Shown: positions 1 to 44,918 of the stretch, piece after piece
Layout of the letters: every line of letters starts with the position of its first letter
Numbering within the stretch: the first letter of the stretch is position 1
Sequence record: OZ035798.1
DNA length: 44,918 bases
Direction: 5' to 3' (one strand)
Origin: Vectrevirus LI10P3
The notes under the pieces: generated by a model
Told to the model about the DNA's origin: nothing
The model's input: only the letters and a program-made list of their open reading frames with translations
Database searches by the model: none
Program-made: the position numbers and the translations under genes

Positions 1-29
1 TAATAAGTTCAAGATTTGGAGGGAGAAGC

Positions 30-329
30 GTGAGCGTACACAATAAACATGCAGCTACAGAGGACGAGGTTGGCATTCTGCATGGTGCTATTACCAAAAT
101 CTTCAATAAGAAAGCACAGGCAATACTGGACACTATAGAAGAAGACCCTGATGCAGCATTACATTTAGTGTCTGGTAAGGATATTGGTGCGATGTGTAAG
201 TGGGTTCTTGATAACGGCATTACCGCCACACCTGCTGCACAGCAGGAAGAGTCCCAGTTATCTAAGCGCCTCAAGGCTATCCGAGAGGCATCCAGTGGCA
301 AGATTATTCAGTTTACAAAAGAGGAGTGA
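30..329 (+). CDS. Terminase small subunit (gp18-like), GTG start
   Basis: 99 aa ORF directly after the holin and before the large terminase; GGAGGG RBS 6 nt upstream of GTG. Assignment is by position and size only. Confidence 0.5.
   Translation: MSVHNKHAATEDEVGILHGAITKIFNKKAQAILDTIEEDPDAALHLVSGKDIGAMCKWVLDNGITATPAAQQEESQLSKRLKAIREASSGKIIQFTKEE
121..143 (+). promoter_or_regulatory. Phage RNAP promoter-like site embedded in coding sequence
   Basis: caATACTGGACACTATAGAAGAAG matches the core of the repeated promoter consensus; upstream ATTTA is degenerate. Confidence 0.45.
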
Positions 330-330
330 T

Positions 331-774
331 ATGCATAGATGGTGTGAATCTCAAGGTTATACCATCTTACCTTCTGGTGTCATCCTTTCAAAGGGTGGCA
401 CCCCTCTCAAACCATTCAAGGCGGGTAGGGGTTATTTAGCAGTTAAAATTAAAAATAAAGAAGGTAAATGGCGTAATGTCTATGTTCATCAATTAGTGGC
501 TTATAAGTATTTACCTAAAACTAATAATGAAGTAAACCACAAAGACGGCGATAAGTACAACAATGATGTTAGCAACTTGGAGTGGGTAACAAGAAGCGAG
601 AATAACTATTTAAAATGCAATGGAAATGATAGGAGTGCCTTAAATAGCTATTTAGCAAGATTAAAAGATTGCTTCTTGCAAGGTAAGGGTGTAGCAGAAA
701 CCGCTAGACTTACTGGTAAAAGTGAACCAAGAGTTTCTTCTCTCTTTAAGGAGTGGCGAAATGGCAAAGGCTAG
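331..774 (+). CDS. HNH homing endonuclease
   Basis: ATG at 331 with GAGGAG RBS; motif VNHKDGDKYNNDVSNLEW; sits between the two terminase genes; paralogous to the ORF at 8285. Confidence 0.8.
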   Translation: MHRWCESQGYTILPSGVILSKGGTPLKPFKAGRGYLAVKIKNKEGKWRNVYVHQLVAYKYLPKTNNEVNHKDGDKYNNDVSNLEWVTRSENNYLKCNGNDRSALNSYLARLKDCFLQGKGVAETARLTGKSEPRVSSLFKEWRNGKG

Positions 775-2659
775 AGAATCACAGGCAGAGGCATTAAAGC
801 GGTGGGAAAACCTTAAAGAACTACAAGACACTTTTAAATATACAGCGGAAGGTTTGCTTCTCTTTGCAGATACAGTTATTCATAACTTAATTGCAGGCAA
901 CCCTCATCTGATTCGTATGCAGGCGGATATCTTGAAGTTCCTATTTTACGGACACAAGTACCGCCTCATCGAAGCGCCTCGTGGTATCGCTAAGACAACA
1001 CTATCAGCAATCTATACGGTATTCCGTATTATTCATGAACCGCATAAGCGTATCATGGTTGTGTCCCAAAACGCCAAGCGAGCAGAGGAAATCGCAGGTT
1101 GGGTAGTTAAAATCTTCCGTGGCTTAGACTTTCTTGAGTTTATGCTGCCGGATATCTACGCTGGGGACCGTGCATCCGTTAAGGCGTTTGAGATTCATTA
1201 CACCCTACGTGGTAGTGATAAGTCTCCTTCTGTATCCTGTTACTCAATCGAAGCAGGTATGCAGGGTGCTCGTGCTGATATTATTCTAGCGGATGACGTA
1301 GAGTCGATGCAGAATGCTCGTACGGCAGCGGGCCGTGCCTTGCTTGAGGAACTGACTAAGGAGTTTGAATCTATCAACCAGTTTGGGGATATCATTTACC
1401 TTGGTACACCTCAGAACGTAAACTCTATCTACAACAACCTACCTGCTCGTGGTTACTCTGTTCGTATCTGGACTGCGCGTTACCCTTCAGTAGAGCAAGA
1501 GCAATGTTATGGCGACTTCCTTGCACCTATGATTGTTCAAGATATGAAGGACAACCCAGCACTTCGCTCAGGGTACGGGTTGGATGGTAATAGTGGTGCA
1601 CCTTGTGCCCCTGAAATGTATGATGATGAAGTCCTGATTGAGAAGGAAATCTCTCAGGGTGCTGCTAAGTTCCAGCTTCAGTTCATGCTTAACACTCGCA
1701 TGATGGATGCTGACAGATACCCATTACGCCTGAACAATCTAATCTTCACCTCGTTTGGTACAGAGGAAGTCCCTGTGATGCCTACGTGGAGTAATGATTC
1801 CATAAACATCATTGGTGATGCACCTAAGTATGGTAACAAGCCTACGGATTTCATGTACAGACCTGTAGCTCGCCCATACGAATGGGGTGCTGTCTCCCGC
1901 AAGATTATGTATATTGACCCTGCGGGTGGTGGTAAGAACGGAGACGAGACGGGTGTAGCCATCGTATTCCTGCACGGCACATTCATTTATGTGTATCAGT
2001 GCTTTGGTGTACCTGGCGGATACCGAGAGTCGTCCCTGAATCGCATTGTGCAGGCCGCAAAGCAGGCGGGTGTTAAAGAGGTATTCATTGAGAAGAACTT
2101 TGGTCATGGCGCGTTTGAGGCGGTAATTAAGCCGTACTTTGAACGAGAGTGGCCTGTAACTCTGGAAGAGGATTACGCCACCGGACAGAAAGAGTTGCGT
2201 ATCATTGAGACGCTGGAGCCGCTCATGGCAGCCCATAGGCTTATCTTCAATGCAGAGATGGTGAAGTCAGACTTTGAGTCGGTACAGCACTATCCGCTTG
2301 AACTACGCATGTCCTACAGTCTTTTCAATCAAATGTCGAACATAACGATTGAGAAGAACAGCCTCCGGCACGATGACCGCCTAGACGCCCTGTATGGCGC
2401 TATACGGCAATTAACTTCTCAGATAGACTATGATGAGGTTACACGGATTAATCGCCTCAGAGCGCAGGAGATGCGCGATTACATCCATGCTATGAACACA
2501 CCTCATCTACGCAGGGCAATGCTATATGGAGATTACGGTACTGAGCGAAGAGTGACCAACACTTCCGTAGCGATGCAGCAGCGAGTTTACGGGCAGAACT
2601 ACCGAAATAAATCGGCAAGCAGAAATACACTTTCTGCAAGGATTTCAAGGACTTATTAA
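761..2659 (+). CDS. Terminase large subunit (gp19-like)
   Basis: 632 aa from ATG 761 (RBS AGGAGTGG); size and position fit a T7-like large terminase; 14 nt overlap with the HNH gene. Confidence 0.85.
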   Translation: MAKARESQAEALKRWENLKELQDTFKYTAEGLLLFADTVIHNLIAGNPHLIRMQADILKFLFYGHKYRLIEAPRGIAKTTLSAIYTVFRIIHEPHKRIMVVSQNAKRAEEIAGWVVKIFRGLDFLEFMLPDIYAGDRASVKAFEIHYTLRGSDKSPSVSCYSIEAGMQGARADIILADDVESMQNARTAAGRALLEELTKEFESINQFGDIIYLGTPQNVNSIYNNLPARGYSVRIWTARYPSVEQEQCYGDFLAPMIVQDMKDNPALRSGYGLDGNSGAPCAPEMYDDEVLIEKEISQGAAKFQLQFMLNTRMMDADRYPLRLNNLIFTSFGTEEVPVMPTWSNDSINIIGDAPKYGNKPTDFMYRPVARPYEWGAVSRKIMYIDPAGGGKNGDETGVAIVFLHGTFIYVYQCFGVPGGYRESSLNRIVQAAKQAGVKEVFIEKNFGHGAFEAVIKPYFEREWPVTLEEDYATGQKELRIIETLEPLMAAHRLIFNAEMVKSDFESVQHYPLELRMSYSLFNQMSNITIEKNSLRHDDRLDALYGAIRQLTSQIDYDEVTRINRLRAQEMRDYIHAMNTPHLRRAMLYGDYGTERRVTNTSVAMQQRVYGQNYRNKSASRNTLSARISRTY

Positions 2660-2680
2660 TTACTGGACACTATAGAAGGA
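2658..2680 (+). promoter_or_regulatory. Phage RNAP promoter
   Basis: AATTACTGGACACTATAGAAGGA, near-perfect consensus. Confidence 0.8.
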
Positions 2681-2749
2681 AGGCCCAGAGAATAAGAGAA
2701 ATAACAAGGATAATATAGTTAACCTAGGTTATATAGGTTACTATAGTAT

Positions 2750-2769
2750 GGGTGTACTCCTGTACACCC
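2750..2769 (+). promoter_or_regulatory. Leader stem-loop
   Basis: GGGTGTAC-tcct-GTACACCC, perfect 8 bp stem between the promoter and the gene at 2812. Confidence 0.3.
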
Positions 2770-2811
2770 TATTCCTACTTACTATTTACTTATATGTATA
2801 AGGAGTATTAG

Positions 2812-3093
2812 ATGGCTAATGATTATAGTGATCAACCTTTAACTGGTCGATATGACCGTAAGCAGATTACACCGACCAGTGAGGCATTAATGCTCCCTGT
2901 TGTTACAGAGGAGTCTATTACGAAGAAAGCCAATGTTATCAATGATGCAACCAAATCTGGTAAACAGAAAGCAGCAATGGTATGTCGTCCTGTAGGTGGC
3001 ACTCTTGAGATTGCCATTGCTACTGGTAGCAAAGAGGATGCAGATTGGTTGTCTGTTAAAATGGACAGCGTTGGTCTTATTACACCGGCTTAA
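2812..3093 (+). CDS. Hypothetical protein, paralog A of a tandem pair
   Basis: 93 aa; shares SGKQKxAMV and IAIAxGS blocks with the next ORF. Confidence 0.6.
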   Translation: MANDYSDQPLTGRYDRKQITPTSEALMLPVVTEESITKKANVINDATKSGKQKAAMVCRPVGGTLEIAIATGSKEDADWLSVKMDSVGLITPA

Positions 3094-3110
3094 TAAAAGG
3101 AGAAGATAAT

Positions 3111-3398
3111 ATGTCTAAGTATGGCGATGCAGGTACGACTACTGGTCAGGTTTTTCGTGTAAAAGCAGTACAAACTATTGCAACTGCAATTCCTATGCCT
3201 ATCGTGGCAGAAGCTGACCTTAAAAAGAAAGATCATCCAATTAATATTGAACACCTATCTGGTAAGCAGAAAGGTGCTATGGTGGTTGTAGATAAAGGAG
3301 ATAGCCTTTATATTGCTATTGCGCGTGGCTCTGCACCAACTGACAAGTGGGATGCAACTACTATGGAGGTGACACCTGTCACTCCAGAAGGGGATTAA
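3111..3398 (+). CDS. Hypothetical protein, paralog B of a tandem pair
   Basis: 95 aa; AGGAG-like RBS; same conserved blocks as 2812..3093. Confidence 0.6.
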   Translation: MSKYGDAGTTTGQVFRVKAVQTIATAIPMPIVAEADLKKKDHPINIEHLSGKQKGAMVVVDKGDSLYIAIARGSAPTDKWDATTMEVTPVTPEGD

Positions 3399-3400
3399 TA

Positions 3401-3745
3401 ATGCTTAACAAATACTTCAAGCGTAAAGAGTTCGCTTGCCGTTGTGGGTGCGGTACATCCACTGTTGATGCTGAATTACTACAGGTAGTCACAGATGTGC
3501 GTGAGCACTTTGGTTCTCCTGTAGTTATCACTTCGGGGCATCGCTGTGCTAAGCACAATGCTAATGTAGGAGGGGCTAAGAACTCCATGCATCTTACTGG
3601 TAAGGCTGCTGACATTAAGGTACGAGGTATCTTACCTTCTGATGTACATAAGTATCTTACTGATAAGTACCAAGGCAAATATGGGATTGGTAAGTATAAC
3701 TCCTTTACTCATATTGATGTACGCGACGGGTGTGCACGATGGTAG
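3401..3745 (+). CDS. Endolysin, zinc peptidase M15 family (L-Ala-D-Glu peptidase-like)
   Basis: ATG 3401; SxHxxGxAxD motif (SMHLTGKAAD) plus downstream FTHIDVRD, as in VanY/M15 peptidases; lies in the lysis cassette. Confidence 0.75.
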   Translation: MLNKYFKRKEFACRCGCGTSTVDAELLQVVTDVREHFGSPVVITSGHRCAKHNANVGGAKNSMHLTGKAADIKVRGILPSDVHKYLTDKYQGKYGIGKYNSFTHIDVRDGCARW

Positions 3746-3853
3746 GTTGTGTTGCATGGTGTGAACGCATGGTTGCTAAGGCTTCAGAGGAAGGCAACTA
3801 TGAAGATTGGCAGAACTACTCAACTTTATTAGCTCAATGGAAAGGGAGATGCA

Positions 3854-4003
3854 ATGAAAAAGCTGTTCAAATCTAAGAAGGTTGTAGGTGCACTAGTTGC
3901 ATTGGCAATTGCTCTTGTTTCTGTAGGTCTTGGTGTAGACCTTGGCTCTGGCACGGAATCCTCTGTGACAGACGTGGTCTGCCAAGTGATCACCTGTGAA
4001 TAA
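3854..4003 (+). CDS. Small membrane or secreted protein (possible holin/antiholin)
   Basis: 49 aa; AGGGAG RBS; basic N-terminus then hydrophobic stretch VVGALVALAIALVSVGLGV. Confidence 0.4.
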   Translation: MKKLFKSKKVVGALVALAIALVSVGLGVDLGSGTESSVTDVVCQVITCE

Positions 4004-4217
4004 GTTTCTAGAAGTGCTGGCAGGTCTTATTGGCCTGCTTGTCTCTGCTAAGAAGAAACAAGAAGAGAAGGAGGCACAAAGTGAAGCGAATCATGTTAGT
4101 GACAATCCTGCTGATTGGTTCGCTGACCACTTCCGGGTGTCAGCAGGCGTTACCAGAGAAAGCAATGGTGAAACCTCTGAGGCCGACGCTGACGGAAGTT
4201 TACGAGGTAGACGATAA
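3996..4217 (+). CDS. Putative i-spanin (Rz-like), unusually short
   Basis: GTG start; N-terminal hydrophobic segment followed by charged KKKQEEKEAQ region; overlaps the lipoprotein ORF in another frame. Confidence 0.35.
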   Translation: MNKFLEVLAGLIGLLVSAKKKQEEKEAQSEANHVSDNPADWFADHFRVSAGVTRESNGETSEADADGSLRGRR

Positions 4218-4290
4218 GGTCTGCTTTAGTAAGCCTGACGCTACAAAATTAGGTTTGTATATTCTTTCGCTGGAACGCGGATATAATTAA
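4093..4290 (+). CDS. Putative o-spanin lipoprotein (Rz1-like)
   Basis: Signal-like N-terminus ending in lipobox-like LTTSGC, then Pro-rich segment; starts inside 3996..4217 and runs past its stop. Confidence 0.45.
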   Translation: MLVTILLIGSLTTSGCQQALPEKAMVKPLRPTLTEVYEVDDKVCFSKPDATKLGLYILSLERGYN

Positions 4291-4319
4291 TACATAGCTT
4301 TATGCATCAGTGTCTTACG

Positions 4320-4342
4320 ATTTACTGGACACTATAGAAGAG
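4320..4342 (+). promoter_or_regulatory. Phage RNAP promoter
   Basis: ATTTACTGGACACTATAGAAGAG, perfect consensus upstream of tailspike 1. Confidence 0.85.
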
Positions 4343-4421
4343 GTAAGATAGCGCCGTTCTTTTGAGCGGCCTATTACTAGCCAATCTTCATAGGGAGGGT
4401 TGGAAAGTAATAGGAGATAGC

Positions 4422-6320
4422 ATGGCTAAATTAACCAAACCTAATACTGAAGGAATCTTGCATAAAGGACAATCTTTGTATGAGTACCTTGATGCGAGAG
4501 TTTTAACATCAAAGCCGTTTGGTGCTGTAGGTGACGCCACTACTGATGATACGGAGGTTATAGCTGCTTCATTAAACTCTCAGAAAGCTGTCACAATCTC
4601 AGACGGTGTATTCTCTAGCTCTGGTATTAATAGTAATTACTGTAACTTAGACGGTAGGGGTAGTGGGGTGCTAAGTCACCGTTCCAGTACAGGTAACTAC
4701 TTAGTATTTAACAACCCACGTACAGGTCGCTTAAGTAATATTACGGTAGAAAGTAATAAGGCGACTGATACAACTCAGGGACAGCAGGTATCTCTTGCTG
4801 GTGGAAGTGATGTTACTGTAAGTGACGTTAACTTCTCAAACGTTAAAGGTACTGGTTTCAGTTTAATCGCATACCCTAATGATGCGCCACCTGATGGACT
4901 TATGATTAAAGGCATTCGAGGTAGCTATTCAGGCTATGCTACTAATAAGGCAGCCGGATGCGTACTTGCTGACTCCTCAGTTAACTCCCTCATAGATAAC
5001 GTCATTGCTAAGAACTACCCTCAGTTCGGAGCAGTAGAGTTGAAAGGTACAGCCAGTTACAACATAGTCAGTAATGTTATAGGGGCAGATTGCCAGCATG
5101 TAACTTACAACGGCACTGAAGGGCCAATAGCTCCTTCTAATAACCTTATCAATGGGGTGATGGCTAATAACCCTAAGTATGCAGCGGTTGTTGCAGGCAA
5201 AGGAAGTACGAACTTAATCTCAGACGTGCTCGTAGATTACTCAACTTCTGATGCTAGGCAGGCTCATGGTGTTACAGTAGAGGGTTCTGATAACGTCATA
5301 AATAATGTGCTTATGTCAGGATGTGATGGTACTAACTCTTTAGGACAAGGGCAGACTGCTACAATTGCACGCTTTATAGGTACAGCTAATAACAACTATG
5401 CGTCTGTATTTCCTAGCTACAGTGCTACAGGTGTTATTACTTTCGAATCCGGCTCTACCCGTAACTTCGTAGAGGTAAAGCACCCTGGCAGGAGAAACGA
5501 CCTTCTCAGTTCTGCTAGTACTATTGACGGTGCAGCTACTATTGACGGCACTAGTAATAGTAACGTAGTGCACGCACCTGCCCTAGGGCAGTACATAGGT
5601 AGTATGTCAGGTAGGTTCGAATGGCGGATTAAGTCCATGTCACTCCCTTCAGGCGTTCTTACTTCTGCTGATAAGTACAGAATGCTTGGAGATGGTGCTG
5701 TGTCATTAGCTGTAGGTGGGGGCACTTCTTCTCAAGTTCGCCTATTTACTTCTGATGGTACTTCTCGGACAGTGTCCCTCACCAACGGTAACGTGCGTCT
5801 TTCTACCAGTAGCACAGGCTTTTTGCAGTTAGGTGCTGATGCAATGACCCCAGACAGTACTGGTACATACGCATTAGGTTCCGCCAGTCGAGCATGGTCT
5901 GGCGGTTTTACTCAAGCAGCATTCACTGTTACCTCAGATGCTCGGTGTAAAACAGAACCTCTTACTATCTCAGATGCCTTACTAGATGCTTGGTCTGAAG
6001 TTGACTTTGTGCAGTTTCAGTATTTGGATCGTGTTGAGGAGAAGGGTGCAGACTCAGCTAGATGGCACTTTGGCATCATCGCTCAGCGAGCTAAGGAGGC
6101 CTTCGAACGTCACGGTATAGATGCACATCGCTATGGCTTCTTGTGCTTCGACAGTTGGGATGATGTATACGAGGAAGATGCCAATGGCTCTCGTAAACTG
6201 ATTACACCAGCAGGTTCCCGCTACGGTATTCGTTACGAGGAAGTACTGATATTAGAGGCTGCGTTGATGCGGAGGACTATTAAGCGTATGCAGGAAGCAC
6301 TAGCTTCCCTGCCTAAGTAA
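4422..6320 (+). CDS. Tailspike 1: beta-helix depolymerase with C-terminal intramolecular chaperone (S74-like) domain
   Basis: ATG 4422; N-terminal FGAVGDATTDDTEV pectate-lyase-like motif; Ser/Thr/Gly/Asn-rich core; C-terminal ~128 aa starting at SDARCK (nt 5934). Confidence 0.85.
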   Translation: MAKLTKPNTEGILHKGQSLYEYLDARVLTSKPFGAVGDATTDDTEVIAASLNSQKAVTISDGVFSSSGINSNYCNLDGRGSGVLSHRSSTGNYLVFNNPRTGRLSNITVESNKATDTTQGQQVSLAGGSDVTVSDVNFSNVKGTGFSLIAYPNDAPPDGLMIKGIRGSYSGYATNKAAGCVLADSSVNSLIDNVIAKNYPQFGAVELKGTASYNIVSNVIGADCQHVTYNGTEGPIAPSNNLINGVMANNPKYAAVVAGKGSTNLISDVLVDYSTSDARQAHGVTVEGSDNVINNVLMSGCDGTNSLGQGQTATIARFIGTANNNYASVFPSYSATGVITFESGSTRNFVEVKHPGRRNDLLSSASTIDGAATIDGTSNSNVVHAPALGQYIGSMSGRFEWRIKSMSLPSGVLTSADKYRMLGDGAVSLAVGGGTSSQVRLFTSDGTSRTVSLTNGNVRLSTSSTGFLQLGADAMTPDSTGTYALGSASRAWSGGFTQAAFTVTSDARCKTEPLTISDALLDAWSEVDFVQFQYLDRVEEKGADSARWHFGIIAQRAKEAFERHGIDAHRYGFLCFDSWDDVYEEDANGSRKLITPAGSRYGIRYEEVLILEAALMRRTIKRMQEALASLPK

Positions 6321-6327
6321 GCAACAG

Positions 6328-6350
6328 GCAGTGCGTAAGCACTGCTTTTC
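6328..6350 (+). terminator. Stem-loop with T-run after tailspike 1
   Basis: GCAGTGC-gtaa-GCACTGC followed by TTTT. Confidence 0.5.
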
Positions 6351-6405
6351 ACGCAACTTTTCTTAAAGGTTATCATGGTGGTAGCCTTTCAGAAGAGGAG
6401 GTTAC

Positions 6406-8118
6406 ATGCTTCAAAGATTAAGTGCTTACTTGGTGAAGTACAAGAGTAAACTAACAGGTACTATTGAGCGCCTGCTATCTGATAAACTATCGGATACAAT
6501 AGATGTTGCGGATTTTGGAGTTACTCCATCTTCCAATGACAACAGGCAAGCACTTCAAGCTGCGTTCAATGCAGTCAGAGTGTTAGGCGGTGGCACTGTA
6601 TTAGTCACTAAAGCTGGAAAATACAAACTCAGTGGTACTGTTGAGATATTTGCTAATACACACTTCAAGGTTGCTAAAGGTGTAACATTTGTACGTGACT
6701 ACGAAACAGGAGATACGCTATTCAGATTATCACAAGGGCAAGCTAGTAATGTAACAGTCAGTGGAGGTATCTATGAAGGCAATGGTCACACTAAGGGAGA
6801 TACACCTTTTGTAGTATTTGCATCTACTAGTAATAATGATTTGAAGTTTGAAGGCATAACAGTTAACAATGTAGTGGACTACCACGCCATAGATTTAGCA
6901 GATTGGAACAACGTAGTTATTCGTGATTGTAAATTCCTAGGTTTTAAGAATACAGGCAGTCGTAACTTCTCAGAGGCTATACAGTTAGACCCAGGTCTTA
7001 TTACAGTTGGTCACTATGTACAGTCAAGTGGTATGCTGGTGGAGAATTGCTATGCTGGTCCAAACACAGAATCAGGGTTTGGAGGTTATGGTGCACTAAT
7101 TGGAAATCACGCCTCAGCTTACGGTGTACAGGACAACAATATCCGTATCTTGAATTGCACTACAGATGGTGCTCTCTTTGCAGGTGTACGTGTATTTAAC
7201 TGGAAAAACTGGACAGTGCGTGGTTGCACATTTAGGAACTCTAATGCAAGAGGTGTCCATGTTACACCTTTCTCATCTCAGACTAAACCGCAGGGTACTC
7301 GACAAGGTAGTATTGTAGATTGCACTTTTGATGGCGTAAGGACACCAGTGCTAATTGCTGCACCATCTTGGCCTTTTACCGATATTAGTGACATTTGGCA
7401 TGACCATATTGAAATTTCTAATAATACTATGATCCTCACAGAGGATGTATCCTATGGTGTAGATGCAAGGTGGTGTAAGAATTTAATTGTAAAAGGTAAT
7501 ACAGGCTCTGGTGGCTTAGGGTTAATAGGTTTACGCTTTGGGACAAAATACCACATCGAAGGTAATACTTGGGAAAACGGAAGAGGTAGTGGGATTTGGC
7601 TAGGTGAGTCTGATGCTACTACATTCATTGGTACTGGTTTATCAGGAGAAGGTATACTTAGTCGTAATATCTTCTCTAAATTAGGGCAATATGGTATTCA
7701 TGTAAACTGCAAGGCTAGCGGTCTAGTGATTAAAGCCAATAATATGAAGGAGGTATCTACAGATGAAGCAGGTAGGCACTTCATTAGTATAGACACAGGG
7801 GCTAACAACATCCTAGTAGAAGGTAATATTGGAGTAGATGGAGAAAGCCCTAACAAGCCAAGCCTTGGTATTCGTGTTACTTCTTCTTGTTCCAATATTA
7901 AACTCATTGGCAATGATTGCTATGGCACACAGGCGCCTCAGAATAACCAAGGAGTCGGTTCTAGTACGGTGATTGTTTATGGACTAAATGGCAACCCTAC
8001 AACTTTAGGCGTAGGTGCACCTGTAGGCTCTTTAGCAACTGATATCAATGGTTCTGGTGGTAGTACATTGTACGTTAAAGAATCTGGTACATCTGCTCAA
8101 GGTTGGGTTGCAAAGTAG
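6406..8118 (+). CDS. Tailspike 2: pectate-lyase-superfamily beta-helix depolymerase
   Basis: 570 aa; GAGGAGG RBS; N-terminal DVADFGVTPSSNDNRQALQAAFNA motif; repetitive Gly/Asn-rich beta-helix-like sequence. Confidence 0.8.
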   Translation: MLQRLSAYLVKYKSKLTGTIERLLSDKLSDTIDVADFGVTPSSNDNRQALQAAFNAVRVLGGGTVLVTKAGKYKLSGTVEIFANTHFKVAKGVTFVRDYETGDTLFRLSQGQASNVTVSGGIYEGNGHTKGDTPFVVFASTSNNDLKFEGITVNNVVDYHAIDLADWNNVVIRDCKFLGFKNTGSRNFSEAIQLDPGLITVGHYVQSSGMLVENCYAGPNTESGFGGYGALIGNHASAYGVQDNNIRILNCTTDGALFAGVRVFNWKNWTVRGCTFRNSNARGVHVTPFSSQTKPQGTRQGSIVDCTFDGVRTPVLIAAPSWPFTDISDIWHDHIEISNNTMILTEDVSYGVDARWCKNLIVKGNTGSGGLGLIGLRFGTKYHIEGNTWENGRGSGIWLGESDATTFIGTGLSGEGILSRNIFSKLGQYGIHVNCKASGLVIKANNMKEVSTDEAGRHFISIDTGANNILVEGNIGVDGESPNKPSLGIRVTSSCSNIKLIGNDCYGTQAPQNNQGVGSSTVIVYGLNGNPTTLGVGAPVGSLATDINGSGGSTLYVKESGTSAQGWVAK

Positions 8119-8129
8119 TAGGAAGTTGA

Positions 8130-8273
8130 ATGCCATTAATCAAATCAGTTAAGCAAAGTGCTGTACGCCAGAACACAGAAGAGCTTATTCAATCAGGACG
8201 TGACCCTAAGCAAGCTTATGCCATTGCCAAGGATGTTCAACGTCGTGCCTTGAAGAAACCTTCTGCATCTTAA
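8130..8273 (+). CDS. Small basic hypothetical protein (47 aa)
   Basis: AGGAAG RBS; compact ORF filling the gap before the HNH gene. Confidence 0.35.
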   Translation: MPLIKSVKQSAVRQNTEELIQSGRDPKQAYAIAKDVQRRALKKPSAS

Positions 8274-8284
8274 AGGAGATTGAT

Positions 8285-8659
8285 ATGGAAACGTGGGTAA
8301 CTGTCCCTGGCTACCCACGGTATCAAGTGTCTACTCATGGATGTGTCAAATCACTCATTGGTAATCACAAGATACTGAAGCCGGGCAAGTCAAAGAGTGG
8401 GTATTTGAACGTAGTTCTTAGTAATGAGGAAGGCAAGAAGACATTCCGTGTGCATCGCTTGGTTGCACTGTGTCATTTGCCTAATCCTCATAATCTTCCC
8501 TTAGTGAACCACAAGGATGAAGACAAGGCACATAATCATGTAGACAATTTAGAGTGGTGTACTGAAGAGTACAATCTCAAGTATTCACGTGACTACGATA
8601 GGTCTTCTCTTAGTGTAACCCAAGGACAGAAGAAGGTATGGCTTCCAGTAGACCTGTAA
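8285..8659 (+). CDS. HNH homing endonuclease (NUMOD4-like N-terminus)
   Basis: AAGGAG RBS; WVTVPGYPRYQVSTHGCV then VNHKDEDKAHNHVDNLEW; paralog of 331..774. Confidence 0.8.
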   Translation: METWVTVPGYPRYQVSTHGCVKSLIGNHKILKPGKSKSGYLNVVLSNEEGKKTFRVHRLVALCHLPNPHNLPLVNHKDEDKAHNHVDNLEWCTEEYNLKYSRDYDRSSLSVTQGQKKVWLPVDL

Positions 8660-8699
8660 CATTCAGGTAACAAAGTCAAAATTTTGATATAGGCGTGTG

Positions 8700-8860
8700 T
8701 CAGCTCTCTCGCCCTCGCCCTCGCCGGATTTCCCCCATATAGGGCCGCGCTGCGGTTGGCTTGGGAATTGGGCTGGGCTGGTCCGTCTTCAACCTGCTGC
8801 CGCAGGAAGCTCGACGGGTGGCCTAGGGCTTGCCGAGGTCTGCTCTTAGTGGCTGCACAA
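8700..8860 (+). other. GC-rich non-coding block, probable genome-terminus / terminal-repeat region
   Basis: Composition differs sharply from the rest of the window; no ORF on either strand; lies between the last late gene and the first early gene. Confidence 0.35.
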
Positions 8861-9039
8861 GGAGAACTCCTAGGAAGCGCTAGGGTACGCCTTAGTATTG
8901 GACAAGGTGATTGCCTTAGTTCAACCGCTTAGGGCTTACACGGGCCGTTTTAGGGCCATTCCTGAGCGTTTGACAGGGTGTGAGGGCGTGGACTATCTGT
9001 TCGTTTCGTTCACTCCGCTTGCGCTACGTTCACTCGCTC

Positions 9040-9180
9040 ACGTGTACCTTAGGTTATTCCTTGATGGATAGCTTAGGTTAGCCTTAGTGGATTACCTTAG
9101 TTAAAGCCTTAGTGCTTCACTTAGTATCCGCTTAGTAGTGTACCTTAGTAAGTCTTAGTGTCTTCTCTTAGTGATTGCAC
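9040..9180 (+). repeat. Array of short direct repeats, CTTAGT(G/A), at least 10 copies
   Basis: Irregularly spaced CCTTAGT/CTTAGTG copies; extra copies at 8845-8925 and 9316-9500; analogous to the heptamer arrays next to T7 terminal repeats. Confidence 0.6.
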
Positions 9181-9369
9181 ATGCAAGCATGTAAGATGCC
9201 ATTAGGTCGCGGTCGGTAGACCGCTAAAGAAGAAGTATAGTAATAAGATGCAGTAGGAGGAACACCAGAAACCTAGCCAACCTAGCCTATCCTAGCTCTG
9301 CATCTATTGCTTTTCCTTAGTCTCACATGTTAGACAACCTATCTTATTCTTAGTGATGATAACTTAGTG

Positions 9370-9398
9370 TTGACAAGATAATCTTAGTGTAATACTAT
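9370..9398 (+). promoter_or_regulatory. Candidate host sigma70 early promoter
   Basis: TTGACA, 17 nt spacer, TACTAT. Confidence 0.4.
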
Positions 9399-9470
9399 GC
9401 ATCACGTAGGCGGTGCTGAGGCACCTAGTAGCCAGCTAGTAAGGCATACGAAGAGACTAGCGCTTACATT

Positions 9471-9483
9471 GCTCTTTAACAAT
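9471..9483 (+). promoter_or_regulatory. boxA-like antitermination element, copy 1
   Basis: GCTCTTTAACAAT, identical to the rrn-type boxA core; ~66 nt downstream of the candidate promoter. Confidence 0.5.
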
Positions 9484-9541
9484 TTGCTTAGTGTAACCTA
9501 TGTATGCCGTGGTCAATTACTTATTGAATGAGGGATTAACT

Positions 9542-9721
9542 ATGACATTAAACAACCGTGAACTATCCGTTCTCTTCACTCTGTTGTGCTACATGATTCG
9601 TAAAAACGAATTGCTTACAGATGACGAGTTAGCCTTGTATCACCGCTTTCTTAACGAAGGTTGGACCGATACAGTTAATCAATACCGTAACATGATAGAT
9701 GAGTTGAGGGAGGGTAAATAA
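9542..9721 (+). CDS. Early hypothetical protein (59 aa)
   Basis: GAGGGA RBS; first ORF after the terminus region. Confidence 0.55.
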   Translation: MTLNNRELSVLFTLLCYMIRKNELLTDDELALYHRFLNEGWTDTVNQYRNMIDELREGK

Positions 9722-9945
9722 TGTATCAGCATGAGGTTTTCTTTGAGTCAGCTAGTGAAGCTATCCGCTTCCTTGAAGATATGCTACAAGCTGGCGTAGG
9801 TGTTGATGTACATCACTTCCTACTAGATTACGACACTGAATATCACCGAGTTACCTTAGTATCTGAGTATGACAACCAAGTCATTACTGAGTACCTAGGC
9901 AGTGAAGATTACGATTATGATGAAGTAATCACGACAAATCTCTAA
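9721..9945 (+). CDS. Early acidic hypothetical protein (74 aa)
   Basis: GAGGGAGGG RBS; very Asp/Glu/Tyr-rich C-terminal half. Confidence 0.6.
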   Translation: MYQHEVFFESASEAIRFLEDMLQAGVGVDVHHFLLDYDTEYHRVTLVSEYDNQVITEYLGSEDYDYDEVITTNL

Positions 9946-9953
9946 ATTAACTG

Positions 9954-9982
9954 TTGACAGCCACGGCATACAAGGCTACATT
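9954..9982 (+). promoter_or_regulatory. Candidate host sigma70 early promoter
   Basis: TTGACA, 17 nt spacer, TACATT. Confidence 0.45.
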
Positions 9983-10015
9983 AAGCATCAAGACGGCGAC
10001 GTCTTTAAACATCCC

Positions 10016-10028
10016 GCTCTTTAACAAT
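10016..10028 (+). promoter_or_regulatory. boxA-like antitermination element, copy 2
   Basis: cGCTCTTTAACAAT, ~27 nt downstream of the predicted start site of the promoter at 9954. Confidence 0.5.
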
Positions 10029-10227
10029 ACGGTTTGTGTCTTGATAGGCTAACTAACTAACTAAGGTAATTATCATGAAAGGTTTAATTTGTGTAGAACG
10101 TATGGTCAATGGTAAACTTGAAATATTACCACTGGAAAACCAATCTAGCTTCAAAGAGTGGTATGGCTGTTTCTCACTTATTTAAGGTAAAGGCTGGCAC
10201 TAGTCAGCCTATCAAGGCGCAAACCAA

Positions 10228-10240
10228 GCTCTTTAACAAT
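10228..10240 (+). promoter_or_regulatory. boxA-like antitermination element, copy 3
   Basis: GCTCTTTAACAAT, ~100 nt upstream of the ocr start codon. Confidence 0.5.
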
Positions 10241-10336
10241 TTGGATGGTAGCTTCTTAGTCTGGATAGGTTAAACCTAGGGGACTCTCTTGAGTCTCCTA
10301 TAATGTAACCTAACTAACTAAATGAGGATTAATAAC

Positions 10337-10690
10337 ATGGCTATGTCTAATATGACTTACTCTCAGGTTTACAACACCGCTCATGCTGCATTAGTTGAAC
10401 GTATCTGGAATGATGATATTGATTGTATCGATAACGCACATGATGCAATCCATGAGGTAGCGGACAGTGCTGTACCAATCTATTATGCTGACATCTTCTC
10501 AGTAATGGCGAGTGAGGGTATTGATCACTTCTTCGAAGACTCCGGCCTGATGCCAGATACTAAGGATGTAACGGTCGTACTACAAGCCCGTATTTATGAA
10601 CAACTCACCATTGATTTATGGGAACGTGTTCAAGATATGATTGTTGCGTACACCACTTACGCTGAGTATTCAGAAGAAGAGGAGGAATAA
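10337..10690 (+). CDS. ocr: Ocr (gp0.3-like) DNA-mimic anti-restriction protein
   Basis: MAMSNMTY...[19 protein letters not shown]...[13 protein letters not shown]...[15 protein letters not shown]...EEEEE closely matches recalled T7 Ocr; 117 aa, highly acidic. Confidence 0.85.
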
Positions 10691-10795
10691 GATGGAAAAG
10701 CTATACAACTTCATCTTTTCAGACGGTGTAACCCTGAAGTGTTCCCTGCGTTTCGCACAAATTCGTGAGGAAGTACTAGGCACTACATACAAACT

Positions 10796-10818
10796 ATTTA
10801 GCTGACACTATAAGAGAA
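10796..10818 (+). promoter_or_regulatory. Phage RNAP promoter variant
   Basis: ATTTAGCTGACACTATAAGAGAAGG. Confidence 0.5.
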
Positions 10819-10880
10819 GGCTTAACAAGGCGTTACTAAGGTAGCGCCTGATTAAACTTTCACTTACTAGGAGTAAGACT

Positions 10881-11108
10881 ATGGATTTAGATAGCATCAT
10901 TATGGCATTTGCTCTTATTGGCTTAAGCTGGTGCTCCTATCACCTTTACCGTGAGTTCTTATTTGATAAAGCTAAACGCAAACTAAGAAAGGAAGGCGGT
11001 AATTACCTTTGTGTAAGAGATGGGCTTGTAGAATACATTGCACCTAACGGCACGGAATGCGCCATTAGCAAAGATGCATTTATAGAAACGTGGCATTACA
11101 TCAAGTAA
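10881..11108 (+). CDS. Early small membrane protein (75 aa)
   Basis: AGGAG RBS; N-terminal hydrophobic segment IIMAFALIGLSWCSY. Confidence 0.55.
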   Translation: MDLDSIIMAFALIGLSWCSYHLYREFLFDKAKRKLRKEGGNYLCVRDGLVEYIAPNGTECAISKDAFIETWHYIK

Positions 11109-11171
11109 CTAGCCTATAGCCTACCTGAGTGGGCTATGTGATATTTACTTACACTATATAAGGTGACTATT

Positions 11172-12095
11172 ATGACTACTGAAAACACCCTCCTGTCTGT
11201 TCGTGAAGCTGCAACCGCTGAGATCAAGCAACACTTAGACAATATCGGCACTTCTTACATCAAAGTTGGCGCTTGTCTTAATGAGTTACGCGGTGACTTT
11301 GAAGGTCAAAAAGACTTTTTGGCTTATGTAGAATCAGAATTTGGAATCAAGAAAGCACAATGCTACAAGCTGATGAGTGTAGCCCGTGTCTTTGAAGGAG
11401 ACGAACGCTTTAAAGGTGTGGCTATGCGTGTAATGCTGGCGCTTGTTCCTTTCGCTGATGAAAATATAATCATGGAGAAGGCCGCAGAACTCGCCGCAGA
11501 GGGCAAGCTGGACACTAACGCCGTAAACGCCCTGATTGATCCTAAGAAAGAGACAAAGGCCGAGACGGTACAATCTAAGGTTGAGTCGGTAAAACCGCAG
11601 GAGAACGCGACTGAGGCCGCAGAAACTATGCAAGGACATGCAACCTTTGAGGATTTCATCTTAGAGAAGGCGAAAGAGGATTTACAAAGTGTGCCGCCAG
11701 TAAGTGAGTCGGGTAACGACGAATCCGCACCGTGGGAAGATGAAAGCAAGCCGGAAGACACAAAGGCAGCGCCACGGGATAACACGGCTAATACTGAGAA
11801 TGCCGCTATTGCTGGTCTGCTGGCACAAATTAAAGCACTGACTGAGCAATTACAGGCAGCTAATGACCGCATTGCCTCCTTAAGCAGCGCACGCGAAAGC
11901 AAGAAAGCAGCCGCGCCTATGCTGCCGCAATTCAAATCTTCCTGCTTCTATGCTCGCTTAGGTTTAAGCGCTGAGGAGGCAACGAAGAAAACAGCAGTTA
12001 ACAAGGCACGCCGCGAACTGGTTAAGCTAGGCTACGGCGAAGGCCATGAAGCATGGCCCTTAATCTCTGAGGCAGTAGAAGAATTAACTAAGTAA
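11172..12095 (+). CDS. Early hypothetical protein with predicted N-terminal helical domain and Ala/Glu/Lys-rich C-terminal region
   Basis: 307 aa from ATG 11172; low-complexity charged middle and C-terminal heptad-like region; occupies the slot of T7 gene 0.7 but shows no kinase motifs. Confidence 0.6.
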   Translation: MTTENTLLSVREAATAEIKQHLDNIGTSYIKVGACLNELRGDFEGQKDFLAYVESEFGIKKAQCYKLMSVARVFEGDERFKGVAMRVMLALVPFADENIIMEKAAELAAEGKLDTNAVNALIDPKKETKAETVQSKVESVKPQENATEAAETMQGHATFEDFILEKAKEDLQSVPPVSESGNDESAPWEDESKPEDTKAAPRDNTANTENAAIAGLLAQIKALTEQLQAANDRIASLSSARESKKAAAPMLPQFKSSCFYARLGLSAEEATKKTAVNKARRELVKLGYGEGHEAWPLISEAVEELTK

Positions 12096-12158
12096 CCCTA
12101 TCGGTGGCATCTTATTAGGTGTCACCTATTAAGGTTTCTTTCACTAGGAGTAAACAAG

Positions 12159-14786
12159 ATGCAAGACCTACACGCTATTCAACTTCAACTTGAAGAAGAA
12201 ATGTTTAACGGCGGTATCCGTCGCTTTGAAGCGGACCAACAACGCCAGATTGCATCCGGTAATGAATCAGACACGGCATGGAATCGCCGCTTATTGTCCG
12301 AGTTAATCGCGCCAATGGCTGAAGGTATTCAGGCTTATAAGGAAGAGTACGAAGGCAAGCGCGGTCGTGCACCACGTGCATTGGCTTTCATTAACTGCGT
12401 AGAAAATGAAGTGGCAGCGTATATCACGATGAAGATCGTAATGGATATGCTTAACACTGATGTAACCTTGCAAGCTATCGCTATGAATGTAGCTGACCGC
12501 ATTGAGGACCAAGTGCGCTTCAGTAAACTAGAAGGCCATGCAGCTAAATATTTTGAGAAGGTCAAGAAGTCACTTAAGGCAAGTAAGACTAAATCATATC
12601 GCCATGCGCACAACGTAGCGGTCGTGGCTGAGAAGTCAGTAGCTGACCGTGACGCTGATTTCTCTCGCTGGGAAGCGTGGCCTAAAGATACCTTGCTACA
12701 AATTGGGATGACCTTGCTTGAAATCTTAGAGAATAGCGTATTCTTCAACGGGCAACCTGTCTTCCTCCGCACCTTGCGCACTAATGGCGGCAAACATGGT
12801 GTTTACTACCTACAGACTAGCGAACACGTGGGTGAATGGATAACTGCATTTAAAGAGCACGTAGCTCAGCTGAGTCCAGCCTATGCGCCTTGCGTGATTC
12901 CTCCTCGTCCGTGGGTGTCACCTTTTAATGGCGGTTTTCACACTGAGAAGGTGGCAAGCCGTATTCGTCTGGTTAAAGGTAACCGCGAGCACGTCCGCAA
13001 GCTGACCAAAAAGCAAATGCCAGCGGTTTACAAGGCTGTTAACGCCTTACAAGCTACTAAGTGGCAGGTTAACAAGGAAGTATTGCAGGTAGTAGAAGAT
13101 GTTATTCGTCTAGACCTCGGTTATGGTGTACCTTCCTTTAAGCCGCTCATTGACCGCGAGAACAAACCAGCTAACCCTGTTCCTCTTGAGTTCCAGCACC
13201 TGCGAGGCCGTGAATTGAAAGAGATGCTAACACCGGAGCAATGGCAGGCCTTCATCAACTGGAAGGGTGAATGTACTAAGCTGTATACCGCTGAGACTAA
13301 GCGCGGCAGCAAGTCGGCGGCGACCGTCCGCATGGTAGGACAGGCCCGTAAATACAGCCAGTTTGACGCTATTTATTTTGTATATGCACTGGACAGCCGT
13401 TCACGCGTTTATGCGCAATCTAGCACGCTCTCGCCGCAATCAAACGACTTAGGCAAGGCATTGCTCCGTTTTACCGAAGGGCAGCGTCTTGATAGCGCTG
13501 AGGCGCTTAAGTGGTTTTTGGTGAACGGGGCGAATAACTGGGGTTGGGATAAGAAAACTTTTGACGTGCGCACCTCTAACGTGCTGGATGGCGAATTTCA
13601 AGACATGTGCCGCGACATTGCAGCCGATCCGCTGACCTTCACTCAATGGGTAAATGCCGACTCCCCTTACGGCTTCCTTGCATGGTGCTTTGAATATGCG
13701 CGTTATCTGGATGCACTGGATGAAGGCACGCAAGACCAATTCATGACGCATCTACCCGTCCATCAAGACGGTAGTTGCTCTGGTATCCAGCACTATAGCG
13801 CGATGTTACGCGATGAAGTAGGTGCGAAAGCAGTAAACCTTAAGCCCTCTGACTCTCCTCAAGATATTTATGGTGCCGTTGCGCAGGTAGTAATTCAGAA
13901 GAACTATGCATACATGAATGCAGAGGATGCGGAAACCTTCACTTCTGGCAGCGTGACTTTAACAGGTGCGGAGCTGCGTAGTATGGCTAGTGCGTGGGAT
14001 ATGATAGGAATCACTCGCGGCCTGACCAAAAAGCCCGTAATGACACTACCTTATGGCAGCACACGTCTAACCTGCCGTGAGTCAGTGATTGATTATATCG
14101 TTGATTTAGAAGAAAAAGAGGCCCAACGGGCTATTGCGGAAGGGCGTACCGCCAATCCTGTACACCCTTTTGATAATGACCGTAAGGACAGCCTGACACC
14201 TAGCGCAGCTTATAACTATATGACAGCTTTAATCTGGCCTTCTATTTCGGAAGTGGTTAAAGCTCCTATAGTGGCAATGAAAATGATTCGTCAGCTTGCA
14301 CGTTTCGCAGCTAAAAGGAATGAAGGCTTAGAGTACACCTTGCCTACTGGCTTCATCTTGCAACAAAAGATAATGGCGACAGATATGCTCCGCGTATCTA
14401 CTTGCTTGATGGGAGAAATCAAGATGAGTCTACAGATTGAAACGGACGTAGTGGATGAAACGGCTATGATGGGCGCTGCTGCCCCTAACTTTGTGCACGG
14501 TCATGATGCCAGTCACCTTATCTTAACGGTCTGCGACCTTGTTGATAAAGGGATTACATCTATCGCAGTAATTCATGATTCTTTTGGCACTCATGCAGGT
14601 CGCACCGCAGACCTACGTGATAGTCTAAGGGCAGAAATGGTGAAGATGTATCAAGGCCGTAACGCTCTGCAAAGCCTGTTAGATGAGCATGAAGAACGCT
14701 GGTTAGTAGACACCGGAATCCAAGTGCCAGAGCAAGGAGAGTTTGACCTTAACGAAATCTTAGTATCTGACTATTGCTTCGCATAA
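12159..14786 (+). CDS. Single-subunit DNA-dependent RNA polymerase (T7/SP6 gene 1-like)
   Basis: 875 aa; [52 protein letters not shown] and HDSFGTHAG motifs; C-terminal ...CFA. Confidence 0.95.
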
Positions 14787-14794
14787 TATTAATA

Positions 14795-14824
14795 GGCCAT
14801 TCCTTCGGGAGTGGCCTTTCTTTT
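14795..14824 (+). terminator. Stem-loop with UUCG tetraloop and T-run after the RNAP gene
   Basis: GGCCATTCC-ttcg-GGAGTGGCC then TTTCTTTT; could alternatively be an RNase III-type site. Confidence 0.5.
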
Positions 14825-14858
14825 ACCTACTACCGGTAACATTTCATTAACATAAAGT

Positions 14859-14874
14859 GTCTCACATGTGAGAC
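14859..14874 (+). repeat. Conserved palindrome GTCTCACATGTGAGAC, copy 1
   Basis: Perfect 16 bp palindrome abutting the promoter at 14877. Confidence 0.7.
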
Positions 14875-14876
14875 TT

Positions 14877-14899
14877 ATTTACCGGACACTATAGGATAG
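14877..14899 (+). promoter_or_regulatory. Phage RNAP promoter variant (ori-associated A)
   Basis: ATTTACCGGACACTATAGGATAG. Confidence 0.6.
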
Positions 14900-14947
14900 C
14901 CGTCGGAGACGGGAAAGAAAGGGGAAGATAAAGGATATAAAAAGGAA

Positions 14948-14994
14948 GTAATAGGTATTAAAGGCTATATAGGTTATCTAGGAATACCTATTAC
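14948..14994 (+). promoter_or_regulatory. Large hairpin
   Basis: GTAATAGGTATT ... AATACCTATTAC, perfect 12 bp stem with 23 nt loop. Confidence 0.45.
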
Positions 14995-15000
14995 CTTCTT

Positions 15001-15029
15001 CCTTCCTCTTATTACTACTTAGAGGAAGG
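15001..15029 (+). promoter_or_regulatory. Hairpin
   Basis: CCTTCCTCT-tattactactt-AGAGGAAGG, perfect 9 bp stem. Confidence 0.4.
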
Positions 15030-15042
15030 GCAGATCTAGGTT

Positions 15043-15058
15043 GTCTCACATGTGAGAC
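15043..15058 (+). repeat. Conserved palindrome GTCTCACATGTGAGAC, copy 2
   Basis: Perfect 16 bp palindrome a few nt upstream of the promoter at 15064. Confidence 0.7.
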
Positions 15059-15063
15059 TTCGT

Positions 15064-15086
15064 ATTTACCGGACAGTATAGATAAG
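15064..15086 (+). promoter_or_regulatory. Phage RNAP promoter variant (ori-associated B)
   Basis: ATTTACCGGACAGTATAGATAAG. Confidence 0.5.
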
Positions 15087-15111
15087 ACTAACTTACTTTG
15101 GAGATTTAACC

Positions 15112-15240
15112 ATGCGTAACTTTGAGAAGATGACCCGTAAAGCTAACCGTTTTGACATGGAAGAAGGGCAGAAGAAAGGCAAGAAGCTGAATAAACCTGT
15201 CCGTGACCGTGCATCTAAACGCGCTGCGTGGGAGTTCTAA
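15112..15240 (+). CDS. gp1.1-like small basic protein (42 aa)
   Basis: MRNFEKMTRKANR...KLNKPVRDRASKR matches recalled T7 gp1.1; GGAG RBS; below the 60 aa cut-off of the ORF track. Confidence 0.6.
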   Translation: MRNFEKMTRKANRFDMEEGQKKGKKLNKPVRDRASKRAAWEF

Positions 15241-15243
15241 GTT

Positions 15244-17232
15244 ATGGCTATTATTCAGAATGTACCGTGTCCTGCCTGTCAAAAGAATGGACATGATATT
15301 ACTGGCAACCATCTTATGATATTTGAGGATGGCGCTGGTTACTGTAACCGTGGTCACTTCCATGATAATGGGAAGCCTTATTACCATAAGCCAGAGGGTG
15401 GCATCGAGATAACCGAGTTACCTATTACTGGCAATATCAAATATACACCTTCTCAATTCAAAGAAATGGAGAAGGAAGGGAAGATAAGCGACCCTAAGCT
15501 ACGCGCCATCGCTCTTGGTGGTATGCGTATGAAAGACCGTTGGGAGGTCATGAATGAGCAAGAAAGGGCAGACCAAGAAGCAGAGTGGAAACTTGATGTT
15601 GAATGGTTCCTCACGCTTAAGCGTAAGAACCTTGTATCCCGTCACATTCGAGGTGACATCGCAGCAATGTACGATGTGCGCGTTGGACACGATGAAGAGG
15701 GAAGAGTCAACCGTCACTATTATCCACGATATGAAAAGGGTGTGCTTGTTGGGGCAAAATGCCGGACGTTGCCGAAGGATTTTAAGTTCGGACACCTAGG
15801 TAAACTCTTTGGTATGCAAGATCTTTTCGGTATGAACACTTTGTCTCACGTGTTAGACAAGGGAAGACGAAAGGATTGCTTGCTTATTGTAGGCGGTGAA
15901 CTTGATGCACTAGCAGCGCAGCAGATGCTCCTTGATTCTGCCAAGGGTACTAAGTGGGAAGGCCAGCCATACCATGTATGGTCTGTCAACAAAGGCGAGT
16001 CTTGTCTTGAAGAGATAGTGCAAAACCGTGAGCATATCGCCCAATTCAAGAAGATTATATGGGGTTTTGATGGAGATGAGGTAGGGCAGAAGCAGAATCA
16101 GCAAGCGGCTCGCCTGTTTCCTGGCAAATCCTATATCCTTGAATACCCCTCTGGTTGCAAAGATGCTAACAAGGCATTGATGGCTGGCAAGGCCAAAGAG
16201 TTTGTTGATGCATGGTTTAATGCCAAGTCATCTGATGAAGTCTTTGGTAGCCAGATTAAATCTATCGCCTCTCAAAGGGATAAGCTCAAGGCTGCACGTC
16301 CAGAGCAAGGACTATCATGGCCTTGGCCTAAGCTGAACAAGGTAACGCTAGGTATTCGTAAGAACCAACTTATCATTGTAGGCGCAGGCTCTGGTGTAGG
16401 TAAGACTGAGTTCCTTCGTGAAGTAGTTAAGCACCTCATTGAAGAACACGGTGAATCTGTAGGCATCATTTCTACAGAAGACCCGATGGTCAAGGTGTCC
16501 CGTGCTTTTATCGGCAAGTGGATTGATAAGCGTATTGAGTTACCGCCAACCAACGACCCTAAAGAAGACGGATACCGTGAGGTGTTCGACTACACCGAGG
16601 AAGAAGCTAACGCCGCCATTGATTATGTAGCTGATACAGGTAAGCTGTTTGTAGCTGACCTAGAGGGTGACTATTCGATGGAAAAGGTAGAGCAAACTTG
16701 CCTAGAGTTTGAGGCTATGGGTATTTCTAATATCATCATTGATAACTTAACGGGGATTAAATTAGATGAGCGTGCTTTTGGTGGGAAGGTTGGTGCACTT
16801 GATGAATGCGTCAAGCGGATTGGTACTATCAAAGACCGACACCCGGTTACTATATTCCTTGTATCACACCTTACACGTCCTCCGGCAAACCGTACCCAAC
16901 ACGAAGAAGGTGGCGAAGTTATCCTTTCTGACTTCCGAGGCTCAGGAGCTATCGGATTCTGGGCATCTTACGCCTTGGGGATTGAGCGTAACACAAGAGC
17001 TGAAACGCTTGATGAAAGAACTACCACGTACATCTCATGTGTCAAAGACCGCGACCAAGGTATCTGGACTGGAACCAAGGTCATGCTTAAGGGTGACATT
17101 CAAACCGGACGTTTAATGGAACCACAAGCCCGTACTAAGTCATTTGATACAGGTGAAGCAAGGCAACAAGAAGTACCAGATTTACCGGACACTATAGAAG
17201 AGACTAACTTCGATGAAGAAAGTGAGTTCTGA
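15244..17232 (+). CDS. DNA primase/helicase (gp4-like)
   Basis: N-terminal zinc-binding CPACQ...CNRGH; Walker A GAGSGVGKT; acidic C-terminus FDEESEF. Confidence 0.9.
   Translation: MAIIQNVPCPACQKNGHDITGNHLMIFEDGAGYCNRGHFHDNGKPYYHKPEGGIEITELPITGNIKYTPSQFKEMEKEGKISDPKLRAIALGGMRMKDRWEVMNEQERADQEAEWKLDVEWFLTLKRKNLVSRHIRGDIAAMYDVRVGHDEEGRVNRHYYPRYEKGVLVGAKCRTLPKDFKFGHLGKLFGMQDLFGMNTLSHVLDKGRRKDCLLIVGGELDALAAQQMLLDSAKGTKWEGQPYHVWSVNKGESCLEEIVQNREHIAQFKKIIWGFDGDEVGQKQNQQAARLFPGKSYILEYPSGCKDANKALMAGKAKEFVDAWFNAKSSDEVFGSQIKSIASQRDKLKAARPEQGLSWPWPKLNKVTLGIRKNQLIIVGAGSGVGKTEFLREVVKHLIEEHGESVGIISTEDPMVKVSRAFIGKWIDKRIELPPTNDPKEDGYREVFDYTEEEANAAIDYVADTGKLFVADLEGDYSMEKVEQTCLEFEAMGISNIIIDNLTGIKLDERAFGGKVGALDECVKRIGTIKDRHPVTIFLVSHLTRPPANRTQHEEGGEVILSDFRGSGAIGFWASYALGIERNTRAETLDERTTTYISCVKDRDQGIWTGTKVMLKGDIQTGRLMEPQARTKSFDTGEARQQEVPDLPDTIEETNFDEESEF
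17180..17202 (+). promoter_or_regulatory. Phage RNAP promoter inside the helicase 3' end
   Basis: ATTTACCGGACACTATAGAAGAG. Confidence 0.6.
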
Positions 17233-17248
17233 TTAGTGTATTTATCAG

Positions 17249-17275
17249 GGCTTGTCTCACATGTGAGACAGGCTC
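17249..17275 (+). repeat. Conserved palindrome, copy 3 (extended hairpin, terminator-like)
   Basis: GGCTTGTCTCACATGTGAGACAGGCTC then CTTATT; nearly identical to the copy at 40549. Confidence 0.65.
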
Positions 17276-17308
17276 TTATTAAGTACATTAAATAACTGGA
17301 GATTGATT

Positions 17309-17992
17309 ATGTATAAATTAGTATTGAATGTAGGTGATTATGTTCGTAACATCAATGAAGCCTCACGTCGTTATCGTTGCCGTGGTGTAGTGGCTCGTGT
17401 AAGTGAGAACATGTATCATGTAGAATATGAGGATGGTATTAAGGCTTCTTACCACAAGAAGACAGCACATAAATATCTTGAAAAGATTGTAGAGATAAAC
17501 AATCAATGTAAGTGCATACATGATGAGTTTTGCGATAAATGTGCTCGCCAGATGCTTAAGAATTTCCTAGCTCCTCTTTATTATGGTGCTGGTCCTCAAA
17601 CACTAGCAGAGTACATGGCAGAAAAGAAAACCACACTCAAGAAAGAGCGCCGCAATGTAATCACTGGTAAGACTCAAAGTGAAATGATTAAACTATGTGG
17701 CACTGCATTAGGTGTTACGCAGTTTAATACTCGTTCATTGGGTAAATCCACAGGGCAAGCTATGGTGAAGATTGGTGAAGCCATGATGCATCCAAATGTA
17801 CCTGTACGAATCAGGGATGTTGACCATGCAATCACAGAACATGGTACGCAACGACGTGTAATTAATAAGCATTTTGCCGACACTATAGAAGGTATTATTC
17901 GTAAGCAAGGGTTGAAAGGTCTTCACATCTTGAATGATGAAGAGTTACTGTACCTCCCTATTGTTACTGAAGAAACCTACGTGAATATCTAA
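17309..17992 (+). CDS. Hypothetical protein (227 aa) with Cys cluster
   Basis: GGAG RBS; CKCIHDEFCDKC cluster; lies between helicase and DNA polymerase. Confidence 0.6.
   Translation: MYKLVLNVGDYVRNINEASRRYRCRGVVARVSENMYHVEYEDGIKASYHKKTAHKYLEKIVEINNQCKCIHDEFCDKCARQMLKNFLAPLYYGAGPQTLAEYMAEKKTTLKKERRNVITGKTQSEMIKLCGTALGVTQFNTRSLGKSTGQAMVKIGEAMMHPNVPVRIRDVDHAITEHGTQRRVINKHFADTIEGIIRKQGLKGLHILNDEELLYLPIVTEETYVNI
17871..17893 (+). promoter_or_regulatory. Weak phage promoter-like site inside a CDS
   Basis: ATTTTGCCGACACTATAGAAGGT; core conserved, upstream part divergent. Confidence 0.35.
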
Positions 17993-18002
17993 GGAGTTAA
18001 TC

Positions 18003-18221
18003 ATGACTAAAGTATTAATTTATATGCGTGGACCTCATAAATGCTATGCAGTTGTAGCACCAAATGGTGTTAAGCCCTATAGTACTTCAAAAGGATTGGC
18101 ATTAATAGGTGCTAGTAGTAGTGCAAGTTTCCAAATGGAACTTTTTGGTCATTGGAATGAAAGGCAATTCCGTGAGGATTTTAAAGTCATTGGCAGCTTC
18201 ATGGTGAAACATGCAGAATAA
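18003..18221 (+). CDS. Hypothetical protein (72 aa)
   Basis: AAGGAG RBS. Confidence 0.5.
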   Translation: MTKVLIYMRGPHKCYAVVAPNGVKPYSTSKGLALIGASSSASFQMELFGHWNERQFREDFKVIGSFMVKHAE

Positions 18222-18387
18222 ACATAGTCTTAAAATGTTCGATGGTCATGAAGACCTGCAAGCCAAGATTACTAACCAAGCCTTCCTGTTTGCACAGTTA
18301 ACTATGGCTGAAGCAAAGAAGAATAGCCTGACGCGTGAACAGGTTATCAAGGAAAGTGAAGTGAAACGTAAGATTCGCAGTCGATAA
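18211..18387 (+). CDS. Hypothetical small protein (58 aa)
   Basis: GGTGA RBS; short overlap with the previous gene; below ORF-track cut-off. Confidence 0.3.
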   Translation: MQNKHSLKMFDGHEDLQAKITNQAFLFAQLTMAEAKKNSLTREQVIKESEVKRKIRSR

Positions 18388-18393
18388 GTCAAG

Positions 18394-18417
18394 GGTTGTC
18401 TCACGTGTGAGACAGCC
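18394..18417 (+). repeat. Conserved palindrome, copy 4 (G at centre)
   Basis: GGTTGTCTCACGTGTGAGACAGCC then TTTCAT. Confidence 0.65.
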
Positions 18418-18444
18418 TTTCATCATATTGATTGGAGGTGCATT

Positions 18445-18552
18445 ATGCCACGTGATTATGATTCTGATTGGGATTTCCAAGATTCAATGAATCCAAAACC
18501 AGAACGTTCAGATGATTACTACGAAACAGAGGCAATGTATGAAGACTATTAA
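18445..18552 (+). CDS. Acidic micro-protein (35 aa)
   Basis: Strong GGAGGTG RBS; MPRDYDSDWDFQDSMNPKPERSDDYYETEAMYEDY. Confidence 0.35.
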   Translation: MPRDYDSDWDFQDSMNPKPERSDDYYETEAMYEDY

Positions 18553-18757
18553 ATTAAGCAAGGTTTGCTCTTGCGGTAAAGGTTATCGCAGTCGTATTGA
18601 TGGTAAGTGTGGGCATTGCAGGTCTAAGAAAGAGGCTGCTTTGTTTGATAAGTACCACAATGAATTAGCATATAACTATCCTCATCTAACACCTAATTCT
18701 TTATTAGGACTTGGTTATAGGGTTAAATACTTTGGAGCAATCTATGAAATCAATTGA
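18539..18757 (+). CDS. Small zinc-ribbon-like protein (72 aa)
   Basis: CSCGKGYRSRIDGKCGHC; overlaps the DNA polymerase start. Confidence 0.45.
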   Translation: MKTIKLSKVCSCGKGYRSRIDGKCGHCRSKKEAALFDKYHNELAYNYPHLTPNSLLGLGYRVKYFGAIYEIN

Positions 18758-21290
18758 TTGGAAGAAGGAGGCAGAAGGTCGTATCCTCGTGATGGATGCG
18801 GAAGCTAAAGGACTCCTTGACGCTATCCGATATGGACACCGTGAAGATGTGCATATCATTTGCTGCATGGATTTGCTTACTACCGAGGAGTTTCTCTTCT
18901 TTGACCCGTATGAGATGCGTGACCCTGAAGCAAGAGAACGCCTGAAGGAATGGGAAGGTCATCAAGACGGAACCTTGGTTGATGGTGTTAACTTCCTGAA
19001 GCATTGTGAAGCTATTGTGTCACAGAACTTCCTAGGGTATGACGGACTTCTCTTTGAGAAAGCATTCCCTGATATTTGGAAAGGCTTTAACTATACCGAG
19101 AAGCGCGGTAAGGGCAGACTCCGTGCTGACCTGTGTCCGGTGCGAGTCATGGATACGCTGGTGATGAGTCGCCTGTTAAACCCCGATAGACGCCTTCCTC
19201 CGCAAGCATATGCCAAAGGTATGGGTAACGTCGCCCCTCACTCAATTGAGGCGCACGGCATCCGTATAGGCCGCTATAAACCGGAGAACGAGGACTGGTC
19301 TAAACTAACTGACCACATGGTTCACCGTGTACGTGAGGACGTGGCGATTGGTCGTGACTTGTTCCTCTGGCTCTTTAACGGGGAATGGATGGAGCACAAA
19401 CGCCGTGGCGTGAATAAACGCACTGGCCTAGGTATTGAGACAGCCTTCCACATGGAGTCCATTGTGGCGCTGGAGATGAGCCGTCAGGCAGAGCGTGGAT
19501 TCCGTCTGGATATTGACAAAGCACTAGCGCGATGCGAAGAACTGGACGCTAAGATTGACGAGACAGTCGCAGCGTTCCGCCCTCACATGCCTATGCGTAT
19601 CAAGTCTAAGCCTTTTAAACCGGAAGAAAAGAATGAAGTATGCCAACGCGCAAATGAGTATGGAGCTAGCAACAATATACCTACTGTCCTTGACCCCTCA
19701 CACTTTCTTCATGCCGAGAGACGAGGAGATCGCAAGACAGTATGGAGTGTCACTACTAAGTCTGGTGATTGGTCGGCTAGTGTCAAGAAAGACTTTCCTC
19801 ACCTTAGAGGAAACCGTAATGACACGCCAAGCATCAAGTGGATTGGCGCTTACTCGCCTGTTACTTTCGAAGAGATTCCCTTGGGTAACAGGGATACAGT
19901 TAAGCAAGTGCTCTATGAGTATGGATGGAAAGGTGTTGAATTTAACGATACCGAGCAAGCTCATCTCGATGAGCACGGAGTGTTACCAAAACCTTGGAGT
20001 GGTAAGATAAATGAAAAGTCCCTCACTTTATGGCAAGAAAGAGCCGCACGTGAAGGTAAAACAGTCCCTGATTGGTGCTTGGGTATCGCTGCATGGTACA
20101 TACTCGTATCCCGTCGTGGTCAGATACTCAACCGTGGTGACGTTGAAGCCTTCAACGAGAAGGGAACGTGGCCCTCGCAGGCTGGTGTACGAAAGTGTCG
20201 CGGCCTTGTACCTGTAGCATTCAACAAGGAGCTAGGAATCAATGCGCAGCAATACTACGAGAGGTACGGATGTTGGCCTACGTCTGACAAAGATGACGGA
20301 GAGTGGCGTGTTCCAGCTGTTGCTATTAGTATTGGCACTTCTACGTTCCGTATGCGTCATCGTAATGTGGTTAATATTCCTGCCCGTGGCTTGTATCCTT
20401 TACGTGATTTATTCATAGCAGGGAAAGGCAAGCTAATCCTTGGTTGTGACGGTGCAGGTCTTGAACTGCGTGTCCTGTCTCACTTCATGAATGACCCTGA
20501 GTACCAAGAGATTGTACTGCACGGTGATATTCATACGCATAACCAGATGAAGGCTGGTCTTCCTAAGCGTGATATGGCGAAGACGTTTATATACGCCTTC
20601 CTCTATGGTTCTGGTATAGCCAACCTTGCAGCAGTCTGCGGTGTTACTGAGGAAGAAATGAAGGAAGTTGTGGCAAGATTCGAGATTGAACTACCGTCTC
20701 TTGCACGTCTTCGTGAGAATGTTATCGCACAAGGTAACAAGTTTGGCTACCTGCAAGCACCTGATGGGCATTGGGGTCGCATCCGCATGTCTGGTGGTGA
20801 ACTTAAAGAGCACACGATGCTTAACGTATTACTCCAGATGACTGGCTCTTTGTGTATGAAATATGCACTAGTCAAGGCATTTGCAGTAATGCGCAAGGAA
20901 GGTGTAGCTTTGGATGCTATGGGAAATCCTTGTGGTGTGGCTAACGTGCATGATGAAATCCAGATGGAAGTTCCTGAAGAGGAGGTCTTGTATCTTAACT
21001 ACGACCTACCTTTCACCTTAGATGGGTTCGAAACAGAGAAGGCTGCTGTGAAAGCAGTTTTCGATGCAGAGGAGAAACGTGTTCATGTGGATTCTGAAGG
21101 ACGTATGTGGTCTGCTGCAAACCTCGTTAGCGTTGATGCTGATGCTGGTGTATTGCATTGCCAGCGCCGTTATCACCGTGCAGGTCATATCATTGCCGAC
21201 GCCATGACTTGGGCAGGGCAGTATCTGAAGATGCGTTGCCCGATGGCAGGAGAATATAAGATTGGCGCAAGCTGGAAGGAAACACACTGA
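18744..21290 (+). CDS. DNA polymerase, family A (gp5-like)
   Basis: ATG 18744 with GGAG RBS; motif B RDMAKTFIYAFLYGSG; motif C VANVHDEIQMEV; N-terminal exonuclease-like LVMDAEAKG. Confidence 0.9.
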   Translation: MKSIDWKKEAEGRILVMDAEAKGLLDAIRYGHREDVHIICCMDLLTTEEFLFFDPYEMRDPEARERLKEWEGHQDGTLVDGVNFLKHCEAIVSQNFLGYDGLLFEKAFPDIWKGFNYTEKRGKGRLRADLCPVRVMDTLVMSRLLNPDRRLPPQAYAKGMGNVAPHSIEAHGIRIGRYKPENEDWSKLTDHMVHRVREDVAIGRDLFLWLFNGEWMEHKRRGVNKRTGLGIETAFHMESIVALEMSRQAERGFRLDIDKALARCEELDAKIDETVAAFRPHMPMRIKSKPFKPEEKNEVCQRANEYGASNNIPTVLDPSHFLHAERRGDRKTVWSVTTKSGDWSASVKKDFPHLRGNRNDTPSIKWIGAYSPVTFEEIPLGNRDTVKQVLYEYGWKGVEFNDTEQAHLDEHGVLPKPWSGKINEKSLTLWQERAAREGKTVPDWCLGIAAWYILVSRRGQILNRGDVEAFNEKGTWPSQAGVRKCRGLVPVAFNKELGINAQQYYERYGCWPTSDKDDGEWRVPAVAISIGTSTFRMRHRNVVNIPARGLYPLRDLFIAGKGKLILGCDGAGLELRVLSHFMNDPEYQEIVLHGDIHTHNQMKAGLPKRDMAKTFIYAFLYGSGIANLAAVCGVTEEEMKEVVARFEIELPSLARLRENVIAQGNKFGYLQAPDGHWGRIRMSGGELKEHTMLNVLLQMTGSLCMKYALVKAFAVMRKEGVALDAMGNPCGVANVHDEIQMEVPEEEVLYLNYDLPFTLDGFETEKAAVKAVFDAEEKRVHVDSEGRMWSAANLVSVDADAGVLHCQRRYHRAGHIIADAMTWAGQYLKMRCPMAGEYKIGASWKETH

Positions 21291-21406
21291 TGGATAGGCT
21301 TGACATTATTTGCCTATTCTTCACTCTCTTTCTTACACTCCTTATGCTTGCTTGTTATGGGAGTATGAGACTAGATGTACCTGATGAAGAAGAGGGTTAC
21401 GACTAA
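21290..21406 (+). CDS. Hydrophobic micro-protein (38 aa)
   Basis: ATG overlaps the polymerase stop (TGATG); MDRLDIICLFFTLFLTLLMLACYG...PDEEEGYD. Confidence 0.4.
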   Translation: MDRLDIICLFFTLFLTLLMLACYGSMRLDVPDEEEGYD

Positions 21407-21504
21407 TGCAAACTGCTTTTATTATTCTTGGTATCATATTATTTATGGTAGTACTCTGGGCCTTCTCTGGCATTGACCCGGATTGTGATGGTAACTACGA
21501 CTGA
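21406..21504 (+). CDS. Hydrophobic micro-protein (32 aa), similar to the previous one
   Basis: TAATG coupling; MQTAFIILGIILFMVVLWAFSGIDPDCDGNYD. Confidence 0.4.
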   Translation: MQTAFIILGIILFMVVLWAFSGIDPDCDGNYD

Positions 21505-21511
21505 GTTATAC

Positions 21512-21545
21512 TCAAGGTCACTTACGAGTGGCCTTTATGGATAAC
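21512..21545 (+). promoter_or_regulatory. T7-type RNase III processing site-like hairpin
   Basis: ACTCAAGGTCACTTACGAGTGGCCTTTATGG resembles the recalled T7 R-site pattern CTCAAGGTC...GAGTGGCCTTTATGAT. Confidence 0.45.
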
Positions 21546-21572
21546 TTATCCCTACTTATTTTGTCTAACATG

Positions 21573-21595
21573 ATTTACTGGACACTATAGAAGGA
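21573..21595 (+). promoter_or_regulatory. Phage RNAP promoter
   Basis: ATTTACTGGACACTATAGAAGGA, perfect consensus. Confidence 0.85.
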
Positions 21596-21659
21596 AAGCC
21601 TAGACAATCTAGGTTTATAAGGTAGTATAGGTAATTAAGTAAATATAGGAGATATAAAT

Positions 21660-22037
21660 ATGTCTATGGTAACTACTCTGGTATTCGTGGCTCAATACTT
21701 TCGTGGTCTGGCTAATAAGTTCAAGTCCAAGGCTATCAAAGCTATTGAGGCTCGCATCGAAGCAGTACAGGCAGAGCAAGTTAAAGTTGAAGAACATCGT
21801 AGTTCTCAAATGATTGACTGCCATAACCGCTACTATGCATCTCGTGATGACCTTAATGCACGCCAAGTCAAAGAGGTTGAAGATATGATGGCACGTCACC
21901 AGCAAGAGCGTGACAGCATGAAAGCTGAATTTGAAGAGAACAAGGCATCCATTGCTCTGGTACACCAATCTGCATCTGACAGTCTGAAGAAAGAGATTGT
22001 TATGCTTGAAATCGAACTGGACAACCTGACCAAATAA
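21660..22037 (+). CDS. Hypothetical coiled-coil protein (125 aa)
   Basis: AGGAG RBS; hydrophobic N-terminus then charged heptad-like sequence. Confidence 0.6.
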   Translation: MSMVTTLVFVAQYFRGLANKFKSKAIKAIEARIEAVQAEQVKVEEHRSSQMIDCHNRYYASRDDLNARQVKEVEDMMARHQQERDSMKAEFEENKASIALVHQSASDSLKKEIVMLEIELDNLTK

Positions 22038-22043
22038 GGAATT

Positions 22044-22343
22044 ATGATGGAAGAAGTAATTCAAGCTAAACATGTAGGTATCATTTTTCGTGATCTAGAG
22101 CAGCGTAAAGTTGCAGGTCACACTCGTCTGGCTAAAGAGGAAGACACCGCAATCACTACGGTAGAACAAGCAGATGCCTATCGTGGTCCGGAGTTCACTC
22201 AAGGTGAAACTTGTCACCAATTGAGCCTATCACTTTGTGACACTATGGCTATTGTAAATGTGCAAGAAGTCGAAGAGGGTGAGTGTGTCAGTTACATCTA
22301 CCCTTTAGATACTATTGCACGCATTAAGGTAATCCATAAGTAA
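22044..22343 (+). CDS. Hypothetical protein (99 aa)
   Basis: AAGGA RBS; compact ORF ending at the next promoter. Confidence 0.55.
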   Translation: MMEEVIQAKHVGIIFRDLEQRKVAGHTRLAKEEDTAITTVEQADAYRGPEFTQGETCHQLSLSLCDTMAIVNVQEVEEGECVSYIYPLDTIARIKVIHK

Positions 22344-22364
22344 TTACTGGACACTATAGAACAA
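22342..22364 (+). promoter_or_regulatory. Phage RNAP promoter
   Basis: AATTACTGGACACTATAGAACAA; followed by a structured ~140 nt leader. Confidence 0.75.
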
Positions 22365-22503
22365 TAGGTCGGCTTAGTTCGGCCTATGATTGTAAAGTGT
22401 TGAACCATTGTGCATCTTGCACAACCCGATACCGTATCGGGCTTTCTAGTGAGTACATGCTTGTGCTCAGTACAAAGCTAACTGACAATAGGAGACTAAA
22501 TAA

Positions 22504-23310
22504 ATGGCACGTGGTGATTTTGATTTTGGTGCTTCCGTATCTAAAGCTGAAGGTAAAGTCTTTAAGAACCCAGAAGTAGGTGATCATGAAGCAGTAATCT
22601 CTGGCATCATTCATGTTGGTTCCTTCCAAGACATCTTTAAGAAAGGTAATACCACTGAAGTTAAGAAGCCAGCAAACTTTGTTCTAGTTAAGATTGTCCT
22701 GATGGGCGACGATGACAAGAACGAAGATGATTCTCGCATGGAACAATGGATGGCTGTTCCTCTGAAGTCTGGTGATAAGGCAACACTGACTAAGTTCCTA
22801 AATGCAGTTGACCCTAAAGAGCTGCTTGGTGGTTTCGATGACTTCATCGGTGAATGCCTGACTGCAACTATGGTTGGCTCTGGCGACAAGAATGATGATG
22901 GTACTTTCAAGTATGTTAACTGGAAAGGCTTTGGCGGTATGCCTGATAAGTTGAAGAAGCTTGTACTGGCTCAGGTAGAAGAGGAAGGTCTGTCTATGAC
23001 AGGTCATATCACCTTCGACAAGCTGACCAAAGAAATCCTTGATGACATCCCAGCTAACTTGGTGCGTCAATACTTCCTTAATGAAACACCTCGTGGTAAG
23101 AACCTGTCTGTTGCTGGTTCTCACGTAGAAGCAATCATTAAAGCTGCTCGTGAAGAAGACCCAGAGTGGAAGAAAGCCAAGAAGAAAGATGACGAGGATG
23201 CTACTCCAGCTAATCGTAAATCTCTGGATACTGGTGAGTCTGTTCCACAGGAAGTACCTGAAGCAGAAGATACTCCTGCACCGGAGATGGATGAGGACGC
23301 GGAATATTAA
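22504..23310 (+). CDS. Single-stranded DNA-binding protein (gp2.5-like)
   Basis: 268 aa; acidic C-terminal tail ending in aromatic residue (...EMDEDAEY), as in T7 gp2.5; AGGAGA RBS. Confidence 0.65.
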   Translation: MARGDFDFGASVSKAEGKVFKNPEVGDHEAVISGIIHVGSFQDIFKKGNTTEVKKPANFVLVKIVLMGDDDKNEDDSRMEQWMAVPLKSGDKATLTKFLNAVDPKELLGGFDDFIGECLTATMVGSGDKNDDGTFKYVNWKGFGGMPDKLKKLVLAQVEEEGLSMTGHITFDKLTKEILDDIPANLVRQYFLNETPRGKNLSVAGSHVEAIIKAAREEDPEWKKAKKKDDEDATPANRKSLDTGESVPQEVPEAEDTPAPEMDEDAEY

Positions 23311-23319
23311 GGAGAAAGG

Positions 23320-23538
23320 ATGAAAGTACAAATCGTAACTCTGCACTGCAAGAAAGGTATCACAACGCTCGGAGGTAGCACTTTCCACTCTTTCTCCGAA
23401 GGGGAGATTTATGCTGACCTGCACTACATCTGGCGCGACGGACAGCACGTGGTGAACTACAGCGACCCAGCTACGGGGAAGCGCCACGGCGTATCGCTTC
23501 CGGCGCATGACATTGCTCAGGTGAACACAGTTTTATAA
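23320..23538 (+). CDS. Hypothetical protein (72 aa)
   Basis: GGAGAAAGG RBS. Confidence 0.5.
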   Translation: MKVQIVTLHCKKGITTLGGSTFHSFSEGEIYADLHYIWRDGQHVVNYSDPATGKRHGVSLPAHDIAQVNTVL

Positions 23539-23539
23539 A

Positions 23540-23555
23540 GTCTCACGTGTGAGAC
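23540..23555 (+). repeat. Conserved palindrome GTCTCACGTGTGAGAC, copy 5
   Basis: Perfect palindrome 15 nt upstream of the promoter at 23571. Confidence 0.65.
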
Positions 23556-23570
23556 AAATCGGTGTCCGGT

Positions 23571-23593
23571 ATTTACTGGACACTATAGAAGAG
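23571..23593 (+). promoter_or_regulatory. Phage RNAP promoter
   Basis: ATTTACTGGACACTATAGAAGAG, perfect consensus. Confidence 0.85.
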
Positions 23594-23642
23594 AAGAATT
23601 TTAATCGGCGATAATGCCACAACTAACAAAGGAGAATTTAAT

Positions 23643-24023
23643 ATGTTCAAGATTGAAACTATCGTAAACCGTGTTGTTAAAGGTGCTGCTCTGGTATCCG
23701 TTGAGTCTTTCATTATCGTCGATGAAGCTGATCAACTGGTAGCTGGTACTAAGGCTTACGATACCCGTGAAGAAGCTCAGGCTAAGATTGACAGCATGGG
23801 TAACTTCGCTGCTGGTCTGGAGTTCGCTCGCGCTTGCTTCCCTGAGCAGGCTGACAAAGCTCAGATTGGTAAGGCTAATATCGTAGCTGAATATCTGGAT
23901 TGGATTGCTGCTGGTAAGCCGGTGAAAGAAGTTAAGTCTGCTGAAGAAGCTGAATCTCAGGCAGTAGAAGAAGAAGTAGCTGCACCGGTAGATGCTCCGG
24001 TAAGCGAAGAGGAAGAGTTTTAA
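23643..24023 (+). CDS. Hypothetical protein (126 aa) with acidic C-terminal tail ending in Phe
   Basis: AAGGAGAA RBS; ends ...PVSEEEEF; codon usage looks like a highly expressed gene. Confidence 0.65.
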   Translation: MFKIETIVNRVVKGAALVSVESFIIVDEADQLVAGTKAYDTREEAQAKIDSMGNFAAGLEFARACFPEQADKAQIGKANIVAEYLDWIAAGKPVKEVKSAEEAESQAVEEEVAAPVDAPVSEEEEF

Positions 24024-24028
24024 TTGAT

Positions 24029-24061
24029 GCCCTGTCTGCCTTAGTGTAGGCAGGGTCTTTT
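24029..24061 (+). terminator. Terminator-like hairpin
   Basis: Imperfect GC-rich stem (CTGCC/GGCAG) followed by TCTTTT. Confidence 0.35.
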
Positions 24062-24087
24062 GCGTAATAGTTATTGGAGAATGAATT

Positions 24088-24393
24088 ATGCCGACTATTA
24101 AATCTCGTTTAGTAGCAGACTATGTGTATGGTCGTGACTTAAAGTTAATGCAAGATTACTTTAAAGTAATCATCCTGCTGGATGGAGAAGTGTTTCACAC
24201 TAAAACATTCACCCTTCCTGAATTGTTTGATTTAGGTTATTGGGGTTATGCATATCAGGCCATAGCAGACAAGGTGCTACTCAGTGTATTAGAGGAGTGG
24301 CCTACATGCGACCAAACTTCGACTTCGGAGCTACAGTATCGGAAGACAATAACCTGTTGCTGTGGCCGACTGAAGGTAATCGAATCGCTTTAA
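24088..24393 (+). CDS. Hypothetical protein (101 aa)
   Basis: GGAG RBS; overlaps the exonuclease start by ~88 nt, so the gene model is uncertain. Confidence 0.3.
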   Translation: MPTIKSRLVADYVYGRDLKLMQDYFKVIILLDGEVFHTKTFTLPELFDLGYWGYAYQAIADKVLLSVLEEWPTCDQTSTSELQYRKTITCCCGRLKVIESL

Positions 24394-25334
24394 TAGATGC
24401 TGATATGTTACCTTACATCGTCGGGTATACAATCAGTGACATGACTTATGTACGAGCTACAACTCGTGTTAAGTCAGGACAAGTCCCATCAATCAAAGAT
24501 ACCCCTGAGTGTAAGCAAGCGTGTGACCGTGTGAACTCCTTGCTTAACTCTTGGGTGTATGCAGCAGAGTGTGATGCTGCTAAGTTATTCATGACGAAAT
24601 CAGAAGCTAACTTCCGAGTTCGCCTAGCCTTCACCAAACCTTATAAGGGTCAACGTAAGACCGAGAAGCCTCCGTTCTTCTATGAATTGCGAGAGCATCT
24701 CTTAGAGGTTCATGGTGCAATATTGGCAGATGGAGAAGAGGCTGATGACCTCATGAGCATTGCACAATGGGACAGCCACCGCCGCTTCCAGCAAGATACA
24801 GGTAACGAGTTCCCTATCGGTAGTCCAGAGCATAAAGCATTCTCTGATACTTGCATCGTTTCCTTAGATAAGGATTTGATGATTGTTCCCGGTTGGCATC
24901 TTCAGCCGGGTCAAGAGAAGAAATGGGTAGAGCCTATGGGTTGGCTTGAGTTACGCCGTAAGGCTAATGGTCAGGTTAAAGACCTTAAAGGTGCTGGCCT
25001 CATGTTTCATTATGCACAGATGATTATCGGTGATGATATTGATAACTATGCTGGCATACCTGGACGTGGTGCTAAATACGCCTATGATCTTCTCAAAGAT
25101 TGTAAGACAGAGAAAGAGTTGTACATGGCAGTGCTTGGTGCTTACAAGGCTAAGTTCGGACATGGACAAGTTAAGATTAAGAATTACCGAGGTGGTTATC
25201 GTATCGGCAAGGCTTTTGACCTGATGCTCGAATGTGGTCGCCTAGCTCACATGGCAAGATTCAAAGGTGATATATGGCGAGCCGATAAGAACCCAATCTT
25301 GTGGGGAGATGATGCAGAATGGTTAGCAAATTAA
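24306..25334 (+). CDS. 5'-3' exonuclease (gp6-like, FEN family)
   Basis: IALIDADMLPYIVGYT, EEADDLMSIA, LDKDLMIVPGW and IGDDIDNYAGIPGRG blocks parallel recalled T7 gp6. Confidence 0.8.
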   Translation: MRPNFDFGATVSEDNNLLLWPTEGNRIALIDADMLPYIVGYTISDMTYVRATTRVKSGQVPSIKDTPECKQACDRVNSLLNSWVYAAECDAAKLFMTKSEANFRVRLAFTKPYKGQRKTEKPPFFYELREHLLEVHGAILADGEEADDLMSIAQWDSHRRFQQDTGNEFPIGSPEHKAFSDTCIVSLDKDLMIVPGWHLQPGQEKKWVEPMGWLELRRKANGQVKDLKGAGLMFHYAQMIIGDDIDNYAGIPGRGAKYAYDLLKDCKTEKELYMAVLGAYKAKFGHGQVKIKNYRGGYRIGKAFDLMLECGRLAHMARFKGDIWRADKNPILWGDDAEWLAN

Positions 25335-25729
25335 AATCATCGGAGGTAGCAGCTTATAAGAGGGAACTGCTAGAGAAGCAAGGATGGAAGTGCCCCCTAT
25401 GTGGCGGCAGCCTCAAGGCTGTTACTCCTATAAACCGTGTACTTGACCATGACCATGAGACAGGATTCTGCCGTGCTGTTGTATGCCGAGGCTGCAATGG
25501 TGCAGAAGGAAAGATTAAGGGTGTTATCTCTGGTTATGGTAAGGCTGGTAACAACCGTTACTTCCAGCTTCAATGGTTAGAGCGACTATATGAATACTGG
25601 AAGTTACATAGTACGCCTCAGACAGATAAGTTATATCACAAACATCAAACGGAGGCAGAGAAGCGCGAGGTTAAGAACCGTAAGGCACGCCTTGCTTATG
25701 CAAGAAAGAAGGAGGTTAAAGTTGGGTAA
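25319..25729 (+). CDS. Endonuclease VII-family junction-resolving nuclease
   Basis: CPLCGG...LDHDHETGFCRAVVCRGCNGAEG, typical Endonuclease_7 zinc-binding and catalytic motif. Confidence 0.75.
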   Translation: MVSKLKSSEVAAYKRELLEKQGWKCPLCGGSLKAVTPINRVLDHDHETGFCRAVVCRGCNGAEGKIKGVISGYGKAGNNRYFQLQWLERLYEYWKLHSTPQTDKLYHKHQTEAEKREVKNRKARLAYARKKEVKVG

Positions 25730-26729
25730 GCTTCGCAGCTTGTACAAAGACTCCGAGGTACTTGATGCAATCGAGCAAGCTACCGACGAGAAAGGTAATG
25801 TTAATTACAATGAGATGGCACGTGTATTATCGTGTCACCCTGTGGGTAAGAAGATTACCCGCCAGTTGGCTCGATACTGGCATGGTCAATTCAAGAAGAC
25901 CAAGAAGAATGGTGATTATTACCAGACCCTTCTGCAAGAAGATAAGCGTATCAAAGAAGAGCGTAAGCTCAGGACTCCTGACCGCTACGAGGATTTGGCT
26001 ATTGTACCATTGCCTGACTCGCCTCATCGAAGTGTATTGGTAATCCCTGATACTCATGCACCTTATGAGCATCCAGATACCTTAGAGTTCCTTGCAGCAG
26101 TCGCGGCACGTTACCGTCCAGACACAGTGGTACACCTAGGAGATGAGGCAGACAAACATGCCTTGTCATTCCACGATTCGGACCCAAATCTGGATAGTGC
26201 TGGCATGGAGTTAGAGAAGTCTCGTATCTTCATGCACAAATTGCACAAGATGTTCCCTGTGATGCGCCTGTGTCACTCCAACCACGGCTCTATGCACTTC
26301 CGTAAGGCAAGCGCCAAGGGCATCCCTGTGCAATACCTGCGCACCTACCGTGAAGTTTTCTTCCCGCAGGGAGGTGGCGACCAGTGGGATTGGCAACATA
26401 CGCACGTCCTTGAGTTGCCGAATGGTGAGCAAGTGGCATTCAAGCATCAACCTGCTGGCTCTGTCCTAGCGGATGCAGCGCATGAGCGTATGAACCTTGT
26501 GTGTGGTCACTTGCACGGTAAGATGTCTGTGGAGTACGCACGTAATACACATGAACAGTATTGGGCTGTGCAAGGTGGCTGCTTAATTGATGAGTCATCC
26601 CGTGCATTTGCCTATGGGCGTGAGTCTAAATACAAGCCAGCATTAGGTTGTGTGGTTATTCTGGAGGGTGTACCTCATATTGTCCCGATGCAAACCAATA
26701 GCGACAACCGTTGGATTGGCAAGATTTAG
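25722..26729 (+). CDS. Calcineurin-like metallophosphoesterase
   Basis: Motifs PDTHAPYEHPD, HLGDEADKHA, SNHGSMH, CGHLHG; proposed TTG start with GGAGG RBS, start uncertain. Confidence 0.65.
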   Translation: MGKLRSLYKDSEVLDAIEQATDEKGNVNYNEMARVLSCHPVGKKITRQLARYWHGQFKKTKKNGDYYQTLLQEDKRIKEERKLRTPDRYEDLAIVPLPDSPHRSVLVIPDTHAPYEHPDTLEFLAAVAARYRPDTVVHLGDEADKHALSFHDSDPNLDSAGMELEKSRIFMHKLHKMFPVMRLCHSNHGSMHFRKASAKGIPVQYLRTYREVFFPQGGGDQWDWQHTHVLELPNGEQVAFKHQPAGSVLADAAHERMNLVCGHLHGKMSVEYARNTHEQYWAVQGGCLIDESSRAFAYGRESKYKPALGCVVILEGVPHIVPMQTNSDNRWIGKI

Positions 26730-26746
26730 TTGACACTATAGAACAA
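26724..26746 (+). promoter_or_regulatory. Phage RNAP promoter
   Basis: ATTTAGTTGACACTATAGAACAA, SP6-like. Confidence 0.7.
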
Positions 26747-26829
26747 AGGGCTAGGTAAGACTTTATCGGCTGGCGTATCCAAATGATATTGCACTAGCCC
26801 TTGATTGTATAGTGAATGGAGGATTCAAT

Positions 26830-27333
26830 ATGTCACACTATGAATGTAAGAAGTGTCATAAGCGTTATGATTACTGTACTTGTGGTCAAGAGAAAACATC
26901 TTTTAAAGTTGGAGACAAGGTATTTCGTAATGAAAAAGATTCTATTCCTTGGAATCAATTCTGCAAAGAAGCTGGTATTGACCCTGATAGCCCTGTAACC
27001 ATAGATGATATTGATGGCATTAACTTGTGCTTTCGTGAGGTGAGGGGTACAGGTTGGGATTCCAAAAAATTCAAACTTGCATCTGATAAGTTAGACAACA
27101 ATATGGTAACTCAGCCTAAGCACTACGAGTTCTTTGATGGTGTAGAGGCAATCACTATCATTGCCCGCAGTATGACTGAAAAGCAATTCGCTGGGTACTG
27201 CATGGGTAATGCCCTTAAGTATCGCCTGCGTGCAGGTAAGAAGTTCAATACTGAAGAAGACTTGAAGAAGGCAGACTATTATAAAGAGTTATTCCAGAAG
27301 CATCGTCACGAATGTATTGATGAGGATATTTAA
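26830..27333 (+). CDS. gp1.7-like protein (DUF3310 C-terminal domain, putative nucleotide kinase) with N-terminal Cys cluster
   Basis: KHYEFFDGVEAITIIARSMTEKQFAGYCMGNALKYRLRAGKK...ADYYKELFQKH parallels the recalled T7 gp1.7 C-terminus; GGAGGA RBS. Confidence 0.65.
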   Translation: MSHYECKKCHKRYDYCTCGQEKTSFKVGDKVFRNEKDSIPWNQFCKEAGIDPDSPVTIDDIDGINLCFREVRGTGWDSKKFKLASDKLDNNMVTQPKHYEFFDGVEAITIIARSMTEKQFAGYCMGNALKYRLRAGKKFNTEEDLKKADYYKELFQKHRHECIDEDI

Positions 27334-27334
27334 T

Positions 27335-27508
27335 ATGGAAGGTAAACTGTATAGAGGGTACTTCGGTAACTTATATAAAGTAAGCTCTCGCGGTTTTGTA
27401 TTGACCTCTGATGATGAAGGTGCAATGTGGCACCTAAGTGCATATGGTTCTAACTTAGCACACTTTAAAGAGGCAATAGTCAAAGGTGTGATGAAGGAGG
27501 TGAAATGA
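27335..27508 (+). CDS. Hypothetical protein (57 aa)
   Basis: GAGGA RBS; couples to the ligase start. Confidence 0.4.
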   Translation: MEGKLYRGYFGNLYKVSSRGFVLTSDDEGAMWHLSAYGSNLAHFKEAIVKGVMKEVK

Positions 27509-28452
27509 ACATCTTCCAATTCCTAGGTCTTCCAGAAGACCACCGCAATCATCCATTCATGCTGGTGAAGCATCGCGGTGAAGTTCCTGAGAAGAAACTT
27601 ACTTTTCCATGTTATGCACAGGTGAAACGAGATGGAATATTCAGTGCTGTTGTGGTGCGCAATGATGGTGCTGTTGCCATCTTTGGTCGTACTGGTAAGA
27701 AGCTCGCAAATGTTGAATCCTTGGAAAAGACATTTAGTGTATTTCCTGTCGGGTTGTATCTTGGTGAGTTGCAATCTATGGCTGTTGATGTTTATCTTGA
27801 AGCTCTGTCAGGAGTGGTAAACCCTAATCGTACAGAGCCACTTGACTTCATAGGCCAGCAGATTAAAGACAACCTGTATATCGACTTCTTCGATATGTTA
27901 ACTATTAAGGCATTCCATGATGGATTCACTGATGTTTCTTATCTCAAACGTTACGATGCTTTACATCGCCGCATCGGCGCTCATCTTAGCGGGTACAACG
28001 CTATCCTTCCTATTACTCCTTGCCATAATGAGCGAGAAGTTGAAGCGTTTGCGCAAGAGCAGATAGACGCAGGCCGAGAAGGTGCGGTATTTAAACTTGA
28101 CGTGGAGTACGAAAGTGGGCACAAGGGCTATCGTCAAACGAAGATCGTTCGTATGGTATCTTACGACCTAACCTGTATTGGGTGGGAGGAAGGAAAAGGT
28201 AAGTATAAAGGTAAAGTAGCTAATTTAATCTTTAAATGGAAAGGTGGTAAGTCCGTTAAGGCTATGCTGGGGCGTGGCTGGTCACATGAGGATGCAGCAC
28301 AGATGTATCACGATATTAAACACGGTGGCGAACTAAACGTCATTGGGAAAATCTTCGCTGTTAAGGCGTTACAGGAATCTAGTAAGGGAGTTCTGAGACT
28401 TCCCAAGGTTTCTGAACTTAGGTTTGATAAGGAAGTCCCTGATGTCTTCTAA
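27505..28452 (+). CDS. ATP-dependent DNA ligase
   Basis: Adenylation motif I KRDG (AQVKRDGIF); 315 aa; GGAGGTG RBS. Confidence 0.85.
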   Translation: MNIFQFLGLPEDHRNHPFMLVKHRGEVPEKKLTFPCYAQVKRDGIFSAVVVRNDGAVAIFGRTGKKLANVESLEKTFSVFPVGLYLGELQSMAVDVYLEALSGVVNPNRTEPLDFIGQQIKDNLYIDFFDMLTIKAFHDGFTDVSYLKRYDALHRRIGAHLSGYNAILPITPCHNEREVEAFAQEQIDAGREGAVFKLDVEYESGHKGYRQTKIVRMVSYDLTCIGWEEGKGKYKGKVANLIFKWKGGKSVKAMLGRGWSHEDAAQMYHDIKHGGELNVIGKIFAVKALQESSKGVLRLPKVSELRFDKEVPDVF

Positions 28453-28927
28453 TCCAAATTATCGAAAACCACCTCGTACACCGCCAAGACCACTTGCCTA
28501 CTGTCCTTTTACTGGAAAGCTTTTCCGTAAGTTCAAAGATGGCTGGAGAGAAACAGGACTTAGCAGAAAGAGTGATGGATATTTACAGTGTAAAGTCGAT
28601 GGTAAGACTGTAAGTGTTCATGTTTTAGCAATGAATATGATGGGTTATGACACTACCGGCTTTACAGTAGATCACATAAATCATATACGCTGGGATAATA
28701 GGTTTATTAATCTACGTCTATTATCTCATAAAGATAATTGTTTAAATAGAGAGGCGATACATATAAGTAAGCTGCCGAGTGGTAACTACAGAGCGCGATG
28801 TGGAAATGTTCATCTTGGCGTATTTGAGGATAAGTTACTTGCTCGTGGTGCTATCCTATGGTATCGCCATAGGAGATTTAATAATGTTAAATTCAATGAA
28901 GGCAACGCGTGCCGTAGAAGTAGCTGA
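28442..28927 (+). CDS. HNH endonuclease
   Basis: VDHINHIRWDNRFINLRLLSHKDN motif; overlaps the ligase stop. Confidence 0.75.
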   Translation: MSSNPNYRKPPRTPPRPLAYCPFTGKLFRKFKDGWRETGLSRKSDGYLQCKVDGKTVSVHVLAMNMMGYDTTGFTVDHINHIRWDNRFINLRLLSHKDNCLNREAIHISKLPSGNYRARCGNVHLGVFEDKLLARGAILWYRHRRFNNVKFNEGNACRRSS

Positions 28928-29078
28928 AGCTATATTTGAAACTCTATCCTGTGGCATGGAAGTGCCATATACTTTACTGGCTGATGCAGAAGCGCTTGGT
29001 CTTTCTGTAGAAGCTATCCAAGAGAAGGTTGACGAATTATATGGTACAGACGAAGAAGAAACCGACGATTTCATTTGA
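28884..29078 (+). CDS. Hypothetical small acidic protein (64 aa)
   Basis: GGAG RBS; ends ...TDEEETDDFI; start uncertain. Confidence 0.3.
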   Translation: MLNSMKATRAVEVAEAIFETLSCGMEVPYTLLADAEALGLSVEAIQEKVDELYGTDEEETDDFI

Positions 29079-29207
29079 AGGAATGGAGATGCTTGAGATG
29101 ATTCTCAAGCCTTCTTCTCCTAAGGTGACTAAGACTCATGAAGAGTTAATCGTTGATGAGGTTAAGCGTTACATCATGGATTGTGTCAGAGCACAACTGG
29201 TGATCCA

Positions 29208-29669
29208 ATGATACGTCCAGCTTCCTTCCTAGATATTCCTGAGATTATAAACCTTGGGAATAAATATGTGGAAGAGGAAGTCAAGGTTGTAGCCCACCAC
29301 TCAGCCTCATGGAATGCAGAACAAAGTGCACATAACCTTTGTGCATCTCTTAGTAGAGAAGATTTATTCCTATGGGTTGCTGTAGATGAAGGGCAGATTG
29401 TAGGGTTCCTGTGGGCTGGCTATCACGAGTTGGCCCCTTGGACACCTGTAAGAGTTGCCTCTGACATTCTCTTTTATATTATACCAGAGAGGCGAGGAAC
29501 ACTTCTTGGTATGCGTCTCATCAAAGCCCTAAAGCAATGGGCTAGTGATAATGAATGCTCTGAGGTTCGCCTGTCTATCGCCTCTGGTATTAATGAAGAA
29601 CGTGTCGGACGTATGTATAAGCGACTTGGCTTTGAACCGTTTGGCACTGTGTATAACATGAAGTTCTAA
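29208..29669 (+). CDS. GNAT-family N-acetyltransferase
   Basis: 153 aa; acetyl-CoA-binding type motif RRGTLLGMRLIKAL and overall GNAT-like pattern. Confidence 0.55.
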   Translation: MIRPASFLDIPEIINLGNKYVEEEVKVVAHHSASWNAEQSAHNLCASLSREDLFLWVAVDEGQIVGFLWAGYHELAPWTPVRVASDILFYIIPERRGTLLGMRLIKALKQWASDNECSEVRLSIASGINEERVGRMYKRLGFEPFGTVYNMKF

Positions 29670-29678
29670 GGAGATAAC

Positions 29679-29888
29679 ATGGGTGTTGTAAAGAAAGCAT
29701 TTAAGGCTATCGGTCTTGCTCAAGATGCACCACGTATTGAAGCCAAAGTACCAGCACAGCAGCTTGAGCGTAAGCCTGAGACTGAAGCTGAAGATATTCA
29801 AATTGGTGCAGGTGGTGATGATGCGACTGCATCTGCAAAAGGTAAGCGCGGCCTTGTCCGTCCGGTAGCTTCTAGCTTGAAGGTGTGA
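29679..29888 (+). CDS. gp6.7-like small virion protein
   Basis: AAGGAGA RBS; Gly/Ala-rich, basic C-terminus; sits immediately before the portal gene. Confidence 0.45.
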   Translation: MGVVKKAFKAIGLAQDAPRIEAKVPAQQLERKPETEAEDIQIGAGGDDATASAKGKRGLVRPVASSLKV

Positions 29889-29889
29889 T

Positions 29890-31440
29890 ATGAAACAGAG
29901 CACAGATTTGGAGTATGGAGGTAAGAGATCTAAGATACCTAAGCTATGGGAGAAGTTCTCCACTAAACGTAGCTCTTTCCTTGATAGGGCGAAGCATTAC
30001 TCCAAATTAACCTTGCCCTATCTGATGAATGACAAAGGTGATAATGAGACTTCGCAGAATGGATGGCAAGGTGTGGGTGCTCAGGCAACTAATCATCTAG
30101 CCAACAAGCTAGCGCAAGTACTATTCCCTGCACAGCGTTCCTTCTTCCGTGTAGACTTAACTGCACAAGGTGAGAAGGTTCTTAATCAGCGTGGCCTGAA
30201 GAAGACAGAGCTAGCTACCATCTTCGCTCAAGTGGAAACACGGGCAATGAAAGAGTTAGAGCAACGTCAATTCCGGCCTGCTGTAGTAGAAGCATTTAAG
30301 CATCTTATTGTTGCTGGCAGCTGTATGCTATACAAGCCGAGCAAAGGTGCAATCAGTGCTATCCCAATGCATCACTACGTAGTTAACCGTGATACCAATG
30401 GCGACCTGTTAGACATTATCTTGCTACAAGAGAAAGCCTTACGTACCTTTGACCCAGCTACACGTGCTGTAGTAGAGGTTGGCCTGAAAGGTAAGAAGTG
30501 CAAGGAAGATGACAGCGTTAAGCTGTACACACATGCTAAGTATCTTGGTGATGGATTTTGGGAACTCAAGCAATCTGCTGATGATATCCCTGTGGGTAAG
30601 GTGAGTAAAATCAAATCAGAAAAGCTACCTTTCATCCCATTAACTTGGAAGCGAAGCTATGGTGAGGATTGGGGTCGCCCTCTTGCAGAGGATTACTCCG
30701 GTGATTTATTCGTTATCCAATTCTTATCTGAAGCGGTTGCCCGTGGTGCTGCGCTGATGGCAGATATCAAGTACCTGATTCGTCCGGGTGCTCAAACTGA
30801 TGTTGACCACTTTGTTAACTCTGGCACTGGTGAGGTTGTCACTGGTGTAGAAGAAGACATCCATATTGTACAGTTAGGTAAGTACGCAGACCTCACACCT
30901 ATTAGCGCGGTTCTAGAGGTATACACTCGCCGTATCGGTGTTGTCTTTATGATGGAGACAATGACACGCCGTGACGCCGAACGTGTTACTGCTGTAGAAA
31001 TCCAGCGAGATGCGTTAGAGATTGAGCAGAACATGGGTGGTGTATACTCCCTCTTTGCTACTACTATGCAATCGCCAGTAGCGATGTGGGGTCTGCTGGA
31101 GGCAGGGGAGTCCTTCACTAGTGACCTAGTGGACCCTGTGATTATCACAGGTATTGAAGCTTTAGGACGCATGGCTGAGTTGGATAAACTGGCTAACTTT
31201 GCCCAGTATATGTCACTGCCATTACAATGGCCTGAGCCTGTCCTAGCTGCTGTGAAATGGCCTGACTATATGGATTGGGTGCGTGGTCAAATCTCTGCTG
31301 AACTGCCGTTCCTTAAATCGGCTGAAGAGATGGCACAAGAACAGGAAGCACAGATGCAAGCACAGCAAGCACAGATGCTTGAAGAAGGTGTGGCTAAGGC
31401 CGTGCCGGGTGTAATTCAACAAGAACTTAAGGAGGCGTAA
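29890..31440 (+). CDS. Portal (head-tail connector, gp8-like)
   Basis: QNGWQGVGAQATNHLANKLAQVLFP and ERVTAVEIQRDALEIEQNMGGVYS blocks parallel recalled T7 gp8; 516 aa. Confidence 0.9.
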   Translation: MKQSTDLEYGGKRSKIPKLWEKFSTKRSSFLDRAKHYSKLTLPYLMNDKGDNETSQNGWQGVGAQATNHLANKLAQVLFPAQRSFFRVDLTAQGEKVLNQRGLKKTELATIFAQVETRAMKELEQRQFRPAVVEAFKHLIVAGSCMLYKPSKGAISAIPMHHYVVNRDTNGDLLDIILLQEKALRTFDPATRAVVEVGLKGKKCKEDDSVKLYTHAKYLGDGFWELKQSADDIPVGKVSKIKSEKLPFIPLTWKRSYGEDWGRPLAEDYSGDLFVIQFLSEAVARGAALMADIKYLIRPGAQTDVDHFVNSGTGEVVTGVEEDIHIVQLGKYADLTPISAVLEVYTRRIGVVFMMETMTRRDAERVTAVEIQRDALEIEQNMGGVYSLFATTMQSPVAMWGLLEAGESFTSDLVDPVIITGIEALGRMAELDKLANFAQYMSLPLQWPEPVLAAVKWPDYMDWVRGQISAELPFLKSAEEMAQEQEAQMQAQQAQMLEEGVAKAVPGVIQQELKEA

Positions 31441-32360
31441 TGTCTTTCTCATTTACTGAACCGTCAACCACTCACCCTACTGCTGAAGAGGGTCCGGTAG
31501 AAACCAAGGAGGTAACAACTGATGCTGCTACTACTGATGCTCCTGCTGACGCTGGCACTGCTGTACAAGATGACAATGCTGGTGCACAACCTACTGAAGA
31601 CACCGGAGGAGAAGCTTCTGGACAGCCTTCAGAAAAAGGAGACAATGGCGGAGAGAATGGTGAACCTAAGCCAGATGATACCACGACCGACACTGAGGAA
31701 GTGCAATACTTCTTCGGAGAACATGAAGTAACAGTAGACATCCCACAGGATGTAACTGACAGCCTTAAAGAGAAAGGCATTGATGCCAAGCAGGTTGCCA
31801 AGGAACTCTATTCCAAAGGTGGCAAGTTTGAACTGTCAGATGCAACCAAGCAGAAATTGTATGATGCTTTTGGCAAGTTTGCGGTAGATGCTTACCTGTC
31901 AGGTCTTAAGGCTCAAAATGAAGCCTTCTTCCTGAAAGAAGCCAACGCAGCTAAAGAGTTGGAAGCAGCTAACACCCAACGCTTCTCTGATGTTTCTAAG
32001 GAAATTGGTGGCGAAGAAGGTTGGTCCCGTCTTGAGGAGTGGGCACTTGAAGCGCTGTCTGATGACGAACTAATGGCATTCAATGCGGTGATGGAGTCTG
32101 GCAACCAGTACCTCCAGCAGTACGCTGTGCGTGAACTGGAGAGCCGCCGTAAGGCTGCACAGGGTGATGATAGGCCATCCCTGATTGAGCCATCAGCACC
32201 TGCTAAGGCTAATGAAGAGAATGGCCCACTGACGCGAGATCAGTACGTTCAAGCAATCGCAACTCTTAGCCAGAAGTACGGCAATGACCGTAAAGCTATG
32301 GCAGAAGCTCAGGCTAAACTGGACGCCCGTCGCCGTGCTGGCATGGCTCGCGGTATCTAA
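31440..32360 (+). CDS. Capsid assembly scaffolding protein (gp9-like)
   Basis: Acidic low-complexity N-terminus, helical C-terminus; position between portal and capsid. Confidence 0.75.
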   Translation: MSFSFTEPSTTHPTAEEGPVETKEVTTDAATTDAPADAGTAVQDDNAGAQPTEDTGGEASGQPSEKGDNGGENGEPKPDDTTTDTEEVQYFFGEHEVTVDIPQDVTDSLKEKGIDAKQVAKELYSKGGKFELSDATKQKLYDAFGKFAVDAYLSGLKAQNEAFFLKEANAAKELEAANTQRFSDVSKEIGGEEGWSRLEEWALEALSDDELMAFNAVMESGNQYLQQYAVRELESRRKAAQGDDRPSLIEPSAPAKANEENGPLTRDQYVQAIATLSQKYGNDRKAMAEAQAKLDARRRAGMARGI

Positions 32361-32366
32361 TTCAGT

Positions 32367-32389
32367 ATTTACTGGACACTATAGAAGGG
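32367..32389 (+). promoter_or_regulatory. Phage RNAP promoter (major late, capsid)
   Basis: ATTTACTGGACACTATAGAAGGG, perfect consensus upstream of the capsid gene. Confidence 0.9.
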
Positions 32390-32439
32390 AGAAAAGTTCT
32401 CCCTAGTTATCAATTTGATTTATAAGGAGATTATAATAC

Positions 32440-33648
32440 ATGTCTACACCGAATACTCTGACTAACGTTGCTGTATCTGCATCCGGTGAGGTTGACAGCC
32501 TTCTCATTGAGAAGTTTAATGGTAAGGTCAATGAGCAGTACCTGAAAGGTGAGAACATTCTGTCCTACTTTGATGTACAAACTGTTACTGGCACTAACAC
32601 AGTGAGCAACAAATATTTGGGCGAAACTGAGTTGCAGGTGCTAGCACCGGGTCAGTCTCCTAATGCCACCCCTACTCAGGCGGATAAAAACCAGTTGGTA
32701 ATTGATACCACTGTCATTGCTCGTAACACTGTGGCTCACATCCACGATGTACAAGGTGACATCGATAGCCTGAAACCAAAACTGGCTATGAACCAAGCCA
32801 AGCAACTGAAACGTCTGGAAGACCAGATGGCAATCCAGCAGATGCTGTTAGGCGGTATTGCTAACACCAAGGCCAAACGTAACAAGCCGCGTGTTAAAGG
32901 GCATGGCTTCTCTATCAACGTTAACGTAACTGAGAGTGAAGCACTGGCTAACCCTCAGTATGTTATGGCTGCGGTAGAGTATGCTCTGGAGCAACAGCTT
33001 GAGCAGGAAGTGGACATCTCTGATGTAGCTATCATGATGCCGTGGAAGTTCTTCAATGCTCTGCGTGATGCAGACCGAATTGTAGATAAGACTTACACTA
33101 TCAGCCAGTCTGGTGCAACCATTAATGGCTTCGTTCTCTCTTCTTATAACTGCCCTGTGATCCCGTCTAACCGATTCCCTACCTTCGCTCAGAATCAGGC
33201 TCACCACCTGCTGTCTAATGAAGATAACGGCTATCGTTATGACCCTATCGCAGAGATGAATGGTGCAGTTGCTGTTCTGTTCACTGCCGACGCACTGCTG
33301 GTGGGTCGTACCATTGAAGTGACTGGTGACATCTTCTATGAGAAGAAAGAGAAGACTTATTACATTGACACCTTCATGGCTGAGGGTGCAATCCCTGACC
33401 GTTGGGAAGCAGTGTCTGTAGTTACCACTAAACGTAATGCAACTACTGGTGCTGCTGAAGGTTCTGGTGATGATCACGCAACCGTACTGGCTCGTGCACA
33501 GCGTAAGGCTGTATATGTCAAAACCGAAGGTGCTGCGGCTGCATTCTCTGCTGCCCCAGCAGGTATCCAAGCGGAAGACCTTGTAGCGGCGGTACGTGCT
33601 GTAATGGCAAATGACATCAAGCCGACTGCAATGAAACCTGCTGAGTAA
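32440..33648 (+). CDS. Major capsid protein (gp10-like)
   Basis: AAGGAGA RBS; 402 aa; N-terminal pattern similar to recalled T7 gp10; followed by a strong terminator. Confidence 0.9.
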   Translation: MSTPNTLTNVAVSASGEVDSLLIEKFNGKVNEQYLKGENILSYFDVQTVTGTNTVSNKYLGETELQVLAPGQSPNATPTQADKNQLVIDTTVIARNTVAHIHDVQGDIDSLKPKLAMNQAKQLKRLEDQMAIQQMLLGGIANTKAKRNKPRVKGHGFSINVNVTESEALANPQYVMAAVEYALEQQLEQEVDISDVAIMMPWKFFNALRDADRIVDKTYTISQSGATINGFVLSSYNCPVIPSNRFPTFAQNQAHHLLSNEDNGYRYDPIAEMNGAVAVLFTADALLVGRTIEVTGDIFYEKKEKTYYIDTFMAEGAIPDRWEAVSVVTTKRNATTGAAEGSGDDHATVLARAQRKAVYVKTEGAAAAFSAAPAGIQAEDLVAAVRAVMANDIKPTAMKPAE

Positions 33649-33656
33649 TACCTATG

Positions 33657-33689
33657 CCCTATCTACCTTGCGTAGGTAGGGTTCTTTTT
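33657..33689 (+). terminator. Intrinsic terminator after the capsid gene
   Basis: CCCTATCTAC-cttgc-GTAGGTAGGG, 10 bp stem, then TTCTTTTT. Confidence 0.6.
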
Positions 33690-33702
33690 GTTAGGAGGAT
33701 TC

Positions 33703-34440
33703 ATGCCTGTTATTAAACAACAAAGTTACACTGGCTATACTGTCTCAGATGTAGCCTTTCAAGTGATTGATAGTAAGCTGGAGGCTGTTAACCTTTGTAT
33801 GCGAGCCATTGGTCGTGAGGGTGTGGATTCTCTCGACTCAGGCGACCTTGATGCTGAAGATGCTAGCAAAATGATTGATATCGTCTCCCAACGTTTCCAA
33901 TACAACAAAGGAGGTGGTTGGTGGTTTAACCGTGAGCCTAACTGGCAGCTTGCACCAGATACTAATGGTGAGGTTAACTTGCCTAATAACTGCCTAGCTG
34001 TATTGCAGTGCTACGCATTGGGTGAGAAGAAAGTGCCTATGACTATGCGTGCAGGTAAGCTTTACTCCACATGGAGTCACACCTTTGATATGCGCAAGCA
34101 TGTTAATGCTAATGGCATGATTCGTCTTACCTTACTTACCTTACTACCCTACGAGCATCTACCTACAAGTGTAATGCAGGCTATTGCCTATCAAGCTGCT
34201 GTAGAGTTTATTGTGTCTAAGGATGCAGATCAGACTAAGCTAGCCACTGCGCAGCAGATAGCCACTCAGCTTCTTATGGATGTACAATCTGAGCAAATGT
34301 CACAGAAGCGATTAAACATGCTGGTACATAACCCCACTCAGCGACAGTTTGGCATCATGGCTGGTGGCTCTCAGAATGTACCTGCTTACTCTCATTCACC
34401 TTATGATAGTTGGGCGCTCCGTCCGTGGGAGGATCGTTAA
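33703..34440 (+). CDS. Tail tubular protein A (gp11-like)
   Basis: GGAGGA RBS; position and size. Confidence 0.8.
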   Translation: MPVIKQQSYTGYTVSDVAFQVIDSKLEAVNLCMRAIGREGVDSLDSGDLDAEDASKMIDIVSQRFQYNKGGGWWFNREPNWQLAPDTNGEVNLPNNCLAVLQCYALGEKKVPMTMRAGKLYSTWSHTFDMRKHVNANGMIRLTLLTLLPYEHLPTSVMQAIAYQAAVEFIVSKDADQTKLATAQQIATQLLMDVQSEQMSQKRLNMLVHNPTQRQFGIMAGGSQNVPAYSHSPYDSWALRPWEDR

Positions 34441-36842
34441 TGGAAGTACAAGGTTCATTAGGTAGACAAATCCAAGGCATTAGCCAGCAGCCGCCAGCGG
34501 TACGCTTGGATGGTCAGTGCACAGCCATGATTAATATGATACCTGATGTAGTGAATGGTACTCAATCACGCATGGGTACAACTCATATTGCAAAGATACT
34601 TGATGCGGGGACTGATGACATGGCTACTCATCATTATCGCAGAGGTGATGGTGATGAAGAGTATTTCTTCACGTTGAAGAAAGGACAAGTTCCTGAGATA
34701 TTTGATAAGTATGGGCGCAAATGTAATGTGACTTCACAAGATACACCTATGGCTTACTTGGCTGAGGTGATAAACCCAAGAGAAGATGTACAATTCATGA
34801 CGATAGCTGATGTTACTTTCATGCTTAATCGTAGGAAAGTAGTTAAAGCTAGTAACAGGAAGTCACCTAAAGTTGGAAACAAAGCCATTGTGTTTTGTGC
34901 GTATGGTCAATATGGTACATCTTATTCCATTGTAATTAATGGGACCAACGCTGCTAGTTTTAAAACACCGGATGGTGGAAGTGCAGACCATGTTGAACAA
35001 ATTCGAACTGAACGTATCACTTCTGAATTGTACTCTAAGTTGCAGCAATGGAGCGGTGTGAGTGACTATGAAATACAAAGAGACGGTACTAGTATATTTA
35101 TCGAGAGACGGGATGGTGCTAGCTTTACAATAACAACCACCGATGGTGCAAAAGGTAAGGACTTAGTGGCTATCAAGAATAAAGTTAGCTCTACTGACCT
35201 ACTCCCTTCTCGTGCTCCTGCTGGTTATAAAGTACAAGTGTGGCCCACTGGCAGCAAACCTGAGTCTCGTTACTGGCTGCAAGCTGAGCCTAAAGAGGGA
35301 AACCTTGTGTCTTGGAAAGAAACAATAGCTGCCGATGTATTACTTGGGTTTGATAAAGGCACAATGCCTTATATCATTGAACGTACAGGTATCGTAGACG
35401 GCATAGCTCAATTCAAGATAAGACAAGGCGATTGGGAAGATCGTAAAGTAGGAGATGACCTGACTAACCCTATGCCTTCTTTTATTGATGAAGAAGTACC
35501 TCAGACAATAGGTGGGATGTTCATGGTGCAGAACCGCCTATGCTTTACAGCAGGTGAAGCTGTTATTGCTTCTCGTACATCATACTTCTTCGATTTCTTT
35601 CGTTATACGGTTATCTCTGCATTGGCAACTGACCCATTTGATATTTTCTCAGATGCTAGTGAAGTCTACCAGCTAAAACATGCAGTGACCTTAGATGGCG
35701 CTACCGTGTTGTTCTCTGATAAGTCACAATTCATACTGCCAGGAGATAAGCCTTTAGAGAAGTCAAATGCATTGCTTAAGCCTGTTACAACATTTGAAGT
35801 GAACAATAAAGTGAAGCCAGTAGTAACTGGTGAATCGGTAATGTTTGCCACTAATGATGGTTCTTACTCTGGTGTACGAGAGTTCTATACAGACTCTTAT
35901 AGTGACACTAAGAAGGCACAAGCAATCACAAGTCATGTGAATAAACTCATCGAAGGTAACATTACCAACATGGCAGCAAGCACCAATGTCAACAGGTTAC
36001 TTGTCACTACCGATAAGTATCGTAACATAGTCTACTGCTACGATTGGTTATGGCAAGGAACAGACCGTGTACAATCAGCATGGCATGTATGGAAGTGGCC
36101 TATAGGTACAAAGGTGCGAGGTATGTTTTATTCTGGCGAATTACTTTACCTGCTCCTTGAGAGAGGCAATGGTGTCTATCTGGAGAAGATGGATATGGGT
36201 GATGCATTAACCTATGGTTTAAATGATCGCATCCGAATGGATAGACAGGCAGAGTTAATCTTCCAGCATTTCAAAGCAGAAGATGAATGGGTATCTGAAC
36301 CGCTACCTTGGGTTCCTACTAACCCAGAACTTTTAGATTGCATCTTAATCGAGGGTTGGGATTCATATATTGGTGGTTCTTTCCTATTCAAATACAACCC
36401 CGGTGATAACACCTTGTCTACAACCTTTGATATGCATGATGATAGCCACGTAAAAGCGAAGGTTATTGTTGGTCAGATTTACCCTCAAGAGTTTGAACCA
36501 ACACCTGTAGTTATCAGAGATAGGCAAGACCGTGTATCCTATATTGATGTACCTGTTGTGGGACTAGTTCACCTTAATCTTGATATGTATCCTGATTTCT
36601 CCGTGGAGGTTAAGAATGTGAAGAGTGGTAAAGTACGCAGGGTGCTAGCGTCAAACCGTATAGGTGGTGCTCTCAACAATACAGTAGGTTATGTTGAACC
36701 AAGAGAAGGTGTCTTCAGATTCCCACTGAGAGCTAAGAGTACGGATGCTGTTTATCGTATTATTGTAGAATCACCTCACACATTCCAGCTTCGTGATATT
36801 GAGTGGGAAGGGAGCTACAATCCAACCAAAAGGAGGGTCTAA
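34440..36842 (+). CDS. Tail tubular protein B (gp12-like)
   Basis: TAATG coupling; N-terminal GISQQP motif as in recalled T7 gp12; 800 aa. Confidence 0.85.
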   Translation: MEVQGSLGRQIQGISQQPPAVRLDGQCTAMINMIPDVVNGTQSRMGTTHIAKILDAGTDDMATHHYRRGDGDEEYFFTLKKGQVPEIFDKYGRKCNVTSQDTPMAYLAEVINPREDVQFMTIADVTFMLNRRKVVKASNRKSPKVGNKAIVFCAYGQYGTSYSIVINGTNAASFKTPDGGSADHVEQIRTERITSELYSKLQQWSGVSDYEIQRDGTSIFIERRDGASFTITTTDGAKGKDLVAIKNKVSSTDLLPSRAPAGYKVQVWPTGSKPESRYWLQAEPKEGNLVSWKETIAADVLLGFDKGTMPYIIERTGIVDGIAQFKIRQGDWEDRKVGDDLTNPMPSFIDEEVPQTIGGMFMVQNRLCFTAGEAVIASRTSYFFDFFRYTVISALATDPFDIFSDASEVYQLKHAVTLDGATVLFSDKSQFILPGDKPLEKSNALLKPVTTFEVNNKVKPVVTGESVMFATNDGSYSGVREFYTDSYSDTKKAQAITSHVNKLIEGNITNMAASTNVNRLLVTTDKYRNIVYCYDWLWQGTDRVQSAWHVWKWPIGTKVRGMFYSGELLYLLLERGNGVYLEKMDMGDALTYGLNDRIRMDRQAELIFQHFKAEDEWVSEPLPWVPTNPELLDCILIEGWDSYIGGSFLFKYNPGDNTLSTTFDMHDDSHVKAKVIVGQIYPQEFEPTPVVIRDRQDRVSYIDVPVVGLVHLNLDMYPDFSVEVKNVKSGKVRRVLASNRIGGALNNTVGYVEPREGVFRFPLRAKSTDAVYRIIVESPHTFQLRDIEWEGSYNPTKRRV

Positions 36843-37588
36843 TGGCTATAGGTTCAGCCGTTATGGCTGGTATGTCTTCTATTGGTAGTATGTTTGCAGG
36901 TAGCGGTGCAGCCGCCGCTGCTGGTGGTACTGCCGCAGCCGCAGGAGGGACAGCCGCCGCAGGTGGCGGAGGTTTGCTTGGCTCCCTTGGTAGTTTCTTA
37001 GGAGGTTCTTCTGCTGGCTTCTCTAATGCAGGACTGCTTAGTGCAGGTATGCAAGGTCTTGGTCTTCTAGGCAATCTTTTTGGTGGAAGTGATGAAGCCA
37101 AAGCTATGAAGAAAGCTCAGGAGGAGCAATGGCGGCAGCAGTTAATTGCTACACAAGAAGCATATAAGACAGTGGCAGATGCAGAACGCTCTGCTGCTAA
37201 ACAGTATCATGCGGATGCAATAAGCAATCAGGCTTCACTGCTACAGCAAAGAGCGCAGGTTGCACTACTTGCAGGTGCAACTGGCACTGGTGGTAACTCT
37301 GTATCTTCTATGCTGAATGACTTAGCAGCAGAGGGCGGGAGGAACCAGAGTACAATTATTGATAACTATGAGAATCAGAAGATTAACTTCACCAATCAGC
37401 TTAAGTCTATCCAGCGAGGTGGACAGATGCAGATGCGTGAGTTTAAGAAGCCTTCTGCCGTGAGCACCTTGGTGCAAGGTATACCGAGTCTGGCATCTGC
37501 CTATGTAACAGGTAGTAAGTCCGGCATGGCTTTAGGTAAAGCTTTAACTGATTCTCGTACATATTCATCTGGAACAAGAGGTATTTAA
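36842..37588 (+). CDS. Internal virion protein (Gly/Ala-rich)
   Basis: GGAGGG RBS; poly-Ala/Gly low-complexity N-terminal half; translationally coupled on both sides. Confidence 0.7.
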   Translation: MAIGSAVMAGMSSIGSMFAGSGAAAAAGGTAAAAGGTAAAGGGGLLGSLGSFLGGSSAGFSNAGLLSAGMQGLGLLGNLFGGSDEAKAMKKAQEEQWRQQLIATQEAYKTVADAERSAAKQYHADAISNQASLLQQRAQVALLAGATGTGGNSVSSMLNDLAAEGGRNQSTIIDNYENQKINFTNQLKSIQRGGQMQMREFKKPSAVSTLVQGIPSLASAYVTGSKSGMALGKALTDSRTYSSGTRGI

Positions 37589-40536
37589 TGGCAATTGAGC
37601 GACAAGCAGTACAAGGTCTGCCACAAGTGCAGGCCACTTCTCCTAATGTCATGACCTTTGCACCTCAGCGAGTTGGAGGTGTGGAGGCTGGCGTAGCTTC
37701 TACCTCCGGTAGTCGATTTATCGAAGACCTTATTCGAGCAGCCAGTAGTGTAGCTGATGTAACCACTGGTATCCTTAATCAAAAGATTGAGGAAGATAAG
37801 GTTGTTCAAATGGAACGGGCATATAACGGATTAATGCCTTCTGAGGATGCAACTCGTGGTGGCGCTCGTGCTAACATGCTTGTCAAAGCTCAACTGCTAG
37901 CTAATGATGAAGCAGCACGAATGAAAGACATGGCTACTCGTTTCCAAGGAACGGATGACGAGTGGACACAACTTATGGTTGACTCTCGTAATGAGATGCA
38001 GAATAAGCTGTTCCAGCAATACCCTGAGTTGCAAGGTGACAAAGATACTATGCGTATGGTCACTAATGTCTTCCAAGAACAGCAGCCTCAGATTTGGGCT
38101 ACACGAACCCAGCATAAACTTGACCGTGAACAAGCAGACCGTGAGGATACCTTTGACGGTCGAGTGGCTTCTACTTGGGATTCTAATATTGACCCTGAAG
38201 CCTCTGGCTATGCTTTACAGGAACGAATCCGCGAAGGTCTTACTCAAGGATTACTACCTGAACAGATGCACAAGAAGTTAGTCCAGCGAGCAATTTCACT
38301 TGCACAAGGCGGTGATGTTAGCATGGCTGAAGCCCTGAAGTATGTGAAGGACGATAAGGGTGTTTCTGTTTATGCTAAGAATCCACAGCTTATCACAGCC
38401 ATCACTAGTGGTAATGCAGTTTGGGCTAGGAATAATGTAGCTGATGTAACTCGTATGTCTTTCGAAGTTAAAGAATCCTACCTTGCAGGTGATTTAACTG
38501 ATGAAGAATTGTTGGAACGAGCACAGCACATTAATAATCTGACAGGTAACTCTGTCTTCTCTAATCCAGAGCTAGAGGCACTGATGCGCCAACGGGCTAA
38601 GCAGAATGCAGAGCTAGGTGCAATGCAGGATATGCGACGTGAGCTTTACTCCGACCGCCTGACTGGCTTCCAAGGTAAGACTGATAAAGAGAAGAAGGCT
38701 TACATTGATGTTATCAAACAGGATAGCCAACTTTATGCAGACCAGCAAATCAAACAACGTGGCTTGGACCCTTACAGTCAAGAGGCTGAAGCTATTCGTG
38801 GTGCAGTGGAAGTGCAGCGCCTGCAATTCATGAACTCCAAAGGCTTAGTGGATGATACCTTTGAGTCTCGTATCAAAGCCATGGAATCTATGCTATCGCC
38901 TGAGCACTTTGCCAAGGGCGAACCACAGGAGTTGATGACTATTCGCCAGTTGTGGGAACAGTTGCCAGAAGAGAGCCGAGGTGTCTTTGGTGACACGGTG
39001 AATGGCTACATGGATAACTACAACACTGCACTACAAATGGGAGAGACACCTTTGCAGGCTGCAAGGTTTGCGCGTGAAGCACAGCAGAAATTCTCTCGTA
39101 CTGAGAAGGAAACCAAGAAGTTCAACTCAGCTATTGGAGATGCACTGGATGAGGTATCTGGTGCTGGCTGGTTTGATGGTAAAACCGAAGTGTCAGACTT
39201 AGGTAAAGCTATTGCGGAAGAAGAGTTACGAGCTAAGGCCAATATGTTGTGGTCTAGTGGTATGCGTAACATGGATTCTATCAAGAAGGCTTTAATTACT
39301 TGGGGCAATAAACGCTACACTCAAACAGAGGATGCAAAGACTTCCGGTGGCTATTTCATTAAAGGTGATTACACTTCTGCATCTGATATGCTTATGTCAG
39401 TTGGGAAAGGCGTAAACCCTACCGATGTACCTCTGGCGCTTGGTAGGTATGTAGAAACACAGATGCCAGAATTGAAGAAGGAGCTTCAAGAGTGGGAAAC
39501 TAAAGATGATATATACATTGATTACAATGAACAGAAAGGAACTTTTGTGATTCGTGCTGGTGCAGCAGGTCGCCCTCTTTCTGGAGTAATCCCTGTAACC
39601 TCTTTAGATACTACTTCACTACTAGATTCTGCCTATCAGAAGAAAGTAGAGGAACGAGATAAAGGCGAGTATGTCCACCCGTATCGTACAGATATTGGTG
39701 CACAAGAGCCTATGCCAGCTAAACCAACTGCCAAAGATATTGGTAAATTTGGACTAGCTAACTTCCTCATGTCTTCTGCTTTTGCTTCTGGTGAGAATCT
39801 GCCTTCTAACTTCGAGATTAACTATCGAGGTAATATGCAACAATTCTATGACAAGCTAGCTATGGATGAGAATAAAGATAAAGTTGGCTTTAATAAGGCA
39901 ACTGGAACCTTTACTCCATATAAAGACGCTCGCGGTGAGTCTATCGGTTACGGTCATTTCTTAACGGAAGAAGAGAAGCGAAACGGGTATATTAAGATTG
40001 GTGATGAACTAGTTCCCTATCGAGGGTCTATGTCTCAGCTTACAGAGAGCAAGGCTCGCGCTCTTATGGAGCAAGATGCTAAGAAGCATGTGCCTCCTAC
40101 TCGTGACTGGAAGATTCCGTTTGACCAGATGCATCCTGCACAGCAACGTGGCTTGATGGATTTAACCTACAATTTAGGTAAAGGTGGAATCCAGAACTCA
40201 CCGCGTGCTTTTGCTGCATTCAAAGCTGGTAAGCTTACGGAAGGCTTTATCGAAATGCTGGGCACTGCATCAAGTGAAGGTAAGCGTATTCCTGGCCTAC
40301 TGAAGCGACGCGCTGAGGCATACAATATGGCATCTGCTGGTGGTGTGCCTAAGATTACCGAAGTGGAGACTCGTGAAGATGGCTCCATGTGGGTTAGGTT
40401 TGGTGGACCTATGCCAGCAGGTTCTGTCTCGGCATGGACTCATAAACGTATTGGCGCGGATGGTTGGTATCAGGTTTATGAGGCTGCACCTACCAAGTTA
40501 GCTAAAGGTTCTAAGGTAGGTAAATTTAAGTTGTAG
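37588..40536 (+). CDS. Internal virion (ejection) protein with C-terminal lysozyme-like domain
   Basis: 982 aa; region ~aa 780-930 (YKDARGESIGYGHFLTEEEK...GLMDLTYNLGKGG...KRRAEAYNM) resembles a T4-lysozyme-type (GH24) fold. Confidence 0.75.
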   Translation: MAIERQAVQGLPQVQATSPNVMTFAPQRVGGVEAGVASTSGSRFIEDLIRAASSVADVTTGILNQKIEEDKVVQMERAYNGLMPSEDATRGGARANMLVKAQLLANDEAARMKDMATRFQGTDDEWTQLMVDSRNEMQNKLFQQYPELQGDKDTMRMVTNVFQEQQPQIWATRTQHKLDREQADREDTFDGRVASTWDSNIDPEASGYALQERIREGLTQGLLPEQMHKKLVQRAISLAQGGDVSMAEALKYVKDDKGVSVYAKNPQLITAITSGNAVWARNNVADVTRMSFEVKESYLAGDLTDEELLERAQHINNLTGNSVFSNPELEALMRQRAKQNAELGAMQDMRRELYSDRLTGFQGKTDKEKKAYIDVIKQDSQLYADQQIKQRGLDPYSQEAEAIRGAVEVQRLQFMNSKGLVDDTFESRIKAMESMLSPEHFAKGEPQELMTIRQLWEQLPEESRGVFGDTVNGYMDNYNTALQMGETPLQAARFAREAQQKFSRTEKETKKFNSAIGDALDEVSGAGWFDGKTEVSDLGKAIAEEELRAKANMLWSSGMRNMDSIKKALITWGNKRYTQTEDAKTSGGYFIKGDYTSASDMLMSVGKGVNPTDVPLALGRYVETQMPELKKELQEWETKDDIYIDYNEQKGTFVIRAGAAGRPLSGVIPVTSLDTTSLLDSAYQKKVEERDKGEYVHPYRTDIGAQEPMPAKPTAKDIGKFGLANFLMSSAFASGENLPSNFEINYRGNMQQFYDKLAMDENKDKVGFNKATGTFTPYKDARGESIGYGHFLTEEEKRNGYIKIGDELVPYRGSMSQLTESKARALMEQDAKKHVPPTRDWKIPFDQMHPAQQRGLMDLTYNLGKGGIQNSPRAFAAFKAGKLTEGFIEMLGTASSEGKRIPGLLKRRAEAYNMASAGGVPKITEVETREDGSMWVRFGGPMPAGSVSAWTHKRIGADGWYQVYEAAPTKLAKGSKVGKFKL

Positions 40537-40548
40537 TATCTAACTCAA

Positions 40549-40575
40549 GGCTTGTCTCACATGTGAGACAGGTCT
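40549..40575 (+). repeat. Conserved palindrome, copy 6 (extended hairpin, terminator-like)
   Basis: GGCTTGTCTCACATGTGAGACAGGTCT then TTATG. Confidence 0.65.
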
Positions 40576-40600
40576 TTATGATAGGCACTATGGAGGAATT

Positions 40601-43600
40601 ATGGAACAAGACATTAAGACTAATTGGGCTGGATATGTCCAGTCTACTCCTGAGCCGTTTTCTATTGAGGCGGCTCCGGTATCGGCTCCTACGATACGCC
40701 AGCGTAATGAGTTACAAGAGCAAGTTCTTGAAGCTAAAGCTGATGCTGATATCTTAGGTGCTGTAGGTGCTGCCTTCCAGAATGAGTGGTTGGCATTCGG
40801 AGGCAAGCGGTGGTATGACCGTGCCACTGCTGATTTCACACCTCAACCAGACTTCGAGATACAACCTGAGCAACGTGAAGCACTACGTTTCAAATATGGT
40901 ACAGATATGATGCAGACAATCACTGAGGGTGTTCGTTCTGAGGATGAATTGAACTTCCGTATTCAGAATGCTGATGAAGACCTTGAGCGCAATAAGCGCA
41001 TTACTCAGGCTGGCTGGGTTGGCTCTGTGGCGACGATTGGCGCTGCTGTGCTTGACCCAGTGGGTTGGGTTGCCTCTATCCCAACTGGCGGTGCAGCCAA
41101 AGTCGGCCTCGTAGGTCGTGCCGTGCGTGGCGCTATCGCCGCTGGCGTGAGCAATGCCGCTATTGAATCCGTATTGGTCCAAAGTGACATGACTCGTGAT
41201 TTAGATGACATTATGGTAGCACTAGGTTCCGGTATGGCTATGGGTGGCGTTATTGGCGCTGTAGCGCGTGGTAGGGCCACTAAGCTCAGTGAGCAAGGGG
41301 ATGACAGGGCTGCGAGCATTGTGCGCAGTGCAGACGCAGGGGACCGCTATGTGCGTGCTGTTGCTGATGACAGTATCGGTGCGATGCGTGTTAAGGGCGA
41401 AGAGGTACTCACTGAGGGCGCATTTGATATATCTAGTAAAGGCGAAGACTTGCTGAAAACATTGCAGAGGGAGGGGAACTCTATTGATATGACCCCTCGC
41501 CGCTGGGCCGGAACCATGTCTGCCCTTGGGACTGTCGTGCACTCCTCTCATGATGCTAGTGTTCGTGGCCTCGGTGCTCGCCTGTTTGAGTCTCCGCAAG
41601 GTTTAGGTATGCAAAAGGCATCTGCCAGTCTTATGCAGAATACCAACTTGAATCGACTGAAGTCTGCTGATATGAACCGTTTCAATGACGGGTTTGACTT
41701 ATGGCTCAAAGAAAATAATATCAATCCAGTTGCAGGCCATACTAACTCTCACTATGTGCAGCAATATAATGAGAAGGTATGGGAAGCTGTACGCATCGGT
41801 ATGGATGAGTCTACGCCTAAGTCTATCCGTATGGCAGCAGAGGGGCAGCAAGCTATGTACCGAGAAGCCTTAGCTTTAAGGAAGCGCTCCGGTGAAGCTG
41901 GCTTTGAAAACATTAAAGCAGATAATAAGTATATGCCTGATATCTTTGACACTATGAAAGCTCGCCGTCAATTTGATAGGATAGGAAAGGATATAGATAA
42001 AGAAGATATCATTGAGTTATTCTCTCGTGCTTATCAGAACGGCGCTCGTAAAATTCCAAAAGAAGTAGCGGATGAAATTGCACGAGCACAAGTAAACCGT
42101 GTTGTGGATGCCACTCTGACAGGACGTATGAGTTTCGAAAAGGCTATGTCTGGTCAGACTAAAGCCGAGTATGAAGCAATAATGCGCAAGGCAGGCTTCA
42201 GTGATGAAGAAATTGAAAAGATGGTAGAAGCTCTGGATAACAAAGAAACCAGAGATAACATCTCTAACCGAGCTAAAATGAGTTTAGGATTAGATGTTAC
42301 TCAAGAATACAATGGTATTCGTATGCGTGACTTCATGAATACCAACGTGGAAGAGCTAACAGATAACTATATGAAGGAGGCAGCAGGTGGCGCTGCATTG
42401 GCCCGTCAAGGATTCTCTACCTATCAGGCTGCACTTAATGCAATTGACCTTGTAGAGCGAAATGCACGAAACGCGGCTAAGGATAGCAAGGCTAGCTTAG
42501 CACTAGATGAAGAGATTCGTCAAATGCGAGAAGGGCTTCGCTTGATTATGGGTAAATCTATCGATGTAGACCCACAGGCTTTGTCTACTAAAATGCTGCG
42601 ACGTGGTCGTGACATTACAGGTGTACTTCGCTTAGGTCAGATGGGCTTCGCACAGCTAGGTGAACTTGCTAACTTCATGGGTGAGTTTGGTATTGCTGCA
42701 ACCACTATAGCTTTAGGTAAGCAATTCCGCTTTACATCTAAGGCTTTGCGGAGCGGTGATGGCTTCTTTCGAGATAAGAACTTGGCAGAAGTAGAGAGAA
42801 TGGTAGGTTACATTGGTGAGGATAACTGGCTAACAACCAAGGGTGCACGTCCAGATGAGTTTGGTGATGTAACCACAGTAAAAGGGATGATGGCTCACTT
42901 TGACCAATCCATGAACTCAATACGTCGTGCTCAGACCAACCTATCACTTTTCCGCATGGCACAGGGTTCTCTGGAGCGAATGACCAATAGGCAAATAGCT
43001 TTGTCTTTCATTGACCACCTTGAAGGCAAGAAGATTATTCCTCAGAAGAAACTGGAGGAACTTGGTCTTACTCAGGAGTTCATGACTAATCTACAGAAGC
43101 ACTATGATGCTAACTCTAAAGGTTCTGGCTTGCTTGGCTTTGATACAATGCCTTATGCCATGGGTGAAACTTTAGCTAATGCTATTCGTCGTAAGTCAGG
43201 TCTAATTATCCAACGTAACTTCATTGGTGATGAAGGTATCTGGATGAACAAAGCACTAGGTAAGACATTTGCACAGCTTAAGTCATTCTCTCTTGTATCT
43301 GGTGAGAAGCAATTTGGTCGAGGGATTCGCCACGATAAAATTGGTCTTGCTAAGAAGACAGCTTACGGGTTTGCTTTGGGTTCAATAGTATATGCGGCAA
43401 AAGCCTATGTGAACTCTATTGGGCGAGAAGACCAAGATGAATATTTGGAAGAGAAGTTATCTCCTAAAGGGTTGGCCTTTGGTGCAATGGGTATGATGAG
43501 TACAACTGCTGTATTTAGTCTAGGTGGAGATTTCTTAGGTGGCCTAGGTGTTCTACCTTCTGAGTTAGTACAATCCCGTTATGAGGCTGGCTTTCAGACT

Positions 43601-43798
43601 AAGGGTTTGATAGACCAAATACCACTAGTAGGTGTTGGTCAAGATGCATATCGTTTAGCAGATTCTATAACTAAATATGCAGAGGGTGATACAGAAGGTG
43701 TAGATGTGGCACGTAGGGCTTTACGCTTAGTGCCTCTAACTAATGTAATAGGAATCCAGAACGCATTGCGTTATGGCTTAGATGAACTGGAGGATTGA
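40601..43798 (+). CDS. Large internal virion / core protein
   Basis: 1065 aa; GGAGGA RBS; position after the other internal proteins. Confidence 0.75.
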   Translation: MEQDIKTNWAGYVQSTPEPFSIEAAPVSAPTIRQRNELQEQVLEAKADADILGAVGAAFQNEWLAFGGKRWYDRATADFTPQPDFEIQPEQREALRFKYGTDMMQTITEGVRSEDELNFRIQNADEDLERNKRITQAGWVGSVATIGAAVLDPVGWVASIPTGGAAKVGLVGRAVRGAIAAGVSNAAIESVLVQSDMTRDLDDIMVALGSGMAMGGVIGAVARGRATKLSEQGDDRAASIVRSADAGDRYVRAVADDSIGAMRVKGEEVLTEGAFDISSKGEDLLKTLQREGNSIDMTPRRWAGTMSALGTVVHSSHDASVRGLGARLFESPQGLGMQKASASLMQNTNLNRLKSADMNRFNDGFDLWLKENNINPVAGHTNSHYVQQYNEKVWEAVRIGMDESTPKSIRMAAEGQQAMYREALALRKRSGEAGFENIKADNKYMPDIFDTMKARRQFDRIGKDIDKEDIIELFSRAYQNGARKIPKEVADEIARAQVNRVVDATLTGRMSFEKAMSGQTKAEYEAIMRKAGFSDEEIEKMVEALDNKETRDNISNRAKMSLGLDVTQEYNGIRMRDFMNTNVEELTDNYMKEAAGGAALARQGFSTYQAALNAIDLVERNARNAAKDSKASLALDEEIRQMREGLRLIMGKSIDVDPQALSTKMLRRGRDITGVLRLGQMGFAQLGELANFMGEFGIAATTIALGKQFRFTSKALRSGDGFFRDKNLAEVERMVGYIGEDNWLTTKGARPDEFGDVTTVKGMMAHFDQSMNSIRRAQTNLSLFRMAQGSLERMTNRQIALSFIDHLEGKKIIPQKKLEELGLTQEFMTNLQKHYDANSKGSGLLGFDTMPYAMGETLANAIRRKSGLIIQRNFIGDEGIWMNKALGKTFAQLKSFSLVSGEKQFGRGIRHDKIGLAKKTAYGFALGSIVYAAKAYVNSIGREDQDEYLEEKLSPKGLAFGAMGMMSTTAVFSLGGDFLGGLGVLPSELVQSRYEAGFQTKGLIDQIPLVGVGQDAYRLADSITKYAEGDTEGVDVARRALRLVPLTNVIGIQNALRYGLDELED

Positions 43799-44760
43799 TG
43801 AGTTATACTTTCACAGAACATATAGCCAACGGTACGCAAGTAACCTATCCCTTTAGATTTGCTGGCAGGGATAAAGGCTATCTTCGTGCCTCAGATGTGA
43901 TAGTGGAATCTCTTCAAGGTAACACTTGGATTGAGGTTACATCTGGCTGGCAACTAACTGGCACGCACCAGATTACTTTTGATGTAGCACCAGTTGCAGG
44001 TTTGAAGTTCCGTATTCGAAGGGAAGTACAAAAGGAGTATCCATACGCTGAGTTTGACCGTGGTGTTACCTTGGATATGAAGTCTTTAAATGGTTCTTTC
44101 ATTCATATACTGGAGATTACACAGGAGTTACTTGACGGGTTTTATCCAGAAGGATACTTCATTAAACAGAATGTAAGCTGGGGCGGCAATAAGATTACTG
44201 ATTTGGCTGATGGCACAAATCCTGGAGATGCAGTAAATAAAGGGCAGCTTGATGCCATCGACAAGAAGCATACAGATTGGAACGCCAAACAGGACATTGA
44301 GATTGCTGGCCTTAAGGCTGGTATGACTTCTGGTATTGCGCACAGAACTGTTCCTTGGTACACGATAGCCAAAGGTGGTGAGATTTCCGTAAAACCACCT
44401 TATGAATTTCAAGATGCACTAGTTTTCCTTAATGGGGTGTTGCAGCACCAAATTGTAGGCGCATACTCTATAAGCAACAACACTATCACTTTCGCAGAGC
44501 CGCTTGTGGCGGGTACAGAGGTGTATGTGCTGATTGGTAGTCGTGTGGCTACATCTGAACCTAATATTCAGTTAGAGTTGAACTTTGACTTAGTAGAAGG
44601 CCAACAAGTAGTACAGATTGGCTCTGCATTTAAGTACATTGAGGTCTACCTTGATGGATTATTACAACCTAAACTTGCTTATCAGGTAGACGGTGACATT
44701 GTTACTTTCTCAGAAAGAGTACCAGAATGCCGGATGACTGCTAAGATTATCACAGCATAA
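43798..44760 (+). CDS. Tail-fibre adaptor protein (T7 gp17 N-terminal-domain-like)
   Basis: ATGA coupling with the upstream gene; 320 aa; N-terminus has the gp17 tail-attachment pattern; likely anchors the two tailspikes. Confidence 0.75.
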   Translation: MSYTFTEHIANGTQVTYPFRFAGRDKGYLRASDVIVESLQGNTWIEVTSGWQLTGTHQITFDVAPVAGLKFRIRREVQKEYPYAEFDRGVTLDMKSLNGSFIHILEITQELLDGFYPEGYFIKQNVSWGGNKITDLADGTNPGDAVNKGQLDAIDKKHTDWNAKQDIEIAGLKAGMTSGIAHRTVPWYTIAKGGEISVKPPYEFQDALVFLNGVLQHQIVGAYSISNNTITFAEPLVAGTEVYVLIGSRVATSEPNIQLELNFDLVEGQQVVQIGSAFKYIEVYLDGLLQPKLAYQVDGDIVTFSERVPECRMTAKIITA

Positions 44761-44769
44761 GGAGGTGGG

Positions 44770-44918
44770 ATGATTAACTCCGAACTGGTAGATAGTGGTG
44801 TGAAGCTTGCGCCACCTGCACTCGTATCAGGTGGGTACTTCCTCGGTATCAGTTGGGATAATTGGGTGTTAATAGCAACATTCATTTATACCGTGTTGCA
44901 AATTGGGGACTGGTTTTA
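44770..44918 (+). CDS. Holin (gp17.5-like), truncated by the window end
   Basis: MINSELVDSGVKLAPPALVSGGYFLGISWDNWVLIATFIYTVLQIGDWF... parallels recalled T7 holin; ORF runs off the window. Confidence 0.65.
   Translation, partial: MINSELVDSGVKLAPPALVSGGYFLGISWDNWVLIATFIYTVLQIGDWF

Follow-up and report, generated by a model that had tools for sequence, protein, structure and literature searches.

Immediately ahead of its structural genes, the genome of Vectrevirus LI10P3 (sequence record OZ035798.1) carries an open reading frame (ORF) whose product resembles a GNAT-family acetyltransferase. What is such an enzyme doing at this point of a podophage genome, and what would it modify? We examined the ORF within the whole stretch of DNA analysed here (the window, 44,918 nucleotides).

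The gene and its predicted fold

The ORF runs from ATG 29208 to TAA 29667-29669 on the plus strand (29208-29669; 153 codons plus stop), as originally predicted. ATG 29208 is the likely start because all 26 aligned homologues begin MIRP or MIRQ at this position, the codon overlaps the TGA of the preceding 60-aa ORF (ATGA, 29208-29211) and GGTGA lies 5 nt upstream. An alternative TTG start at 29181, giving 162 aa, was rejected on the first two of these grounds.

Profile, fold and family evidence all support the GNAT assignment made in the original prediction, which had proposed comparison with GNAT profile HMMs. Three Pfam GNAT models scored above their gathering thresholds: Acetyltransf_1 (PF00583; 40.6 bits, cut-off 20.7, E=3.4e-10), Acetyltransf_7 (PF13508; 38.1 bits, cut-off 27) and Acetyltransf_10 (PF13673; 25.6 bits, cut-off 23.6). 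The protein also matched the PHROG family phrog_1249, annotated "acetyltransferase" (E=4.8e-54), and the further families phrog_3810 and phrog_6472 (E<=0.01). An AF2 model (pLDDT 90.7, pTM 0.87) has the full GNAT order b1-a1-a2-b2-b3-b4-a3-b5-a4-b6-b7, helix 4 included (E2-4, H7-28, H37-47, E53-60, E63-76, E79-91, H99-114, E119-123, H130-139, E143-145, E148-152). Searched against the PDB with Foldseek, the model gave 865 matches at E<=1e-3, the best 50 of which were all GNAT-fold proteins, with TM 0.7-0.8 to solved GNATs. No second GNAT-like gene was found within the window.

The segment RRGTLLGMRLIKAL (residues 95-108; 29490-29531, plus strand), singled out from the start as the acetyl-CoA-binding motif, is indeed the predicted motif A, that is, the pyrophosphate-binding loop plus the start of helix 3, on the basis of its conservation and its place in the structural model. 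There it falls where strand 4 passes into helix 3, between E79-91 and H99-114, which in GNATs is the CoA pyrophosphate site. R96 is invariant in 76 diverse family members at 25-54% identity, across which the consensus PExRG...RLI...W...LYERLGF is kept, and both R96 and G97 are invariant in 27 closer homologues. Set against the GNAT motif A Q/R-x-x-G-x-G/A, the loop reads R96-G97-T-L-L-G101. With two exceptions, the 27 aligned homologues have Gly, Ala or Ser at position +5, and the central Gly of the canonical loop, at which many active GNATs deviate, is Leu in the window and Leu or another non-glycine in homologues.

The Leu at this central position would suit a pseudo-enzyme, a structural GNAT fold that has lost catalysis and only binds, as may hold for T7 gp7 with its degenerate loop and missing helix 4; so would the Tyr of MYKRLGF (the general-acid position of SSAT), which is Phe in several homologues. 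We regard this as very improbable, given that the window family retains the complete GNAT topology with helix 4, the invariant motif-A Arg and a conserved motif-B-like segment, that it passes the Pfam thresholds, and that Rac of phage LUZ19 requires its acetyl-CoA pocket (PMC7552054). Catalytic competence of the window GNAT is likely, judging from the invariance of R96, the retained consensus and the way Y90 and R96 line up with Y and R in the QYV..R region of Rac.

A conserved slot before the structural genes

The window comes from a K1-5/K1E-like Vectrevirus, and the gene is already known: the phage shares about 99% identity with Vectrevirus isolates already sequenced (Escherichia phages 6949 and EEc2), and by sequence and neighbourhood its GNAT is the orthologue of K1-5 gp27, K1E gp27 and SP6 gp28, annotated "acetyltransferase". 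These share the length of 153 aa and the neighbours (the 60-aa ORF; a gp7.3-like gene and the portal gene). Protein identity to the window GNAT is 95-100% for K1E-type and other Vectrevirus orthologues and 75% for SP6 gp28; in the K1-5 reference copy 66 bp (22 aa) are duplicated in tandem and in frame, which is not so in the window. Conservation in 248 phage records and a dN/dS of 0.04-0.2, indicating purifying selection, place the gene far beyond chance. Taken together, alignments and model show a genuine gene under selection for what is predicted to be a single-domain GNAT-fold acyl-CoA N-acyltransferase. Some family members are longer (277-385 aa); all five of these scanned, drawn from the top 150 family representatives, carry GNAT domains only, mostly as apparent tandem repeats. 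Isoelectric points across the family are scattered from 4.8 to 9.7. Neither these values nor the domain make-up of the longer proteins gives a clue to function. Literature searches returned no reported function for the SP6/K1-5-type GNAT, and the sole mention of an 'acetyltransferase' in PMC4837284 concerns a different gene.

The gene had been placed between the replication block and the portal gene, and this holds, with DNA-metabolism genes upstream (DNA ligase, 27505-28452) and the portal (head-tail connector) gene downstream (29890-31440, plus strand; phrog_449, E=3.7e-186). Between GNAT and portal, however, lies a gene for a 69-aa gp7.3-type virion protein, a tail/ejection 'wedge' protein (29679-29888, plus strand; phrog_1320, E=1.9e-11), so that the next gene after the GNAT is the first structural gene and not the portal. 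T7 gp7.3 matches phrog_1320 too (E=9.7e-30), and the motif EDIQIG...GKRGLVRP is common to the 69-aa protein and the equivalent ORFs of SP6, Era103, VEN, uligo and ECBP5; a small pre-portal ORF has been proposed as the gp7.3 orthologue across Autographivirales (bioRxiv 10.64898/2026.05.18.726046). Directly upstream of the GNAT is the conserved small ORF, 60 aa from TTG 29029 (29029-29211, plus strand; phrog_6507, E=1.1e-36) or 56 aa from ATG 29041 as annotated in K1-5. Two genes upstream an HNH endonuclease gene is inserted, as in just 3 of the 77 relatives that match.

The order ligase, 60-aa ORF, GNAT, gp7.3-like gene, portal, scaffold is kept in all 29 close viral contigs, with the small ORF directly upstream of the GNAT in 27 of them; the other two contigs end near the GNAT. 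Colwellvirinae, Gajwadongvirus, Krylovirinae and gh-1-like phages show this arrangement as well. A GNAT also occupies this slot in SP6, Era103, Vibrio phage VEN, Pseudomonas phage uligo and ECBP5 and in phages of Pseudomonas syringae and Marinomonas, and a homologous GNAT stands at the equivalent position in LUZ19, Axy23, LIMEzero and phiB1_1 and in the gh-1-like KNP and Henninger. The premise that acetyltransferases are not core genes of the T7 group therefore fails here: the GNAT is present in every close contig and in many T7-family phages, phiKMV-like and gh-1-like phages have an equivalent, and T7 gene 7 itself models as a GNAT fold. Gene order and profile comparison show an old GNAT lineage, as far as homology can be read from them, held in one fixed Autographiviridae slot (small ORF, GNAT, gp7.3-like gene, portal) and including LUZ19 Rac. 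The gene evolves at core-gene pace in phages whose hosts span Enterobacterales, Vibrio, Pseudomonas and roseobacters, which suits a substrate conserved in the phages, or one universal among hosts, better than a host-specific target.

The overlap between the small ORF and the GNAT start is kept in SP6, Era103, VEN, uligo, ECBP5 and LUZ19, and the upstream small ORFs of SP6-like and phiKMV-like phages compare at E=0.012, merely suggestive of homology. Such an overlap is also a feature of toxin-antitoxin pairs and, with the toxicity of Rac expressed alone (PMC7552054), might point to a TacT/AtaT-type GNAT toxin that acetylates aminoacyl-tRNA, with the small ORF as its antitoxin. We give this hardly any credence. 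The 60-aa ORF carries no antitoxin signature, DUF1778 included (Pfam gives only GHL10 and SipA, two unrelated families far below cut-off), for which reason a toxin-antitoxin reading was rejected; no toxin-family model was among the NCBIfam or Pfam matches, and shutting down translation while structural genes are expressed would be self-defeating. A relationship to defence systems was likewise rejected, as PADLOC gave no match, which also counts against the toxin reading.

The nearest phage RNA-polymerase promoter upstream of the GNAT, gattTAGTTGACACTATAGaac, is a pattern match at 26727-26741 (plus strand). The pattern has 13 matches against 0.45 expected by chance, and 12 of them, all on the plus strand, share a wider consensus. 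By this pattern no other phage promoter was found between 26727 and 32370; the next match (32370-32384, plus strand) lies between the scaffold and capsid genes, where LUZ19 also has a phage promoter. After the capsid gene, in the place of the T7 Tphi terminator, a strong terminator-like hairpin (33656-33682, plus strand; 11-bp stem followed by a T run) is the probable end of the transcription unit, and no convincing terminator was found upstream of 33656 within that unit. Given these two promoters and this first terminator, the GNAT is most probably co-transcribed with the genes for nucleotide kinase, ligase, portal and scaffold. The ATGA overlap suggests that translation of the 60-aa ORF and the GNAT may be coupled.

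Rac, T7 gene 7 and the SIO1-type genes as points of comparison

Rac (LUZ19 gp28) is the sole member of the lineage to have been studied experimentally. It triggers removal of the C-terminal domain of the RNA polymerase alpha subunit by host proteases, raises cellular lysine acetylation and is toxic to the host; mutation of the Q, Y, V and R residues of its acetyl-CoA pocket abolishes the phenotype (PMC7552054). Its direct substrate was never identified, and alpha cleavage was seen only with Phikmvvirus members, the Rac-type homologue of LKA1 causing none (PMC7552054), which makes the precedent thin and genus-specific.

The window GNAT is related to Rac by remote homology and by a shared genomic slot. 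Family profiles aligned with hhalign matched the Rac family at E=7.6e-10 (76-member profile; probability 96.5%, 130 columns) and E=5e-8 (50-member profile), and a Rac-family HMM run over 408 six-frame ORFs of the window matched the GNAT ORF only (E=4.8e-6). Among 38,880 PHROG families, the non-self matches of Rac-family proteins were phrog_2746, the family of T7 gp7 (E down to 3e-8), and phrog_1249, that of the window GNAT; Axy23 alone adds two weaker ones, phrog_5167 and phrog_3810. Family alignments were needed for this: BLASTP found no pairwise similarity between the window protein and Rac, a profile set against Rac as one sequence reached only a marginal E=0.055, the window protein did not match the Rac family phrog_3986 at E<=0.01, and collection scans with single Rac and gp7 sequences recovered near-identical relatives only. 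Like the window protein, Rac is a GNAT of about 150 aa within an identical gene order (small ORF, GNAT, small virion protein, portal, scaffold, promoter, capsid), and the profile homology is nearly full length and includes a conserved Y and R in the strand-4/loop region. The two differ in the C-terminal third, where the Rac family has W-S-H-R...Y and the window GNAT a canonical helix-4 segment, and in that the rac gene follows the phage RNA polymerase gene whereas the window GNAT follows the ligase.

With Rac as the only experimental precedent, host-directed protein acetylation is what we would expect of the window GNAT. Our preferred explanation, to which we give a little less than an even chance, is a non-virion enzyme using acetyl-CoA for protein acetylation in the infected cell: the GNAT would be produced as DNA metabolism gives way to assembly, in mid-to-late infection, and by acetylating proteins of that cell would aid host takeover. 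Cleavage of alpha, being specific to one phage genus, is not expected to be conserved. For a phiKMV-like phage, an atlas built from cryo-EM and LC-MS/MS catalogues 14 structural proteins with no mention of an acetyltransferase, and on this basis we count the GNAT as not a virion protein. Its function may be accessory, given the 22-aa duplication in K1-5 and the dispensability of T7 gene 7. Outside this lineage, AcrVA5 is a mobile-element GNAT that disables a host protein (Cas12a) by lysine acetylation; it is considerably shorter and comes from an anti-CRISPR locus of a Moraxella prophage, a context that is not comparable to that of the pre-portal GNAT. It is cited as the only other phage-linked example of acetylation (PMC7552054).

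In another explanation, the GNAT would be a non-structural assembly factor that acylates or chaperones ejected proteins (the gp7.3-like protein; internal virion proteins encoded at 36803-43798), so that particles made without it would be less infective or altered in host range. In T7 this slot, just ahead of the gp7.3 gene with the portal gene beyond, belongs to gene 7 (PHROG 2746); gene 7 is dispensable in the laboratory, and the literature gives it only the labels 'host range' and 'non-essential'. Its 133-aa product has a predicted GNAT-like fold and is linked to the window family through the Rac family, but has no Pfam GNAT match and a degenerate or shortened CoA loop. The profile scores behind the gp7 link are weak (E=0.005-0.03); compared directly in hhalign, the window family and T7 gp7 gave E=0.025-0.03 over 29-61 columns, and a T7 gp7 HMM had no match over the window, whose GNAT is thus not a member of PHROG 2746 by sequence. 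The two are connected only by position, fold and the Rac-family bridge.

Relatives are also found in the Zobellviridae, where CRP-4 gp41 and SIO1 gp26.2 of Roseobacter phages are members of the same family as the window GNAT (phrog_1249, E=6e-23; 27-29% identity; Foldseek TM 0.86). Like the window GNAT, these are non-structural genes embedded in the structural module, but they lie in a slot flanked by tail tube protein B and the internal virion proteins rather than before the portal. Hardies et al. 2016 call this slot of SIO1/VpV262-type podophages IVP-A; they report that the T7 IVP-A, gp13, matches acetyltransferases too and is needed for morphogenesis without being kept in the virion (PMC4819975). 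In the window, the slot between tail tube B and IVP-B is empty and no gp13 match was found (best E=0.79), so that the GNAT could cover that role. By sequence match and slot the GNAT does not group with the gp13/IVP-A family (PF11090, PHROG 308).

An assembly role would thus be of the type ascribed to T7 IVP-A and annotated as 'host range' for T7 gene 7, and it gains from the Rac-gp7 family match, from the IVP-A position of the Zobellviridae relatives (PMC4819975), from the standing of the GNAT directly before a gp7.3-type gene in every case, in at least five subfamilies or genera, and from core-gene-like conservation across very different hosts, which fits a phage substrate. Several points weigh against it. 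Rac expressed alone acts on the host (PMC7552054), and no acetylation of a podophage virion protein was found in the literature examined. The comparison of gp13 with the window family is weak (hhalign local E=9.5e-4 over 19 columns, global E=1.4e-3), and the link to gp7 consists of weak profile scores plus fold and position. Gene order is generally conserved in this virus family, so adjacency need not mean functional coupling; and T7 has gp7.3, yet its gp7 has no recognisable acetyl-CoA loop, which argues that gp7.3 function needs no catalysis. We consider an assembly role unlikely on balance, and still a serious candidate.

Substrate class and wider reading

Could the substrate instead be a small molecule? 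A metabolite or toxin, for example a polyamine, an aminoglycoside or a toxic amino-acid analogue, might be acetylated to adjust the DNA-packaging milieu or to protect phage development. The closest solved proteins do include SSAT1/2 (diamine/thialysine), the polyamine enzyme DpA, PA4866 and phosphinothricin/bialaphos acetyltransferases; the weak NCBIfam matches are to ArsN1, AAC(6') and MshD models, and a relative in Pseudomonas phage Ulina01 is annotated 'aminoglycoside acetyltransferase' in GenBank. These likenesses are at a generic GNAT level, however, since every curated NCBIfam subfamily stayed far below its cut-off (for the small-molecule models just named, 14-28 bits against 124-325) and PDB sequence matches range only from E=7e-6 to 0.25. 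The best AAC(6') aminoglycoside model reached 25.3 bits against 140 and the others 13-17 against 225-325, and the PAT and ArsN1 (phosphinothricin/arsinothricin) models 27.7 against 170 and 24.3 against 210, the structural likeness to these last enzymes also being generic. No curated spermidine/spermine (diamine) acetyltransferase model matched, and phmmer matches to such proteins in the PDB, covering partial or whole length, have E=2.6e-4 to 8e-3. Equally good scores come from N-terminal protein acetyltransferases (Naa60, Ard1), the neighbourhood holds no metabolic partner genes and the Rac precedent is protein-directed. A small-molecule substrate is accordingly improbable in our estimate.

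Protein substrates are no better marked out by curated models, RimI (TIGR01575; the ribosomal protein bS18 alanine N-acetyltransferase) scoring 22.7 bits against 86.4, and among the best fold neighbours N-terminal acetyltransferases stand beside polyamine, phosphinothricin and aminoglycoside enzymes with comparable scores. Neither sequence nor fold reveals the substrate, and the range of targets first proposed (a host protein, a virion protein or a small molecule) is still fair.

A wider reading would join the SP6/K1-5 pre-portal GNAT, Rac, T7 gene 7 and the SIO1-type IVP-A gene into one ancient podophage lineage of non-virion GNAT-fold proteins, whose shared task would be to acylate or escort ejected proteins (the gp7.3-type wedge and internal virion proteins). 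We hold this to be rather unlikely. If it were true, infectivity and host range would depend on phage-encoded post-translational modification, and cleavage of RNA polymerase alpha would be a secondary, lineage-specific side activity.

The pre-portal GNAT is one of few enzymes of unknown role at a fixed position across much of the Autographiviridae, and its carriers include therapeutic phages of K1-capsule strains, Klebsiella, Proteus and Pseudomonas. If its targets are host proteins, it would be a takeover device of general use; if they are ejection proteins, this would account for the 'host range' label given to T7 gene 7 and be of consequence for engineering phage infectivity.

Identity and conservation of the GNAT gene

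The acetyltransferase-like GNAT ORF of the window, read from the sequence on the + strand, runs for 153 residues from ATG 29208 to TAA 29667-29669. The original prediction of GNAT-family membership is borne out at the levels of profile, family and fold. Our search against GNAT profiles was positive for three Pfam models above their curated cut-offs: Acetyltransf_1 (40.6 bits versus 20.7), Acetyltransf_7 (38.1 versus 27) and Acetyltransf_10 (25.6 versus 23.6). The family phrog_1249, 'acetyltransferase', covers the protein end to end (E=4.8e-54). An AlphaFold model built with 27 homologues (pLDDT 90.7, pTM 0.87) contains the complete GNAT strand and helix order, and Foldseek matched it to 865 PDB chains at E<=1e-3, the best 50 of which are all GNATs.

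A mechanical ORF list extends the frame upstream to TTG 29181. ATG 29208 is the likely start, because every aligned homologue opens with MIRP or MIRQ at this position, the codon shares bases with the TGA that ends the preceding 60-aa ORF (ATGA) and GGTGA lies 5 nt upstream.

The peptide that had suggested acetyl-CoA binding, RRGTLLGMRLIKAL, comprises residues 95-108 (nt 29490-29531) and lies in the model at the strand-4/helix-3 junction, the CoA pyrophosphate site in GNATs. All 27 homologues at 52-93% identity keep R96 and G97; in a set of 76 representatives (25-54% identity) only R96 never varies, and the consensus PExRG...RLI...W...SGI..ER...LYERLGF is kept. The canonical loop R-x-x-G-x-G/A reads R-G-T-L-L-G in the window, so the central glycine is absent, a frequent deviation among GNATs and no sign of inactivity. 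The enzyme is probably active; that it is a pseudo-enzyme is very unlikely, and less likely than the virion-protein role weighed below.

The K1-5 RefSeq record ('acetyltransferase'), K1E ('27: acetyltransferase') and SP6 ('28: acetyltransferase') carry labels for the orthologues, and the gene was thus already known and annotated; no paper found in our literature search assigns the SP6/K1-5-type protein a function. Over the surrounding 2 kb, identity is 99.2-99.3% with Escherichia phages 6949 and EEc2 and 97-99% with many genomes of Vectrevirus (K1-5/K1E-like phages). A protein-level search recovered the gene in 248 of 50,697 phage records, from phages of Escherichia, Salmonella, Klebsiella, Proteus, Erwinia, Pectobacterium, Vibrio, Aeromonas, Marinomonas and Pseudomonas syringae, with roseobacter phages as more distant members. 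Searching 1.84 billion representative proteins with a profile, we obtained 1,279 cluster representatives (E<=1e-10), of which the best 150 are nearly all single-domain proteins of ~150 aa. Single-copy in the window, the gene is under selection (dN/dS 0.04-0.20 against relatives at 69-95% nucleotide identity). The order ligase, 60-aa ORF, GNAT, 69-aa ORF, portal, scaffold is kept, as far as each contig reaches, in all 29 viral contigs whose homologue reaches 61% identity or more, and recurs in SP6 and Era103 (Molineuxvirinae), Vibrio phage VEN and Pseudomonas phage uligo (Colwellvirinae) and ECBP5 (Gajwadongvirus). The gene is a conserved part of this phage group's gene set, neither a sporadic accessory nor an oddity.

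The K1-5 reference (NC_008152) has a GNAT of 175 aa, at 6313-6840 of the compared K1-5 segment. Its extra length comes from 66 bp repeated in tandem and in frame, HHSASWNAEQSA...HHSASWNAEQSA, within the helix-1/helix-2 region (corresponding to about 29290-29330 in the window); this duplication is absent from the window and from 55 records at >=95% protein identity. This suggests either that a laboratory stock tolerated disruption or a sequencing or assembly artefact.

Neighbouring genes and transcription

PHROG scans agree with the surroundings described in the original prediction. Upstream lie a metallophosphoesterase (25590-26729), a nucleotide kinase (26812-27333), DNA ligase (27505-28452), a 167-aa HNH endonuclease (28424-28927, +; phrog_99, E=7e-27) and two small conserved ORFs; downstream are a 69-aa ORF (29679-29888, +), portal (29890-31440), scaffold (31440-32360) and major capsid protein (32440-33648). 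The HNH ORF, set between the ligase gene and the small ORFs with a 29-nt overlap of the ligase 3' end, looks like a mobile homing-endonuclease insertion; its segment is covered by 3 of 77 matching phage records, the rest aligning from about query position 492.

The second small ORF (29029-29211, +), whose stop overlaps the GNAT start, occurs in all SP6-like relatives at 42-98% identity. In Colwellvirinae, ECBP5 and LUZ19 (gp27) an ORF of similar size likewise overlaps the GNAT start or adjoins it, and a weak pattern is common to these ORFs (hhalign E=0.012). The product of the window ORF may serve GNAT as a partner, a regulator or a substrate.

Relatives label the 69-aa ORF only 'hypothetical' or '28'. 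Its family, phrog_1320 (E=1.9e-11), is also matched by T7 gp7.3 (E=9.7e-30), which identifies it at profile level as a predicted gp7.3-type ejected virion protein; Pfam VirionAssem_T7 (PF11653) misses it. Small and ejected, gp7.3 aids nozzle-adaptor joining (PMC11784390), and in a 2026 preprint it is put forward as a 'wedge' that is conserved throughout Autographivirales and encoded ahead of portal (bioRxiv 10.64898/2026.05.18.726046).

The phage RNA-polymerase promoter pattern has 13 matches in the window (0.45 expected by chance). Twelve are promoters of consensus ATTTACTGGACACTATAGAAG, all on the + strand (124, 2661, 4323, 10799, 14880, 17183, 17874, 21576, 22345, 23574, 26727 and 32370); the remaining match, at 10298 on the - strand, is without the wider consensus. 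Because the promoters flanking GNAT are at 26727 and 32370, and the sole convincing terminator (33656-33682) lies past the capsid gene, GNAT is probably co-transcribed with the late DNA-metabolism genes, portal and scaffold. It would be made with genes straddling the boundary between DNA metabolism and assembly. Its start codon shares bases with the stop codon of the conserved small ORF before it. The window (44,918 bp) is about as long as a whole Vectrevirus genome and circularly permuted relative to K1-5, with GNAT at 29.2 kb rather than 19.6 kb; an RNA polymerase-sized ORF lies at 12159-14786, and the window start may fall in the late region.

Relationship to Rac and T7 gene 7

Pseudomonas phage LUZ19 has the window's gene order: gp27 (small), gp28 (GNAT), gp29 (small virion protein), portal, scaffold, promoter, capsid. 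LUZ19 gp28 is Rac (PMC7552054). No similarity between Rac and the window GNAT was detected pairwise; family against family, they match at E=5e-8 with a 50-member profile and at E=7.6e-10 (probability 96.5%, 130 columns) with a 76-member profile, over nearly the full length of both. Among the window's 408 six-frame ORFs, a Rac-family HMM matched only GNAT (E=4.8e-6). Across 38,880 PHROG families, the non-self matches of Rac-family proteins are phrog_2746 and phrog_1249 (the latter from Axy23_032 at 2e-6, Rac at 4.9e-4 and LIMEzero ORF36 at 2e-3), Axy23 alone adding weak matches to phrog_5167 and phrog_3810. As these matches centre on two families, profile comparison argues for a kinship beyond mere common GNAT membership. 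Rac-type GNATs also occupy the same slot in gh-1-like Studiervirinae, between 6.7-like and 7.3-like genes.

The family phrog_2746 contains T7 gene 7 protein (E=3e-51) and is matched by Rac-family proteins at E=3e-8 to 1.6e-4; compared directly, family with family, the score is weak (E=0.0048 over 97 columns). Gene 7 (133 aa, annotated 'host range') lies directly 5' of gene 7.3; a Pfam scan of its protein gave no match. Ahead of the gp7.3 gene, a GNAT-fold gene appears to be the ancestral state of the phage family, and in T7 proper gene 7 probably now has the fold without catalysis, a reading drawn from position, fold and chained profile matches, which do not demonstrate orthology. Given T7 gene 7 at the same slot and the profile chain through the Rac family, the earlier statement placing acetyltransferases outside the core gene set of the T7 group has to be qualified.

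Candidate roles

Expression of Rac alone stops growth, raises lysine acetylation and leads to cleavage of the host RNA polymerase alpha subunit at Gln244/Glu245, with loss of its C-terminal domain; acetyl-CoA-pocket mutations abolish the effect, Rac itself is no protease and its direct substrate was not found (PMC7552054). The homologous GNAT of LKA1 causes no alpha cleavage (PMC7552054), and we do not expect cleavage itself to carry over to the window. GNAT would acetylate proteins, and we tentatively rank host-directed acetylation first, at a little short of an even chance, as the only activity in the lineage with experimental support.

The main alternative, possible but appreciably less probable, is that GNAT matures ejected virion proteins. 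Its adjacency to the gp7.3 gene is invariant, T7 gene 7 is labelled 'host range', and conservation is core-gene-like across hosts as unlike as E. coli, Vibrio and roseobacters. Relatives also occupy the IVP-A slot: roseobacter phages CRP-4 and SIO1 (Zobellviridae) encode a phrog_1249 member (E=6e-23; 27-29% identity, Foldseek TM 0.86), flanked by the gene of a tail protein on one side and those of the internal virion proteins on the other. Hardies et al. (PMC4819975) described this slot, naming SIO1 gp26.2, as non-structural, acetyltransferase-like and equivalent to T7 IVP-A (gp13), which they report also to match acetyltransferases by HHpred and to be required in morphogenesis yet absent from finished virions. 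The window has no gene in this slot, an internal virion protein (36803-37588, phrog_805) directly following tail tubular protein B (34410-36842), and no gp13 homologue anywhere. The gp13 and GNAT families align locally over only 19 N-terminal columns (E=9.5e-4) and globally in a colinear but weak manner (E=1.4e-3). As IVP-A is non-structural and a structural atlas of a phiKMV-like phage has no acetyltransferase among its proteins, we infer by analogy that GNAT is not a virion component.

Acetylation of a small molecule is improbable, more so than virion-protein maturation: the likeness to polyamine, phosphinothricin and aminoglycoside enzymes is only generic, and every curated subfamily model scores well below its cut-off. 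Least probable of all, and behind virion-protein maturation, is a tRNA-acetylating toxin.

The gene is not new, being annotated already in reference genomes of the phage group. Three by-products may be of modest use to workers on these phages: the profile-level link to Rac, the prediction that T7 gene 7 has a GNAT fold, and the placing of GNAT and the SIO1-type IVP-A-slot gene in one family.

Follow-up and report, generated by a model that had tools for sequence, protein, structure and literature searches.

A GH24 lysozyme domain on the gp15-position ejection protein of a K1-5-like Vectrevirus and a separate M15 endolysin

A muralytic ejection protein is known from phage T7, namely gp16. Its N-terminal domain, a lytic transglycosylase of the SLT type, helps the ejection channel to cross the sacculus and is of importance chiefly on hosts with a highly cross-linked wall, as stated in PMC8954989 (citing Moak & Molineux 2000) and PMC6116005. 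A virion-borne GH24 domain for entry is likewise found in the tail lysozyme gp5 of T4. For the SP6/K1-5-like group, to which the phage discussed here belongs, the current standard view assigns entry and exit to two separate enzymes. The 109-kDa protein of K1-5 (there called Gp38; YP_654136.1) and gp36 of SP6 are entered as virion-associated lysozymes in a section of PMC5380687, with reference to Moak & Molineux 2004, and the virion-associated lysin of both phages is also cited in PMC8954989. The latter review further cites Leiman et al. 2007 for the packaging of gp35-type proteins into the capsid and their ejection at infection, to which cryo-EM of the analogous PhiM1 and Ar-KM proteins can be added. 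In RefSeq, the gp35 proteins of the K1-5/SP6 type are named "lysozyme domain-containing protein".

The arrangement extends beyond this group. In PhiM1 and in the phiKMV-like phage Ar-KM, cryo-EM has located the corresponding lysozyme domain on the gp15-like protein of the core, which is an octamer. A C-terminal lysozyme on the gp15-like protein is present in 31 of the 127 Autographivirales that have a muralytic domain in their ejectosome, and a lysozyme at the C-terminus of the ejection protein in gp15 position is a recognised configuration in Autographivirales.

The window, i.e., the complete stretch of 44,918 nucleotides from Vectrevirus LI10P3 (OZ035798.1), represents a K1-5/K1E-like, SP6-related podophage. 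Its internal virion protein gp35 is the same protein, in the same gene order, as gp35 of K1-5, gp35 of K1E and gp36 of SP6. The identity to K1-5 gp35 (YP_654136.1) is 99% across all 982 residues; on the DNA level, the identity to Escherichia phage VEc3 is 99.6%. The two proteins are separated by 10 substitutions (e.g., R782 for H, T860 for S and F875 for L), which leave E761, D780 and S785 untouched. SP6 gp36 (NP_853596.1) is 42% identical overall, and phrog_4290, "lysozyme domain-containing protein", matches gp35 from end to end. A Pfam search with residues 1-740 yielded no match, even at E ≤ 10. Since this part of the protein thus displays no homology to T7 gp15 that Pfam could detect, the label "gp15-like" is derived from the gene position and the literature (PMC8954989). 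An open reading frame on the reverse strand (40167..40388), within the interval first flagged, was dismissed as a mechanical one in a strongly conserved coding region. The features considered are compiled in Table 1.

Table 1. Location of the virion-protein and lysis features within the window
Feature	Position (nt)	Strand	Basis
Endolysin, 114-aa Peptidase_M15_3 zinc peptidase	3401..3745	+	Pfam PF08291, E = 5.1e-33
Holin, small membrane protein, 49 aa	3854..4003	+	ORF/translation; orthologous position in K1-5 annotated holin
Rz-like spanin ORF	4030..4290	+	ORF/translation; orthologous position in K1-5 annotated Rz-like spanin
gp34, T7 gp14-like ejection protein, directly upstream of gp35	36842..37588	+	Pfam PF24072 (T7_gp14), E = 1.1e-32
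gp35, internal virion (ejection) protein in T7 gp15 position, lysozyme-bearing	37588..40536	+	ORF list, 982 aa
GH24/T4-lysozyme-like muramidase domain of gp35, aa ~746-918	39823..40341	+	PF00959, AF2 model, Foldseek, conservation in SP6
Glu761, candidate general acid (equivalent of T4L Glu11), outside the interval first flagged	39868..39870	+	Invariance; end of helix 1
Asp780 to Ser785 (YKDARGES), equivalents of T4L Asp20/Thr26	39925..39942	+	phmmer alignment to T4 lysozyme
Alpha/beta module of gp35, 62 aa (aa 921-982), after the lysozyme domain	40348..40533	+	AF2 model, pLDDT 92
gp36, T7 gp16-like ejection protein	40601..43798	+	phrog_342 match

The genes around gp35 fit the ejection-protein model. 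The order is nozzle (PF25675), gp14-like (PF24072), gp35, gp16-like (phrog_342) and tail-fibre adaptor (PF03906), which places gp35 downstream of the nozzle gene and between the gp14-like and the gp16-like genes; the stop codon of the nozzle gene and the start codon of gp34 overlap. The gp16-like protein, gp36, is 39% identical to SP6 gp37. The family it matches is named "internal virion protein with endolysin domain", which suggested a second muralytic domain in the virion. This candidate was rejected: gp36 aligns to phrog_342 only from profile position 162 on, and a Pfam search revealed neither an SLT nor a lysozyme match in it. Judged from its sequence, gp36 has no counterpart of the transglycosylase domain found at the N-terminus of T7 gp16.

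That the 982-residue internal virion protein carries a T4-lysozyme-like domain had been proposed in a first-pass annotation from three motifs, and all of them are present in the reading frame, viz. GESIGYGHFLT (aa 783, nt 39934-39966), DLTYNLGKGG (aa 858, nt 40159-40188) and KRRAEAYNM (aa 906, nt 40303-40329). An HMM search, suggested as the check, assigned PF00959 (Phage_lysozyme) to aa 776-910 of gp35 with E = 4.8e-10 and a score of 40.3 bits, the gathering score being 22.3; the 151 residues flagged gave E = 8.4e-10 when searched alone. A resemblance of this strength greatly exceeds what chance would produce. The lysozyme identity is also assigned by PHROG 4290/7. A profile built from 27 homologues retrieved GH24 lysozymes from the PDB at E = 6e-11, among them the T4 gp5 tail lysozyme. 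The interval proposed for the domain (aa 781-931) omits helix 1 (aa 746-762), Glu761 and Asp780. The domain lies near the end of gp35, but not at its C-terminus proper, which is made up of another small module (aa 921-982).

An AF2 model of aa 741-982, calculated from an alignment that excluded the rows of SP6, phiKMV and T4L, reached a pLDDT of 95.5 and a pTM of 0.89. According to this model, the domain of gp35 (aa ~746-918) has the two-lobed alpha+beta fold of T4 lysozyme. Foldseek compared the model with the PDB and returned a probability of 1.00 for T4 lysozyme and for the R21, PHAb10/11, EC340 and DLP12 lysozymes. Each of the best 50 PDB matches was either a lysozyme of the T4L type or a T4L fusion protein. 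With few exceptions their probabilities were 0.99-1.00, and the alignments cover essentially the complete targets of 162-165 residues. The TM-score on target was 0.56-0.63 for T4 lysozyme (gpe) and T4 gp5. T4 lysozyme and the gp35 domain have the equivalents of Asp20/Thr26 and the GxGH and YN.G motifs in common, yet their identity is about 18%; gp35 contains an insertion of 10 residues and a Ser for Thr26. Unlike T4 lysozyme, the gp35 domain is fused behind an ejection-protein body of 745 residues and is followed by an extra module. A solved homologue of the ejection protein, such as PhiM1 gp49, was not found in the PDB by phmmer and profile searches, which retrieved free lysozymes only.

Within the family, the domain is the better conserved part. 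The lysozyme stretch is 64% identical to that of SP6, in contrast to 27-32% for aa 101-700, which means that its conservation between the K1-5-like phages and SP6 is about twice that of the protein body. The domain was found in 153 genomes of SP6-like phages, mostly under the annotation "lysozyme domain". An exhaustive representative search with aa 741-982 yielded 293 homologous matches, a word-indexed search only 4.

The phiKMV-type proteins (phiKMV gp36/Ar-KM gp42 and PhiM1 gp49) are built like gp35. They have a helical body of ~720-740 residues followed by a T4-lysozyme-like domain, and their genes are also located between gp14-like and gp16-like genes. By analogy, the common role would be the cutting of peptidoglycan around the periplasmic tunnel. 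phiKMV gp36 shares the core YKD..G.S.G.GH (as YKDADGYS) with gp35, but the similarity is confined to this core of 15 residues (BLASTP, E = 0.004). It also differs from gp35 by the canonical E-8aa-D spacing, where gp35 has a hairpin insertion of 10 residues, and by the lack of the 62-residue terminal module.

As to catalysis, Glu761 is likely the general acid, and Asp780 and Ser785 likely complete the triad, as far as sequence comparison and model can tell. The column of Glu761 contains Glu in all of the 82 homologues that cover it. The residue belongs to a conserved "EN" motif and, in the AF2 model, is located where helix 1 ends on its C-terminal side. Sequence alignments fail to link it to Glu11 of T4L: MAFFT puts the two residues into separate columns and lets the T4L "EG" fall on a conserved "xG[FY]", and the hhalign alignments with T4L (probability 95.7%) and with phiKMV gp36C (probability 12.6%) both start at the GxGH strand, short of helix 1. 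The proposed equivalence of Glu761 and Glu11 is therefore based on invariance and helix position. As to Asp780 (nt 39925-39927), phmmer aligns YKD with Y18-K19-D20 of T4 lysozyme and S785 with T26. The latter exchange, Thr to Ser, is conservative, and the same Ser occurs in phiKMV gp36.

The canonical GH24 spacing is E-8aa-D/C-5aa-T (PMC4640515). It is absent from gp35, which reads E761-18aa-D780-4aa-S785; the extra residues between Glu761 and Asp780 make up a short hairpin, which this clade of ejection proteins has conserved. This spacing is a variant within the GH24 family and no ground for exclusion from it. It nevertheless invites the question of whether the same fold performs another chemistry, i.e., whether the domain is a lytic transglycosylase that yields 1,6-anhydroMurNAc instead of a hydrolytic muramidase. 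The R protein of lambda, with a related fold, and T7 gp16, with another one, are the cases to be compared. Changes at Thr26 of T4L can switch the product outcome, and the column of Asp780 is mostly Ser in distant homologues (64 Ser versus 30 Asp). The Asp of the YKD motif is, however, present in both gp35 and SP6, where it aligns with D20 of T4L, and hydrolytic GH24 enzymes rank highest in both the structural and the profile comparison. Moreover, phiKMV gp36 shares the D-4aa-S arrangement and is tabled as a "Lysozyme" among the virion-associated lysins, albeit without the mark for experimental activity (PMC5380687). We consider a transglycosylase very unlikely and stay with a hydrolytic muramidase.

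A catalytically dead domain could still serve as a structural module that shapes the core stack or a DNA-spooling groove, or as a mere binder of peptidoglycan. The invariance of Glu761 and the strong conservation of the GxGH, YN.G and RR motifs among the gp35 homologues argue against it. So does the muralytic activity of a gp35-type protein in virions, which is cited in passages of the reviews PMC5380687 and PMC8954989. Also, among the ejection proteins gp34, gp35 and gp36, no muralytic domain was found besides that of gp35. A dead domain thus appears extremely unlikely, and an active muramidase remains the preferred reading.

As to the terminal module, the last 67 residues of gp35 had no match in a Pfam search, and Foldseek against the PDB yielded no significant fold match for the module (best E = 3.6). 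Homologues of the SP6 type have conserved it, but it is missing from phiKMV gp36 and many homologues of ~900 residues. One may speculate that SP6-like ejection proteins possess lysozyme domains of a distinct sub-class of GH24. It would be defined by the conserved 10-residue hairpin that separates the catalytic Glu from the first canonical strand (the "EN....G[FY]" motif) and, for the SP6/K1-5 branch, by the C-terminal module of 62 residues without recognisable fold relatives, which could be a new domain for anchoring to peptidoglycan or for docking to the ejectosome. We regard this as rather unlikely. If true, the terminal module would fix the periplasmic tunnel in the sacculus.

At the other end of the infection cycle, the first-pass annotation had named an M15 peptidase unrelated to the lysozyme domain as the dedicated endolysin, and the profile matches bear this out. 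In addition to Pfam, phrog_894 ("endolysin") recognises the product with E = 4e-45. The zinc-binding signature of M15 peptidases consists of SxHxxGxAxD and a distal His; the protein contains SMHLTGKAAD, with the motif intact, and THID. In K1-5 the orthologous gene is annotated as endolysin, and the annotations of the genes after it are holin and Rz-like spanin. In a Pfam search the holin and spanin ORFs of the window themselves gave no match. With a GH24 domain in gp35 and an unrelated M15 endolysin, the phage therefore encodes two distinct peptidoglycan-degrading enzymes, as had been claimed.

The division of labour between them can be disputed. The gp35 domain might be used twice and also be the enzyme, or the major one, for lysis at the end of infection, which would leave the M15 peptidase with an accessory or some other role. 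An older view, found in a passage of PMC2680503, indeed held that a single muralytic gene of SP6 serves both functions, and an excerpt from Heineman et al. describes the muralytic domain of T7 gp16 as having evolved to compensate for the loss of lysozyme. The M15 protein, in turn, was named an endolysin "without biochemical evidence" (PMC4837284). Yet the view of one gene with two functions is older than the recognition of the M15 gene, whose product has the profile matches and the intact zinc motif described above and which is located just upstream of the holin and spanin genes. Also, gp35 is a 109-kDa structural protein in which no export signal was identified. Dual use is, in consequence, highly improbable.

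Very probably, then, gp35 is an ejection protein with a GH24 muramidase for entry, which does the job of the T7 gp16 domain, and the M15 peptidase together with holin and spanin is responsible for lysis. The analysis itself establishes what the domain is and how it folds, its conserved residues, the order of the genes and the identity of the M15 protein. The presence of gp35 in the virion and its muralytic activity are adopted from the literature; what we infer is when the enzymes act, which bond is cleaved and that entry and exit are strictly separated. By analogy with T7, PhiM1 and the phiKMV-like phages, gp34, gp35 and gp36 would be the three ejection proteins that are packed as a core stack in the capsid, leave through the tail at infection and re-form a channel across the envelope. 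In the periplasm, the lysozyme domain of gp35 would cleave the MurNAc-GlcNAc backbone of the sacculus locally, which would allow the tunnel to reach the inner membrane. At the end of the cycle, the separate M15 zinc peptidase would cut the peptide stems and, with holin and spanin, cause lysis of the host. In T7 the wall is cut by the N-terminal transglycosylase of gp16, a domain that gp36 here appears to lack, so that the same function would reside on a different subunit, and there in a C-terminal GH24 domain on the protein in gp15 position.

The lysozyme domain of gp35 is real, ordinary and already known from the RefSeq annotation and from reviews of virion-associated lysins. As a discovery it carries little weight; it fits the recognised pattern that podophage lineages differ in the ejectosome subunit that bears the muralytic module. 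phiKMV gp36C has already served as a source of a virion-derived muramidase. In practical terms, gp35 may be another source of such an enzyme, and possibly of a robust one.

The window is the complete genome of an SP6-related podophage similar to K1-5 and K1E; compared with the K1-5 record, it is circularly permuted and begins at the small terminase gene. The 2,949-nt ORF of its internal virion protein gp35 is 99.6% identical in DNA to that of Escherichia phage VEc3 and at least 98.8% identical to those of K1E and K1-5. It is matched by 64 records, all Vectrevirus-type coliphages. Ten substitutions in 982 residues separate gp35 from its K1-5 counterpart (YP_654136.1), which RefSeq labels 'lysozyme domain-containing protein'; the identity with SP6 gp36 is 42%. 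Elsewhere, the small and large terminase genes, which directly adjoin each other in K1-5, are separated by an ORF for an HNH_3 homing endonuclease (E = 4.4e-11); this insert occurs in just 17 phage records, as against the 64 matching gp35. Downstream of the tailspike genes, a NUMOD4 motif (E = 1e-9) together with a weak HNH_3 match marks another putative homing endonuclease.

The first-pass annotation had read a lysozyme-like pattern into the C-terminus of gp35. Its ORF length of 982 aa and its three quoted motifs are correct, all in frame. The similarity is real and far above chance, since Pfam, PHROGs, phmmer and a homologue profile all detect it. The phage lysozyme profile PF00959 matches aa 776-910 with E = 4.8e-10 and 40.3 bits, above the gathering score of 22.3, and the 151 residues originally flagged yield E = 8.4e-10 by themselves. 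The whole protein matches phrog_4290, 'lysozyme domain-containing protein'. Against PDB sequences, phmmer finds a weak match to T4 lysozyme (E = 0.0017), with Y778-K-D780 opposite Y18-K19-D20 and S785 opposite T26. A profile from 27 homologues matches T4-lysozyme-type (GH24) enzymes with E down to 6e-11, among them the T4 gp5 tail lysozyme and a fungal GH24 muramidase. By tblastn, the domain is present at a coverage of at least 80% in 153 phage genomes (hosts Escherichia, Salmonella, Klebsiella, Proteus, Erwinia, Pectobacterium and others), where it is mostly annotated as a lysozyme-domain protein. The finding is accurate and already known.

The fold agrees. An AlphaFold2 model of aa 741-982 reached pLDDT 95.5 and pTM 0.89, and its best 50 Foldseek matches in the PDB are all T4-lysozyme-type enzymes (R21, T4 lysozyme, PHAb10/11, EC340, DLP12) or T4 lysozyme fusion proteins, nearly all with a probability of 0.99-1.00 and with alignments spanning almost the whole targets of 162-165 residues. 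The top viral match, a 953-aa 'Lysozyme' of the SP6-like Erwinia phage S2, aligns over all 242 residues with a TM-score of 0.93. In the model the domain extends from helix 1 (aa 746-762) through about aa 918. The interval flagged at first, aa 781-931, was therefore slightly misplaced: the domain is there, but helix 1 and Asp780 were left out. K1-5-like gp35 and the SP6 protein share 64% identity in the lysozyme domain, as against just 27-32% in aa 101-700. The linker that precedes the domain, starting GLANFLMSSAFASGENLPSNFEINY, equals the enzyme domain in this respect (64%).

A Glu-Asn pair closes helix 1, and its Glu761 is invariant: all 82 homologues aligned at that column have Glu there. 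In T4 lysozyme, helix A likewise has Glu11 at its C-terminal end. Eighteen residues, versus the canonical 8, separate Glu761 from the YKD strand; the surplus is a short hairpin kept across the clade (motif 'EN....G[FY]'), to which this non-canonical Glu-Asp spacing is common. In phiKMV gp36, unlike gp35, the E-8aa-D spacing is canonical, yet the D-4aa-S arrangement is shared. Glu761 is a well-motivated candidate for the catalytic Glu, not a proven one, because sequence alignments do not bring it onto Glu11. A catalytically dead structural domain is a minor rival; so is transglycosylase chemistry instead of hydrolysis.

The lysozyme domain is followed by an independent alpha/beta module of 62 residues, predicted with pLDDT 92. 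It has no match in Pfam and no significant one in a Foldseek comparison with PDB folds. SP6-like ejection proteins conserve the module, as do some proteins of 336-436 aa; phiKMV gp36 and many homologues of about 900 aa are without it.

Features of the window discussed in the text
Feature	Position (nt)	Strand	Location	Match
HNH_3 homing-endonuclease ORF	184-774	+		HNH_3
93-aa ORF	2812-3093	+		
95-aa ORF	3111-3398	+		
Endolysin, 114 aa	3401-3745			Peptidase_M15_3, E = 5.1e-33
Second putative homing endonuclease	8285-8659	+		NUMOD4
Nozzle gene			upstream of gp35	PF25675
gp34, T7 gp14-like	36842-37588	+	upstream of gp35	PF24072, E = 1e-32
gp35	37588-40536	+		
Linker	39688-39822		gp35 aa 701-745	
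Terminal module	40348-40533		gp35 aa 921-982	
gp36, T7 gp16-like	40601-43798	+	downstream of gp35	PHROG, from profile position 162 onward only

With a gp14-like gene upstream and a gp16-like gene downstream, gp35 is the ejection protein in the gp15 position, although Pfam detects no homology between its aa 1-740 and T7 gp15. The N-terminal part of T7 gp16 is a lytic transglycosylase; the gp16-like protein here is without that part, and no muralytic Pfam domain was found in it. Among the three ejection proteins, the sole muralytic domain found is that of gp35. The PHROG of the gp16-like protein is named 'internal virion protein with endolysin domain', which would mislead here, because the match begins at position 162 and a muralytic Pfam match is lacking. 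SP6 gp37 exceeds the gp16-like protein by about 200 aa and has an insertion after about aa 236. The Ala/Gly-rich N-terminal tract of the gp14-like protein is 8 residues longer than that of K1-5; the extra GGTAAAA-type repeat suggests repeat-length variation.

The claim that the dedicated endolysin is an unrelated M15 peptidase also held. Apart from its Pfam match, the protein matches phrog_894 'endolysin' and has an intact zinc motif (SMHLTGKAAD...THID). Directly after its gene come a small membrane protein and an Rz-like ORF, whose K1-5 orthologues are annotated as holin and spanin. Two adjacent ORFs (93 and 95 aa) seem to be paralogous and have SGKQK.AMV...IAIA.GS in common; the label 'acetyl-CoA acetyltransferase' of their K1-5 and SP6 orthologues looks doubtful, since neither ORF has a Pfam match. 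The main historical rival, by which the virion lysozyme doubles as the lysis enzyme, was held in PMC2680503, and the M15 enzyme is without published biochemistry (PMC4837284). That view, however, was formed before the M15 gene had been recognised, and it is now improbable.

Domain identity, fold, conserved residues and gene order of gp35 are our own observations; its virion location and muralytic activity are taken from the literature. In PhiM1, cryo-EM showed that the octameric ejection protein bears a lysozyme-like domain (PMC11440229), and a 2026 preprint reports the same for a phiKMV-like phage. In this preprint, the ejectosome muralytic domains of Autographivirales, 127 in all, are sorted into three classes by placement; 31 of them lie at the C-terminus of the gp15-like protein. 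Entry by the ejected GH24 domain of gp35 and lysis by M15 peptidase, holin and spanin is the best explanation, and a highly probable one. Packed in the capsid core, gp35 would be ejected at infection, and its GH24 domain would then break down glycan strands locally and thereby allow the channel across the envelope to form. The timing, the identity of the cleaved bond and a strict division of labour between entry and exit are presumed; when the cycle ends, the M15 peptidase, holin and spanin would lyse the cell.
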